Below the pieces are notes generated by a model. It saw only the letters and a list, made by a program, of their open reading frames with translations. It made no database searches and was not told where the DNA came from. A stretch of DNA of 64,000 bases from Lingula anatina. Its lineage: Eukaryota > Animalia > Brachiopoda. Of this stretch, positions 1-64,000 are shown one piece after another. The translations under genes were made by a program, and so were the position numbers. The stretch spans positions 10,478,001 through 10,542,000 of the forward strand of contig CM120641.1 of the NCBI GenBank assembly GCA_051362555.1. Reading direction: 5' to 3'. The number at the start of each line of letters is the position of its first letter. Position 1 is the stretch's first letter.

Positions 1-281
1 AACTGACAGACACTGCTGTAAACTAAAATAATGAGGCAATACATAATAAGTAAAAAAATACAAAGAGTGGCTTCTAAAGTGATAAATTCTAATTTAAAGG
101 GTAATAACTCAAACTTACAAATTCTTTTATTGCACAATAATGAAATTATAACTAATTGCCTCTTGCCCCCATCCTTGAGATACCAGCTGTCTCTGACGTC
201 TACAGTGGACTTACGAAACTTGCAACATATATGGGAAATTATCATGAATAGTGTTCAAAACATTGGCCAACGTGAAGCTTA

Positions 282-536
282 GACCCCTTTCCCATACCTA
301 GATCAATCTAGCAGGAACGACCCATCTCCGAAGGGTTTCTCGCTAAATTACATTCAGCTTAAGCGTCTTGGATGTCTGTCATTCCTACTGAAGCTGTTAG
401 GGGTAATTAACTATCGTTTAGCAGATTCAGTAGGCATGCCAGACATTTAAGCTGCTGAATCTGAATGCAATTTAGCGAGAATCCCCTTGGAGATGGGTTG
501 ATCCTGCTAGATTGATCTAGGTATGGGAATGGGGTC
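282..536. mobile_element. Palindromic MITE, PIF/Harbinger-like
   Basis: Long imperfect inverted repeat (GACCCCTTTCCCATACCTAGATCAATCTAGCAGGA ... TCCTGCTAGATTGATCTAGGTATGGGAATGGGGTC) flanked by TTA at 279-281 and 537-539. Confidence 0.75.
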
Positions 537-598
537 TTAGCTTGCTTCATACTCATCACATGAAATAAGAAACTAATCATGTAGAGATACAAGAATGA

Positions 599-692
599 CA
601 TCACGTGCAATACACAAAATGAAAATTAATCATAAATGCAATTATAAATGCATCACGTGCAATACACAAAATGAAAATTAATCATAAATGCA
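599..692. repeat. Direct duplication of ~42 bp
   Basis: CATCACGTGCAATACACAAAATGAAAATTAATCATAAATGCA occurs twice in tandem with a short spacer. Confidence 0.85.
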
Positions 693-1269
693 TTGCCCTT
701 AAGGCAATAAAAATTTACAAAGAAATGTAATTTTACTTAAAGTGATATTTTCTCATTTCTTATCTGAAATCAAACTGTAAAAGAAAAAAAAAATGCACCC
801 TAGATTATTTGCCTTTTAATCTTGTCTTAACTTCCATTTTAGAGTAATTTTTGTTGCTATACTATTTCTTATTTTTATGATAAACAAAGAAACGTGTTTA
901 ACTGCTTTTACTGCATCTTTTCAGAAAACAAAACTAGCGTGAATGAGCTTTGCTGATTGGTAGATCTTTTCCACTAGGTGAAACAAAAGTAAGTATGGCA
1001 AGGAATAATAATGTGAAGTCAGTATAAGGTAAATTAATGGTGCAATAAAGTGGCATCATTGTATGAAATATTTTGAAATACATATTGTCCTTCCTAGACA
1101 GCGTGAATATCATAGTAGTAAATGCTTTGCCCTGTGGGAATGTTTGTTTGCTTTGTTTTTCCATTCGGTGTTTAACAGTGAATACATGTGACTATTGATC
1201 AAGGAAGTTGAATGTCATCTTTGTGAAAAAAAGGGTTATGAAAACAAGGAAATTCAAGAAAATCTATTT

Positions 1270-1740
1270 CTTTTTGAGAAAGGAAATTAGTCAGCATCAT
1301 GAGATTTTTTTTTTATTGCTATACCACAGGGTACATACTAGCTGGATTTTTCCAATTCTGCAGGGGATTCCTGCTAAAGTGCAATCGGTGGAATCAGTTT
1401 AATCAGCACACATTATTTAATTACCCCCTAGCCGCTGGAGGAGCTTTTTGAGAAAAGAAATTAGTCAGAATCATGAGACCCTTTCTTTTTTTTTGCTATA
1501 TCATGGGCACATTCATATTCACACATCTTACAAGCTGGATTGGTCCAACTCTGCAGGGGATTCTTGCTAAAGTGCAGTCAAATATAAATCAGCACACAAT
1601 ATTTAATTACCTCCAAGCTGCTGGAGGAGGCAATGCATGTTAGACAATTAAGCTGATTCCACTGATTGCACTTTGATGAGAATCCCAGGCCAATTTGGGC
1701 AGACACTGCACTAAAATGTGTGAATCTGAATGTGGTCAAA
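1270..1740. repeat. Degenerate duplicated MITE-like relics
   Basis: ~1270-1445 and ~1446-1630 are imperfect direct copies (TTTTTGAGAAA..GAAATTAGTCAG, CTGCAGGGGATTC.TGCTAAAGTGCA, TTTAATTACC), with a partial inverted copy after 1640. They resemble the 282-536 element. Confidence 0.5.
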
Positions 1741-2021
1741 GATACAAGAGATGTTAGTCATGCTAAAATCACTGACATTTTGCCAGGATGTGTTAATATT
1801 GAAGGTTGCTGTCTGTGTCACTTTGTAAATAATTAATAGAATATCTAACTGTTGAACCAAGTTAGGGGTACTTAATGTACAAATAGTTTATTGTTATTAT
1901 TAACTGCATTTTACATATTTTGATTATATCGATTTCTTTGGTTTCTCTGTAAAAAAAGTATTCTTCTCAGTTATCTTAGATTCTGTGGATTCACTGCACA
2001 TTTTGGAAAATTTCATTTCAG

Positions 2022-4292
2022 ATGATGATTTCTCCCAGTCATCGTAAGAAAGCAATTTTAAGGCAAGAAGTGTGTCTGTGGTTACTGCTAACTGCAGCTT
2101 TTGTAGCAGATGTAATAACGGCAACCATCATTATCAATGAAGTCAATATCGACAACCCAGGCACTGACATAAATGAATTTGTAGAACTTTACAACACCAA
2201 TTTAACGAGTTCTGTGATGCTGACCAACTATGTGCTTGTTTTTTATGATGGGTCTAGTGGTGCAGCATATCAGGTCATTCCACTTGGAGGTCATCTGATA
2301 CTATCTGGTGGATATTTTGTGGTTGGTTCAAGCTCATTGAAACCAGGTTTGAATTTGTCCAAGACTGAGCATAACATTCAGAATGGTATTGATGGTATTG
2401 CCTTGTATCTTACATTGGATGGTGACACTTCTTACCAACCAGGCATGAAGGTGACTGACAGAGGGCTTGTGGATGCTATCGTTTATGACACCAGTGAAGC
2501 AAATGTGACCACCCCATTGACTGCCCTAGCCCCAGGTCAAAGTGTAGTGCAAGAAACCTGGTATGCATACCCTGGGGATGAATCCTTGAGCAAATGCGGA
2601 GAACAACGTAACCAGCCTCTGTTTTGGCAAGCTTTTAAGCTAACCACCCCGACCCCAGGGAGAGAGAATGACTGTGTTGGTCCAACCTCACCCCCGTCCA
2701 CTGTGGCTGCTCCCCCTGAAGTACTCAAGGGAGATGTTGTGATCAGCGAATTTAATGCCGACAATCCCATGACAGACAATGCAGAGTTCATCGAACTTTA
2801 TCACAAAAATGGAACCATGGAAAATTTGACCGGATATGTTATTGCTTTGTACAGCCACGATCTTACTGCCTATTTTGTACTTGATTTGTCAAATTATTCT
2901 ACTAATGCCCAAGGGTATTTTGTCATGGGGAGAGGTGTGCCCAATCTGGACTTTGAACTACCAACTGGTGTTGTTATACAGAACGGTCAAGATGCCATTG
3001 CCCTGTATAAAGGAAATCCAAGTGACTACACCCAACGAATGCAAGTCAGCATAGTGGGTCTCATACAGGCAGTAGTGTATGAAAATGAAAAATCCACTGA
3101 TGTGGGGTTGGCCGCTGCCCTTGGAGTGCAGACCATTCATTTTGAAGATGAAAACTTTATGGCCCAGGATGAGTCTGTGAGTCTTTGCAATTTAAGCCAT
3201 TTCAAATTAACCGTTCCGACTCCAGGGAAGAAGAACAACTGCAGTTATGTCCCTCCAACAGAGTTGCCTACTAGTACCCTAGCACCTACCAGTTCTGTCT
3301 CTCCAGTGGCACCCTCTTTGATCGTGATTAATGAGCTCAATGCAGATAACCCTAGCACAGAGAACCAAGAATACTTAGAGCTGTTTGATGGAGGCATAGG
3401 AGAAACTCCACTTTCAGGTTACCAAGTAGTTCTCTATGATAGTAGTGGCTTGTCATATAAAGTATGGAACTTGACTGGAAACATGACTAACGAGGCTGGC
3501 TACTTTGTGATCGGTGGTACAGGTGTGAGTCCAAGGCCTGATATTGTCTTTGGTGGAACACATGTTATAAGAAACAGTGGTGGTGCTGTTGCATTATATG
3601 GCCCAGGGACGGCCAAGATTGATTTAAGAATGAACATAACTAGCCTAGGGCTCGTTGATGTTTTGGTATACACCATCAGGAACCCAACTGATGTAACACC
3701 TACACTGCAGCTTCTGAGAGAGGGCCAAAAAGCATTTGTTGAAAATGCCACTCACATGTCTGGTGAGGAGACGGTCAGTCGTTGTTACGGCATGATGACC
3801 CGCATGACCACCCCATACCGGTTGACCACAGCAACGCCTGGGCAAGAAAACAAATGTCCTCTGCCAACATCTGTTGTGATTAATGAAATTAATGCTGATC
3901 AACCTGGGGTAGACACCAGTGATTTTGTGGAATTATTCGATGGGGGTAAAGGAAACACTCGTTTGGATGGACTCTCCCTTGTGCTCTTCAATGGACGTTC
4001 TGATACAGCTTACAAGGCCATTGATTTGTCAGGGTACACAACCGACACAGATGGGTATTTTGTGATAGGGAACCAAACAACTAATGCTGCGTTGGTACAG
4101 CCAAGTGATTTTTTACAGAATGGTCCAGATGCTGTAGCACTTTACCTGTCCCCAGCATCTAGATATGGTTCTGGTGCAGCTGCCACTGCAAATAATCTTG
4201 TGGATGCCATTGTGTATGGCACTTCAGCAAATAATGTAGATCCAGAACTTATCAGGATTTTAGTTAAAGGTAAATTAAAGAATAATGTCTGA

Positions 4293-4342
<50 letters not shown>

Positions 4343-7300
4343 GAATTAAAATTTCATACTAAGGTTTTTACAATGGTGAAACTGATAAGTAAAGGAAGTT
4401 AATTCCATTTAAATGAATTATTTAAACATAAAATTTGAAGTTTTTAGACATACTTGTTTCTAGATAGCTGTTAGCAATTCTGCTTGGATCCAGAGCATGC
4501 AATATTGCTCTCTTTGTATGCGTTCCTTTCCTCAAATATTATTTAATATTATCTCACCAGAGCCAAAACATTGTGATTGTTTCCAATTCTTATTCCAGGA
4601 GATGGTCAGGTGCTAGATAGAGTTCCCAAGTCACTGAGTCTTACTGATGTGTCTGTGTCTCGATGCAGTTGTTGTAGTCAGCGTAATGTCTCAGTGTGGG
4701 GAGTAGCAAAACCCACACCAGGCCGTAGCAATGATGCTTGCATCAGAACCAATGAAACGGTGGTGGACACACTTGTACATCTGCAGAATGGAGTAAGTGT
4801 TGTCCTTCTGTTTGATTTTGGATGAACTCGACACGCTGAAGTACTTTAAATTTATTGAAAGAAAGATATTTTTTATAAATGAGGACAAAAAAACTGAATT
4901 AATGGAAAATACACTGGTGGTTTTGATTTTTCTTTACTTAAGATTTGTGTTCTTAAGATCTGTATTCTTATATTTTCAAGTTACTGTTTGCATTTATTTT
5001 GAGATGACTGGTTCTTAGACTGTATTATCTTACACCTTTTCTTGCACATATCAGTTTGTGAATAATTTGTGAATAAACACATGATATTGTTTAACAGATT
5101 GAATAAAGCAAATATGATGCTGATTATTCTGGATCTGCATTTTAGATTAGAATCAATGAGCTGAAGGCAGGTCAGTCCAATGATGATGGTAATATGTTGT
5201 TTATAGAGCTGTATGATGGTGGCATTGGCAACATCCAATTGAAGGGATTGCTGTTAATCTTGTACACTGCTGACAATATGTAAGACCATATAGTATTTAT
5301 GTATAATTTTTACCTTGTATTATACATCTCTATTTGTCTAAATCTGCTTTATTTAAAAAAACTAACTATTTCATTCTGCAACTTTTAGCTCCCTGTTCTT
5401 TTGGCCTTAACAGACTTTTAAAATAGAAGTCTGAGGCCTCAGATAAAGGCACTGTTCACATGAAAAATCCAAACTCTAAAAATCCAAAAAATCCATTGGC
5501 GGTATCTAGTGATCACGGTCTGTGCCCTGAATACCCCGCAGTGCGAGCGAGTCGTTTCCAAAGCTGTAATTAATTCTTGGCTGCATTCGGAGGAGATTCT
5601 GATGCCTGGATGCACGTGCAGTTTTATCTCTAAACTGTGGATTTCATCAGTTCACACTCATATCTGTCGTGTGCATATGGACCTCATCTTCTTCGTCTTG
5701 TTGTTGCACAAAAGGGCACAGACCGTGATCACTAGATACCGCCAATGGATTTTTGGATTTTTAGAATTTTTAGATTTTTCATGTGAACGCTGCCAAATAC
5801 TAGTACTAGGCCCAACCAAAATTAAATAGTTCCAGTATGAAATCTGTATATAAGAACATTTAATTTTAAATGTTTTTACATTTTAATACTTTATCATTAT
5901 GAATATTTTGATAAGGTAGTTTCATAATAATTTACTTCAGATCCTACAGTGTGTTTGATTTGGGCACTTATTCTACTAACAGAGATGGATATTTTGTAAT
6001 TGGCTGCAATGCTGATTTTACAAATGTCACTGGCAGTTGGCTGCAAAGAGGTCCTAATGCAGTGGCCCTAAGTCGTGGAAGTAAAGAACAATTCACTCAG
6101 GTACAGTGCAGTAATATGCATTATCCATCTACAACCAGTTTTTAATAATTCATCAGTCACTGACAAAGGTTATAACTCTATGCAATCATGTTTTACCCCT
6201 TATTCTCTCTCTCTCTCTTTCTCTCTCAACAAAATTTTGAAAATGACTTTTTTGGAGAGCTTGAAATGATACACTGATACATGCCTATGTATTTGTTGAC
6301 TTCTTTTTAAAGGTGTCTAGGTCTGGGCTAATTGATGCTGTAGTTTACACCAAGAACAGTGAGGAAGTTACACAGGCTGTTTCTCTAATTGATGTTCTCA
6401 CTCCTGGACAGCAGGCTATCGTTGTTGACTGGGGAACTTCTTCAGGTATCCTGACTTCTACATTTATTTTTATGTAAAGACAGAAAAAATGTTTGAAATA
6501 TGTAATAATATGATCAGAATATCAGTAGGTGAGAGGAATGCATGCAAGAGTAAGCAAGATTTGTGTTGAGGGAGTGAATTTTAGTATGTAATGAAAGATT
6601 TTAGAATGCGTAGATGTTGGTCAGCTCCCTTTTAATCTTTTAATTAGTTCTAGATAATTGTTGTTTTAGTTTCCTTTTTAGTATAATGTAAGGTGTGATT
6701 TTAATTTTTCATAAAATAGATAATAAAAGTCTAGTCAGATGCTACACCAATGAAGCAAGAATGTTGACTGCATTCAGCACCTCCACTGCTGCTTCTCCTG
6801 GTAAACCTAACATATGTCCATCTCCAACAGTGGTCATAAATGAAGTGGACATTGACCAAAATGGATATGACAAAAGAGAGTTCATTGAACTCAGTACAAT
6901 GGGAAGGCCCAATTTCCCCCTCAGTAACATTGTGCTGGTATTGTACAGTGCGACCACCATGAGGGCATATAGAGCGTTTAAATTGGATCAGGTTTATAGT
7001 GATGGCAATGGTCTTTTTCTGATTGGTTCATCAAACATAATGCCACCCCCTGATATTACTGTTAATGGTGGAGGAACAGGATTCTTAAGGGTAAGATATA
7101 ATTTGTGATTTCAGATTGTTCTCTCCTCTGTGAGTCATGTACAACTTTGTTGTTGAATTTTAGATTTTGCTTGGTACAAACAATTAATAGGAATCTGTCA
7201 CACTGTGCACCTACGCAACAGATGCAATTAAAATGTAATTAAACTTTTTAAAAATCAATCACAACAGTATGTATATGTTCATTTCCAAAGATCAATCCAT

Positions 7301-10300
7301 TTCAATTACCCATTAAATAAATATAAAATTTCAGAATGTGCAAGGAGCAGTGGCTTTGTACTATAAAAGAGATCTGTATGATTTTGTAAATGGAACACAA
7401 GTGAGCAGTGAAGGTTTGATGGATGCTATTGTGTATGGCAGAGGAGCTTTAAATGCCAACATACAACAACTGCTAAATACACTGACTCCTGGGAGAAGCA
7501 TGGTGAGAAATCTTTTTTTTAATGGGGCTAGAGCTTGTTAACATAACTGTATTCTGTTCATGTACTCTCTTGAGACTTATTGGTAAACAAAAGCAATTTG
7601 TAAGATTTTTTCAAAAAAAAATTCTTACTTAATTTGCTGAAATCAACATTTTAAAAATGAAGATAATTTAATTCCTTTGCCCTAATATATTTTTAAAATG
7701 AAATTAACTTTGTTTATGTTGACTTTGTGGATTGTTCTGTAATCTTTCTGTTTGACATGTATAATATTAACTGTACTTTGTATTTGTAAAGGGAAAAAAA
7801 ACATTTATGTTTCACAGGTAGTGGAGAATGTTACCTCAGCAGGGGAGATGTCTATTAGTAGGTGTGACCACAAGGCATCCCCTGGGGCAGTCAGTTATGT
7901 CCTGTCACAGCCAACACCCAAAGCCATCAACAACTGTAGCTTGGCGCCCAGGGTACCTCCAGCTTCAGGACCTGTCCCTGCTGGGGTCCCAAGTATGCTC
8001 ATATTTTGTTGCTTTTCTTTAAGTCATATTTTATTAAATTAAAGTAGTCATCCTCAGTTTTTTAAATAACTCCTCAAAGGATTTCACTTATGTCCACTCA
8101 AATGTAACACAGTTCAGAAATGTTTTTGTCAGTTGTTCTTTAAAGACAAACAGTATACTTTTGAATACTTCTTAGGCCACACTTTTTTATTTTTATGGAT
8201 GACATCCTGCGCGCGCACCAATTTTCGTCCGTTCTCAAAAAAAATAAAAAATCCCCCCCCCCCCCCCCCAAGGAAGTCGGTTGTCGCAAACGTCGTTATT
8301 GAATTTGCCGGAAAATGCAATCGGCAATCTTCGGCTAATTCCGCAAGCTCCATACTGTCATTATCGACTGCGGAGACATCCGAGTAGTTCCGAGTGCGGA
8401 AAATGAGCTTTCTGCGCATGCGTATTATCACCACGTGGAATTATGGCCGCTTTGCCGTCAAATTCATCTCTAGCATTAATTAAAAAAAACACGACAATTA
8501 AAGTCATAAAGAGAACGGGGGCCGTCGTTTTGGATTTGTTTGCCATTGATATTGGACATGGTGATATCACCTTTTTACAATTATACGAAAGGCTGGCCGC
8601 GGCCAGCGATCATCGCCCGGAAAATTTCAGTGACATTCTGTCCAAAGCAGCACATACCAGGTTTTTTTTTTGTAGCGAAAAAAGGGTCGACAAGAGCGTC
8701 ATCGTATTTGATGGACTGAAGGTCCGACAGGCCACCCGATAGTTGGCTGCTACATGTGAGTCGAAGTAGACAAAATGGCATCGACCGAAATTACCTTTTT
8801 TAGATTTGGTAGTAGGAAGCATAGGCCTATCTTTGCTTAATTTTTTTAACAATTCTGTGAAGTGTTCACAATGCTTTAATTTTCTGAGAGTACAAATAAA
8901 TTAAGACACGCTGTTTATTTGATATTTGTTTTATTGATTGCTATACCAATAGAATGCATGAAATAACCTTAAATAGATTTGATAATATGCAGCATATATA
9001 TTCATGACTTTTTACCTTTCTACGAAGTAGGCCCTATTCACAATGCTTTAATATTTTGAGAGCATGGATAAAGACATGTTGTTAGTTTGACACGTGTTTC
9101 TGTGGTTAATTAGTGTTTCCAGCTGTGTACTGAAAACATAACTTTTCTTAAGCAGTTTTTTTTTTTGGACTGTTTTTTTTTTCTCCCGCTCGCACCGATT
9201 TTGGGGTCCCCAGAGGATGTCATCCATAAAAATAAAAAATCGTGGCCTTACTTTAAACTTGCTGTCTGGTTTTTTAACCCAATGTCAAGAATCATGTGTA
9301 AATGCTGGAGGGACCATATTTGACAAACAATAAGTCGATACAAGCTCTTGACTTAAGCTTTGTGCATGATGATGACTGTGTAAAGTCGCTTTTCCTTTTC
9401 CACACGCCCATGTTGCCGAAATTCTCAGGATATAATTCTTATGATATTAAAAAAATGCATACTTCTCAGGCTTTCGCTGTGAAATGGACTAAGCTTTGTT
9501 AATGTTTTATTTCAGATGTGAGGATAAATGAACTGAATACAGATTCTCCAGATGCCAATAAGATGGTTTACATAGAACTGATTGGAAACTCCAGCACCTC
9601 CCTGGATGGACTGACTCTAGTAGCATACAGTGGCCAGAATGCAAACAAGGCTTCATACGTCCTGGACTTGACAGGACAGAAGTATGTAGCAAAAAGATGA
9701 TTTAATTTTTGAAATTTAAGATATTCCACATTCCTAACCATTTCAAAATCTTCCATAACTTATTTTTGTGCCTTTTAGTTTACCACATTTGTTCAAGACA
9801 GTTGAGATGGGATGGCAGTTAATATTTGCACATTATTGTTATCATATTTGAAAACGTACTGTATTTTTTTATTGTTTATTATATTTAAAAGATACATTTG
9901 ATGTAAAGAGATTAAAATTGTAATTGTAGATTTGATATGACCGAAAGGAAATTACGGTGGAATTACCATTTAGGTGGTATACATTTGAACTGAACATACT
10001 TTTAGAAAGAAAAGTATTATTCATTTCATTTTTACTTGGAGTGATATTTTTAGTCAGGTACATTTATATCTTTGAATTTTCAGGGTCAATGCAAAAGGTT
10101 TCTTCTTAATAGGAAATTCAAACGTCCAAGGAGCTGACCTATCTCAACCAGACAATATCTTAAGAAGTGATGGCCTAAATGCTTTGGTGTTGTACAAATT
10201 AAATGCCTCAGGTTTTGTGAAGGACCAAACACAGGCTTTCAGTAATGGGAGTGTGGTAGATTTTATTGTATACGGCAATATCTCTACCTCTGTGAATAGT

Positions 10301-13300
10301 TCAATAAGTCTCTTGGACATTTTTGCCACTGGGCAGAAGCAAATATATGAGAATGATCAAAACCTTCACCATGATGAGTCCATCTCTCGCTGCTCTCCCC
10401 ATAGCATTGGTGACATGATGGCTTTTAGCGTGACCATTCCAACACCAGGTAAGGTAAAAAAGGATCTATTAGGCCAGACTTTATCTGTCATGAATAATGT
10501 TTGGTCACTGTAAAATTTAAGTTAATAGTTTAAATGTAGGTCTGGAATTTTCAAGGGAGGCACAAAATCTTTTTTAAAGGGTAGAGCTAGGTAACAAAAT
10601 ATTTTTGACAGATTTGCTGCCTTTAATTTTTGGCTAAAATAGTAGTAGGTAGGTATGTCATCTCTGCTCTAAGTGCATTTAAATCAAGAAGAAAGCTTAG
10701 GCAGTCATTTCCTCAGATATTAATGATGAAAGATATGAAATAATGAATTTGATATTAGAAGATAATATGTAAATATGAAGACTTTTTTATGTTTTCCCTT
10801 AGGGGCTCCAAACAACTGCGACATGCCCACAGTTTTGATCAATGAAATCAACGCAGACTCCCCTGGCTCAGATGACAAGGAATTCATAGAACTGTGGGAT
10901 GGAGGGTCTGGCAATACTGCTCTTAACTGGATTGTATTGGTATTATATAATGGTAAGGAGAGGAGTGTGGTTTTAAGTATTTGGTGTACCTGTAGTGAAT
11001 ATTTTAATATTGGAACTAATATTGGTATACCACAACTAAAACCATGATTAATGATTTTGAACATTTTATCCTTACATTATTAGCCACAAGCCATTAGTAC
11101 TGGGTCTCAATAACCATTACCACTATCTTTGCTTCATAAATTCTTTTTCAGTGAAAAGGGTGTGTTAGGTTGGGAGGGCCTATGCTGTATAGAGCTAAAA
11201 TAAGTACAATGTTTAATATTACAAATTTTTATGGTTTCTTTTTCTTAATATTTTTCTAGTATCTTTCATTTCTCTTTAGGTGCAAATGGACAAGCTTACT
11301 ATACCCTTGACCTCACCAATAAGCGCACAGATGCTAATGGCTTCTATATTGTTGGTGGAGCTAATGTTGCCAATGTGGACCATGTCTTGAGCCTAGCAGG
11401 ACGATCTGTTAGCATTATTCAGAATGGGCCAGATGCTATAGCTCTCTACAGGGTGAGACAGGGCTGCTTGTGTCTAGCTTTTCTTTAAATATATCATTTA
11501 AACAAAAGAATCTTTTTTCTTTATTCCTTAAATATTGTTTAATATGATAACAGGTGATATGCATTTGAAATTAGTGTAATTTATTTAAGTAGAAAGCAAT
11601 ATTTATGTCACGTGTAAAATTTGTTATTGAGAATCAACAATCATTTCATTCTTTATCTCAGGGCCATTCCTCAAACTTCACAACTGGTATGTCTCCCACC
11701 AAGAAAGGCTTGATAGATGCTGTTGTGTATGGAACAAATGACGCACAGAATAGAGTTCTTCTGGACTCTTTACTACGAAGTGGACAAATGCAGATAAATG
11801 AAGACCCAGAGTTCTTGGTAGGTTGACTGTGTAAGGCTTTTGAACCTGATTTCGTGTGTGAAAGTTTTCAGGATAATGCCTGATTTCAGGATTTTCAATC
11901 TTCATTTTGTTAATTTTCTTCTTATATGGTACAAATGCAAGGAGAAACTGCAAACTAAATTTATTTAGCTGTAAGTAATGTTGACTGACATATCTGTTGC
12001 TTCATTCACATTTATGATATAGATTTGTTATTCTTATTAAGTAAACTTATTTTTTCTTTTAGAATGGAGATGAAAGTATTAGCAGATGCAGTTGCAGTAC
12101 CCCCATGGACTACCAGTGCTTTACTCTGACCACACCATCACCTAAAACTGGGAACAACTGCACCAACCCAACACCAAGACCCTCCACTACAGTGGCAGTG
12201 CCAACTGGAGATCTGCCTAAAGTTGTCATAAATGAAGTTAATGTGGACCAGCCAGGGTTGGATATAACAGAGTTCATTGAGTTAGCAGGTTTGTATGTTT
12301 TAGGTGAACATAAAGGGTACATGCATTTGTTACAGTGCAGAAATCTAAACGTCAGATCTTCAAAATTTGGTTATAACATATGAACAATTTTATAATGGAA
12401 GTGAAGAATATGGCATACGGTATAATTGGTATATATTATTAGTTTGTGTATCCACACCAGTTATATGTTTTTTGGTAATTTACAGGCCCTCCTGGAGCCA
12501 GTCTAGCTGGTTACTCCTTAGTTCTGTTCTCCTACAGTGTACCATTAAAGAGGGCTTCAGTGTCGGCACAGTTTAACCTGAATAATTACAGAATTAGTAA
12601 TACTGGACTGTTCTTAATTAGTAACCACACAAGGTTTTCTGTGAAAACAGATTATGTGTTACCTATACCGGTAAGTTTGAGCAGGAAAAAATAATATCTG
12701 ATTCATTTACATCACCATTTCAATTTAATTTCACTGTAAAGATTAATGAAAAATGTATATAATTTCAATTTCATCCTCATGCTTTGTGCAATTTCATTAT
12801 TCCCAAGAAGAAAGAAGAAATATTAGTTGGTTATTAGTTAATTAATTTTCTTTTATTCACAGGGTATCATAGAGAATGGCATAGAGGCCATTGTTCTCTA
12901 TGACAACAGACAGTTGACTATTTCTGATGCAATGCAGCCAACCCAGCAGGGAGTTATGGATGCTATTGTCCACTGTACGTCAGTCTGGGACAGAGACTTG
13001 GGAAAACAACTCATCACGACACTGGGACTTAAAGGCTCTGCAGCCATTGTTGAGGATGCAACGTAAGCTTTACTCTGGTGTACCCTGTGAATTGTCTTTT
13101 GATGTTGAAATTTTGCCAATGGCAGTTGTTACTTATCTTGACTTACAGAAGTAAAAGATATGAAAACAAGTATTAAATAGAATATTAAATAGTCTTACAG
13201 GTGTGCATTTCTTTCAGTATTATGAAGCTGTAAGTTCAGGTTTGCATCAGCTTGTATCTGTCCATCTGGTTGAGTGCTTACCATGCTTTATAATACAGGA

Positions 13301-16300
13301 TTTTTTTCATATAAGCTCTTCTAGATTTAACCAGAGTGTAAAAAATGAAAATCTTGGAAATAAATATTGTTGTTGGCTCTTAGTTTTCACAGAGATGATG
13401 AGTCAATCAACAGATGTGATGGCAATGACACCATGGACTTAAACAGCTTCAAACTGAGCCTTGTTACCCCTGGCAAGCCAAACACCTGCCCTAAAATCAA
13501 GTTTGCCCGCCCAGTGCAACTGAAGCTGATCAATGCTGACTGCAGAGAATGGAGAAATAATGTCTCACTTTTGTTCGTCTTCAAGGAAAATGTTGCCTAT
13601 TCCATTAATGAGCAGTGTAACTGCGGGTTCTCAGCAGATTACATAGCAGGTGTGTATTGTGCATGTCCAGGGATAAGATTTTTATTTCAAGCAGCTCACG
13701 TGTTGCACTGCTTCATGTATCTGGCTTAAATTTTATCTCAAATGATGATGGTGACACCATGGCCTCTGCTTGATAGTTGTGTATTTTCCATTTAATGATA
13801 AATTGGCAATCAGTTATGTTTTTTACCCTTTCTTTTAACAACTGGTAAACAATTCATTATCTTGATGTCACAGTTAATGAAAATTATTAAAGCATTGATA
13901 ACCGCAGTGAAGCACTATAGAAATGTGCATTATTGTCTATTTTAAGTTGCCAAAGACAATTAGATATTTACTCAAAGAGAGAAAAAAAAGCGGGCAGATG
14001 TCTATGGGCCAAAATGATGTTATAAACAGTAGTTTTGTCTTTCTCCGACAGATTTGAAGGTACATTGTGGTGGCAGTGTGGTCCTGGTGTTCAGTATCAT
14101 AGGGACTTCTGAAGAACATATCAAGAATGTCTACTCATCATTTATTGAGTATGTGAACAGTAGTAAGAGCATCAAAGTAGCCGGCCATCAGTATAACCTT
14201 GAATCCTGCATAGACAACAAGTGTTATATACAGCCCAGTGGACAGACAGGGAAACCAGGTAATGTTGAGAATTTATTTATTTATTTATTTATTCTCTCCC
14301 TCTCTCTCTCTCATGCATGCGTAAAATGAGTTGGTATATGGTAGTATTGTTGTGATGATGATATCATTTTGCTGTCATATTACATTTTTTATTGCAGGTC
14401 AGCTGGGAGTGAGCGTTGGTGTAGGGCTTGGTTGTGCTGCAGCCCTCATTGTAGTCATTATTGTCACTGTGATCTGTATAAAGAAGAGAAGAAGTGGAAC
14501 CCTGTAAGTATTTGACTGAGCTTATTTCATAATCTTAACTTCCTACATGAGTTTAGAATGATTTACTTTTTTCTTTTGAGAAGAGAGACAATTTCTCTTA
14601 TAGATCTATAGAAAAAAAAGGTAGGCAGACAGAGGGATGCAGGGACAGGCAGGCAAATGAGCTATATTTCACATTCATTTTGCCACTGTTGTTAGAGTAA
14701 AATTTACCGTAGGCATTTAGAAAAAAATCAAGTTGTTGTTTTGTGTGTGCATAGGCATACGTGTAGTTTTCAGCTGCTCTTTCTTTTACTTATTTATTTA
14801 TTTATTTATTGTAAAAATAAAATTATTTTCATTACTAAAATTATTTTCGTTACACTGCAGTTTTCAAACATAAGTTTAACAAATAACTATCTGATTTCCT
14901 GCTATATGATTCTTCTTTGTATAAATGTTTTGTAAATTTTGAGCAGTCTTTCTAATGCTTAGTACTCTCACTAAAAACTTCTATTTAACAACACTGTTAT
15001 CTGTTATTAACTTGTAACTGTCACATTTTTAGTGCTTCTTTCACCTGTTAAAAGCCATGTGTATCTTGTATGCCATGCACTATTTGACACTGACAGCATT
15101 ACTTGGTTTCTTGTGTAGGATATATCAGATGAGCCGTCTAGACAAGCATGAGGATGAGGATGGATTGATTGATGATTAATTTCTTTGGTATGGTGTTAAC
15201 GCATGTGCACGGAAGTGGCAGACCTACATTTTTTGGAAATTTGAGACAAAGATGGGGGATTGGGGGTAGAGGGGCAGTGTTTTTTAATGACTTGTTGAAC
15301 ATTATATTCTTTGTTAATGTTGATGGAGGAAAGGTGTGGCCACTTGGTCTGCTAATGTGTATGTGACAAGATGTCTTCCTCATCCCATTGTGCTGCAAGA
15401 AATTCCCTTTTAAGTGCTTTTTGTGTATACCTCACCTGGTGATTCATGTTTGATTTTTCCCTATTCATGTCTTAAGAATACAAGTGGCAATATTGAGAAG
15501 ATGTTATCTAAATTGGTTCCTCATTGATAATACACTGGATTAATTCTCTTATGATTATGTATGATACATTGGTTTATATGCATGCATTTTCAAATGTTCT
15601 GTAGATAAGATATTCTATTTTATTTAAAATTATGCTTTACATATGGCCAACTTCTATAAATTGCCATCTGCACATTTTAGAATAATTTCCCTGCTTCTTT
15701 TGTTGTTTCTGAAGATTGAAGAAAACATTTGATTATCCCTTTTATGTCCCTAATGATCAAAATGGTGGTTTTTCTCTTTTTTATTTTTGGAAGGGAGATA
15801 TCTTCTTTTAAATGTATTACAATAGCGTCAAAATGGAACAAAAACAGTTCCTTGCAAATTTAGCAGCATATTTTGATGATGCAGTTAGCTTTAAAATTGT
15901 TTAAAATTTATTTTAGATATGTTTTTGCTGCCATTTTGTGATTCCATACTCATCTGTTTCTGTAATTAATATTAAATTTACATATGTACAGTGTGTGGAA
16001 CTCCAATGTCATTCGAACCTCTTTTCTTGTCACAACAGATTTTACATTTTCTGGTGGATTCTTAATATTTGTGGCTATGAAATGTTTTATTTTCATTTCA
16101 TTTCTGATATTGTTTCTTTTTCTTATTTATGGTCCAGAATCTGTCAATTGCATTTATTTAAACACATCTGAAAAGCTTTTTCCAGCTTAAAGAGAAATTT
16201 AGGCCTTTTGAAAGGCTTGCACATCACCTGTATTCAATTATTAAAAATGTGGAAAAATCTGTTAATTATCCAAATATATTTTGTGCCAATTTTGGACATT

Positions 16301-16577
16301 GAAATATTTTATGATGGAGTATATTTAGATTTTTTATATTGTTAGGGGCATGATTTGGTAGGTATTAACTGTCAACAAACTGCTTTGTGAATTTTTTTTA
16401 AATAAATCCCCTTCTGCTCTTTGTTATATAATTTCATTCATTCTATTTATTTTCTCTCATTTTAGGCACTTCCAAATGGCACGTTTTGATGACACGGATG
16501 ATGACCTAGAAGATGAATGGGTGGGAGGTGCACCAGCCAGTTTTAACAATCCTCTCTATAGTAAAATACTCTCCTGA
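2022..16577 (+). CDS. Type I transmembrane protein with 9 tandem lamin-tail-domain (LTD)-like repeats, SEA-like domain, TM helix and FxNPxY tail (~1964 aa)
   Basis: Exons 2022-4269, 4599-4792, 5146-5279, 5941-6100, 6313-6445, 6720-7090, 7335-7502, 7818-7992, 9516-9681, 10084-10448, 10803-10952, 11280-11452, 11662-11817, 12063-12288, 12486-12670, 12863-13062, 13384-13649, 14052-14258, 14398-14503, 16466-16577. All introns are GT-AG and the total of 5895 nt stays in frame. N-terminal hydrophobic signal-like segment (CLWLLLTAAFVA). Repeats begin [IV]INE[VIL]NxDxPgxDxxEF[IV]EL and end TPGxxNxC. TM segment GVSVGVGLGCAAALIVVIIVTVICI followed by KKRR; tail ...ASFNNPLYSKILS*. Confidence 0.85.
4294..4340. 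repeat. (CT)n microsatellite
   Basis: Perfect dinucleotide run in the first intron after the large exon. Confidence 0.95.
5448..5794. mobile_element. MITE with ~80-bp terminal inverted repeats
   Basis: GGCACTGTTCACATGAAAAATCC...GATCACGGTCTGTGCCCT and its reverse complement AGGGCACAGACCGTGATC...TTTTTCATGTGAACGCTGCC. AAA flanks both sides (3-bp TSD, Harbinger-like). Intronic. Confidence 0.8.
8175..9247. mobile_element. Non-autonomous DNA transposon, PIF/Harbinger-like
   Basis: TIRs GGCCACACTTTTTTATTTTTATGGATGACATCCT / AGGATGTCATCCATAAAAATAAAAAATCGTGGCC. TTA TSD at 8172-8174 and 9248-9250. CpG-rich interior unlike the host intron. Confidence 0.85.
15119..15179 (+). CDS. Alternative terminal exon of the LTD-repeat receptor (short acidic/dileucine tail)
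   Basis: Acceptor TTTCTTGTGTAG, phase 2 like the 16466 exon. Encodes (L)IYQMSRLDKHEDEDGLIDD*, similar to (L)HFQMARFDDTDDDLED of the distal exon. Confidence 0.6.
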
Positions 16578-19500
16578 TTATCATTTATCATCATCCTGTT
16601 ATTATTTGTTTAGCAGGACATCAATATTTTTTGGATTTTTAAAAAAATTATTGAAAGGAAGAAGATTATATTTAGATTAATTTATTCAACAAAAATATGA
16701 AAAAGGAGACTCATTGATATGCCTTTTTAAGTATCTGTCTGTTGCCCAAGAAGATCATGCACTGATTTAAAGTAATTAAAATAGGGAGTGATTTTGATGT
16801 ATAACCACATGTATGATCTTAAAGCAATGCTCATAAATGTGTGTAGAAAAGGAAATGAATCTGAATGTGCCAATTTTAACCCGTTTAAAGTGATAAAAGG
16901 ATGATATTCAGAGGATTAACACTATTGAAGTGAGATCATTCTTGGTATCTTCATTATCAAAGTATCATTTATTTTTTAGTGCTAGAACCCAATCTCACTC
17001 TGAGAAGAACCTCTTAAAATTAGATCTGATTTTTAGATTATGATTCTCACTTGATTGCCTAAAGTGATATCTTTTGAAGGCCATGAACTCCAAATGAAAG
17101 CACAATGTTTGTTGAGATAGTGGTATTGACACATGCTTTTATGTTTTTGTTTCTTTTTACTGAATTTGTACATGCCATAAAGCAGTGCAATTGATTATCA
17201 AATACATTTCAGTTACAACGTCTGTGGTTGAAAGGTATCTTTTAGATACTATTAAAAAAAGAGATTTTACTTGGATTAGTCATTTACTCAAATTCTCTCT
17301 GACCCAATATTTCATGTTCTGTTTTTGAATGTAAATGTACCTCTTTGTCTTTTGGTTAAGTTAAGTGATAAAGTATGTTTAGCCTTGATTGCAGAGAGTG
17401 AGGGGAATTAAAAAAAGAAAATGTATATTGATCCAAGCAACATGGAAACAGAATGAATTTAATTAAGTTATTAATAATAAGTAAGTATAGTATGAAGTCC
17501 ATTAACAGTTTTTCAAAATGAATGCTGTCTAAATGCTCTCATGAATGCTTCATATTTTCTTGGTTGTTGATATTTTGAATATATTAATATGATATTTATA
17601 AATATATTGTGTGAGTTTTTATATCATATCAAACTGGATGCTTTATTTTGTTTGTTGGTAGGTGGTAGTAATCTGCAATGTTAAAATACAAAAACTGATT
17701 ATCTCCTGAAGCATAGATTACATTTGCCACATGATGTCTGTAAAGTGCTCTTATACAGCCCATAAATCCATTTTCAAGTGGCATCTGTGCAGAGGCAGAT
17801 GACCATGCGAAATCATTGGAAATTGTACAGATTCATGATAATGATAATGGTTGAACCTGTTTTTAGTCTCTTCCCTACCCTTGTTGGTAGTTTTGTAGCA
17901 GGCATAACAATGGTATAGATGTTTAAAACTAAGTGTAATTCAATAGCATAAATTTGAAATTGATCTTCCAAAATTTGACCACAAGGGTAAAAATGATAGG
18001 GGGCCACACAGAAGGTGTACTGCAACTGCACTGAGACTGAAATGGATTCGTACGATATCAACCAAAAATAAAAACAAAAAAAATATTCCCCACTTGACCG
18101 CCGTAGCTCACAGCTACTTATAATGTCAAAAAATTGTACAGAAAATTGTGTACAATTTCAACGTACGGCACCAGTGGCAAATGTAATCCAGGCCTTAGCA
18201 ACACGAAAGGCTGCAATTTGTTTTGAATTAGCACAGCTTCATTGCATTGGCAGTGGCATGTTTTAGTAGAGAAATGTTACAAAGTATTAACTTAGCACAA
18301 GTTGAGTTGCCAAAAAGATGGCAAACATTTACTGTAACAGAGAAGTATACATGGGACCCTCTAAGTAACATAGGTCTCTGCTTGTACCAACTAATAGTCA
18401 TGGACTATACAAACTTATTGTCCCTCTCTTCAACCCAATGCCATTAAAGTATTATTGAGTTCAGTTGCATAATATATAATGATAAATGTAGATTTTAGCC
18501 CTTATACTTCAATATTCAAGCATATCTTTTTCATACTAGATTTATAACCTACTAATAATAAATATGATAAGAAAAGTAATCTTTCACTTTGCAAGTTAAG
18601 TTTATTTAAGAATTGGTCAGGACTGACCGTCCTAAAAATGAAATTTAATTCTAAAAATTTCCACTGAATACAAATTTATTTGTGTCATACTAATTGTTTC
18701 CCATATTTTTTGTACTATAACTTTTTTACTTTACCACTGAGCATTGACTCTCCAATTTTTTGTCAAATTTGTGTTTGTAAATATTTAGTATTTAGTTACC
18801 AAAGGACATTTTAAGAAATATTTGTGAGTAAAATGATTTTGTATTGTATCTAAGAGTATTGATGATTTAGGTATATTATATTTTACCATAAAATCGAGTT
18901 GGAAAAATCTGCTTCCGCCATGTTTGCAAGAACTGACACTGCCCAAAAAGCAAATTTGAGTGCTCATTTGTAATACTTTACCCCTAAATTATCTGGTCAC
19001 ATTTCTTTACAAGGTTATCTTTTTTTTTTTTTTTTTTTTGTTTCCAATTGGAGTTTTAAGGTGCAAATTAACGTTTACTTCATATTAATTCTGAAACACT
19101 GAATATGCTTAGATCTGATAATGTGTGAAGTGATTTTAGTATCAGGAAGGAAGGAAGGAAGCAGCTATTAGGATCTGAAAGTCATTAATTGTGCCAAATT
19201 AAATTATAAAATATTTATGAGCAACATATGGCAGGTATAACATTTTTCTGCGCACAACATGTAGCATGACTTATGTTAAAGATTTTGACAATATTCCCAT
19301 TCACTTGAAAAATGTGGGCAAAACAACATGGTTATTAAGCTAAAGTTTAGATGTACATCACAATTATTGTAATTGATATTATGTCAACAGTGTAAAATAC
19401 TCTGCAAAGTTAACAACTAAAATTCTTTAATGTTCTCACGTCCAAAGTTTATTTCTCTTCAGTGATTGAGATATTGGTAGTATGTTACTGTAATGTCTTA

Positions 19501-19905
19501 TAAAGTAATGCTCCTTCAAGTTGTTAATTTCTCATTTACTCAAATTTATCATCAGTTTCAAGTCATTCCTTTGCACTAATTTTGCTTGGCATGCAACTAT
19601 ATTTTAATACTGATCATTTATATTCGGTACATAAAGATAAATATCTCATATATTTCACTTATTGGTAGCTTGGAAAATGTGTTATTCTATGATACTGTTT
19701 ATAACCATTGCTCTTAAGTCTTAAGATGATACTTATAGTTGAAAGTAATGATACCTAATCATTATTGTTACAGTGTATCATTATTTCTTATCATACATCA
19801 TATATTATCCCAGTGTGTTAATGTTATTCAGAATTGTATTAGTTCATTTTAAAGAGTGTCTCTGAATGTAAATTGATGTTTGCTTAATTTCTTATGAGGT
19901 TTAAG

Positions 19906-20142
19906 AAATCAACTGAATTTTCTCTTAAATACGTATGTAAGATTATAAGAAAAGAGCTTTTATGAAATGAGATGTGTATGTTCAAAATTTCTTTGAGATA
20001 TTACGAGTTAACTGTAAATTCTAGTCGATTCTAAGATCGTCTACATGAACAGTTCAGGAAATCAACTGAATTTTCTCTTAAATATGTAAGATTACAAGGA
20101 AAGTACTTTTATGAAATAAGATGTGTATGTTCAAAATTCCTT
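19906..20142. repeat. ~85-bp direct repeat pair flanking a ~65-bp spacer
   Basis: AAATCAACTGAATTTTCTCTTAAAT...GATGTGTATGTTCAAAATT at ~19906-19993 and ~20059-20142. Confidence 0.75.
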
Positions 20143-22029
20143 AGTTCATGACACAAGAGTCCTCAAATAGGAATCTGCATATTGTATGTTTGCATTTGTT
20201 ATGTATACTAATTTAAATAACATTCCATATTTGTGTTGGTGCATGTATTGTATTATTGAAAGTATGTAATCAAAAAGGTGGTTGATAAATAAATACATTC
20301 ATAATTACAGCTATAGTTGAAAGGTTTAAAGATTTTACCCAAACTCTTTGCCCATGCTCTAAAACAATATTTGTACGCCAAAGACCTTGATATTTGATAA
20401 TGCCTTATCTTTTTGGCAAGCAGGAAATCGGCCGCATTTCAAAATGGTATCATTTAGGAGTGGTATGGTCTTGGCAAATTGAGAAACACTAGTAACTACC
20501 TAATGGAAAATTGGAATAAAAAGTGGACGAAAAAGGAAAGAAATGGGCAAGCACCTTGATAGTATTTTTCCTGGGTTTTTGTGAGTTTTCATGTAAATAA
20601 AGGGGTCAAAATCTGGATGTGGGTGCTTTCAATGATGTCAACTTGTTTAGCCATCTAAATTCCATGGTTTAAAAAAGTTTGATTACTCTAAGTTATAACA
20701 CACACATACACGCACACACACACTAAAAAAAAAAAACAGTCAAAAAGATGTGAAATGTGCACTTTTGTGTCAAATTTAAGGCCCTTTAAGTCCTACACCT
20801 GACCTTCCAACCCCCACCCCATCCTTTTCTCCCAATTTTTTTTTTTGGGGGGGGCATACAGTTCAATTTAACAATATGCAGAATTCTGAAAATTTTAAAA
20901 GAGGAATTTTTCAAGATGATGTGGTTAACTATAAATAAACTATTATGTGAATGACGTCTATTCAACAACATCAACATAATGTTTCCATGTGAAGTATTTT
21001 GTTTACGGCTGATGCCTGATAGGGCATCTGTTGTCTGGCAGAAACCACCAGCTAATTTCCCATTGACAGCCATACTAAGAAATGCCTGCAATACTGCATG
21101 AACAAAATAATTGGGTGAAACATTTCCTATCCCCATGGACAGCAGAGACATTGACATAACTCTCAATGGCACAAAAATATTCTGTCATTAAGCAAACTTT
21201 CTTAGGAGCATTACTTGAACATGTGCACCCCTCTGTTTGTAAACAAACCACTGCACCGCTCACAGTCAGTAGCTCTCTGCCAGAGGTCTCATGACTGCAT
21301 AACACCTGTGCCTGGTCCTGAAAAAAAAAACTGGCTGTACATGTAGTTTACACCCTAACCTGATAGTTGACACCAAAATAAACACTAGCAACACACAAGA
21401 AAAGTCAGGAAAAAAAATGTGAAAAAGCACTAATTTTCTTTCAATGAACTAAATTTGTCTATAACAGTCAGTGATTGGTCCCTTCACAGAATCCCCCCCC
21501 CCCCCCGCCCCCCTTATTACCTTCTGACATCAAAAATTAAAACCTTGATACACTGCCAACTGCTCTGCACAATATGACTGGGAATGGTCTCTTGGTGACT
21601 CAGTACGGTCAAGTTGAAAATGCAGTTGCTGTATGTATGGGCTACTAAGCCAATATTGCACCTGGTGAGAAAGACACAATTTCATGAGTGATAAAAAGTT
21701 AAATGCAAATTTCTGTGCCTGAATTTGCTTCAATTTGTGTTGAAATTTGGACACATGATGCTGGACATGTGTGAAAATCTGAGATAAACATCTTGACTGG
21801 TTGTGACTAGTTTTTAAGTGCACTTTGCTGACGAATAAAGTGAGAAAAGTGGAAAATTACTGATAAAAAGATTTAAAAACATTTAAAAATTACTGAAACT
21901 CAAGTGCAAGGCTAATTGTCACGACTGTTGTTTGTTTGTGTGAGGACAGTAGTCACTTGCTTACCACATGTACATGTACAATTAATGCCGTGACGGTAAA
22001 GGTAGCTGGAAAAAACGAAGAAAAAGTGT

Positions 22030-22505
22030 ATTTGTGAAGGGACACATGCTAGCCTTTAGAAGACAGGAGTCTGAAAGGCCTCCAGAGTCCGTTGTGAGAA
22101 GATACATCAGACCCAGCCAAGAGTTGTACCAGGGAGCCTCCTCTCCACCCCCTGTCGGGCCACCAACAACCCTTAGCAGCAATCCTGATGCACCCGTCAC
22201 ACTTAGACCTAGGAGGACCCAGCCAGAGAGTTAATTTGTCCAGTAGCCAGTCACAACCCCAAGATAATGAATACAAGTTGGTTTCAGCAGAAAAAAATGT
22301 CAATCTGGTCAACAAAGTCTTGTCAGAGCATACAGCCGAGTGCACTGGCTCGATCAGTGGTTTGGGAAAAGTGGCAGAGAGCATATGTGGGGACTAAAAT
22401 GTGACACATGTCAGTACAGGACAGGGAAGCAGAAACTATATACAATGAAGTCCAAAGCAAGTAGCGTGGTCGGAGAGCAGTAACAGTGAATGCAAGCTTT
22501 CAAAC
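22030..22505 (+). pseudogene. Decayed transposase-like fragment (possibly Mutator-like)
   Basis: Across frameshifts and stops it reads ...HTAECTGSISGLGKVAESIC / GLKCDTCQYRTGKQKLY / NEVQSK*RGRRAVTVNASFQ. This H-x3-C...CxxC...KLYxE...GR...N pattern is one I recall from Mutator-like transposase N-termini. No splice structure. Confidence 0.4.
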
Positions 22506-23563
22506 AACAGTCGGTGGTTGGTCCATTTAGTGGTTTCTGCCCTGAACGGGCACGGCTCTCAGAATAAGTCGGAGCTTCTCTTTCTGTTCACGCGAGAAAT
22601 TACGTGAGTTAACAGTAAAGTCTAGTCGATTCTAAGGCCGCCTGCGTGAACTGCATGAACTAGGTAAATATACTGTAATAACGGATTAAAGTTTCTAAAG
22701 GTTTCCAGATTCAGTCTTTAAAGGACAGAAAAGAACTAACTTCAATTTATGCCAATTAGGCTCTATAAACCAAATAACAATGGTCAGTGACCTTCCAACT
22801 CGGACAGTCTCTCATGCACTCAGCTTGTTTGTTTTTCAACTTTGACAACTGATCAAGTCGATATTTGTGACATATTTTACCTCGGAGAACGCTCTCCCTT
22901 TGTTATCACTTTAAGTCAACCTCAAACGCATTCTTCGTTATCACAGGTTAGTTTTTTATTATACCATCGATGAGGTGGAATAAAAACCTACAATAGTAAT
23001 TGTAGTCATAACACATATGTTGTCTATATTTTTTATGTTTTTAGTAAACACAGGCGACATTCCGTTAGTTTTTTTAGGTTCAGGGATCATTTTGTACTGA
23101 TTCTTATTGTCTGCTGTAAAGTTTCATATAACTACTGGATCAGCCCACCAGGATTAGTGTTTTGATCACTTTTGATGACAGCTGTATGAAAGTTATAGAA
23201 GTCAATAAATTGCTTTCAAAAGCAGAAAGGGATCTTACTGGAACATGTTATAGGATTATGTGCTCTGCATATGTGTTGGGATCATTATGAAAAATTGAAT
23301 TGACTGAAAGGTAAACAATATACCTAATATATAATAATTATGTATTGTCAGAATGTAGCAATGAATATATAGTTATGTGATTTTTAAAGTAGGTTTATTT
23401 ATATTTATATTGATAATAACTCTGCAGTTCTTAGTCCATCTACTTTAACTTATGAATTTATATTTCAGGAATTGTGTCACAGTAAAAACAAACAGTGTAA
23501 CCTAAAACCAAATATGGAGATGTAAGCAACAAGAAACCAGTCACCTCAAGATCTTTATTGATC

Positions 23564-26500
23564 ATGACTGCTGTGTTTTGCTGGGGTGGAGCCTCCCAAG
23601 GTCAGCTTGGACTAGGGGGCTCTGAAGAACAAAAAGCAGTACAACCTCAGCAACTGGAGGTTTTTCAAGGCAGAGAAATCCAACAGATCAGCTGTGGTCT
23701 GGAGCACACACTGATTGCATTGAAAGATGGTAGCTTATACAGCTGTGGAAGTAATACTTATGGGCAGTTAGGGAAGGAGAAAAGCAGTGGTAAACCAGGT
23801 ATTGTCTTTTCTGATGTTGTTGTTAAGTTCATTTTCACCTTGTGTATCTACTATACAGATTGGTTGAATATCAAGATGTAATTCTGTAGTTTGTAATTGT
23901 AGCTTGGCATCAGTGCCATGTTGCTTTAAAATTTTCTCAAAAACATATTTTTATTCCTGCACTTTTGAGACAAATGTTGGGAATCATGTTGTCCTGCCCA
24001 TCCATGGGTCTATGGGTCCATATGTCTTTGCGTTAGGAGGAGAAAGCAGAAATTACTGACGCAAAGACATATGGGTCCATATGTCTTTGCGTTAGTAATT
24101 TCTGCTTTCTCCTCCTAGACCACCAGAGTTCGGAAGCTGGAACTTTGGGGATTGATAGATCTAACATCAGGGATATCCTTGGGCATTTCAGAATTTTGGT
24201 GCATCTTGGGGTTGAGCTGTCACTGGGGGGTCGGTTAGTTCTAAATTCTTTTCACTTTGTATTTTCTGTGTACTCCTAGATCAATACAGTTGGGATGTTG
24301 AAAATTTGGTGATTGGTAGACCCGTCATCAGGGATGTGCATAGGCACTTTTTAATTTTAGTGTGCCTTGGGGTTGGGCTGTTTCTAGTGGGGAGGGGGGG
24401 ATTGATTCTAAATTCTTTTTACTTTGCTAGGTTTACTTTGATGTCATGGACAACTCTATGTCTATTACTCTGTTTCAGAACTAGTTGGTGCATTTGAGAC
24501 GGGAATGGTGCGTTTGATAGCATGTGGAGCATATCACAACATAGCAGTCACTGACAGCAAGCAAGTGTACAGCTGGGGACAGAATTCTCATGGACAGTTG
24601 GGCAGAGGAGAAGCAGATAAAAACTTTAACAGAGTGCCAAGGTTGTTGAAAGGATTCAGTGCCAGTAGCTGTGTTATACAGGTTGCCTGTGGAGATAAGC
24701 ATACTGTTATATTGACAAGAGGTGAGGCAAATTGTTATAGACAAGTTGGCAAGGTAACCGTACAAGTCTGTGCTTTTTGGCTATTTAGCATAGTTACAGT
24801 GCATTATGATGTAAGTGAATTTATGATTTGAAAGCAACATCTTGTATCATCTGTGATGTGCTTAAAGCTAATATGATGATTTATTGCTGCTTTCATAGAA
24901 TTTACAAGTCATGCCTTGAATCTTAAGTATCAAATCACAATTTCTCTTTACACATCACTGGATATTTATATGTAAACCATTATAATTGAAATATATCAGT
25001 ATTAACCTGATGGTAAATAAATTATTTTAGATTTTCTTCTCAATTTCTTTATTTTCAGATGGCAGTATATTTGTGTGCGGTGACCATAGTCATGGTCAGC
25101 TTGGTATGGGCAATCTTCCTCAGGGCAGACTGGACTGTCCAGTGAGGCTAAAATGCATGCTAGGATTACCTATTGGTCAAATAGCCGCTGGTGGTCACCA
25201 TAGTTTTGCATTGACCTTGTCAGGGACCCTGTTTGGCTGGGGAAAAAATAAGTAAGACCTCAGCCTGTTAAGTTGGATATAAAATAGTGATACATTTTTT
25301 GTTTAAAATAAGAGTAGTGCTGGGTATGGTCTAATAGAATTTTATCAACCAATGTGGTCTGTTATTTTGTGATGTCATATTGAATTTATGTGATTTTTTT
25401 GTAATAATTGAAAATCCATATTAACTTATTTGAAATAAAGCATAATAATAGACGCAAAGAAGAATGTAATAAACACATTTTAATGTCTTTTAAGTTTCCA
25501 TATATTTTTGATGCGTTTCATGTGAGGACTTCCTCATTAGTTTTCATGACATTTTTATCTTTTTCATTTTAGTTTTGGTCAGCTAGGCCTTGGTGATGAA
25601 AAAGGTACTTGAGATTTTTTAAAAACTTATTTAATGGTTTGATTATTTTTTTTTAATGATTACACAATATTGTTAGCACTTATACAATGTGTTTCAGAGC
25701 ACTATCACTCTTGTTTTAACAGTTGATTAGTCATTATTTACCATATTTTACCCAGTATTTGTTTTATTTTAGATCGACTTTTTCCAACACTGGCAAAATC
25801 CGTCAGAAATCAGAAAATCAAGTATGTATGTTGTGGAGAGGATCACTCAGTGTTGCTGACACAGGTACATTTTAAACATTGTTGACATCTGCTTCCCTCT
25901 TTATATCAATGACAAAATTTTGAAAGTGTGACTCTTGGGTTTAAAAATTCAGTTATTTGTTTAAGTTGATATTACTTCGGTTAGAGCTGATATAGTTAAT
26001 AACAAGACTAGTTTCCTATACAATGGCATTTTGCCTGATGAAAATTGCAATGAGACAAAGGTATTTAATGAATACATTTATTTTCTTTTAGGAGGGTGGA
26101 GTGTTTACTTTTGGTGCTGGGTCCCATGGCCAACTGGGACACAACAGTTTAAACAACGAACTGCTGCCTAGGAAAGTGTTTGAACTGATGGGTAGCGAGG
26201 TCACTCAGATAGCAAGTGGGAGGTAACATTCAGGAGATATTTTCTTTTGAGAAAATCACAAATATTGTTTTGCATGTTATCACTTTTCCTCCTTAATTAT
26301 GAAGTAGCTAATATATATTAATATAATATCATGTATACTAGATCATTTTCATGAGAAGCATTACTGATCACACAAAACTTTGCAGATATGTTAAATTGTT
26401 CAGTCACTAGACTACATAGTCATGACAATGACTTGATCACCAGAATTTAGCAGAGAACTATCTGTGTATTAGTAAGTATTTAAATATGAAGTCCTTGTTT

Positions 26501-29500
26501 CAGGAGACATACCCTAGCACTGGTACCATTAAGAGGAAGGGTTTATTCATTTGGACTTGGTGCCAGTGGTCAGTTGGGCACAGGGAATACCAGTAACTGC
26601 AATAGTCCATCCACAGTGAAAGGTCCTTGGGTACCTGCAGTGGTCACCAATGGACCGTCCAGTTCTGATAGCAGCATGGAAGTGGATGACACCAAATCAG
26701 AAGCATATGTGATAAGGACTATTTACAGTGGAGGGGATCAGTGCTTTATGTACACTGCCAAACCTGATCTCCACATGCGTGCTGAAGATTTCCGGACTCA
26801 GAAGCCACATTATACTTTACTCACATTGAATGAAGATGTTGTAGAGAGATGTGTGGCTGTTCAGAAAGACGCCAGACTTCCACTGGAGGTGACGGCGTGA
26901 GTACTGCTATGTGTCATTTTGATTACACATGAAAGTTTTCGAAACGTTGGGCTCTAGTAAAGTGCCTCTGAAGTGATTTTGTGAGTGTATTATCATGATT
27001 TTTGTGTTGTGCAGTTAATAAAGATAATGAGATTATTGTGCTTTGAGATATACAAAACTTTTCCCTGTATATTGGAATGTTGAACTGTTCAACTATTGAC
27101 CATGTTTTCCATCAGTTTTATTTGTAACCGAATCTTATGCATTTTTATGATTTAAACAGTTTCACACATTAGTTTCTGAAATATTTTATTCCTTTATTTC
27201 AGTGACCTGGAGATGGTTTTCTCTTCAGCGTCTTGCTTAAATGGCTCTTTCTTACTCCGGTAGGTTCATTCAGTATTTATATAGTTTTAAAAGATACTTT
27301 ATAGCATATAAACATTTTGAAAGAATTCTTTTTGTGTAATGTCAACTGAGAAAGAAATCTCTCATTTAGAATAAAAGTATAAGGTGAAATATAATCTAGT
27401 TGTCTTACAGTGAGTAGCAGTTTAATTTCATGTTGATACCCCTGAACTTTTTTGAAATGCATTTTATGAAAAAATATCCTTTTATGTATAAATATAAATT
27501 TTCAGTGATAACAGACATTTAGGAAGTAGCAGGCTTAACCATGGCATAGACTTTGATGCTGCTCAAGAAATTTTTCAGATGCTCAAAAATGCTCCAAATA
27601 CTTTAATATCCCACCAAGTAAGTCGATTTAAACTCCTTTCCTTCCGTCAACTGGAGTAGAGAAAGTATGTATATCATGAGCAGGATGCCTTGCAATATCT
27701 GTCATCTCCTTTGACTTTTTAGACACTAATGAAGCAGATGCTGACATCTGCAACATGAAGCGCAGTGCATGGAAACTTGGAATGATTGTAATAAAGATGG
27801 AAAACACACTTACAATAAATTAGAATCACTGGCAGAATGTATGAAGAAGGATGATTAAACAAAATATTATAGCAGTCTCTTACATTATATCTACAGAATA
27901 TCATAGCTATAATTTACAACTGGGTGAATCACCCTTGGATCGGGGAAATAAGAATGCAATTTTTTATTCAGGGATTTTTCTCTGATATTCATTTTCAGAT
28001 ATGTGCAACATTGGAACAAAAACTACTGCCCAGTTTACCTAGTTCTCCACCAGATATTGAAGCTATAAGACTGTATTTAGTGCTTCCCTTTTGCCACATA
28101 TTTGAAAACCCTAATTTTTACAGTACCATCATCTGTCCATTTGGGCAGTCCATTATCAGCTTAGACAAGGTAGCAACAAAAGTGATTGGTAAGTCTGCCT
28201 CTTTATTTATTTATTTATTTTTTTTTTTTGTTTATTTATTTTATTTTATTTTTCTAAGTCAAATTGTGAAGCATCATATTTGTTTAATTACAAGTCATTC
28301 TCAAAATAAACTATGCCTTTGTGCAGATGTTCAGAAATGTAAGACATGTCTGATTATTGTTTCTTTTCTTTTAGATCAATGGTGGTCAAAGCTCAGATCG
28401 AGAGATTTCAAAAAACTTGTCACTGTAAGTGTTTTGATGTGTTTCACCACTATGAATTACTTGAACAAAAATCTTTATAAAACCCACATATTGCATTATG
28501 ATTCTTTAACTTAAAGTCCTCTTTTTCTCCCAGTTCTACTGTGCATGTATTCCTAGCTTGGCATTGCTTTAGAATAGTTTATCAATGAATTATGGTTTAG
28601 ATAAATGAAAAGTTCTGTATTGAATTTGAATGTTTGATTCATTTATAATACATTTCTGGTATTTTATATTATTTCAGATTTACAAACAATGTGTAGTGTT
28701 CATTTTACAAGAACCTCATGCCAAGAATGAGTTTGAGGTAGGCAGTCTGTATGCTTACTTGTTTCAGTTTGTATTTTGTAAAGCTTACAAAGGATTCAGT
28801 TACATAATAGTTAAACTTCAAGTTGTTTTGGACAAATCATTACGTGAGCTTTAATTTACCTCTGAAAGCAAGTCAACACTGGTGAAATAAAGTTATCCTT
28901 CAGATATAATATGAGGATAAGGTATTTGCCATAAGGAATAAAATTTCTTAATGATATTTTTACTCCCTAGGTACTGGTTAGGCAGAAAGGATTGCATGTT
29001 TCAATGGAGATTCTGAGGAAACTTTATACAGTATGTGTCTTTCTTTGATTTGAATTCAAATTTTTATATTAAAAAGGCTCTTGTTGCAATGTTCTAATTA
29101 CACATTTTTGTATTGTTCCGTTAGATTTTGAGGATGAACAGAGGATTCTCTTATCATCGTCAGATATATCTGCCTTTAAGATAACGATCAATAGTTGCCA
29201 CTTTAATTAAGACGAGCATATTACTGTGAAAAGAAAATAGAACTGAAGTATTTTATTTGTTTGATCTAGGTAAATGATGGTGGTGGACAGATCATCCCAT
29301 ATGACAGTTTCTACATCTGGGAATTAAAGGACAAAGTGGACATCAGAGCCGACTATGTCAACTGGATTCAATCAAAGGTTAGATGATTTTGAAAAGTCCA
29401 TTTTGCAGTTTTGCAACCATCCCTTAGCGTATTTTTTTAAAATGAAATTTACTTACTTCCATCCCCCATAAAAATCAAGTATATCGTCAACTCATCCCCC

Positions 29501-30725
29501 ACATTGAGAACTATGCTAATTGTGCTGTTGTTAATGTAGCAGTAATCTGGTGTAACAAATTGCTGTCCAGAAGTACCTCTTTTGAGAGTATTTGACCTTT
29601 CATTTTTTTCTGAGCAAAATGTTAATAGCATTTCATAACCAATCAAATAACTGATTTTTCCCTAAATGATTACACATACAAGGTTTATTGTTAATTCAAT
29701 ATCCACTTCATATATAGATTATTTTAGGATTTCTTTATTTAAAATTTTACCCAGGGCTCTGGTGGTATGCTGTCATTCTGTAATTTTCCCTTCGTGTTTG
29801 ATGCTCAAGCCAAAACACTTTTATTACACACTGATGCAGTCATGCAGATGCAGGTAAGTCACATCATCAGAAAGGTACTTAAAATGAACAGAAAGGATGA
29901 AATATTACAGTGTATTAGGTTTCAGTCTCTTATTTATATTTTTAATATATATTAATGATTTTATTTTAGAAATTGATAAAGTGGGTGCCAATAATATATC
30001 ACGTTTCTATGTCGGACTTTTTGGAAGACAGACATTGGCTAAATTTGAACTATTATTGCTTTAACGTGGACACTTAGCTGGCTGTTGATGAAGTCCATCG
30101 GAGGAACTTTAGCAGTTTGTTCATTCCAACCATTGATCCTGTCAACCCGTGTTTGGTGCTATACATTGATCGCAGGAGTGTGGTTCAAGACACAATAAAC
30201 CAGCTTGCAAAGCAAGGCAGCACAGATTTCAAGAAACCTCTCAAAGTAAGCACCCATGCAGCTGTCAGCAGTTTATTTATATAGTTACATAACTGCTTGC
30301 TTTTTCATTCCAGTGTCATTGTATACTGTATGTATTAATGAAATATAATGATGATAGCAATGAAACTGTATATTCATAGATAAATTGATTTATATTTACT
30401 TTAAATTTGATCACTGTTGAAAAGTTACCTTTATATACAGTTCACTTCTTAGTATGGTCTGTATATTATTAAATGTTTTCATCTGGCATTAATCTTTTCC
30501 TATCTTTTCCTAAGCTTGCTGTATAGAAATATACACCATGGAATGATGATTGCTCTGCTTGATCATATGATAATGTGCATTTCTTGCATCTTGTATTTTG
30601 TGTCTTGACAGTCAGTTTCTTCTTGTGTAACTAGATTTATACTATATTTATGAAGTTTTTTAAACTGCATGTGTGTAGAGTTTTTTGCTTCGTTTCATTT
30701 TTACTGTTTTCTGCTCAGGGAATCT

Positions 30726-30777
<52 letters not shown>

Positions 30778-33700
30778 CATTCGTATGTGTGAGAGAGAGA
30801 GAAAGAGGGGATGCCAAATATGTTGATTTATTTTCCCAGTGTGGCTTTTTATAAAAAATATTTGCCCCTGTTCCTCTTACTGACAGCACTCTTACTGCTT
30901 ATTTCACTATGAAATATTGTTGGTGAACAGTAATGATTGAAAACAATACCATTATCTCATTTCTTTAAATAATGAGCTAAAGAAAATTTCTTTGGGATGC
31001 CGTGGCCTGCTGTGGCTTGAAAAATAGATTTTGCTTTGGCTTGCACTTGTGCTTATGCATAAAAATTTTGACCCAGTTCTACTACAAATATGCATGTTGA
31101 GAAGGTTTTTAAGTTATCTGCATGGTGAGAGTATGCTTACTTTTTCTAGGTGATAATGAAGGGAGAAGAAGCTGTGGATGCTGGGGGAGTGAGAAAGGTA
31201 TGTTTGGTGTGTTGTGATGGCTTATTCATGATTTTACTTCAGGGTATTTCTGGCTTTCTCGTTCTAGGTGGTGTTTTTGGGTGAGGAAGCTCAGGATGAA
31301 GGTGGAGTGAGAAAGGTGTCTGCAAATTGAAAATTATTTCATATTTTGACCATGTTTTTTATTATTTGACTTTGTTTATATGATTATTATTTTTTATGGA
31401 GTATGTTCTTATAGTTTCCAAGTTTGTATGTTAATGCTTGTTTTAGATTGTTACACATCAGGTTATATTAAGGTGTTCCAGTGTTATATTAATGAAATGC
31501 TTATTTTAATTAGAATTGTAATATGATCACCAGTTGATTTTATCAAGTTTCTTGATTTTAAGTGAAGCACTTGCCAAAAGACAACAATTTCACATTATCT
31601 TACATCATATGTGTTTTGTCATTTTTGTTTACTGTATCTTGGGGTTTTGTAGGAGTTTTTCTTGCTGCTGTTGAGAGAAATCTTAGACCCCAAATATGGC
31701 ATGTTTAGGTACTATGAAGAGTCTCGAATGATTTGGTTCAATAACAAGGTATGGCTCAACAACATTTATTTAGCAGTTTTATTTTGTATGCTGAAAAAGC
31801 TTCAGTGACTATAAGGTAATATTTTGGAAATTATTCTATACCATCCTTTTCCCCCCAGAATAGTAGGGGAGCATTATGTCAACTTTTGGTGGTTCATTTA
31901 ACACCATTCTTTTGTTTAATATTCTACCAGTTTAAATCTGCTATAAATTCATAATTGTACCACCAGCGTTAGCGCTGGCGGTACACATGGTTTCGGTCCC
32001 GTCCGGATCGTTCCGCCGGCTCCGCCGGCTCCGCCGGACGGCTACCGTTACCGCTTCTCCTCCTAGACGGTAAGGGCCCCCGTACCCATCTCTTGGATTT
32101 AGGTCACCTATAATCTCAACTCGTTCCACGTAAAATTTGGGCTTTGTCGGTATTGGGGTCTAGGTGTGGCACTCATTGCAATGCACCCTTGTCTAAAAAT
32201 GGCAAAATTAAATGCTAATTATCTACCCTACGGAAGGAATTATGGGAAAAATTTCTACAGACGGCTTTCCAAAAGTCATATGTGTAGATTTCAAATATGC
32301 CCTTGGATTTGACCTTTGACCTTTATTTCAAGGTCAAACGGGCCAAAATTTTCAAAAAAATTAATTTTTTTACGAAAAAAAAATTATTTGCCCTGTTATT
32401 CAGACACCACACAGACTTAACCAAAAATATTATTGGAAGTTGTTACCCTTCAGGTCATCTTTCATCTCCGTGAATTTGGGGTCAATCGGTGCATTTTCAC
32501 GGGAGTAGCGGCCATAAGATACTGAAACTGAAAACTGTCTCTAATTCGGGAACCGTTAATGCTAGAGACCCATTCTTTTTTGCATTTTGTAGAGCATGTA
32601 AAGCCCAACACTGGAGGTGGTCTCCGTTTTTTTGTATTCCATACGGTTTTCGAGTTACGCTGTATCAAAAAGTACATATTGGTGGTGAAAGCAAAATGTG
32701 CAGTACGGTAATGGATAATAAATTTTGAACTCCAGAAAAAAATATATATAAGGCTTGGCAAAGCAGACAACTCATGGTCAAAAATAACATTATTTCATCA
32801 AATTTGAACTTCTGGAACTTCAGAGCACCTCCCATTTCAAGAATTTTGACCAAAATTACCTTTTCTTTATTTTAATTAATTTTTTTCTGTAGGAAATTTA
32901 TGGCACATTATGGTAACTCCAAAATTATAACATTTAGTCCCTTATATCTCCAAAACTGACAGAGATAGGTCCATAGTTACTATTGAAGTTGAATAGGAAG
33001 TCATATACTGGCAATCTTACTGTGACCTTGAAATTGACCTTTGACCTACTTTTCACCATGAACTGAACTTTGCAAATTTTGCTTCCCTTTTATCTACAAA
33101 ACTGGCAGAGATATGTCCATAGTTACTATTGAACTTGAATAGGAAGTCATATACTGGCAATCTAAATGTGTCCTTAAAATTGACCTTTGACCTACTTTTC
33201 ACCATGAACTGAACTTTGCAAATTTTGCTTCCCTTTTATCTCCAAAACTGGCAGAGATAGGTCCATAGTTACTATTGAACTTGAAAAGGAAGTCATATAC
33301 TGGCAATCTAAATGTGACCTTGAAATTGACCTTTGACCTACTATTCACCATGAACTGAACTTTGCAAATTTTGCTTCCCTTTTATCTCCAAAACTGGCAG
33401 AGATAGGTCCATAGTTACTATTGAACTTGAATAGGAAGTCATATACTGGCAATCTTACTGTGACCTTGAAATTGACCTTTGACCTACTTTTCACCATGAA
33501 CTGAACTTTGTAAATTTTGCTTCCCTTTTATCTCCGAACCTGGCAGAGATATGTCCATGGTTACTATTGAACTTGAATAGGAAGTCATATACTGGCAATC
33601 TTACTGTGACCTTGAAATTGACCTTTGACCTACTTTTCACCATGAACTGAACTTTGCAAATTTTGATTCCCTTTTATCTCCAAAACTGGCAGAGATATGT

Positions 33701-36700
33701 TGATAGTTACCATTGAAGTTGAATAGGAAGTCATATACTGGCAATCTTACTGTGACCTTGAAATTGACCTTTGACCTACTTTTCACCATGAACTGAACTT
33801 TGCAAATTTTGCTTCCCTTTTTTCTCCAGCACTGGCTGAGATAGGTCCATAATTACTATAGAACTTGAATAGGAAGTCATATACTGGCAATCTAAATGTG
33901 ACCTTAAAATTGACCTTTTACCTACTTTTCACCATGAACTGAACTTTGCAAATTTTGCTTCCCTTTTATCTCCAAAGTTACGCTGTATCAAAAAGTACAT
34001 ATTGGTGGTGAAAGCAAAATGTGCAGTACGGTAATGGATAATAAATTTTGAACTCCAGAAAAATAAAACATAAGGCTTGGCGAAGCAGACAACTTGTGGT
34101 CAAAAAAAAAAAACATTATTTCATCAAATTTGAACATCTCGAACTTCAGAGCACCTCCCATTTCAAGAATTTTGACCAAAATGACCTTTTCTTTATTTCA
34201 ATTATTTTTTTCTGTAGGAAATTTATGGCACATTATGGTAACTCCAAAATTATAACATTTAGTCCCTTATATCTCCAAAACTGGCAGAGATAGGTCCATA
34301 GTTACTATTGAAGTTGAATAGGAAGTCATATACTGGCAATCTTACTGTGATCTTTAAATTGATCTTTGACCTACTTTTCACTGTGAACTGAACTTTGCAA
34401 ATTTTGCTTCCCTTTTATCTCCAAAACTGGCAGAGATATGTCCATAGTTACTATTGAAGTTGAATAGGAAGTCATATACTGGCAATCTTACTGTGTCCTT
34501 AAAATTGACCTTTGACCTACTTTTCACCATAAACTGAACTTTGTAAATTTTGCTTCCCTTTTATCTCCAAAACTGGCAGAGATAGGTCCATAGTTACTAT
34601 TGAAGTTGAATAGGAAGTCATATACTGGCAATCTAAATGTGACCTTAAAATTGACCTTTGACCTACTTTCCACCATGAACTGAACTTGCAAATTTTGCTT
34701 CCCTTCTATCTCCAAAGTTACGCTGTATCAAAAAGTATATATTGGTGGTGAAAGCAAAATGCGCAGTACGGTAATGGATAATAAATTTTGAACTCCAGAA
34801 AAATAAAACATAAGGCTTGGCAAAGCAGACAACTCATGGTCAAAAATGACATTATATCATCAAATTTTAACATCTCGAACTTCAAGACACTTCCCATTTC
34901 AAGAATTTTGACCAAAATTACCTTTTCTTTATTTTAATTAATTTTTTCTGTAGGAAATTTATGGCACATTATGGTAACTCCAAAATTATAACATTTAGTC
35001 CCTTATATCTCCAAAACTGGCAGAGATAGGTCCATAGTTACTATTGAAGTTGAATAGGAAGTCATATACTGGCAATCTTACTGTGACCTTGAAATTGACC
35101 TTTGACCTACTTTTCACCATGAACTGAACTTTGCAAATTTTGATTCCCTTTTATCTCCAAAACTGGCAGAGATAGGTCCATAGTTACTATTAAACTTGAA
35201 AAGGAAGTCATATACTGGCAATTTACTGTGACCTTGAAATTGACCTTTGACCTACCTTACGATGAATTAACTTTGATTGTACCATTTTAAAATAAAAAAA
35301 ATTTTTTGCATATTTTGAAAATTCTTGTTGATTGCATTTTTACAGCTTGTCAAGCACAAGACTGGTGGCTGTGTCCCTTACTTTGTGTATGTGGGGGTCT
35401 ATACGAATGCGCTTGCTCCAGCTGGTGGTACAATATTCGGAGGCGGTATCGCCTCTCTGATCCTCTAGTTGAATATCTTTGCAGACATTTGAAGATCCGG
35501 TCATGTTCTTTCTTATTGGGGTTCTCTGTGGTCTTGCCATTTACAACAATACAATCATTGATCTGCCTTTTCCTCAAGCACTCTACAAAAAACTGCTGAA
35601 GAGGTATGGGATACATAATGATCATTTTTTCAATTTTTTTTTTACAGATTAAAATCTGATTTGTAATCCAAGCAGTAAATGTTTCAGTTTTAACCAGAAA
35701 TGATCAAGATAGTTTCAACTAAAATTTAGTTTTTGTGTTCAAAAGCTGAAACTTTATTGCAATCCCCCCTCCCCCCGTATCTTTTGCATTTTAAAACTGT
35801 GTTGACCAAGTAGAGGGAGATGATATTAAAGAGATTTTGTTGAGTGAAGTGGGGTTGCTTCATAAACATCTGCCTATGAAAGTTAAGCCTAAACCATGAT
35901 TCTGTATTTTGTGTGTTATTGAAGCATAATAACTTAATTTTATCATTCCTAGACCTGTTGTGATGGATGACCTCAGGGAACTCATGCCAGATGTTGCCAA
36001 GTAAGATTAACCTTCAGTTCACCCCAGAGAGAGAGAGAGAGACTATTTTAGAACTTTTAGCCTTGGCTTTAAAAGACAATATTCATGTGACCTGAAGATA
36101 ATGTGCAGTTGCACCTGCTCTAGAAAGTATTTGCCTGGTAGTATCCATTTAATGGCAATTCTCTAAAAATGCATATGATTCCAAGGGAATTTTTTTCTTT
36201 TTAAGAAACATGCAAGAACTCCTGGATTATGAAGATGATGTTCAAGAAGCATTCTGCCTCAATTTTGTGGTAAGCTTATTTCTTATCTTTTGACAATGAA
36301 TGACCAAAATAAAATGCTTTATAAAAGGAAACATTTTAAGGAGGGTTATTGCTATCTGTTTTGAAGGTTTTGACTGTATTTTTTACAGATTGTTCAAGAC
36401 AACTTTGGAGAGCCAGAGCATATTGAACTGATACCAGACGGAGCCAACATTGATGTCACTGCCGAAAACAGGTGAAATTTTTTATCTTTAAATAGTTAAT
36501 AATTGCCTTTATTTAAACATTTAACACAAATTGTAGATGATAGAATGACATAATAGAATAACAATTACACTTAGTCTAGTTTCTAGGTGTGAACCTTTGG
36601 CTGTACCAGTACTTTCTATTTACAGACATCAATATATAGATGCCTACATTGATCACATCTTTAACAAATCTGTGCAAACACAATTTGAAGCTTTCCATAC

Positions 36701-38040
36701 TGGCTTTCTAAAAGTTTGTGGAGGACGAGTGATGGTAAGTTATCACCATTTGCTCTTAATTATGGAGCTGTTTTCTCTGTATTACCTGAGATCATTTTAA
36801 AGTAATCAGAAAACGGAAGAAAATTAGCTTGAGTACAGCAGCTAATTTTTGATAATTCCCCTTTATATGAATGATGACATGAATTGCAACAGCTTTGTGT
36901 ATGTAATTGTAATGTTGTTCAACCTAAGGTATTCTTGTCTTATATCAACTTTTATGTTATACAGTTATTTCAAAGAAAATGTTTAATCTGGATACTAAGA
37001 AAATATTATCCAAATACCAACCTCCCTCCTGTTATATAGGACCTATTTCACCCAGCAGAGCTTCAGGCCATGGTGGTTGGAAATGAAAACTATGACTGGG
37101 AAGAATTGGAAAAGGTGATCACATTTTTCTTTCACTTAGATTTACTTCTCATGTTATTTTTATATGTGGTAAATCAAGTTTAGACCAATTCATCTTAGTC
37201 AATTTATTTCTACTCGAGTTTGTATATAGACATCCTAAAAAAGTAATCAGAAGCATGCTTTGTCAGATTTAACTATGTTGTGCAAATGTGCTAAATGGAG
37301 AACTTTACTTTTTAGACTGCAGAATACAAAGGGGAATACTGGAGAAATCATCATACCATCAAAATTTTCTGGGAAGTCTTTAGAGAGATGACAGTTTCAC
37401 AGAAGAAGAAATTTCTATGTAAGCACTGTACTTTAAAATGTTAAAATCAAGTACTTCTTTCAATCAATTTTTCAATCTATTCAATCCCATATAGAGTACC
37501 TTTAATGTTTTATTTCTGGTGCCTTTAAATTGAACTTTAAATATATGTAAGGTGACACTACGAACAGAAATTACTTTTTTCCTTGGTTTGGAGAAGATAT
37601 GGAAACTGTTCACCAAGCTGTTAACTAAAAATTTGCGTTCTTTTTACTGTTTCAGTATTTCTCACAGGCTCTGACAGAATTCCAATTCTTGGTATGAAGG
37701 CAGTCAAGGTAAATATGCATTGGACTCAGTTTATCCTCAGTCAACACTATATTATATATCTTAGAAGTAGTGATTTAGCTTTACATCTTTTTTTTTTTTT
37801 TTTTTTTTTTTTTGTTGGTTTGGGTAATTTTCATTATTTTATTTGTAATTATTTCCTAATGAAAAACTTTTATTTTTTTTAAAGATCTTTATCCAGCCTA
37901 CAGGAGGTGGAGAGGACTATTTACCAGTTGCTCACACATGCTTCAATCTCTTGGACTTGCCAAAGTTTACCAATAAAGACAAATTAAGGCAGAAACTTCT
38001 CCAGGCCGTAGAACAGAGTGAAGGATTTGGGTTGGTTTGA
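23564..38040 (+). CDS. HERC4: Small HERC-family E3 ubiquitin ligase (RCC1-like domain + HECT), HERC3/4-like
   Basis: Starts [19 protein letters not shown], with RCC1 repeats ([22 protein letters not shown]). Middle region has [15 protein letters not shown] and [30 protein letters not shown] has [15 protein letters not shown]|V..GEEA.D.GGVRK|[18 protein letters not shown] and the catalytic C-terminus [15 protein letters not shown]...EGFGLV* (TGA 38038-38040). More than 20 GT-AG exons; non-coding 5' exon(s) likely near 22550-22947. Confidence 0.95.
23950..24430. mobile_element. Degenerate HINE-like repeat with internal inverted duplication
   Basis: Shares TTCTCCTCCTAGAC with the element at 32054. 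Has a GTCC/GGTCC-like microrepeat near its 5' end and two degenerate tandem units; 24036-24073 is the reverse complement of adjacent sequence. Confidence 0.5.
30727..30802. repeat. (GT)n and (GA)n microsatellite
   Basis: Perfect GT run followed by a short GA run. Confidence 0.95.
31150..31197 (+). CDS. HERC4: HERC4 duplicated exon A ([16 protein letters not shown])
   Basis: TTTTTCTAG acceptor, 48 nt, AAG|GTATGT donor. Confidence 0.85.
31268..31315 (+). CDS. HERC4: HERC4 duplicated exon B ([16 protein letters not shown])
   Basis: TTTCTCGTTCTAG acceptor, 48 nt, AAG|GT donor; same phase and homologous peptide as exon A. Confidence 0.8.
31955..35470 (+). mobile_element. Non-autonomous Helentron/HINE-like element carrying a 146-bp satellite array
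   Basis: 5' subTIR TTGTACCACCAGC (31955-31967) with an adjacent hairpin arm, then a CCGG/GTCC-rich microrepeat and an internal tandem array. 3' subTIR GCTGGTGGTACAA (35421-35433), stem-loop GAGGCG-GTAT-CGCCTC and terminal CTAGTT. Confidence 0.8.
32655..35256. repeat. 146-bp tandem satellite with higher-order structure
   Basis: Unit TATCTCCAAAACTGGCAGAGATAGGTCCATAGTTACTATTGAA...TGACCTTGAAATTGACCTTTGACCTAC...GCTTCCCTTT recurs at 32945, 33091, 33237, 33383 and onward. A ~290-bp block starting GTTACGCTGTATCAAAAAGTA recurs at ~32655, ~33977 and ~34717. Confidence 0.95.
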
Positions 38041-39646
38041 AACAGCTATATGTGATGAAGGCCATGATTTAAGTGGTCCATAATCATGATTGTAGCAAGG
38101 TTTCCTGGATTCGGTGTTTAATTCTGAAAACTGGGTTGGATACTAGTACTTGTAAGATATGATGTATATTTTAGCTCACACAAGTGTCAACCTTATACCA
38201 GCTGTGATAAAAGGATTATCCAACTTTTGCATTGCATCGTCTTTGTTATGTTAACCGAAATATTTTCAATATTTTTGTATGGGTCATTTCAACCAGTGAA
38301 AGTTTCAGATATTTTTGATTTTTGCAGTAATTTGCAATTTTTAATACAATCTACTGGACAATTAGGGTGTGATTTTACTGGACTTGAGTTAAGACTGGTT
38401 TAAGGGCTGACTTTCACAAATTTTGAGTCCATGGATTTCAGATCCCTTGAAATCTTAATCTTAGCGATGGGTTATAGAATTTGCTGAAGCCCCCCCCCCC
38501 CCCCCCCCCCCCCTTCATGACTTCCATCTTTTTTCAGCTGTTTTATACGAAAATTACCACTTTGGTAACTCCTTACAATGGAATGAAATAAAATGAATCC
38601 CCTGAAAAGAAGAAAATGCCTAACCTTGTGGACATTTTCCAAATGAATTAAGTGAAAAGGCATACAGAATATTAAATTTAGTTAACCACTTATTCAAGTT
38701 CAATTTTAAGAGGCCCATCTTAACACATATCTTAACAATATGAGGTATGTGGGGATGTTTTATTCTGCATGCAAATTCAGTTGTTTTAAATGCAAGTCTT
38801 AAAATGATACAGTTATTACCAAGGTCGAATTTGCTTGGTTTTTACAGACTGAATGTCTGTTAATACTCTACATTGTGTATGTGAGGAAAACCCCTTGATT
38901 TATTTATTCATCAATGATAATAAATGTGATGGAAAATATAATTATAAACAAACAATATTTTGTCATTACACATACCTTTTTTATTTGTTTGTACAAAATA
39001 AAGTTTTAATGCTAAGAAAAAATCTTCAAGCATTTTCCCTTTACAGCAGACATGAGGCTGAAATAAAAGCCTCAAAATGGATAATTGACTGATTAAGAGC
39101 ATAAAACTCTTAATATTCCATCATGTAAAAATGTAACTTAAAGCATAAATTTCCTGTAACACATAAATCCTTACTACCAGTTTCCTACACAAATTGATTC
39201 CAAGTGCCAAACGATAAACCAAATTAATCACTTGGTAAGCCAAAAAAGGACTTTAAAACTGCACCTTCAACCTTTTTTGTCATAAATTTGACCTACCCTC
39301 CAGTCCTTCCAGTTCTTAAAAGCCTGCCATATGATGTAGTCCTGTTTGATGTCTAACCGCTGCATGTGAAATAGCATAAATCAAATGAGAGGTGACAAAA
39401 ATGACCAGGTATCATGTATGGTATAGAAAGTAAACAAAAAAAAATCTATTTAAATATTTTTCGGGAATAATAAAACTGAGGTATAGCTATTAATTGCTTA
39501 ACTGAAATATATGGTGGCGTATGTCAGATTTAAGGGCAATAATTTGACATGCCTTCTTGCTTTGTATGCATCCTTTTAAAATTCATATATCTGTCAAACA
39601 TTACACGCATAATACTGATTTATTTTAAAAAAAAAAAAAAGAAAAA

Positions 39647-41909
39647 CTAATACTCCAGATTTTGCACTTTGGCATTATCAGCAGGTATGAATATGAACTT
39701 AATTTCCTGGCCCTGCCCTGTCCCTTCACCAATTGTGATGGTCTGCTGTTTAGGTGATGCCCCTGAGTGAGTTTGCTGGACGGCCAAAGTCTCAGACTGC
39801 GAGGTGACCACTGACATCTGACCAGAGTGACCTGATAATAGACTGCCACCTGTGTGTATTGGCTGTGTATGATCAGCACTGCTCTCAAGCTGCAATAACT
39901 CTTGTTGAATGTTATCCTCACTGGTTGAGTAGTCCGTGGGGTGGGGGTGGTCATTCCCCTCCCCACCATGAAGACTTGATATGGCCATCTCTACACCATC
40001 CATGTTTGAGGAAGGCAACAGAAAAGTACTGTCCATAACATGAGATGTTGGAACTTTTGTCAACTGACCAGAAGGCTGGACAACATAAAACGGTTCATGG
40101 GATTTCATATGCTCTTCCAGTTTGTTCCGTCGATAGAATCCGCGATGACACAGGCTACATTTGTAAGTAAACTGATGATTATGCACTGCATCCATGTGCT
40201 GCTTAAGATTGGATTTCAGAGTAAACGTTTTATCGCACTCTGGGCACTGTACTCTCTCTACGCTGTTAGTCTCGTGAATCAGTCTTACATGTCTCCGCAT
40301 GTTGGGACCTTCAAAAAAGCCTTTACCACAATAAGCACAAGTGTGTGACTTCTTCCCAGTATGTGTCTTCTTATGTTTGTAGAGAGTTTTAGCTGTTGTG
40401 ACTACCTTGTGACATTCATCACATTCATAATGTTTGTTACGTATGTGTGCATCTTGAATGTGATCCTGCAGATAGCGTGCATGTTTGAACGACCTGGGGC
40501 ACAGGTGACACAGGTGCCTTTCTTTTAACTGGTGCACTCTGTACTTGTGCTCTTTTAATAACTGTTCACTGTTGTAGGCTTTGAAGCATTCGTCACAGTG
40601 ATAGGATCCAAGTTTTTCACTGTGACATCTTTCTGTATGAGTATGTAGATTCACCACCGAAGCACCACATAGCATACAGATCACCTTGGAATTCCCTTTC
40701 ACAGCATTTAGATATGCAGACTCTTTTGGATGTTTTATACTTATATGAACAGATAGATTTTTCTTGGATGTAAACCACCTCTTGCACAAGTTACACTGAT
40801 CATTTCTTATGATCGTTTTCCTTTTTGTTTCTGCTTTAAGACGAGATATATAGTTTTCAAAATTATTATCTTTCTGATGTGCTCTCTGGACATGTACAGC
40901 AAGTCTATTTCTTGCTAAAGTTTTCCCACAAATTTCACATTCTGCAATTTCCACATTTAATTTTTGCTTGTTATTCTCTAGATCAAAATTCCCCACCTCG
41001 ACTGGTCCTAATCCCTCTAAAACTTCAGTTGATACTAAACTGCTCTCACAGACCTGTGAACTATCATAATCTAAGAATTCCCCTTTTATTTCCTTAAGCA
41101 GTGTAGAAGGTTTCTTCTGTCTGGAACTCCTCCGTCTGGCAAATGTCTGAACATCATCCACAGATCGACTTTTCTCTTTGTCTACATCCTTACTTTCTAT
41201 AGGCACTGCTTCTGTTTCAATGACACCTAGAATATAACATATAATTTACTCATACTTCCAATACAAATTTGAGTGTAGCTATATGAAGGCTTTAACAGCC
41301 AAGGAAATAGTGAACTACAAAGCACGACAAATCCCATCAATTTACACAACAGTAAGCACAGATGGAAAGAGAACAACTTTGGACTTTTAACATTTTTACT
41401 GATAAAATGATAATGAACTTTAGTTCTTACTCACCATCATTATATGATGAAGGTTCGGCTGAATAACTTTCAAGATGACTGACAGTCTGTAAATGATGTA
41501 GTTTGCGCTTTTTGCTTTTAGTCTTCTTTGTTAGTCTTGTGACTTTGTCCGTTTTATGACTTAAATTGTTTGGAGCAGCATTTTCCTCTCGTTCTCCATC
41601 TTTAAATAGTTTCCTTTCCTCGTTTGTTCTGACAATTTCACTAATACGAAGTATTTTGCAACAGTACCTTTTCTCGAAATCACTGGCTATATTGCCAGAA
41701 AACATTAATTTTAAGCTTGGTGACTTCTCGGGAAAAGACTCGGTGATCTTTTGAATTTCTATTCGTCCATTCTCATGATTTTGCTCGTCAAGTGACGTGT
41801 AGGATATAATACTTTGCGTGCTTTGGCTGTCTAACTGAGAAATGCACTGAAAGAATGTCTCTGGCAACCACAGCTCTAAACCAGACACGCGATTTTCGGG
41901 GTTTTCCAT
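39647..41909 (-). CDS. C2H2 zinc-finger protein (~684 aa, about 9-10 fingers)
   Basis: Exon 1 41909-41435 (MENPENRVSGLELWLP...) with donor GTGAGT; exon 2 41226-39647. Total 2055 nt in frame. Repeated CxxC-x12-HxxxH(H) motifs with the linker HTGKKSHTC. Confidence 0.9.
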
Positions 41910-42038
41910 GGACAAAGAAAAGTTGGAAGTTAACTCACTGTCTCAATGTTTTCTGTCGTAGTGGTTAACGAAAGAAGTGCCCGGATGAACAAGATAAGCC
42001 GGTACCTAAACTTGCCCTGAGACGAAAGGGGGAAACTG

Positions 42039-42046
42039 TGACGTCA
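42039..42046. promoter_or_regulatory. Full CRE palindrome in the zinc-finger gene promoter / divergent intergenic region
   Basis: TGACGTCA 130 bp upstream of the ZNF ATG in CpG-richer DNA. Confidence 0.4.
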
Positions 42047-43540
42047 TGCCAGCTCACGTTCGAAACAAAGTCTACTTAATTTTTGTGTTAACGTTACTAA
42101 TTTAAATTTGTTATTTATTTATTTGTTTATTAATTTATGAAAAGATGTACTTATTTGTCAATGTCCACAACTGCACCTTACTTGTAGAGGTGCATATCAG
42201 TAAAGCAGCCAGAATCTGAATCATAAATAGGCCCCTGCACATAACGAAACCGAAAAAAAGGCCGGAAAAATTTATACCACCTGATCAACATAGGCCTATG
42301 ACTTCACTGGAAATACCACAAATGATAGGGATATAAGTGCGCTCTACCGCTCATATGAACATCCGATTGCATAACATTTCAAGATGCAAGAGTCACATAT
42401 GGTAGAAATTACACCAGAAGAAGGTGAAGTTATTTCCACAAGACGCCGAGATGAACGGCGGCATATCTTGCTATCGTCGACCGGGGCATCAGTAGTCGAG
42501 GCTGACAAGGTAAATTAAACACTAAGATTTCCCTTAATTTCAGCTGTGGCATTCGAAAGTGTTATTATTTCTCTTACGATTCTCTGACCGATTTCAGACA
42601 CTAATAGCGTGTTGTTTCATGCGATATGTAGACCTACTAGTTAACAGTAGGCCTAATAACCCAAGCTTATATATTCCCTCATATAGGCCTACCTTGGGTC
42701 TACCCTCTGATATATCAATGACCCACTAAAATACAGTACAGCACCAGACTGTGCGTCGGAGAGAGAACTATAACATCCTACAGTGCTTTGTGACCGGAGT
42801 GACCTACATTCTCTACACGAAGTCTGAGCAAACCCGCGGCCGTTAAATTATGAAAGCGGGCACCTTCCAGACCTTCAAACGGCACCTGGCAGGACTCGGT
42901 TAATGGTTGCGTCTTGCAACCACTTTCTCGTTGAGGCAACTAGCAACCAAACCTCACCAGGCAGCAGTAGTCCGACAACGCAACTGTTTGTCTGGCACGT
43001 AGCTGTCGAAAAATTGTACATTTGTCGTATGAACCATATTCAAAGAAACATGAGCAATGAGTAATCTAGACGAAACTGAAAGCAATTTTCGTTCGTTAGC
43101 GATCCAAGTTAGACCACAGGGCAGTTTCTTTATTATTCGTTCAAGGGACCGTCAGCGGGAGATCGTTACCGATCAGAGCGAGACGAGAAGGGAATTTTTC
43201 TATTTGTTCAAGGGACTTTATTAGCGGAAGATCGTCAGGGAAAAACCCGAAGGTTTGACTGCGTTCATTAGCAACTGAGCGAATGCTAATGTGGAGCCCC
43301 GCAAGAGCAAAATTTATTTAGGACCTACATATCAGGCTGAGATAGTAACCCCTAACTACTGAATGATAATTTGGCATAAAAATCTACGTGCTCTAACAAT
43401 GCCGACTGCAACCAAAATACAAACTGCACGAGATAAATCCGCAATTGAATTTTATTAATTTTTTTTAAAATTTTTATTTTTTAATCCCCCTTTTGGATGT
43501 TTTATTTTTTAAATATGTTTTTCATTTTATTTATTATTAA

Positions 43541-43580
<40 letters not shown>

Positions 43581-44121
43581 TTACCCCCCCACCTCAAAAA
43601 TATTAAACCATGGGTAAAAAAAAAAAAAAAAAAAAAGCCGATAGGTGCGTTGAATACGAAACTGAATAGCAATATTGCGTTGACAAAGTGATGCTCTTGT
43701 TTACCCGAATTTCGTTATTGCACAAAATTGAACAAAACGAAAGAAAAGTTGTTGTTTGGACATTTTTCCGAAGACGTCAAACCAAGGACGTAGATCTATA
43801 TACAGTTCAATATAAGTCCTTGGTCAAACACACTATTACGTTGGCCTCTCACCTAGGCTGCATTCACAACCAAAACAAAATATGGCCGATCCACTTGAAA
43901 GCTTTCCGCGTAAACCCCGGGGGAATCGATTCAGCGCCTATTATGGGATTATGATCTGTTAGTTCGCAGAGCAACTTTCTCTGAATGCACCTTGCACATT
44001 TTTTATGACTCTCTATTTTAAAAATTAAATTAAATTTTTAAATTATTTTCAAAGGAATCAATTCTGATAAAAATAAGCCATTAAATTGATTATGTTGATG
44101 AACTAAAACATTTTTTTTCAG

Positions 44122-46574
44122 ATCTTTTCTATTCCAACTTTAGGCATTGATATCAGCGAGGTGTACAGAAATGGAACTTATTATTGTATGGTACACGCTG
44201 TCAATGAAGACAAAGGTTTGGGATTACAGTGAGTACATCTTATTGGTGATGGCTGTCTGCATTAGTGGTGGATCCAGGATTTCAATTTCAAGAGGGTTAT
44301 GTATTCAAGCGCCCGGGTTAATACTAAATGGCGCTATTCACCTATCATTTAAAAGTCTACAGTTAAGCATATTTCAACTATATCCTATTTTTTATTTTCT
44401 ATATTTTCCTGATTTATTAACTGTTATATTTGTATTTCATTTAAATTTAGGAAAAATGACGAAATACTCGCCATACGGCTCGAAAAGGAGTTTGTATCTC
44501 TTTCTAAAGATATCGCGGAACTTTTCAACAAAGACGTCGTTGAGATGGATACTTTTGTGTTGGTAAGTTATTCAAGCTCGTTTAAGATTTCTTATGGACC
44601 CCAGACCATGGGCGTCCGCAGAAAACTTTCTAGGTGGGGTCAAAGTCATTGAAGGGGGAGAGATAATGATTGGCTGGGTATCCACAATAAAAATGCAGTT
44701 CCCATTGAGATCCCCCCCCCCCCCCCGGGACGCCTATGCCCCAGACCTCAATTGTTGAGACTCACAGCGCATATTCTAGGCCTGTTAGTTTCCGCAATTT
44801 TACAAGACAAAATAACAGTAAAGGTATAATGAATCGTACAGATTTTAGGTCGCTTAAAAGATGAATTGACCCGATTTCTCTTCTTTAGTTTTTGTACACA
44901 GTTAAAAAAACACAGAGAAATATAGCAGACAGGATTAAGCATTTAAAGATTATTTACAAGTGTTTTTTTTCAGTCTCATTCTTGCAGCCAAATCATAAGA
45001 AACAATCAAAACTATTTATTCTAAAATAAATAAATTAAACAAAAGACATTTGTTTTCCTGATTCCTTTGTTTGAAGAACGTGCTGCATTATTTTGCTTTT
45101 GTTGCGTTTCATAGATAACTCGCAGACTCAATAAAAAATCGGAAGATGAAGTAGAATTCCTTTACTACAAAATCGAAGTGAAAGTTGACATTTTGAGGGG
45201 CAGAGGTACGTTTTCACTTTCTCTTTCCAGAAAAGTCTTTATTCTCTAAACTAACCAATAAAAGCAATTAAATCAAAGAAATAATTTGTAATCGGAATAT
45301 TGTTTTATTGCAAAGTGTAAGAATATAAAACATTGGATTTTTAACTTGTTAGCTAACTAAATTCACTAAAGTAAATGATTTAATTCTGTTGCTTGTGTTT
45401 TGCAGGAGGAGAGGATATTATAAATTTCGTTGTGTCGAGATCGCTGCTTGCAGTGATTGACATCGTCATTCCCGGTCACGGAGAGATATCTGATGTCAAA
45501 TCCGGCACTGTTACAACTTGCAATATCAAAAGCCTGCAGTCCGGAGATTTCATAGCACCAAACGCCAGTGGTCAACCTGTTGACACCCCTCATCAGCGTA
45601 AGATTTCGGATCGACATTTTATGTTCGTTTTTTATTAATTAAAAAGCCCTTTGCTACGTAGGGAGAACGATGGTGATGGTTATCAATGTAATACTTGCTG
45701 CTTTTCAACTTTTCTATTTCTTTTATTTCTTTTTTCTGATAAGAGAAGCGTTTTTTTCCCGTTTACTTATTGGACGTGAACTTAGCTTGATTCCACACCA
45801 AAAACTAGCATATTCTTTTCAATCATGGTGTATAAAGCATTTTAGTTCGAAATTAAACAATATCCGTAGCAGTGGTAGTAACAACGATAACAATTCAGAA
45901 AAGTCTTCTCTTTTAGACAAACTGCAAGTTTTGTCTTATTCGGGAACCGACAACAGACGAGATCAAGATGGAAATGTTGTTTATGTGTTTATCATAAAAG
46001 ACTCCTCGAACGGCCACGTGCTGTGTGTTGACGGTGATGGAGTAAAGTTTGAGGTAATCTGAACAATCAATTTAATGACTTCTCTTGACTCTTGAATCTG
46101 ATAGATTTCTTTTGACGTCACTTTATTATACAGCGCACGTTAAAATACATTTTATTGTATTGTTTTAAATGCTGACAACTTCAAATTCAAATATCTTAGT
46201 CCGCACTCGTACTCAATAAACATTCAGTTGTTTATTATTAGAGAACAAGTTTATTCTAGGCAATATTCACGCAGAGTCAAACAGTTAGACGAAAATGGTC
46301 AAATTTCCAAAGTAATTAAGACTTTGAGACCAAGCAGAATATGTAACAGATTCGATGAAGGATAAGTGGGTGGGTTTAACAATATAAAACGCCCGTGAAA
46401 ATGCAAATATTATTTAAAGCATTATCATTAGTGACTCATATTTTCTCCAGGGAACAAATGTGCCAAACAGTGCGGAGATTCGGTCAAAGACAACTGTGCA
46501 TAATTCGTATTTCCTCGGTGGCCGTTACAATGAGAATATCTGGTACTTCGAATCCCTGATTAAACCAGGTATTA

Positions 46575-46605
<31 letters not shown>

Positions 46606-46964
46606 CGCGCGCACACACACGAAGGATCGAACTAATTTTTTACCCTGAAGACTTACGATTCGCTATAAATATTTTAACACAAAGATCATGCTCTATCCGA
46701 TGTACATTGCGTATGGGATTTTCAGGTTACTTTCTCAACAGCACAGACACCGAGGTCACACTCAAAAAGTTACACATCAATACGCGCCAACCGCTTGAGC
46801 AAGATGTGTTGTTCCAGTTGTTTCGTCGAAACGAAAGAGGGCACCACAAGCTTTTGACCATGACTGGCAACGAATTTGTTGAGGCTGAAGAAGACCACGA
46901 CCGTGTCAACAAGCCCATGTGGAAGGAATGTTTTGGTTTTTTATGTTGTTGTCGTCGTTATTAA
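44122..46964 (+). CDS. IL-1/IL-18-like beta-trefoil protein with N-terminal PDZ-like segment, copy A (5' end unresolved)
   Basis: Exons 44122-44228, 44451-44562, 45115-45205, 45406-45597, 45917-46053, 46451-46568, 46726-46964 (996 nt, in frame). PDZ-like: VHAVNEDKGLGLQKNDEILAI. Trefoil-like: KLQVLSY...VFIIKDSSNGHVLCVDGDGVKFE|...SYFLGGRYNENIWYFESLIKPGYFLNSTDTEVTLKK...DVLFQLF. Tail ECFGFLCCCRRY*. Confidence 0.75.
44607..44738. mobile_element. 132-bp hAT-like MITE specific to copy A
   Basis: TIR CATGGGCGTCC / GGACGCCTATG with 8-bp TSD CCCCAGAC (44599-44606, 44739-44746). The paralogous site at ~52001 is empty. Confidence 0.85.
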
Positions 46965-48860
46965 CGCTCAAGCTTGCGTTGTTTGCTGTGTTATGTGGAC
47001 CACAGTCACCCCTGCAGACCCTAACTTTCAGTGGACACTGAAAGTTCACCTACCGTACTAGATGCACGTGGGTCTGATTAATTATTAGCCAGTTCTTGAA
47101 CATTAGATGTTACATAGACAATGCATTGAAGCGATTTCAAGAATATCTTTATTTACAAATGAGTTTTGAAATCGCCTTTTTCAGTTGAATTTCGACGTGT
47201 GAAGTTGTTGCATGGTATAATTTCTTTTTTATGCAGTTAGGGTAGGCCTAAAGATTGTCAAAAAAAAAAAAAAAAAAAAAAAAAGAAAAAAAAGAAAAAA
47301 AAAGTTGAGATCTGGTAATAAAAGGTCTACATAATGGTTGTTTGAACGAATCTTAAAATTATTAAGTATATATTTCACGACAATGACTAAGTAAGCAAGT
47401 GCTCATTTCATGGATATCAATCAAAAATGTATTTCTGGCATTTATTAATTTATATTATATATATTAGAACATCGATTATATTACCATAGCATTTATTATT
47501 TTCGTATTGACTCAGACGCCTTTTAGGTGTCTCTTTAAGATGACTAATTTTTTTACATAATGGCAGCAAATGACAGTGGGACCGGTATTGATTTTTTCAG
47601 TTATGCGTTGTTTAGTTGACGTCAGAATGGAAAAAAACTGATTGATCTGCCAGAATTAAGTGGTTTATCAAAAGAAATGGTAGGAATACGAGACTGCAAT
47701 GGAAAGTAAATTTTTTTCTTTGGTATTAGCTGAATCTTAAAAACATTGCCAAACTCGAATCAAAAGTTACCGGTGCTAAGAAACCGAGCGTCTGTGTAAC
47801 CTGGGGCCCACCAAGGTGTAGGGCCTAACAGAGTGTCCGCCCTCCATTAGATTCATACAGGTTAGCATTAGCGTGACTAAATGAGTCAAAATCTTAGACG
47901 GTTATTTCCTGCGTACGGATGGATGTGAACCCTATATCACAGATTACTGTCTCACATGACACTGATCCATTCCGAGTTATGAGTCTACTGCCTTTATATT
48001 TGTATTAATCGTAGTATTAGGTTGTAAAATGTGTTCCATTTATCTTTTTTATACAATAGCAGCGATAAAATTTGTATTTTTACTGTTTGTGATAAAAGTG
48101 CATGATAAGAGATGAATGATGCATATGTTATACATGTGCACGTGTTTAGAACGTGTCCCAAAGCACTCATAGTACCTATCTTGGATGTCTCTGACCAGTG
48201 TTAAAACGTCCTAGAACAAATAGGCTTAACAAGTGCCAAATAATATGGGGTGTGGTAGCATGACCAAATATCATCTTCCAGGTCACTGAATGTTGGAAAA
48301 CAAAAGTCTTTCTAAAATCAAACTCCTTCAATACGAAATAACATGTATAAGTTGCTACGTTTGGTGTCATTGGGGATCGGTTGGCAGACGCCCGAGCCCA
48401 CCCGTTTCCTACACATTATACTGCTAAGTACCCCCTTTGCATCACTTCTGTCCTCTCAGTGGTGTTTTTGCAGCATCTTATGTTTTTTTAATTATATTCA
48501 ACGTGTGTGTGTATATGCTTTTGACAGACTTTGAAATATGTCCTTTTTCATTATTTTTGTATTTTCTAAAATTGATGCCAGTCTTTTTTTTAGTTTGTTT
48601 CCCCGGCTATGAATGTGGGGGGTCTAATGATTTTATGCCTGGCGTTATTGTAATAAAGTTCATTCTATTACAATAACGCCAAGCATTATTGTAATAAAGT
48701 TCATTTTGCTTTTTTTTTTCAGAAAATAGCAGCGGCCGAGCTGCCGTTTCATTTGCTGGTCAGAATGTTATACTATTTTATAGTCATTTTTTGTGCGATT
48801 AGTGTCAATAAAATAATAACCACCAGCTGCACGGAAGATTGTATGTTTTTTTCATCATTT

Positions 48861-48914
<54 letters not shown>

Positions 48915-49061
48915 GTTGACCTTATCCGTCCATAGTCGGCGAGGATTTTACCAAAAACTAGGTCCTCACTCAGCTGGCCCCTTAACTTCAGAGTATTAAC
49001 AGAGTAACTCAAGCAAACCCACTGACACTGGGACAGCACGCGAGGTACGGGATCTAACTCT

Positions 49062-49296
49062 GGAAAAGACTGATCCTTTGAATTTCTATTATTCCATTCT
49101 CATGATTTTGCTCGTCAAGTGATGTCAGTAAGATATAATACACGTCACTTAAGCAAAATTATGAGAATGGACTAATATATAATACTTTGCGTGCTTTAGG
49201 TGTCTAACTGAGGTATACACTGAGAGAATGTCTCTGGCAACCACAACTCTAAGCCAGACACGCAATTTTCAATGTTTTCCATAGACAAATAAAAGT
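49062..49296 (-). pseudogene. Truncated, degenerate copy of zinc-finger gene exon 1
   Basis: Aligns by eye to 41731-41925 (GGAAAAGACT...CCATTCTCATGATTTTGCTCGTCAAGTGA...GAATGTCTCTGGCAACCACA) with indels and a local inverted duplication. Confidence 0.8.
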
Positions 49297-50599
49297 CTTT
49301 GATTGCACCTTATTTGAAACTGAATCATACATGCACATAACGAAACCGGAAAAAATAGCCGGAAAAATACCACGTGATCAACATATCACATATGACTTCA
49401 CTGGAAATTCCACAATCGGTCAGTACAACGGATGTAAGTAGGTCCTATCGCTCATATGAACATCAGATCATTGCATAACATTTAAAGATGCAAAATACAC
49501 ATACGATAGAAATGACACCAGAAGAAGGTGGAGTTATTTCCACAAGACGCCGTGATGAACAGTGTCATGTCTTGCTTTCGTCGACCAGGGAATCGGTAGT
49601 CGAGGATGGCAAGGTAAATTAAACGATGAGAGTTTTCCTACATTCCAGTTGTGGCATTTGAAAGTTATTGGCTTAATTCTTATTTCTCTTACGATTCTCT
49701 GTCCGATTTCAGACTCTGATATCAATAAGATAGCGCGATGTTTCATTACACGCGACATGCAGACCTATAGGCCTACATGGCCCTAATAGTACTAGTGCTA
49801 ACTCAAGCTTATATATTCCCACATAGACTTTGGGCCCACCCTCTGATATCATGGACCCACTAAAATAGTGTACAAAATCACACTGTACGTCGTGGAGAAC
49901 ACTAAAATATCAAATACATAATGCACGCCGAAAAAAAAGTGCTCAGTGACCGGAGTGACCTACATTCGGCACAAAAAAGTGTAGGCCCTAAACGAAGTCT
50001 ATGCAATGTTACCGTTAAATTATGAAAACGGACACCTTCCAGACCTTCAAACGGCACCCGACGGGGCTCGGCATTATATTAATGTTGTGTTTTCAACAGA
50101 CAACCAAACCTCACCAGAAGTTGTCCGACAACACAACTGATTTCCTGGCACGTAGTTGTGCCGAGGCACACTGTCTGAAATTTGTGCATTTTATCATTTA
50201 AACCATCTGCAAACAAACGTGATCGATGAATAATATAAACGAAACTGAAAGAGCGATTATCTTATTTGGTAGCGATCCAAGCGAGACGACAAGGTAATTT
50301 TCATATTTGTTCAAGGGACTTTATTAGCGGAAGATCATCAGCGGGAGACCCGAAGGTTTGGTTGCGTTCATTAGCAACTGAGTGAAAGATGCTTATGATT
50401 TGCACGAGCAAAAATTATTTACATATTAAGCAGGCTGAGATAGTACCACCTAACTACTGAGTGATAGGGCCTAATTTGGCATAAAAATTCACGTGCTCTA
50501 ACAATTCCGACTGCAACCAAAATACAAACTACACAATCTGCAATTGAATTTTATTTGAGAAAATATTAATCATCATTTTTACTTTTAATCCCCCTTTTG

Positions 50600-51214
50600 C
50601 ACCCTGAGCTTCAGAGCTAACTTGACACTAACCTTTTCACTGTAGCCTATCTCCATCGTGTCAAGTAACCTCTGACCAGATTCGATTGCCTCCGCCGCCC
50701 GCCAATCAAATTTAAAAGCCCGCACTCAATGACTCATTAAACGATCTAGCCAATGAACGCGAACGAGTCAAAGCGCGCTTTGTTCAAATCCGGACCAATC
50801 AAAGATAAGGCTGAATATCAGGGTCTTGCCGTAACCTGTGGGCAGCACGCAAATAACATCGTCTCTCAGTAGATAATGATGCAGGGCATCATACTGCTCT
50901 GGTTTCAATTCCGATATACTCCATGCTTTCTTTGTGTACGGTTATGCACTCGGAACCACTCGGAACTACTCGGATGTCTCCGCACTCGACAATAACTATG
51001 TTGTTAGTATGGAGCTTGCGGAATCAGCCGAGGATTGCCGATTGACGATCAACCAATCAGCGTTTTCACCAAACTTTGGTGAAAAATTTTGAAACATGGA
51101 TTCGATTGGCTTATATAAAATAGGTCAAACTATTTTCGTCAGAGGTTACTTGACACGATGGAGATAGGCTACAGTGAAAAGGTTAGTGTCAAGTTAGCTC
51201 TGAAGCTCAGGGTG
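50600..51214. mobile_element. 615-bp non-autonomous DNA transposon with 77-bp perfect TIRs (hAT- or P-like)
   Basis: CACCCTGAGCTTCAGAGCTAACTTGACAC...CCTCTGAC and its exact reverse complement at 51138-51214. 8-bp TSD CCCTTTTG; the empty site is in copy A at ~43488. Confidence 0.9.
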
Positions 51215-51513
51215 CCCTTTTGGGATTTTTAAAATTATTTTATCTATTTTTTTTTATCTATTTCGTTATTGAACAAAATGAAAAAAATTACTGCTCGAAT
51301 AATTTTCCGATCACGTCACACACACCATTACGTTGGTCTGGGATTATGATCTGTTAGTCCGCGGATTATGCTCTGAATGCGCCCTAACACATTTGTTACT
51401 TGTCTTAATTTTTAAAAATCAAATTTAATTTTTGAATTATTTCCAACGCAACCATTTCTGATAAAAATGTGCTATTGAATAGATTGTGTTGATGAAATGA
51501 GACTTTTTTTCAG

Positions 51514-54500
51514 ATTTTTTCTGTTCCAAACTTAGGCATTGATATCAGCGAGATGTATAGAAATGGAACTCATTACTATATGGTACACGCTGTCAATGAA
51601 GACAAAGGTTTGAAGTTACAGTGAGTAAATCTTATTGATGATAGTTATCTGCATTAGTGGTGAATCTAGGGTTTCGATTTCAAGAGGGTTATGCGGTCAA
51701 ACGCCCGGGGTAAGACCCTGATGACGTTATTCACCTGTGAGATAACAGTCTACAGTTAAGCACATGCAAATTAGGCCCTATTCAATTATTTTCCAAATTT
51801 CCTCATTTATTTACTGTTGTATTTCTATTTTACTTTTATTCAGGAAAAATGACGAAATCCTCGGTATACGACTCAAAGAGGGATATGTATCTCTTTTTAA
51901 AGGCTATCCAGATATCACAAAACTTTTCAATAAAGACGTTATTCAGCAAGATACTTTTGTGTTGGTAAGTGTTTCAAGCTCATTTTTAATTTCTTATGGA
52001 CCCCAGACCTCAAATGAAGAGATTCACACCGCATATTCTAGGCCTGTTGGTTTTACAATACAAAATAACAGTAAAGGTATAATAAGTCCTACAGATTTTA
52101 GGTCCCCTAAAAGATGAATTGATCCAATTTCTTTTTTTTTTTTTTTTTTTTTTCATTCTCCCACCTACAACCAAATCACAAGAAAAAAAATCAAATCTGT
52201 ACATACACACACTGGACAATAGAAGTGTCACCCCCTGAATCAGAGTATAAATCAAAGTTACATGTATTAACTTGAAGAGGCGGAATATAAGCAATTAATG
52301 TCAGAATATCAATACAGTTGAATTGTTCAGTCAGAACCGCTTCTTTTGTGAAATTTGATGTTAATAAAATGATACCAGGAGCATGTCATTCCACAGTCAT
52401 TTATCTCCCCCAATTGATTCAGTAGGGGTGACACTTCTATTGTCCAGTGTGTGTACTAAAAATAAAAACAGAATGACAGATCATGTTTTGCTGATGACAC
52501 CATCGATGTCATTTGTCTTTATTTTTCACGAACAGCGCAATACATATCGCTTCCTTGCTCAGTTTTTCTTTTGATTGAAGAACGTAATATAAAATACAAC
52601 TTTCTCACTGCATTATTTTGCTTTTGTTACGTTTCGTAGATAACTCGCAGACTCAATAAAAAATCGGAAGAGGAAGTAGAATTCCTTTACTACAAAATCG
52701 AAGTGAAAGTTAGAATTTTAAGGGGTAGAGGTACGTTTTCACCTTCTCTTTTCATAAAAGTCCTTATTTTCCACACAGTAACAAATAAAAGCAATAAAAT
52801 TAAAGAATAATATGTAATCGGAATATTTTTTATTGCATAGTGTTAGACAATATAGCATCTGATTTTTAACTTATTAGCTATCTAAATTAACTAAACGAAA
52901 TAATTAATTCTGTTGTTTGTGTTTTGCAGGAGGGGATGATATTATAAAATTCGATGTGTCGAGATCGCTGCTTGCAGTGATTGACATCGTCATTCCTGGT
53001 CACGGAGAGATTTCTGATGTCAAATCCGGCACTGTTACAACTTGCAATATCAAAAGCCTGCAGTCCGGAGATTTCATAGCACCAAACGCCAGTGGTCAAC
53101 CTGTCGACACCCCTCATCAGCGTAAGATTTCGGATTGACATTTTTATGTACTTTTTGTATGAATTATAAAACCGCTTGGACATTTCTGTTCACAGTTACG
53201 TAGGGATGACGACGATGATGGTTCTATATTTGTTGCTTTTCACCCTATCTATTTCTTTTATTTCTTTTTTCTTATAAGAGAAACCTTTTTTTTTTTTTTC
53301 GTTTAACTTATTGGACGTGAACTGAGCTTGATACCAAATCAAAACTAGCATATTTTGTATAAAGCATTTTTATTTCGAAATAAACCAATATCCGAGGTTC
53401 GTAGCAGTGGCACATGTAGCAACAATAACAATTCAGAAAAGTCTTCTCTTTCAGACAAACTGCAAGTTTTGTCTTATTTGGGAACCGACAACAGACGAGA
53501 TCAAGATGGAAATGTTGTTTATGTGTTTATCATAAAAGACTCATCGAACGGCCACGTGCTGTGTGTAAACGGTGATGGAGTTAAGTTTGAGGTAATTTGA
53601 ACAATCAATTTAATGACTTCTCTTAAGTTATTGAATCTGATAGATTCCTTTTGATCGGACGTCTCTTTATTATACAGTGCACGTTAAAATTAATTTTATT
53701 GCATTGTTTTAAATGCTGATAATTTCAAATTCAAAGATCTTAGTCAATAAACATTCGGTTATTTATTGTTTAGAGAACAAGTTTGTTCTAGGAGATATTC
53801 ATGCAGTATCAAAGAGTTAGATAAAAATGATTTTAAAGAAATTCCCGAAGTAATTAAGACTTTGGGAGCAAGCAGAATAAGGAACAGACTCGATAAAGTA
53901 TAACTTGGCGAGTTAAAAAAAATCGCTCGTGAAAATGCAAATATTAAACCATTTTCATTATTGACTCAGGGGACAAATGTGCCAAACAGTGCGGTAATTC
54001 AGTCAAGGACAACTGTGCAGAGTTCATATTTCCTCGGTCGACGGTACGATAAGAATATCTGGTTCTTCGAATCCCTGATTAAACCAGGTATTCTCTCTCT
54101 CTGTCTCACTCACGCACACACAACACACAAACACACGAAGGATCGAACTAATTTTTTTACCCTGAAGACTTGCGATTCGCTATAATTCTTTTAACACAAA
54201 GATCATGCTCTATTCGATGTACATTGCGTGTGGGATTTAAGGTTACTCTCTCTCTCTCTCTCCCTCTGTGTGTGTGTGTGTGAAAGAGACACACACACAC
54301 ACACACACGATCAAACTAATCAAACTAACACAAAGATCATGCTCTATCCGATGTACAATGCCTTTGGGATTTTCAGGTTACTTTCTCAACAGCACAGACA
54401 CCGAGGTAACACTCAAAAAGTTACACATCAATACGCGCCAACCGCTTGAGCAAGATGTGCTGTTCCAGTTGTTTCGTCGAAACGAAAGGGGGCGCCACAA

Positions 54501-54672
54501 GCTTTTGACTATGACTGGCAACGAATTTGTTGAGGCTGAGGAAGATCACGACTGTCAACCAGCCCATGTGGACGGATGTGGACTACAGTCACCCCTTCAG
54601 TCACCGTTTCTGTTTAATTCGGTGCCCACTGAAAGTTCACCTACCGTACTAGTCGCACGTGGGTCTGATTAA
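51514..54672 (+). CDS. IL-1/IL-18-like beta-trefoil protein with PDZ-like segment, copy B (altered C-terminus, 5' end unresolved)
   Basis: Exons 51514-51620, 51844-51964, 52640-52730, 52930-53121, 53455-53591, 53970-54087, 54377-54672 (1062 nt, in frame). Same phases as copy A; WFFESLIKPGYFLNST motif. A frameshift plus deletion after EEDHD replaces the Cys-rich tail. Confidence 0.75.
52206..52453. mobile_element. 248-bp Tc1/mariner-type MITE specific to copy B
   Basis: TIR CACACACTGGACAATAGAAGTGTCACCCC and its exact reverse complement; TA TSD on both sides. Confidence 0.85.
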
Positions 54673-55260
54673 TTATTGGCCAGTTCTTGAACATCAGATG
54701 TTACAGAGACAATGCACTGAAACGATTTCAAGAGTATCTTTATTTAGAAATGAGATTTGAAATCGCCTTATTCAGTTGATTTAAAACGTCTGTAGTTGTT
54801 GTAAGCAACGGCTGTAACGGAACTTTTTTAAAGATTTATAGTTTAAAAGAAAACGTGTGGAGCCGTATATCGCTTTGTCTATCAATCTTCATAATGTAAT
54901 AAATGGAATGAATAGCTGTAGAAATAAGGTTTCTTTTGATATGTCACATGATGGGATAATTGGTATGTTACGCAGATATAGACGGTTCTTGGCACCCTAC
55001 ACCCTGTCTCCCTTTAAGACTGCGTCTGAATTTTCCTTTTTGAAGGAGCGTGAAGCCTAAAACGATTCTTCTTTTAGTGCTCTTAGACTGTTTATTCCTG
55101 TTTATTTAGAATAAAACACGACGTTTTTGTCAATCACATTTTCGATTTGCATTTTCCCTTTTTACTTGTAGTCACTCTGCGAATCAATATAATACGTTTT
55201 GAGGATATTCCAGTCACGTGGCCACAATGAACCTATAATGCATATCAACGAAATTATCTA

Positions 55261-55283
55261 TGACTCACCTCGTGGGAAATCCC
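55261..55283 (+). promoter_or_regulatory. Adjacent AP-1 and NF-kB consensus sites
   Basis: TGACTCA (55261-55267) and GGGAAATCCC (55274-55283), 80-100 bp upstream of the ATG at 55364. Confidence 0.65.
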
Positions 55284-55363
55284 GGTCAAGCCTTTTTCAT
55301 TTGCTGCATTCATACGACACCACAGAAAAGCTGGATACCATCGATGGTTAAAGTCTTAAATCT

Positions 55364-58023
55364 ATGAGCTGTTGCCAAACACGGAACAAAATGAAGGATA
55401 AAACAAAGCCGAAAATTTCGCGTGATTTTAGTGTTATCAGCACTACCAGTACGCTCATGGAGCGACCCAAGCTGTCTGAGATAATACAACAGGTCCGGTG
55501 CGAAGAGGAGCAGAGGTTGTGCTATCTAGAAGATGAGGTAAATGACTTTGAATTCGGTGCAAACTATTCGGAAAGTGGTTTGAATATTTAAAACAAATAA
55601 CCTCTCTTGTTGTTTGACAGCTTGCTTGGATAAAGTTTATACATACATAGTATGCGAGTTAATACGTTCTCCCTTTCTTCAAAGAGCCATTCAAGTCTCA
55701 ATCGTAGAAAGTTTCGTTCTCGCATACAGTCGTATAAGCTTAGATCTAAAGGTTAAAGGATGGAAATTTTTCTACGGTTGCAGAAATGTACATGTATAAT
55801 AAATGAAGCGCACAGGACACTAGTTCCGGAATTTTTGTGGTTATAGTTATACCATAGCTGTTTTGTTTTCCTTACATATCCGGGTTTGTTTAGTGTGGGT
55901 GCATATTTGCTCAGCGCCAGTCCTCTATTCTTTGAAAGTGTCTTACGCAAAGGCAAGGATCAGGTGTATATTTGACATTTGGTTGTCATATATTTAATTT
56001 GATTTTTAATACTGATATCTACACATATTAAGTCGATGCGTGATGGGATATGCGACTTTTTTTGGCGGGGGGGGGGGGGGGGGGATGATCTAGATCTGTT
56101 AGGAAAAAGAGGCATTTGACTTTAACTTCCCTAAACCTAGGACCCCAACACAATGTTAATCGGTTAGAATGTTTTTCTTTCAATTGCAGTGATTTCTAAA
56201 GATATAAATAGGGAGTGTTTTTTAAATAAATCATGAGCATAGATATAGTTGTTATCATTTTTCGGAAGGTGTGTTTCATGAAATAGTGAATTTTTCTCGT
56301 CAGTGTTTTTATTGCACTAATTTATTTGACTAATATCGGTATTTTTAGCAACTGACGTGAGGGTTTTACCTGTATTGCGTTTTTGAAAATGTTATTGATT
56401 GGAATAAAAATAGACATCGGGTAATCAAAGCTTTAGATGGACAAAATGGCGTATCCAAGAACTCTAGTATCTAATGATCATTTGTTTTATTTATTTACTT
56501 ATTTAATTTTGTGGAGAGCATCTAATGCTTTTAGCGCTTTGCCTCCATTTCTTTCGAATAAACGTTATTAAAAAAAGTATCTAGATAATGACAGTAATCA
56601 GTGCTTTAACATTTCAGAATGGTGACCATACCCTCAGGTGCCACGATTTTCTGAATGTCAAATTCCAAGAGGTCAAACTGCCTGACTGTCGACCGTTTCT
56701 GGAAGTCCACGGCACGAACCATCACGACGAGGAAGATGGAGCACGGAGTTTAGGATCCCAATTAAGGTAGAATTCCATCAATCATTTGGACGATTTCCAA
56801 AACTGTAGGGCCTACTTTTAAAAACGCGTATTTTACCTTTTATCATGTTCATGAAAATATAAAGACACTTAAGGTCGGAAATTAATGAGGGGAAATACTA
56901 TCAAATGAGTAGAATCGACAACATGATCGGCGGTTGAGGGCGGCGTTTAGATGACTCTCTCCTCTAAATCCTTAATGTCAATCTCTCAAAAGTGGACCGG
57001 TCCAGTTTAGTGTGCCGCTTGATGCGAAAAGGACTTGTAATTTGTTTACTATTGCAGAGCAAATGATGAGCTCTTAGGAATCATTGAGGGGCCAGATAAA
57101 ATGAACGATGAAGTTACAGCTGTCCTCGACATGGGACCATCCGAATTTATTGAATATGTTCAAGAATCCGTCAAAGAACTGGAGGAATTCATAATGGTAT
57201 GTCGCTCTGTCGCTTTTTTACATCAACTACCCAACCGCGCAGCTTGGATTTTTCATTGCTTGAATTTCTCGTAGTTATCATTTTTTTTAACCTTATCGTT
57301 AAAGAGTTGTTATTTGTATAATATAATCGAGTTCATTTCCTCCTGTCGATTTATTTTGGTCGCTTATCATCTGAAAATTGATTTTACGCCCACTTCACTT
57401 ATATACTCTTATTTATTGGTAACATTTTCAGATCTTTCGACGGAGAGAAAAAAATCCCACCAATGAAGCAAGACAATTCATCTACTTCAAACTTACCATC
57501 CAGATAAATCACACTGGTAAGCTGCTTTTATAAGCATTAGAATTAGATTAACTTTGAGGTGTTATGAAATTAATTGCATACCAAAATACTTGTTGCACAA
57601 TAGGAGAAATGGCCATAAATTGTGCCATAAATTGTGACTATGTCTAGTGAAAAATCAATCTGTATTCGTGTTGCATTTCTTTGGCAATCATGTTGTCACC
57701 ACGTCTTTGTAAAATCCTAGTATTTTCATCAGTTGATTAAAAGAAATGGGTCAAAGATTTTGCTCAAACTCTTACTGTTGCTTTCAGCTTCCGGGTACCA
57801 CGAAATAACCCGAATTAGCTGGGAGAGGCTGGAAGCAAGTATTGTCATTGATGATGGTGATAAAATATGGGACATCGAACCTGAGCCAACGTCTTCCACT
57901 TACTATGTCCAGTGTGCAGCTAACGGACAGTATTTGACACCATACGGATTAACGGAAAAAGAACGTATGTAAAGTTACATTCTTTTCTTAAACTGAATTG
58001 AGTTTCATGAATTAATGTGCACG

Positions 58024-58091
<68 letters not shown>

Positions 58092-59502
58092 TGTGTGTGT
58101 AAGTTATGGTGATGATGTTTTTGTTTTTATTTTCATTTTATTTATTTCAACGTCCATATTATTTGTAGATCAGTTATTTATATCAAGTTACCATGGGCAC
58201 CATGGAAGGACTGGAGAAATAGAAAATGTCGTAGTCATCGAAGACTATGAACGGGGATATATACTAGAAGCTTTTCCCAGAAGTAAAACGGTGATTTTCA
58301 ACCCTCAGGTATTACAAAGATATCAAGTGTCAGTGTTTAACCTGTAAATGTTACTGATATTCTTGTCACTTGCATTTGGAGTTTTTCAGAATCGATTTAA
58401 GTTGATTTAAAGATCGAATGAGTGTCGCTTGCATTAATATTTCATTCACAATGTGTTCTAAGGATTGTCAAAGACGTTTATTAAATTAAGCCAATTTGCA
58501 ATGGATTTTTACGAGTTTTTCGACTTATTAATAATAACTATTTTCTTTCATTCACAGACTAGCTCCGATGGTGCGGTTAGCTTAAGCAATGACACTCCTG
58601 CTGAGGAATGGATGTTTAAATGCATGCGCATACGGAAAAATGTCTTCTGTTTAGAATCTTTAAAGTTAAAAGGTATTCAACGAATTATTTCAATTTCGCA
58701 ATAGAACACACACAAACGCACGCGCGTTACTGGGCAAGATGGTATTAAAACAAAAATTTTCTGAAAGTTAACGTATTGGACGGCGATGAAACATCAATAT
58801 AAGGTATTTAAGCGAAAGTAAGTAACAAGTTCGAGGTTGTAGTAGTAAATTGGAAAGTCTACGTCAGTCACAGACAGATCATTTTAAGTATTTAATAATA
58901 AATAAGAAAAATGTGTCACCCTTATTCATGTGTTTCAGATGTTAGTGAATGATGTAAAAGCTTTATGTTTTTTATGTATATATTTTCAGGGTATTTCGTC
59001 AAGGTTAATGGCAACAAATTAATTTTGCGAAAGGACGTGGATTTTCAAGATCCCGAGTTTCAATTTGAATTTTATGAAGTGAAAAAAGTGATGCCTCATT
59101 ACAGAGAGTGGCCATCTTCTTCCTATCCAAATGAAACGGTCGACAAAGATATAGAAGAAGATATAGACGGTTTTGAGGTTATGATTAAACCAGAGGAAAC
59201 AAAGCCCGTGGAAAACGGTACCACTGGGACTAATAACGATTCTGGACCAGTAGAAACTAACCACACAAAGCCTGATATTGTGCCTGGGCCAATAGAAACC
59301 CGAGGACACAAAAAGTGATATTGTGCTTGGACCAGAAGAAACTGACGATAGAACAAGTGGTGTCAAGCCTAGGCCAGTGAATACAGATGAAATGGTATTA
59401 AGTCCATTGAAACCAGAAGACAATTTGAGAATCCCAAAGAGAAGTCGATTGAAAGCGTGTTTCAGCTGTTGTTGGACTTTTTTGAAGAAAAGAAATCGCT
59501 AA
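55364..59502 (+). CDS. IL-1/IL-18-like beta-trefoil protein with PDZ-like segment, divergent paralog C (435 aa as assembled; ~496 aa if a 1-nt insertion is corrected)
   Basis: Exons 55364-55537, 56618-56766, 57058-57196, 57432-57516, 57788-57964, 58169-58308, 58558-58672, 58990-59318 (1308 nt in frame). Same intron phases as copies A/B; no signal peptide. Motifs GSQLRANDELLGI, QLFISSY and WMFKCMRIRKNVFCLESLKLKGYFVKVNGNKLILRKDVDFQDPEFQFEF. A second frame continues to TAA at 59500-59502. Confidence 0.78.
58026..58100. repeat. (CT)n(GT)n compound microsatellite
   Basis: Perfect runs within an intron. Confidence 0.95.
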
Positions 59503-59726
59503 GTAACATCATTGAAGACTGACACTGTTTATCGAAACTATGTCTACGGCGAAATAATGTAATTGATTACTGACTTTTGCTTCAGTGTTCAATCTAATAT
59601 TTTTACAATTGTGTACAGAACTTGTAGATGCAGGGTCCCTTAATGAAAAAGTAGTGCGTCCTTACACGCTTGTTTATGTTAACAGTGACTTGTAAATATT
59701 TGTTTTTTCTTTCTTCTTTTTTTTAG

Positions 59727-59745
59727 ATTTATTTATGTCAATAAA
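59727..59745 (+). promoter_or_regulatory. AU-rich element and polyadenylation signal of paralog C
   Basis: ATTTATTTA (overlapping AUUUA) followed by AATAAA, ~230 nt after the distal stop. Confidence 0.4.
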
Positions 59746-62700
59746 TTCGGGCACAGACTCGTAATGCACTTTTTATCCCGCTGTTGTTATTTTTTGTGTA
59801 ATATTCAACGCCTTTCAGTTTGATAAAGATAAAACATTTACGTAGTCGAAGAATATATCCGTAGTTCGTGAAACCAACGTGGACTAAACCATTATATCCG
59901 GGAGTATAAGACACCTTTCAATAAGCAACCGGAAAAGTAAGTGCAGCTCTTGAATTCCTCTTCTGCGAAATGAATTAATGTAAGTAGGGCTTCTTCCTTG
60001 TTCCGTCATCATAATACAAAAGAAAAGTCTTGAGAGGAGAGTGTTACCTCCGACCAGGATTATTTTCATTCCTGTCCGTTATTTCCTTGTGTCACAGGCC
60101 ATGATGATCTCTTTATCTCCTCTCTATTTCTGTGCGTCATCCCCTCAAATGCCCCAATTTAATGTTATTATATGTTTTTACCTAAACAAATATTAGATCT
60201 TGGTTAAAAAAGAAAAAAGAAAAAAAAAACGGAAAAACTTCAAACTGTGTGGGTCATCTTGGGCCACGATTTTTTTCACTTTTTTCACTCTCTTGTGCAA
60301 TAAAGAACACAGTTGCTGTATGGGATTTTATTAGTACAAATTTTAGATAAAAATATAGCTGGATTCAGATCAATTGTATTTCATGATAGATGGGACGTTC
60401 TGAACATGCTCCTGTCTAATTTTGCCTTTGTACGCCTACACAGTCACAGTTGGCCTACAATCTAGTCACGCGGAACGTTCGAGTTAAACAACATCGCGAC
60501 AAACAAATGTGTTGGGATGTGCTGTTAAGCTATATCATGATTGTGCTTTTCTCTCTTTCTCGTCGCTATCATGAGTGATCAACAGGCTCATAGTCCCGCC
60601 GACACTGTTACAATCATTTACTTTAATTTTCATTGATAAAGGGTTGGAGGATGTTTCTCTTTTCTCTTGTTCACTGACTGTGCTGTCTTGTAAAATATAT
60701 CATTGCTTATTTAGACCAATATAAATGCATGGCCTATGGGTTCCTAACGCTAGTTATGATGTTATACAGTTTTCGTGTAAACAACCACATTTTATCCTTT
60801 CTATGTGGATAATTCTATAACTATTAGGTAAATATGTTTCATACATTTAATTTTTAGAAATCCTAGTTGTTTTTCTTTTAATATTTAGATAAACATTGAA
60901 ACTCGCATATTAAACAAAGCCAGAAGCGTGATTGGTAATAATAAATTTTGTGTTAAGAACACAGTAACTTCAACACATGTAAAAAAAATCGCGCACAAAA
61001 GCTTATTATGGCGGGAGAAGAAAAGGATCCTCAGAATATGTAGTAATATTTTCATGTATTACATGCATTATGCGTAATAGAAGACACTGGGTATTAACTT
61101 ATGGGAAAAGTATCGAAAACGTGATAAATATATCAGTTAAATTGAACGGAACTACTCGTCGTTCGGTCCTTAGCGGCACTGCCCTCATAATCATTACTAC
61201 TTTTTTTGTCAAAAGTAAGGAACGAAATTGTTAATATCAAGTCAAATTAGTGAATCGGAGGCATCAGTTTATCTGTACTGACGAATGTAGGTGAAAACAA
61301 CAAAAAGGGATTATGCAGCTATGATAAACTTGAGTATAAAAAATATGTCTAATAATATTCGTCATAAAGTATTAAAATTTCTAAAATTCTGTGATATAGT
61401 GGGAAACTTTTGTAACAAAGTAAAACGATTAATCTTGTAATTGATTGACTTATAGATATTACTTGATAACACGACGTAGGACCACATTAGCGTCATTAGT
61501 TTGTTGTATAAAACATTGACACATGATACCACACGCAGCAGCTCACAATGACAAGAGCTGACAATGAACTTAAAATAAATTTTGTCCGAGGCCAAAAAAT
61601 CCTTTTAAGAATTTGCCTGACATAGAACATTTTAGAAAATGCATCTTGAATGCGATCAAGATCAATTCTAATGGATTTCTTCTGCAACAATCTCCCTGTC
61701 CATAAACAGATCTAAAAATGTTCTTTTCGAACATTTTCGAAATGCAATCATAATTTTCTTTGTAACTTTATTTTATATTTATCGAAAAATAAAACGCAAT
61801 ATTTTAAAACGGTATAAGGTCTCAGCCCATTTAGTATAACCGTGATTAGATTGAACGTGTAGAAATAAAACAAGCGGTTTTTAATTTGGTAGGAGTTCAC
61901 ATTTACACATTAAGATCATTGGTCGTTTACACATTGTTTCTTCCTTTCCGTTTATGCACTTAGAATTATGAAATATAGCACCACCGCCTGCTGATTGCAA
62001 AACAAACCTCGTCACTTTAGAGACATTATGTGTGCAGGATGATCTATCTATCCACATCCACATGCGTAAGCATAAGATATGAGCTGCGCAGTGCGCATGC
62101 TGGTGTTATGACCTTAAACACACTAACATTTACAGAGGTAGGGTTATTTGCACGTCATTCCTCCTAACTACATCGCTCATACAGTAGGCGGGAATACTCC
62201 TAGCTGACTCACATATTTCTACGCCCAGCTAACGGGACAGATCGACAGACAGCAAAGAGAACGCTCACTTCACCTGATCCCCAGAGAATATGCCGTGGCA
62301 GGTGAGAAAAATTATTCCTAGCGTGACGTTATTATAATACGGTTGCCGCCTTGTTCAGATAGCGATAAGTTGCATTATTCAGGCAAGTAATATGCTAGCT
62401 CACGGCATACCAAACTTAAGATTTCTACGTTTAAATATGCGCCTTGAACTTAATATCCGTGTAATGTTATTTACAGACGGAACCGACACAATTTCATTGC
62501 GGGTCGTCACATGAATGTCACGATGTTGACAATGACATTATCTCAGATCACTTAAAAGGAGTCCGTCAAAGAAGTCTACTAAGAGTTTATAAAAGAACTT
62601 TTGGTTATTCAAGAATATGTTTAACATACATATCCATCTCATTATGTCCCACTGACTGAGACCAATTGTACTATAAAGTGATAAATCAGAAAAAGCACGT

Positions 62701-63164
62701 TGCATAGGCCTACATTGAAACTCATCAAGGCATGGTATCTTTTTTCATACACGCCGACGTTGTATCTACCTAGAGGTTATATGAGATAGGTGGGAAAAGC
62801 GAAAGGTCACCTACTTAATTCCGATCATTTATTATTCTCCACGGCGAAATGAAATTGGTTTTTAACTGCTTTTAGCCATGCTGTCCGGGGGCTAAATACA
62901 ATGTAGGAAACACCTTTGGGGTGTATATTCAGCCTTTTCGCCTATATACTACCACGCACCATAGTCTCTTTCCATGTAAACGTAGATCCAACTTCTGCCT
63001 CGCATTCCTGTCCATATAACATGACAGGAAAAACCCTAATTACATAGCCTCTACCGAAAGAAATTAGATAATAGGCATGTCATCATCTAGGGTTCGACTC
63101 TGATGAAAAGTAAGCGTATCTGAATAACGGGTACCGGAGAAGATCAGCATTGGTCAGAATTGTG

Positions 63165-63278
63165 CCGGAAGTGACGTGCAGTGGTGTTAGAAGCGAAGCT
63201 GAGTGGTCATTTTAACATAGAGGTGAACGGCAGTGAAGACGGGTTGTCGGAGGAAAAAGAAGTTTTCTAAACAACATG
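63165..63278 (+). promoter_or_regulatory. Probable promoter and first exon (Met-only) of a gene continuing beyond the window
   Basis: Overlapping ETS/CRE motif CCGGAAGTGACGT (63165-63177) in CpG-richer DNA, then AACAACATG|GTAAGA (ATG 63276-63278 abutting a strong donor). Confidence 0.55.
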
Positions 63279-64000
63279 GTAAGATAACTCTCCTTTTTTA
63301 CGCATTTTGGGCAGAGAATGCTTGTAGAAATAATAGACGCATGATATGAAAACGTGACACGTAACTTGAAGGTGCAAAATCGTGCTTAATTTGCGGTCAA
63401 CTTGTTTAGAAATAAATGCTGCGTCGACCGCCAGCGCGACAAAAAGCGTAAAGGGGAAATAATTCCCGGGAGTCTATAAATCGTTGTCATGTGGAAATTT
63501 GGCATTAATATAATCCGATATGTCCATATCTAAGTATTTTTGGGTGTTTTATGGTATGGGCTGCAATTACAACGATGTTTTAGAGGTCTTGAAGGACCTT
63601 GTGAAAACCAGGAAGTAGTTCGTAACTAACAAGTGGAATGTACCGATCTCCGACTGCTGTGCACAGCTGTATCTTTTTTTTCAATATATTGACGAATTTT
63701 TAGATCTTTATATGTCCATCTGGCATGAAATTCCACACACATGATCACACTGATACACCTTTTACACTGGGGAAGGCGCTCATCGGTACAAATATACAAT
63801 AAAGTGCAATGCATTCACAGGACAAATAAAACATTTCACTGACAAGATCTTCCCAAAAAGACGGAAAGAGAATTCAGGTGAGCTGACAGGTAATTAAGAC
63901 TAGCTCAAAGTACTAATAATTGACATTATTATGCAATACTCAGTTGGTAAAACGATTCTCACAGGTAGATAAGATGTAACATGACCAATTTCTATAGGCT

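Follow-up and report, generated by a model that had tools for sequence, protein, structure and literature searches.

Three tandem eight-exon genes of Lingula anatina probably encode divergent IL-1anc proteins that join a degenerate PDZ-like head to a predicted IL-1-type beta-trefoil

The stretch of Lingula anatina DNA analysed here, 64 kb in length and referred to as the window, carries three tandem genes on the forward strand, designated A, B and C, each with eight coding exons. Gene A (42384..46964; 373 aa) is a spliced model with exons at 42384-42509, 44122-44228, 44451-44562, 45115-45205, 45406-45597, 45917-46053, 46451-46568 and 46726-46964, the last frame ending at 46964. Gene B (49488..54672; 395 aa), a recent duplicate of A, was likewise spliced from exons at 49488-49613, 51514-51620, 51844-51964, 52640-52730, 52930-53121, 53455-53591, 53970-54087 and 54377-54672. 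The spliced model of gene C (55364..59502; 496 aa in the RefSeq frame), an older paralogue, has exons at 55364-55537, 56618-56766, 57058-57196, 57432-57516, 57788-57964, 58169-58308, 58558-58672 and 58990-59502. The introns are of the GT..AG type, the spliced frames are open, and the intron phases 0,2,0,1,1,0,1 are common to all three. A and B share 86% identity over 356 aa, and C is approximately 25% identical to both; the Smith-Waterman score of A against C is 151, whereas 500 shuffles average 37 and never exceed 64. A, B and C are confirmed as genuine genes, and the three tandem homologous multi-exon genes described in the initial annotation were recovered. Its cluster start, 44122, turned out to belong to exon 2, A's initial coding exon having been overlooked; its cluster end, 59502, holds in the RefSeq frame but not in the window, where the frame of C stops at 59318.

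A and B match a single 'uncharacterized' RefSeq locus, LOC106164235, while C matches LOC106164190. A is identical to XP_013397538.1 (LOC106164235 X2) at 358 of 372 aligned residues, B shows a single difference from XP_013397536.1 (LOC106164235 X1) from residue 114 onward, and residues 1-430 of C equal XP_013397456.1 (LOC106164190 X1) with no differences. RefSeq appears to have merged A and B into one locus. Transcription of C was low-level in the four RNA runs, and reads spanning its last two junctions (21 in three of the four runs, and 11 in two of the four) show that its 3' part is transcribed and spliced. RNA-seq support for the splice junctions, which the initial annotation had proposed to seek, was obtained for these two; those of A and B agree with the RefSeq models. 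The early stop of C in the window is due to one extra base (59299..59299, forward strand). This base is missing from 22 of 25 RNA reads (2/2, 4/4, 7/9 and 9/10 in the four runs) and is likely an assembly error; the RefSeq frame continues to the stop at 59502. RefSeq isoform X2 of C has an alternative short first coding exon (56437..56466, forward strand). The C alleles of two RNA runs differ at dozens of sites, and the species is therefore polymorphic. A palindromic site (55274..55283) some 80 bases upstream of C's first ATG is NF-kB-like; window-wide there are four matches to the consensus, no more than expected by chance (24 of 100 shuffles contain as many).

The C-terminal domain carries the motif FESLIKP|GYFL in A and B and LESLKLK|GYFV in C, both versions being interrupted by intron 7. 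In coordinates derived from the exon starts, FESLIKP of A, ending at intron 7, lies at 46547..46568, that of B at 54066-54087, and LESLKLK of C at 58651-58672 (all forward strand). In all three proteins the [FL]ES motif falls late in this domain, at residues 288 (A), 291 (B) and 320 (C). LQVLSY, LFISSY, KLILRK and FQFEF, likewise quoted for these genes in the initial annotation, were also located. As it had also noted, the proteins deviate from the PROSITE IL-1 signature: the pattern, searched in the form given there, matches none of the three. [F/L]ES is the stated motif of the IL-1anc family (PMC13736523), and FES-x3-PG is reported as family-wide for IL-1 in an excerpt of PMC12108812.

The intron phases point the same way. 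The IL-1beta coding region has the phase series II,0,I,I,0, ending 1,1,0 (excerpt of PMC4880838), and the phases of A, B and C include 2,0,1,1,0, with a phase-0 intron immediately preceding the FES exon. Such an anchored five-phase series has a chance of approximately 0.004-0.005 under assumed phase frequencies, and its retention provides a check on homology that is independent of folding. Intron 7 is additional relative to IL-1beta. In IL-1anc three to five exons encode the trefoil, and two central introns keep a conserved phase with respect to the FES motif (PMC13736523); the putative trefoil of A, B and C occupies four exons, with phases 1 then 0 ahead of the ES exon, the phase comparison having been made with IL-1beta (1,1,0) rather than with IL-1anc.

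IL-1anc proteins possess an N-terminal PDZ domain, which is lacking in a subset (PMC13736523). In A a weak PDZ-like segment corresponds to exons 2-4 (44122..45135, forward strand), with the strand LQKNDEILAI at residues 77-86 and counterparts in B and C. The initial annotation had missed this N-terminal half of the proteins. A bacterial PDZ profile gave a weak 0.8 bits against residues 77-89 of the A protein (P0003). The profile score of each protein was reached by 11 of 1000 shuffles for P0003, 15 of 1000 for P0005 (B) and 133 of 1000 for P0002 (C), and hhalign returned a PDZ probability of 1%. Support for a predicted PDZ domain is weak for A and B and absent for C. By hydropathy, the first 40 residues of A, B and C contain no hydrophobic leader (best 11-residue means 1.71, 0.83 and 1.15, respectively, behind charged N-termini), which by this measure agrees with the earlier description of the proteins as leaderless.

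The putative IL-1-type beta-trefoil of A spans approximately residues 174-328 (exons 5-8; 45490..46830, forward strand), its boundaries being inferred from the motif and from a strand pattern seen by eye. Structure prediction, suggested in the initial annotation as a check of the fold, gave AlphaFold models with pLDDT 39.7 (full length, three sequences) and 34.4 (trefoil, two sequences); at these values the models do not confirm a beta-trefoil, and fold searches with them were uninformative. In the ESM Atlas the cluster ranked first for P0003 is from echinoderms and bears a PDZ label (0.95, with 197 of 256 features shared and PF00595 in 18% of its members); it is followed by PF00340 IL1 clusters of 356-358 aa (0.94; 194 features), with 15 of the 30 listed matches. 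The trefoil region of C returned IL-18 clusters at ranks 2, 3 and 5 (0.86-0.87, below the 0.9 line) beneath an unrelated bacterial cluster (0.88), and a specific tie to IL-18 would be a lead only. Pfam, with E up to 10, gave neither an IL1 (PF00340) nor a PDZ match in any of the three proteins. A phmmer search with C against 1.84 billion representatives (E 0.001) recovered, besides C, P0003 and a single low-complexity match, other IL-1anc proteins being absent; a word search with P0003 found P0003 alone. With an A + C profile, IL-33 chains occupied ranks 2-5 of eight PDB matches (E 0.12-0.15, non-significant). No significant IL-1 match came from the Pfam, PDB sequence or profile searches, which are of the HHpred and Pfam type that the initial annotation had proposed.

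Proteins combining PDZ and trefoil domains occur across Eumetazoa as IL-1anc (Fontenla-Iglesias et al., Nat Ecol Evol 2026, PMC13736523; preprint PMC12338702), and the published set includes two L. anatina genes, LanaIL-1.1 (LOC106166605) and LanaIL-1.2 (LOC106154450), as well as expanded sets in echinoderms, bivalves and crustaceans. Invertebrate IL-1-like proteins, to which the initial annotation had alluded, are in print, and the novelty that it implied is not supported. The loci of A, B and C gave no match in the seven supplementary files of PMC13736523; they are likely further IL-1anc members beside the two listed. That screen began with PDZ profiles, and it may have missed them because, unlike in IL-1anc, their PDZ is too degenerate for Pfam. 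Some IL-1anc loci are linked to IL-1R, GCC2, ESD, EIF2A or TRAF3, with more IL-1 genes outside the conserved loci (PMC13736523). These markers are absent among the nine neighbouring ORFs scanned in the window, which include LTD repeats, RCC1/HECT and C2H2 zinc fingers, four being without a match.

The explanation that we consider probable is that the three genes encode divergent IL-1anc proteins, in which a degenerate PDZ-like head precedes a predicted beta-trefoil of the IL-1 type. Of the IL-1-superfamily reading put forward initially, a likely kinship stands (phases, [FL]ES motif, neighbours in the Atlas, and similarity by eye to LanaIL-1.1), the trefoil fold being predicted and cytokine activity putative. 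By analogy with the IL-1anc family (PMC13736523), in which most members have no signal peptide, the proteins would be cytoplasmic pro-forms lacking such a peptide, probably induced by infection, which may be released via cell damage or pores, with the linker cleaved or not, and an Ig-TIR receptor would transmit their signal; ligand-receptor binding is putative across the whole IL-1anc family. An old duplication would have given rise to C and the A/B ancestor, and a recent tandem duplication to A and B, the tail of B having been altered afterwards.

It is very unlikely that the C-terminal domain is another beta-trefoil (AbfB/CBM42-like, mussel-type lectin, fascin or FGF-like) with a convergent likeness to IL-1. 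The best PDB sequence matches were of this kind, none of them significant: RsgI5 (E 0.039-0.3), FGF1 (E 0.2), SeviL (E 0.93) and a GalNAc/Gal lectin (E 0.83). RsgI5 (PDB 9fnk), an AbfB/CBM42-like trefoil, was the top profile match (E 0.039, non-significant) and shares a FES-x3-(P)GY motif, hence the FES..GY motif is not IL-1-specific. RsgI5 is bacterial, however, and has the motif three times, whereas the ES motif occurs once here. A three-fold internal repeat was not detected (scores at least as high arise in 603 and 402 of 1000 shuffles), nor did AbfB, ricin-B, MytiLec or fascin give a Pfam match in the three proteins. The Atlas neighbours of C do include fascin and ricin-B clusters (0.84-0.85), but these share 101-108 features as against 145-150 for the IL-18 rows, and another trefoil leaves the IL-1beta phase series and the PDZ-like head unexplained. 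Even more improbable is that A and B are one locus doubled by assembly of two haplotypes, or that one copy is decaying, leaving two working genes instead of three. RefSeq treats both as isoforms of LOC106164235, the species is polymorphic, and the tail of B is frameshifted; but X1 and X2 hold distinct A-type and B-type exons 4-8, and both sets therefore exist in RefSeq too. Identity between the introns of A and B reaches only 76-92%, with a dS of 0.175, and neither frame is interrupted through the trefoil. Over 353 codons dN/dS is 0.38 (0.28 within the trefoil), which shows that the pair is under purifying selection.

The C-termini allow a further reading. A ends in a Cys-rich, basic and aromatic segment (46917..46964) holding four of the seven Cys of P0003 in its last 15 residues (hypergeometric P 5e-5, post hoc), and C in a Cys-rich, basic one (59455..59502) with three of the 12 Cys of P0002 (P 0.004, post hoc). 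By eye, B has a new tail (54553..54672), also carried by RefSeq X1, in which a frameshift and a deletion relative to A remove the Cys cluster (no Cys in the last 15 residues), so that it reads into the equivalent of A's 3' UTR. Cys clusters flanked by basic and aromatic residues can be palmitoylation sites. A and C, despite approximately 25% identity and very different tail lengths, both end in such clusters, and residues 3 and 4 of C isoform X1 are also a Cys pair. Several sea star and amphioxus IL-1anc begin with Gly2 and/or Cys or a Cys pair (Table S2, PMC13736523), and lipid anchoring may recur as an unreported control in the family; human IL-1alpha, in its uncleaved form, carries a myristoyl group and associates with membranes (excerpt of PMC8339906). 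A and C, IL-1anc by descent, might then be lipid-anchored, membrane-held even after N-terminal cleavage and acting as tethered or intracellular signals, with B a recently derived soluble form; this we judge unlikely, as the Cys statistics are post hoc, and metal binding or disulfides are alternative roles for the cysteines. Rather doubtful too is a C-terminally lipid-anchored branch of IL-1anc, in which palmitoylated clusters would hold the mature cytokine of A and C at the membrane after removal of the PDZ head, B having been freed by its frameshift to form a tethered-versus-soluble pair. As an idea on membrane tethering of ancestral IL-1, the tails are cheap to test.

Under the preferred reading, that of divergent IL-1anc members, nothing is overturned, IL-1 outside the vertebrates being already in print, including for L. 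anatina. The Lingula count would go from two listed genes to five, and since a screen seeded with PDZ profiles misses members whose PDZ Pfam does not recognise, the counts in print are lower bounds.

With vertebrate IL-1beta, IL-18 and IL-33 (Pfam PF00340 and PF15095; PROSITE PDOC00226) the three proteins share the phase series, the FES-x3-PG motif and Atlas neighbours; they differ in the unmet PROSITE pattern, the absence of a significant Pfam or PDB match, an additional phase-1 intron that follows the ES motif, long tails, and a PDZ-like head that replaces the IL-1 propeptide. Fish nIL-1F, a proposed IL-1beta antagonist, likewise combines PDZ and IL-1 domains in about 350 aa (352 aa in the PDZ-bearing form of lumpfish; PMC7144542), but has seven coding exons as against eight here and a full signature. 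A and C have Cys-rich C-termini, a feature on which the main text of PMC13736523 is silent (no palmitoyl, myristoyl, acylat, lipid or cysteine in it). In common with IL-1anc, A, B and C have a PDZ-like head, a linker and a C-terminal [FL]ES domain, are under 500 aa with no evident leader, and have a predicted trefoil region encoded by several exons; like other invertebrate members they are tandemly expanded, and they come from the same species as two listed ones. These two, LanaIL-1.1 and LanaIL-1.2, are the nearest by eye: the PDZ strand of A shows 7/10 identities to the printed LanaIL-1.1, and the region of C around the ES motif 10/25 ungapped identities to the same protein.

Gene structure was established for A, B and C, three neighbouring candidate relatives of IL-1, with models built from the region sequence and a scan for splice sites. 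Gene A (42384–46964; 373 aa), gene B (49488–54672; 395 aa) and gene C (55364–59502) all lie on the + strand and each possesses eight coding exons, GT..AG introns and an open frame; the intron phases 0,2,0,1,1,0,1 are common to all three. A and B show 86% identity across 356 residues, and A and C approximately 25%, with a local alignment score of 151 versus a maximum of 64 among 500 shuffles. Together, the spliced open frames, shared phases and alignment scores bear out the initial annotation, which had described three tandem, multi-exon, homologous genes, and the motifs that it quoted were all found in the spliced proteins. Its locus start, 44122, does fall inside gene A, but in exon 2, the gene beginning at 42384. 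In all three genes intron 7 separates the ES motif (FESLIKP in A and B; LESLKLK in C) from GYF, so that the motif is missing from single reading frames. The intact frames of A and B and their dN/dS (0.38 overall; 0.28 within the putative trefoil) argue that purifying selection has acted on both. Intron 1 of B carries a perfect 78-base inverted repeat (50599–50676 and 51138–51215) around approximately 460 bases, part of which resembles 8318–8396; this element is likely a MITE-type insertion, missing from A.

Searches with one exon each of C and A returned one database protein apiece, 100% identical: LOC106164190 (C) and LOC106164235 (A), both annotated as 'uncharacterized' in Lingula anatina. 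Residues 1–430 of C are identical to XP_013397456.1. A matches RefSeq isoform X2 of LOC106164235 at 358 of 372 positions and, since it differs, we infer that the window likely represents another allele or assembly. From residue 114 onward B shows only one mismatch to isoform X1, the first three exons of which are A-like; RefSeq therefore appears, from these alignments, to have merged the two tandem genes into one locus. Isoform X3 (54043–54377) apparently splices from a donor inside exon 7 and reads exon 8 in another frame, with loss of the ES motif; it may be noise, or a splice form incapable of signalling.

Gene C is transcribed. Four of nine available RNA runs (9.5–12.4 million records read per run) mapped to its 3' part (58110–59800) gave 4, 10, 33 and 81 reads, nearly all exonic. 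RNA-seq confirmed the proposed splicing at the last two junctions: 58308 to 58558 (21 spanning reads; three of four runs) and 58672 to 58990, which divides the signature (11 spanning reads; two of four runs). Another 11 loose read ends at 58169 run on into the last bases of exon 5. The window frame ends at 59318 owing to a single additional base at 59299; this base is missing from 22 of 25 RNA reads and is likely an assembly error, and the end at 59502 claimed initially holds in the RefSeq frame, which continues to that position. Across 58110–59800 two runs carry approximately 40 exonic differences from the window in 0.8 kb and the two others 2, reflecting either extensive polymorphism or a sister species under the wrong label. 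Approximately 80 bases upstream of the ATG of C is a palindromic NF-kB-like site; such sites were not enriched in a window-wide count.

A domain scan of the neighbouring genes revealed three others. The multi-exon gene at 1980–14300 (+ strand) specifies many Lamin Tail Domain repeats and a likely leader; its 770-aa frame (1980–4292) contains four repeats (E 2.5e-34), of a type which gives the impression of being more bacterial than animal. An RCC1-repeat and HECT ubiquitin ligase, presumably HERC3/4-like, occupies 23501–38040 (+ strand); one of its introns contains, at 32653–35275, an array of 146-base tandem repeats (12 copies lie at 32938–34716) together with further partial duplications. 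The C2H2 zinc-finger gene (39647–41942, – strand) and gene A are arranged head-to-head, with approximately 440 bases between the end of the former's upstream frame and the ATG of A. None of the published synteny markers of IL-1anc, the ancestral IL-1 family, was found among the neighbouring genes scanned in the window.

Members of IL-1anc are described (PMC13736523) as having a PDZ domain at the N-terminus and, at the C-terminus, an IL-1 trefoil that bears an [F/L]ES motif, and as usually lacking a signal peptide, the trefoil being specified by three to five exons of conserved phases. The family is found from cnidarians to fish and has undergone lineage expansions; the same source cautions that highly divergent members may have escaped detection. 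Several features of A, B and C agree with this description, and the IL-1-type identity of their domain is likely. The [FL]ES motif occurs in all three proteins, and introns 2–6 (2,0,1,1,0) place a phase-0 intron immediately 5' of the ES exon; under assumed phase frequencies, the chance of the anchored series is approximately 0.004–0.005, or 0.012–0.014 for any of three positions. In the ESM Atlas, P0003 (the protein of gene A) adjoins a PDZ-labelled echinoderm cluster (0.95; PF00595 on 18% of its members), and 15 of its 30 hits are PF00340 IL1 clusters of 356–358 aa, at 0.94. The trefoil region of C retrieved IL-18 clusters at ranks 2, 3 and 5 (0.86–0.87), below an unrelated bacterial cluster, and this tie is only a lead. 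A profile from 38 bacterial PDZ domains matched weakly at the expected strand in A (11/1000 shuffles) and B (15/1000), and did not match C (133/1000).

The IL-1-superfamily assignment of the initial annotation is thus favoured by the phases, the motif, the Atlas neighbours and the likeness to LanaIL-1.1, but direct searches returned no significant IL-1 match. Pfam found neither IL1 nor PDZ in the three proteins, none satisfied the PROSITE IL-1 pattern, and phmmer with C against 1.84 billion representatives recovered, besides C itself, only P0003 (E 3.6e-6) and a low-complexity match. Structure prediction, the check on which the initial annotation made its reading depend, did not reveal a beta-trefoil: AlphaFold models, from alignments of only two distinct sequences, had pLDDT of 39.7 and 34.4, and searches with them gave unrelated folds. 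Because PDB profile searches placed the bacterial RsgI5 trefoil (E 0.039) above IL-33 (E 0.12–0.15), the ES motif by itself is not IL-1-specific. Were the C-terminal domain instead a lectin-type or fascin trefoil, a three-fold internal repeat might be looked for; none was found, the ES motif is present once only, and the fascin and lectin Atlas rows have fewer features in common with C than the IL-18 rows do.

We regard A, B and C as probable IL-1anc pro-cytokines, and likely as additions to the published family beyond its two Lingula entries, LOC106166605 (LanaIL-1.1) and LOC106154450 (LanaIL-1.2). LOC106164235 and LOC106164190 do not occur in the seven supplementary files of PMC13736523, and Lingula is not mentioned in the available main text of the preprint (PMC12338702). 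By analogy with other members, the proteins would be made in the cytoplasm, induced by immune challenge and released, and would then signal via an Ig-TIR receptor. Immune challenge induces IL-1anc in lamprey, sea urchin and sea anemone; caspase cleaved one sea urchin member and no other of the proteins assayed, and binding to a receptor is putative (PMC13736523).

A and C both terminate in cysteine clusters flanked by basic and aromatic residues: 4 of the 7 cysteines of A (post hoc P 5e-5) and 3 of the 12 of C (post hoc P 0.004) fall within the last 15 residues. Clusters of this kind are typical palmitoylation sites. The two tails differ approximately fourfold in length, and a frameshift in B removed the cluster. 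That A and C are lipid-anchored through these clusters, behind the trefoil, is a doubtful proposition; if true, the anchor would outlast N-terminal processing. Among the published IL-1anc, several from sea stars and amphioxus have Gly2 and/or cysteines at the start, and a basic-Trp-x-Cys stretch occurs near the N-terminus of three cnidarian members (PMC13736523, Table S2); these are possible lipidation signals, and acylation is not mentioned in the available main text of that paper.

By eye and unscored, LanaIL-1.1 agrees with A at 7 of 10 positions of the PDZ strand and with C at 10 of 25 ungapped positions around the ES motif, with other matches in the same order. PDZ-bearing fish nIL-1F (352 aa; PMC7144542) is about the same size as the Atlas IL1 clusters near P0003. 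In IL-1beta the coding region is interrupted by introns of phases II,0,I,I,0, the end of the series being 1,1,0, and the last three exons specify the trefoil (PMC4880838); the 2,0,1,1,0 series recurs in A, B and C, in which intron 7 is extra. Human IL-1alpha is acylated and membrane-bound via its N-terminal part (PMC8339906), whereas the putative anchor of A and C is C-terminal.
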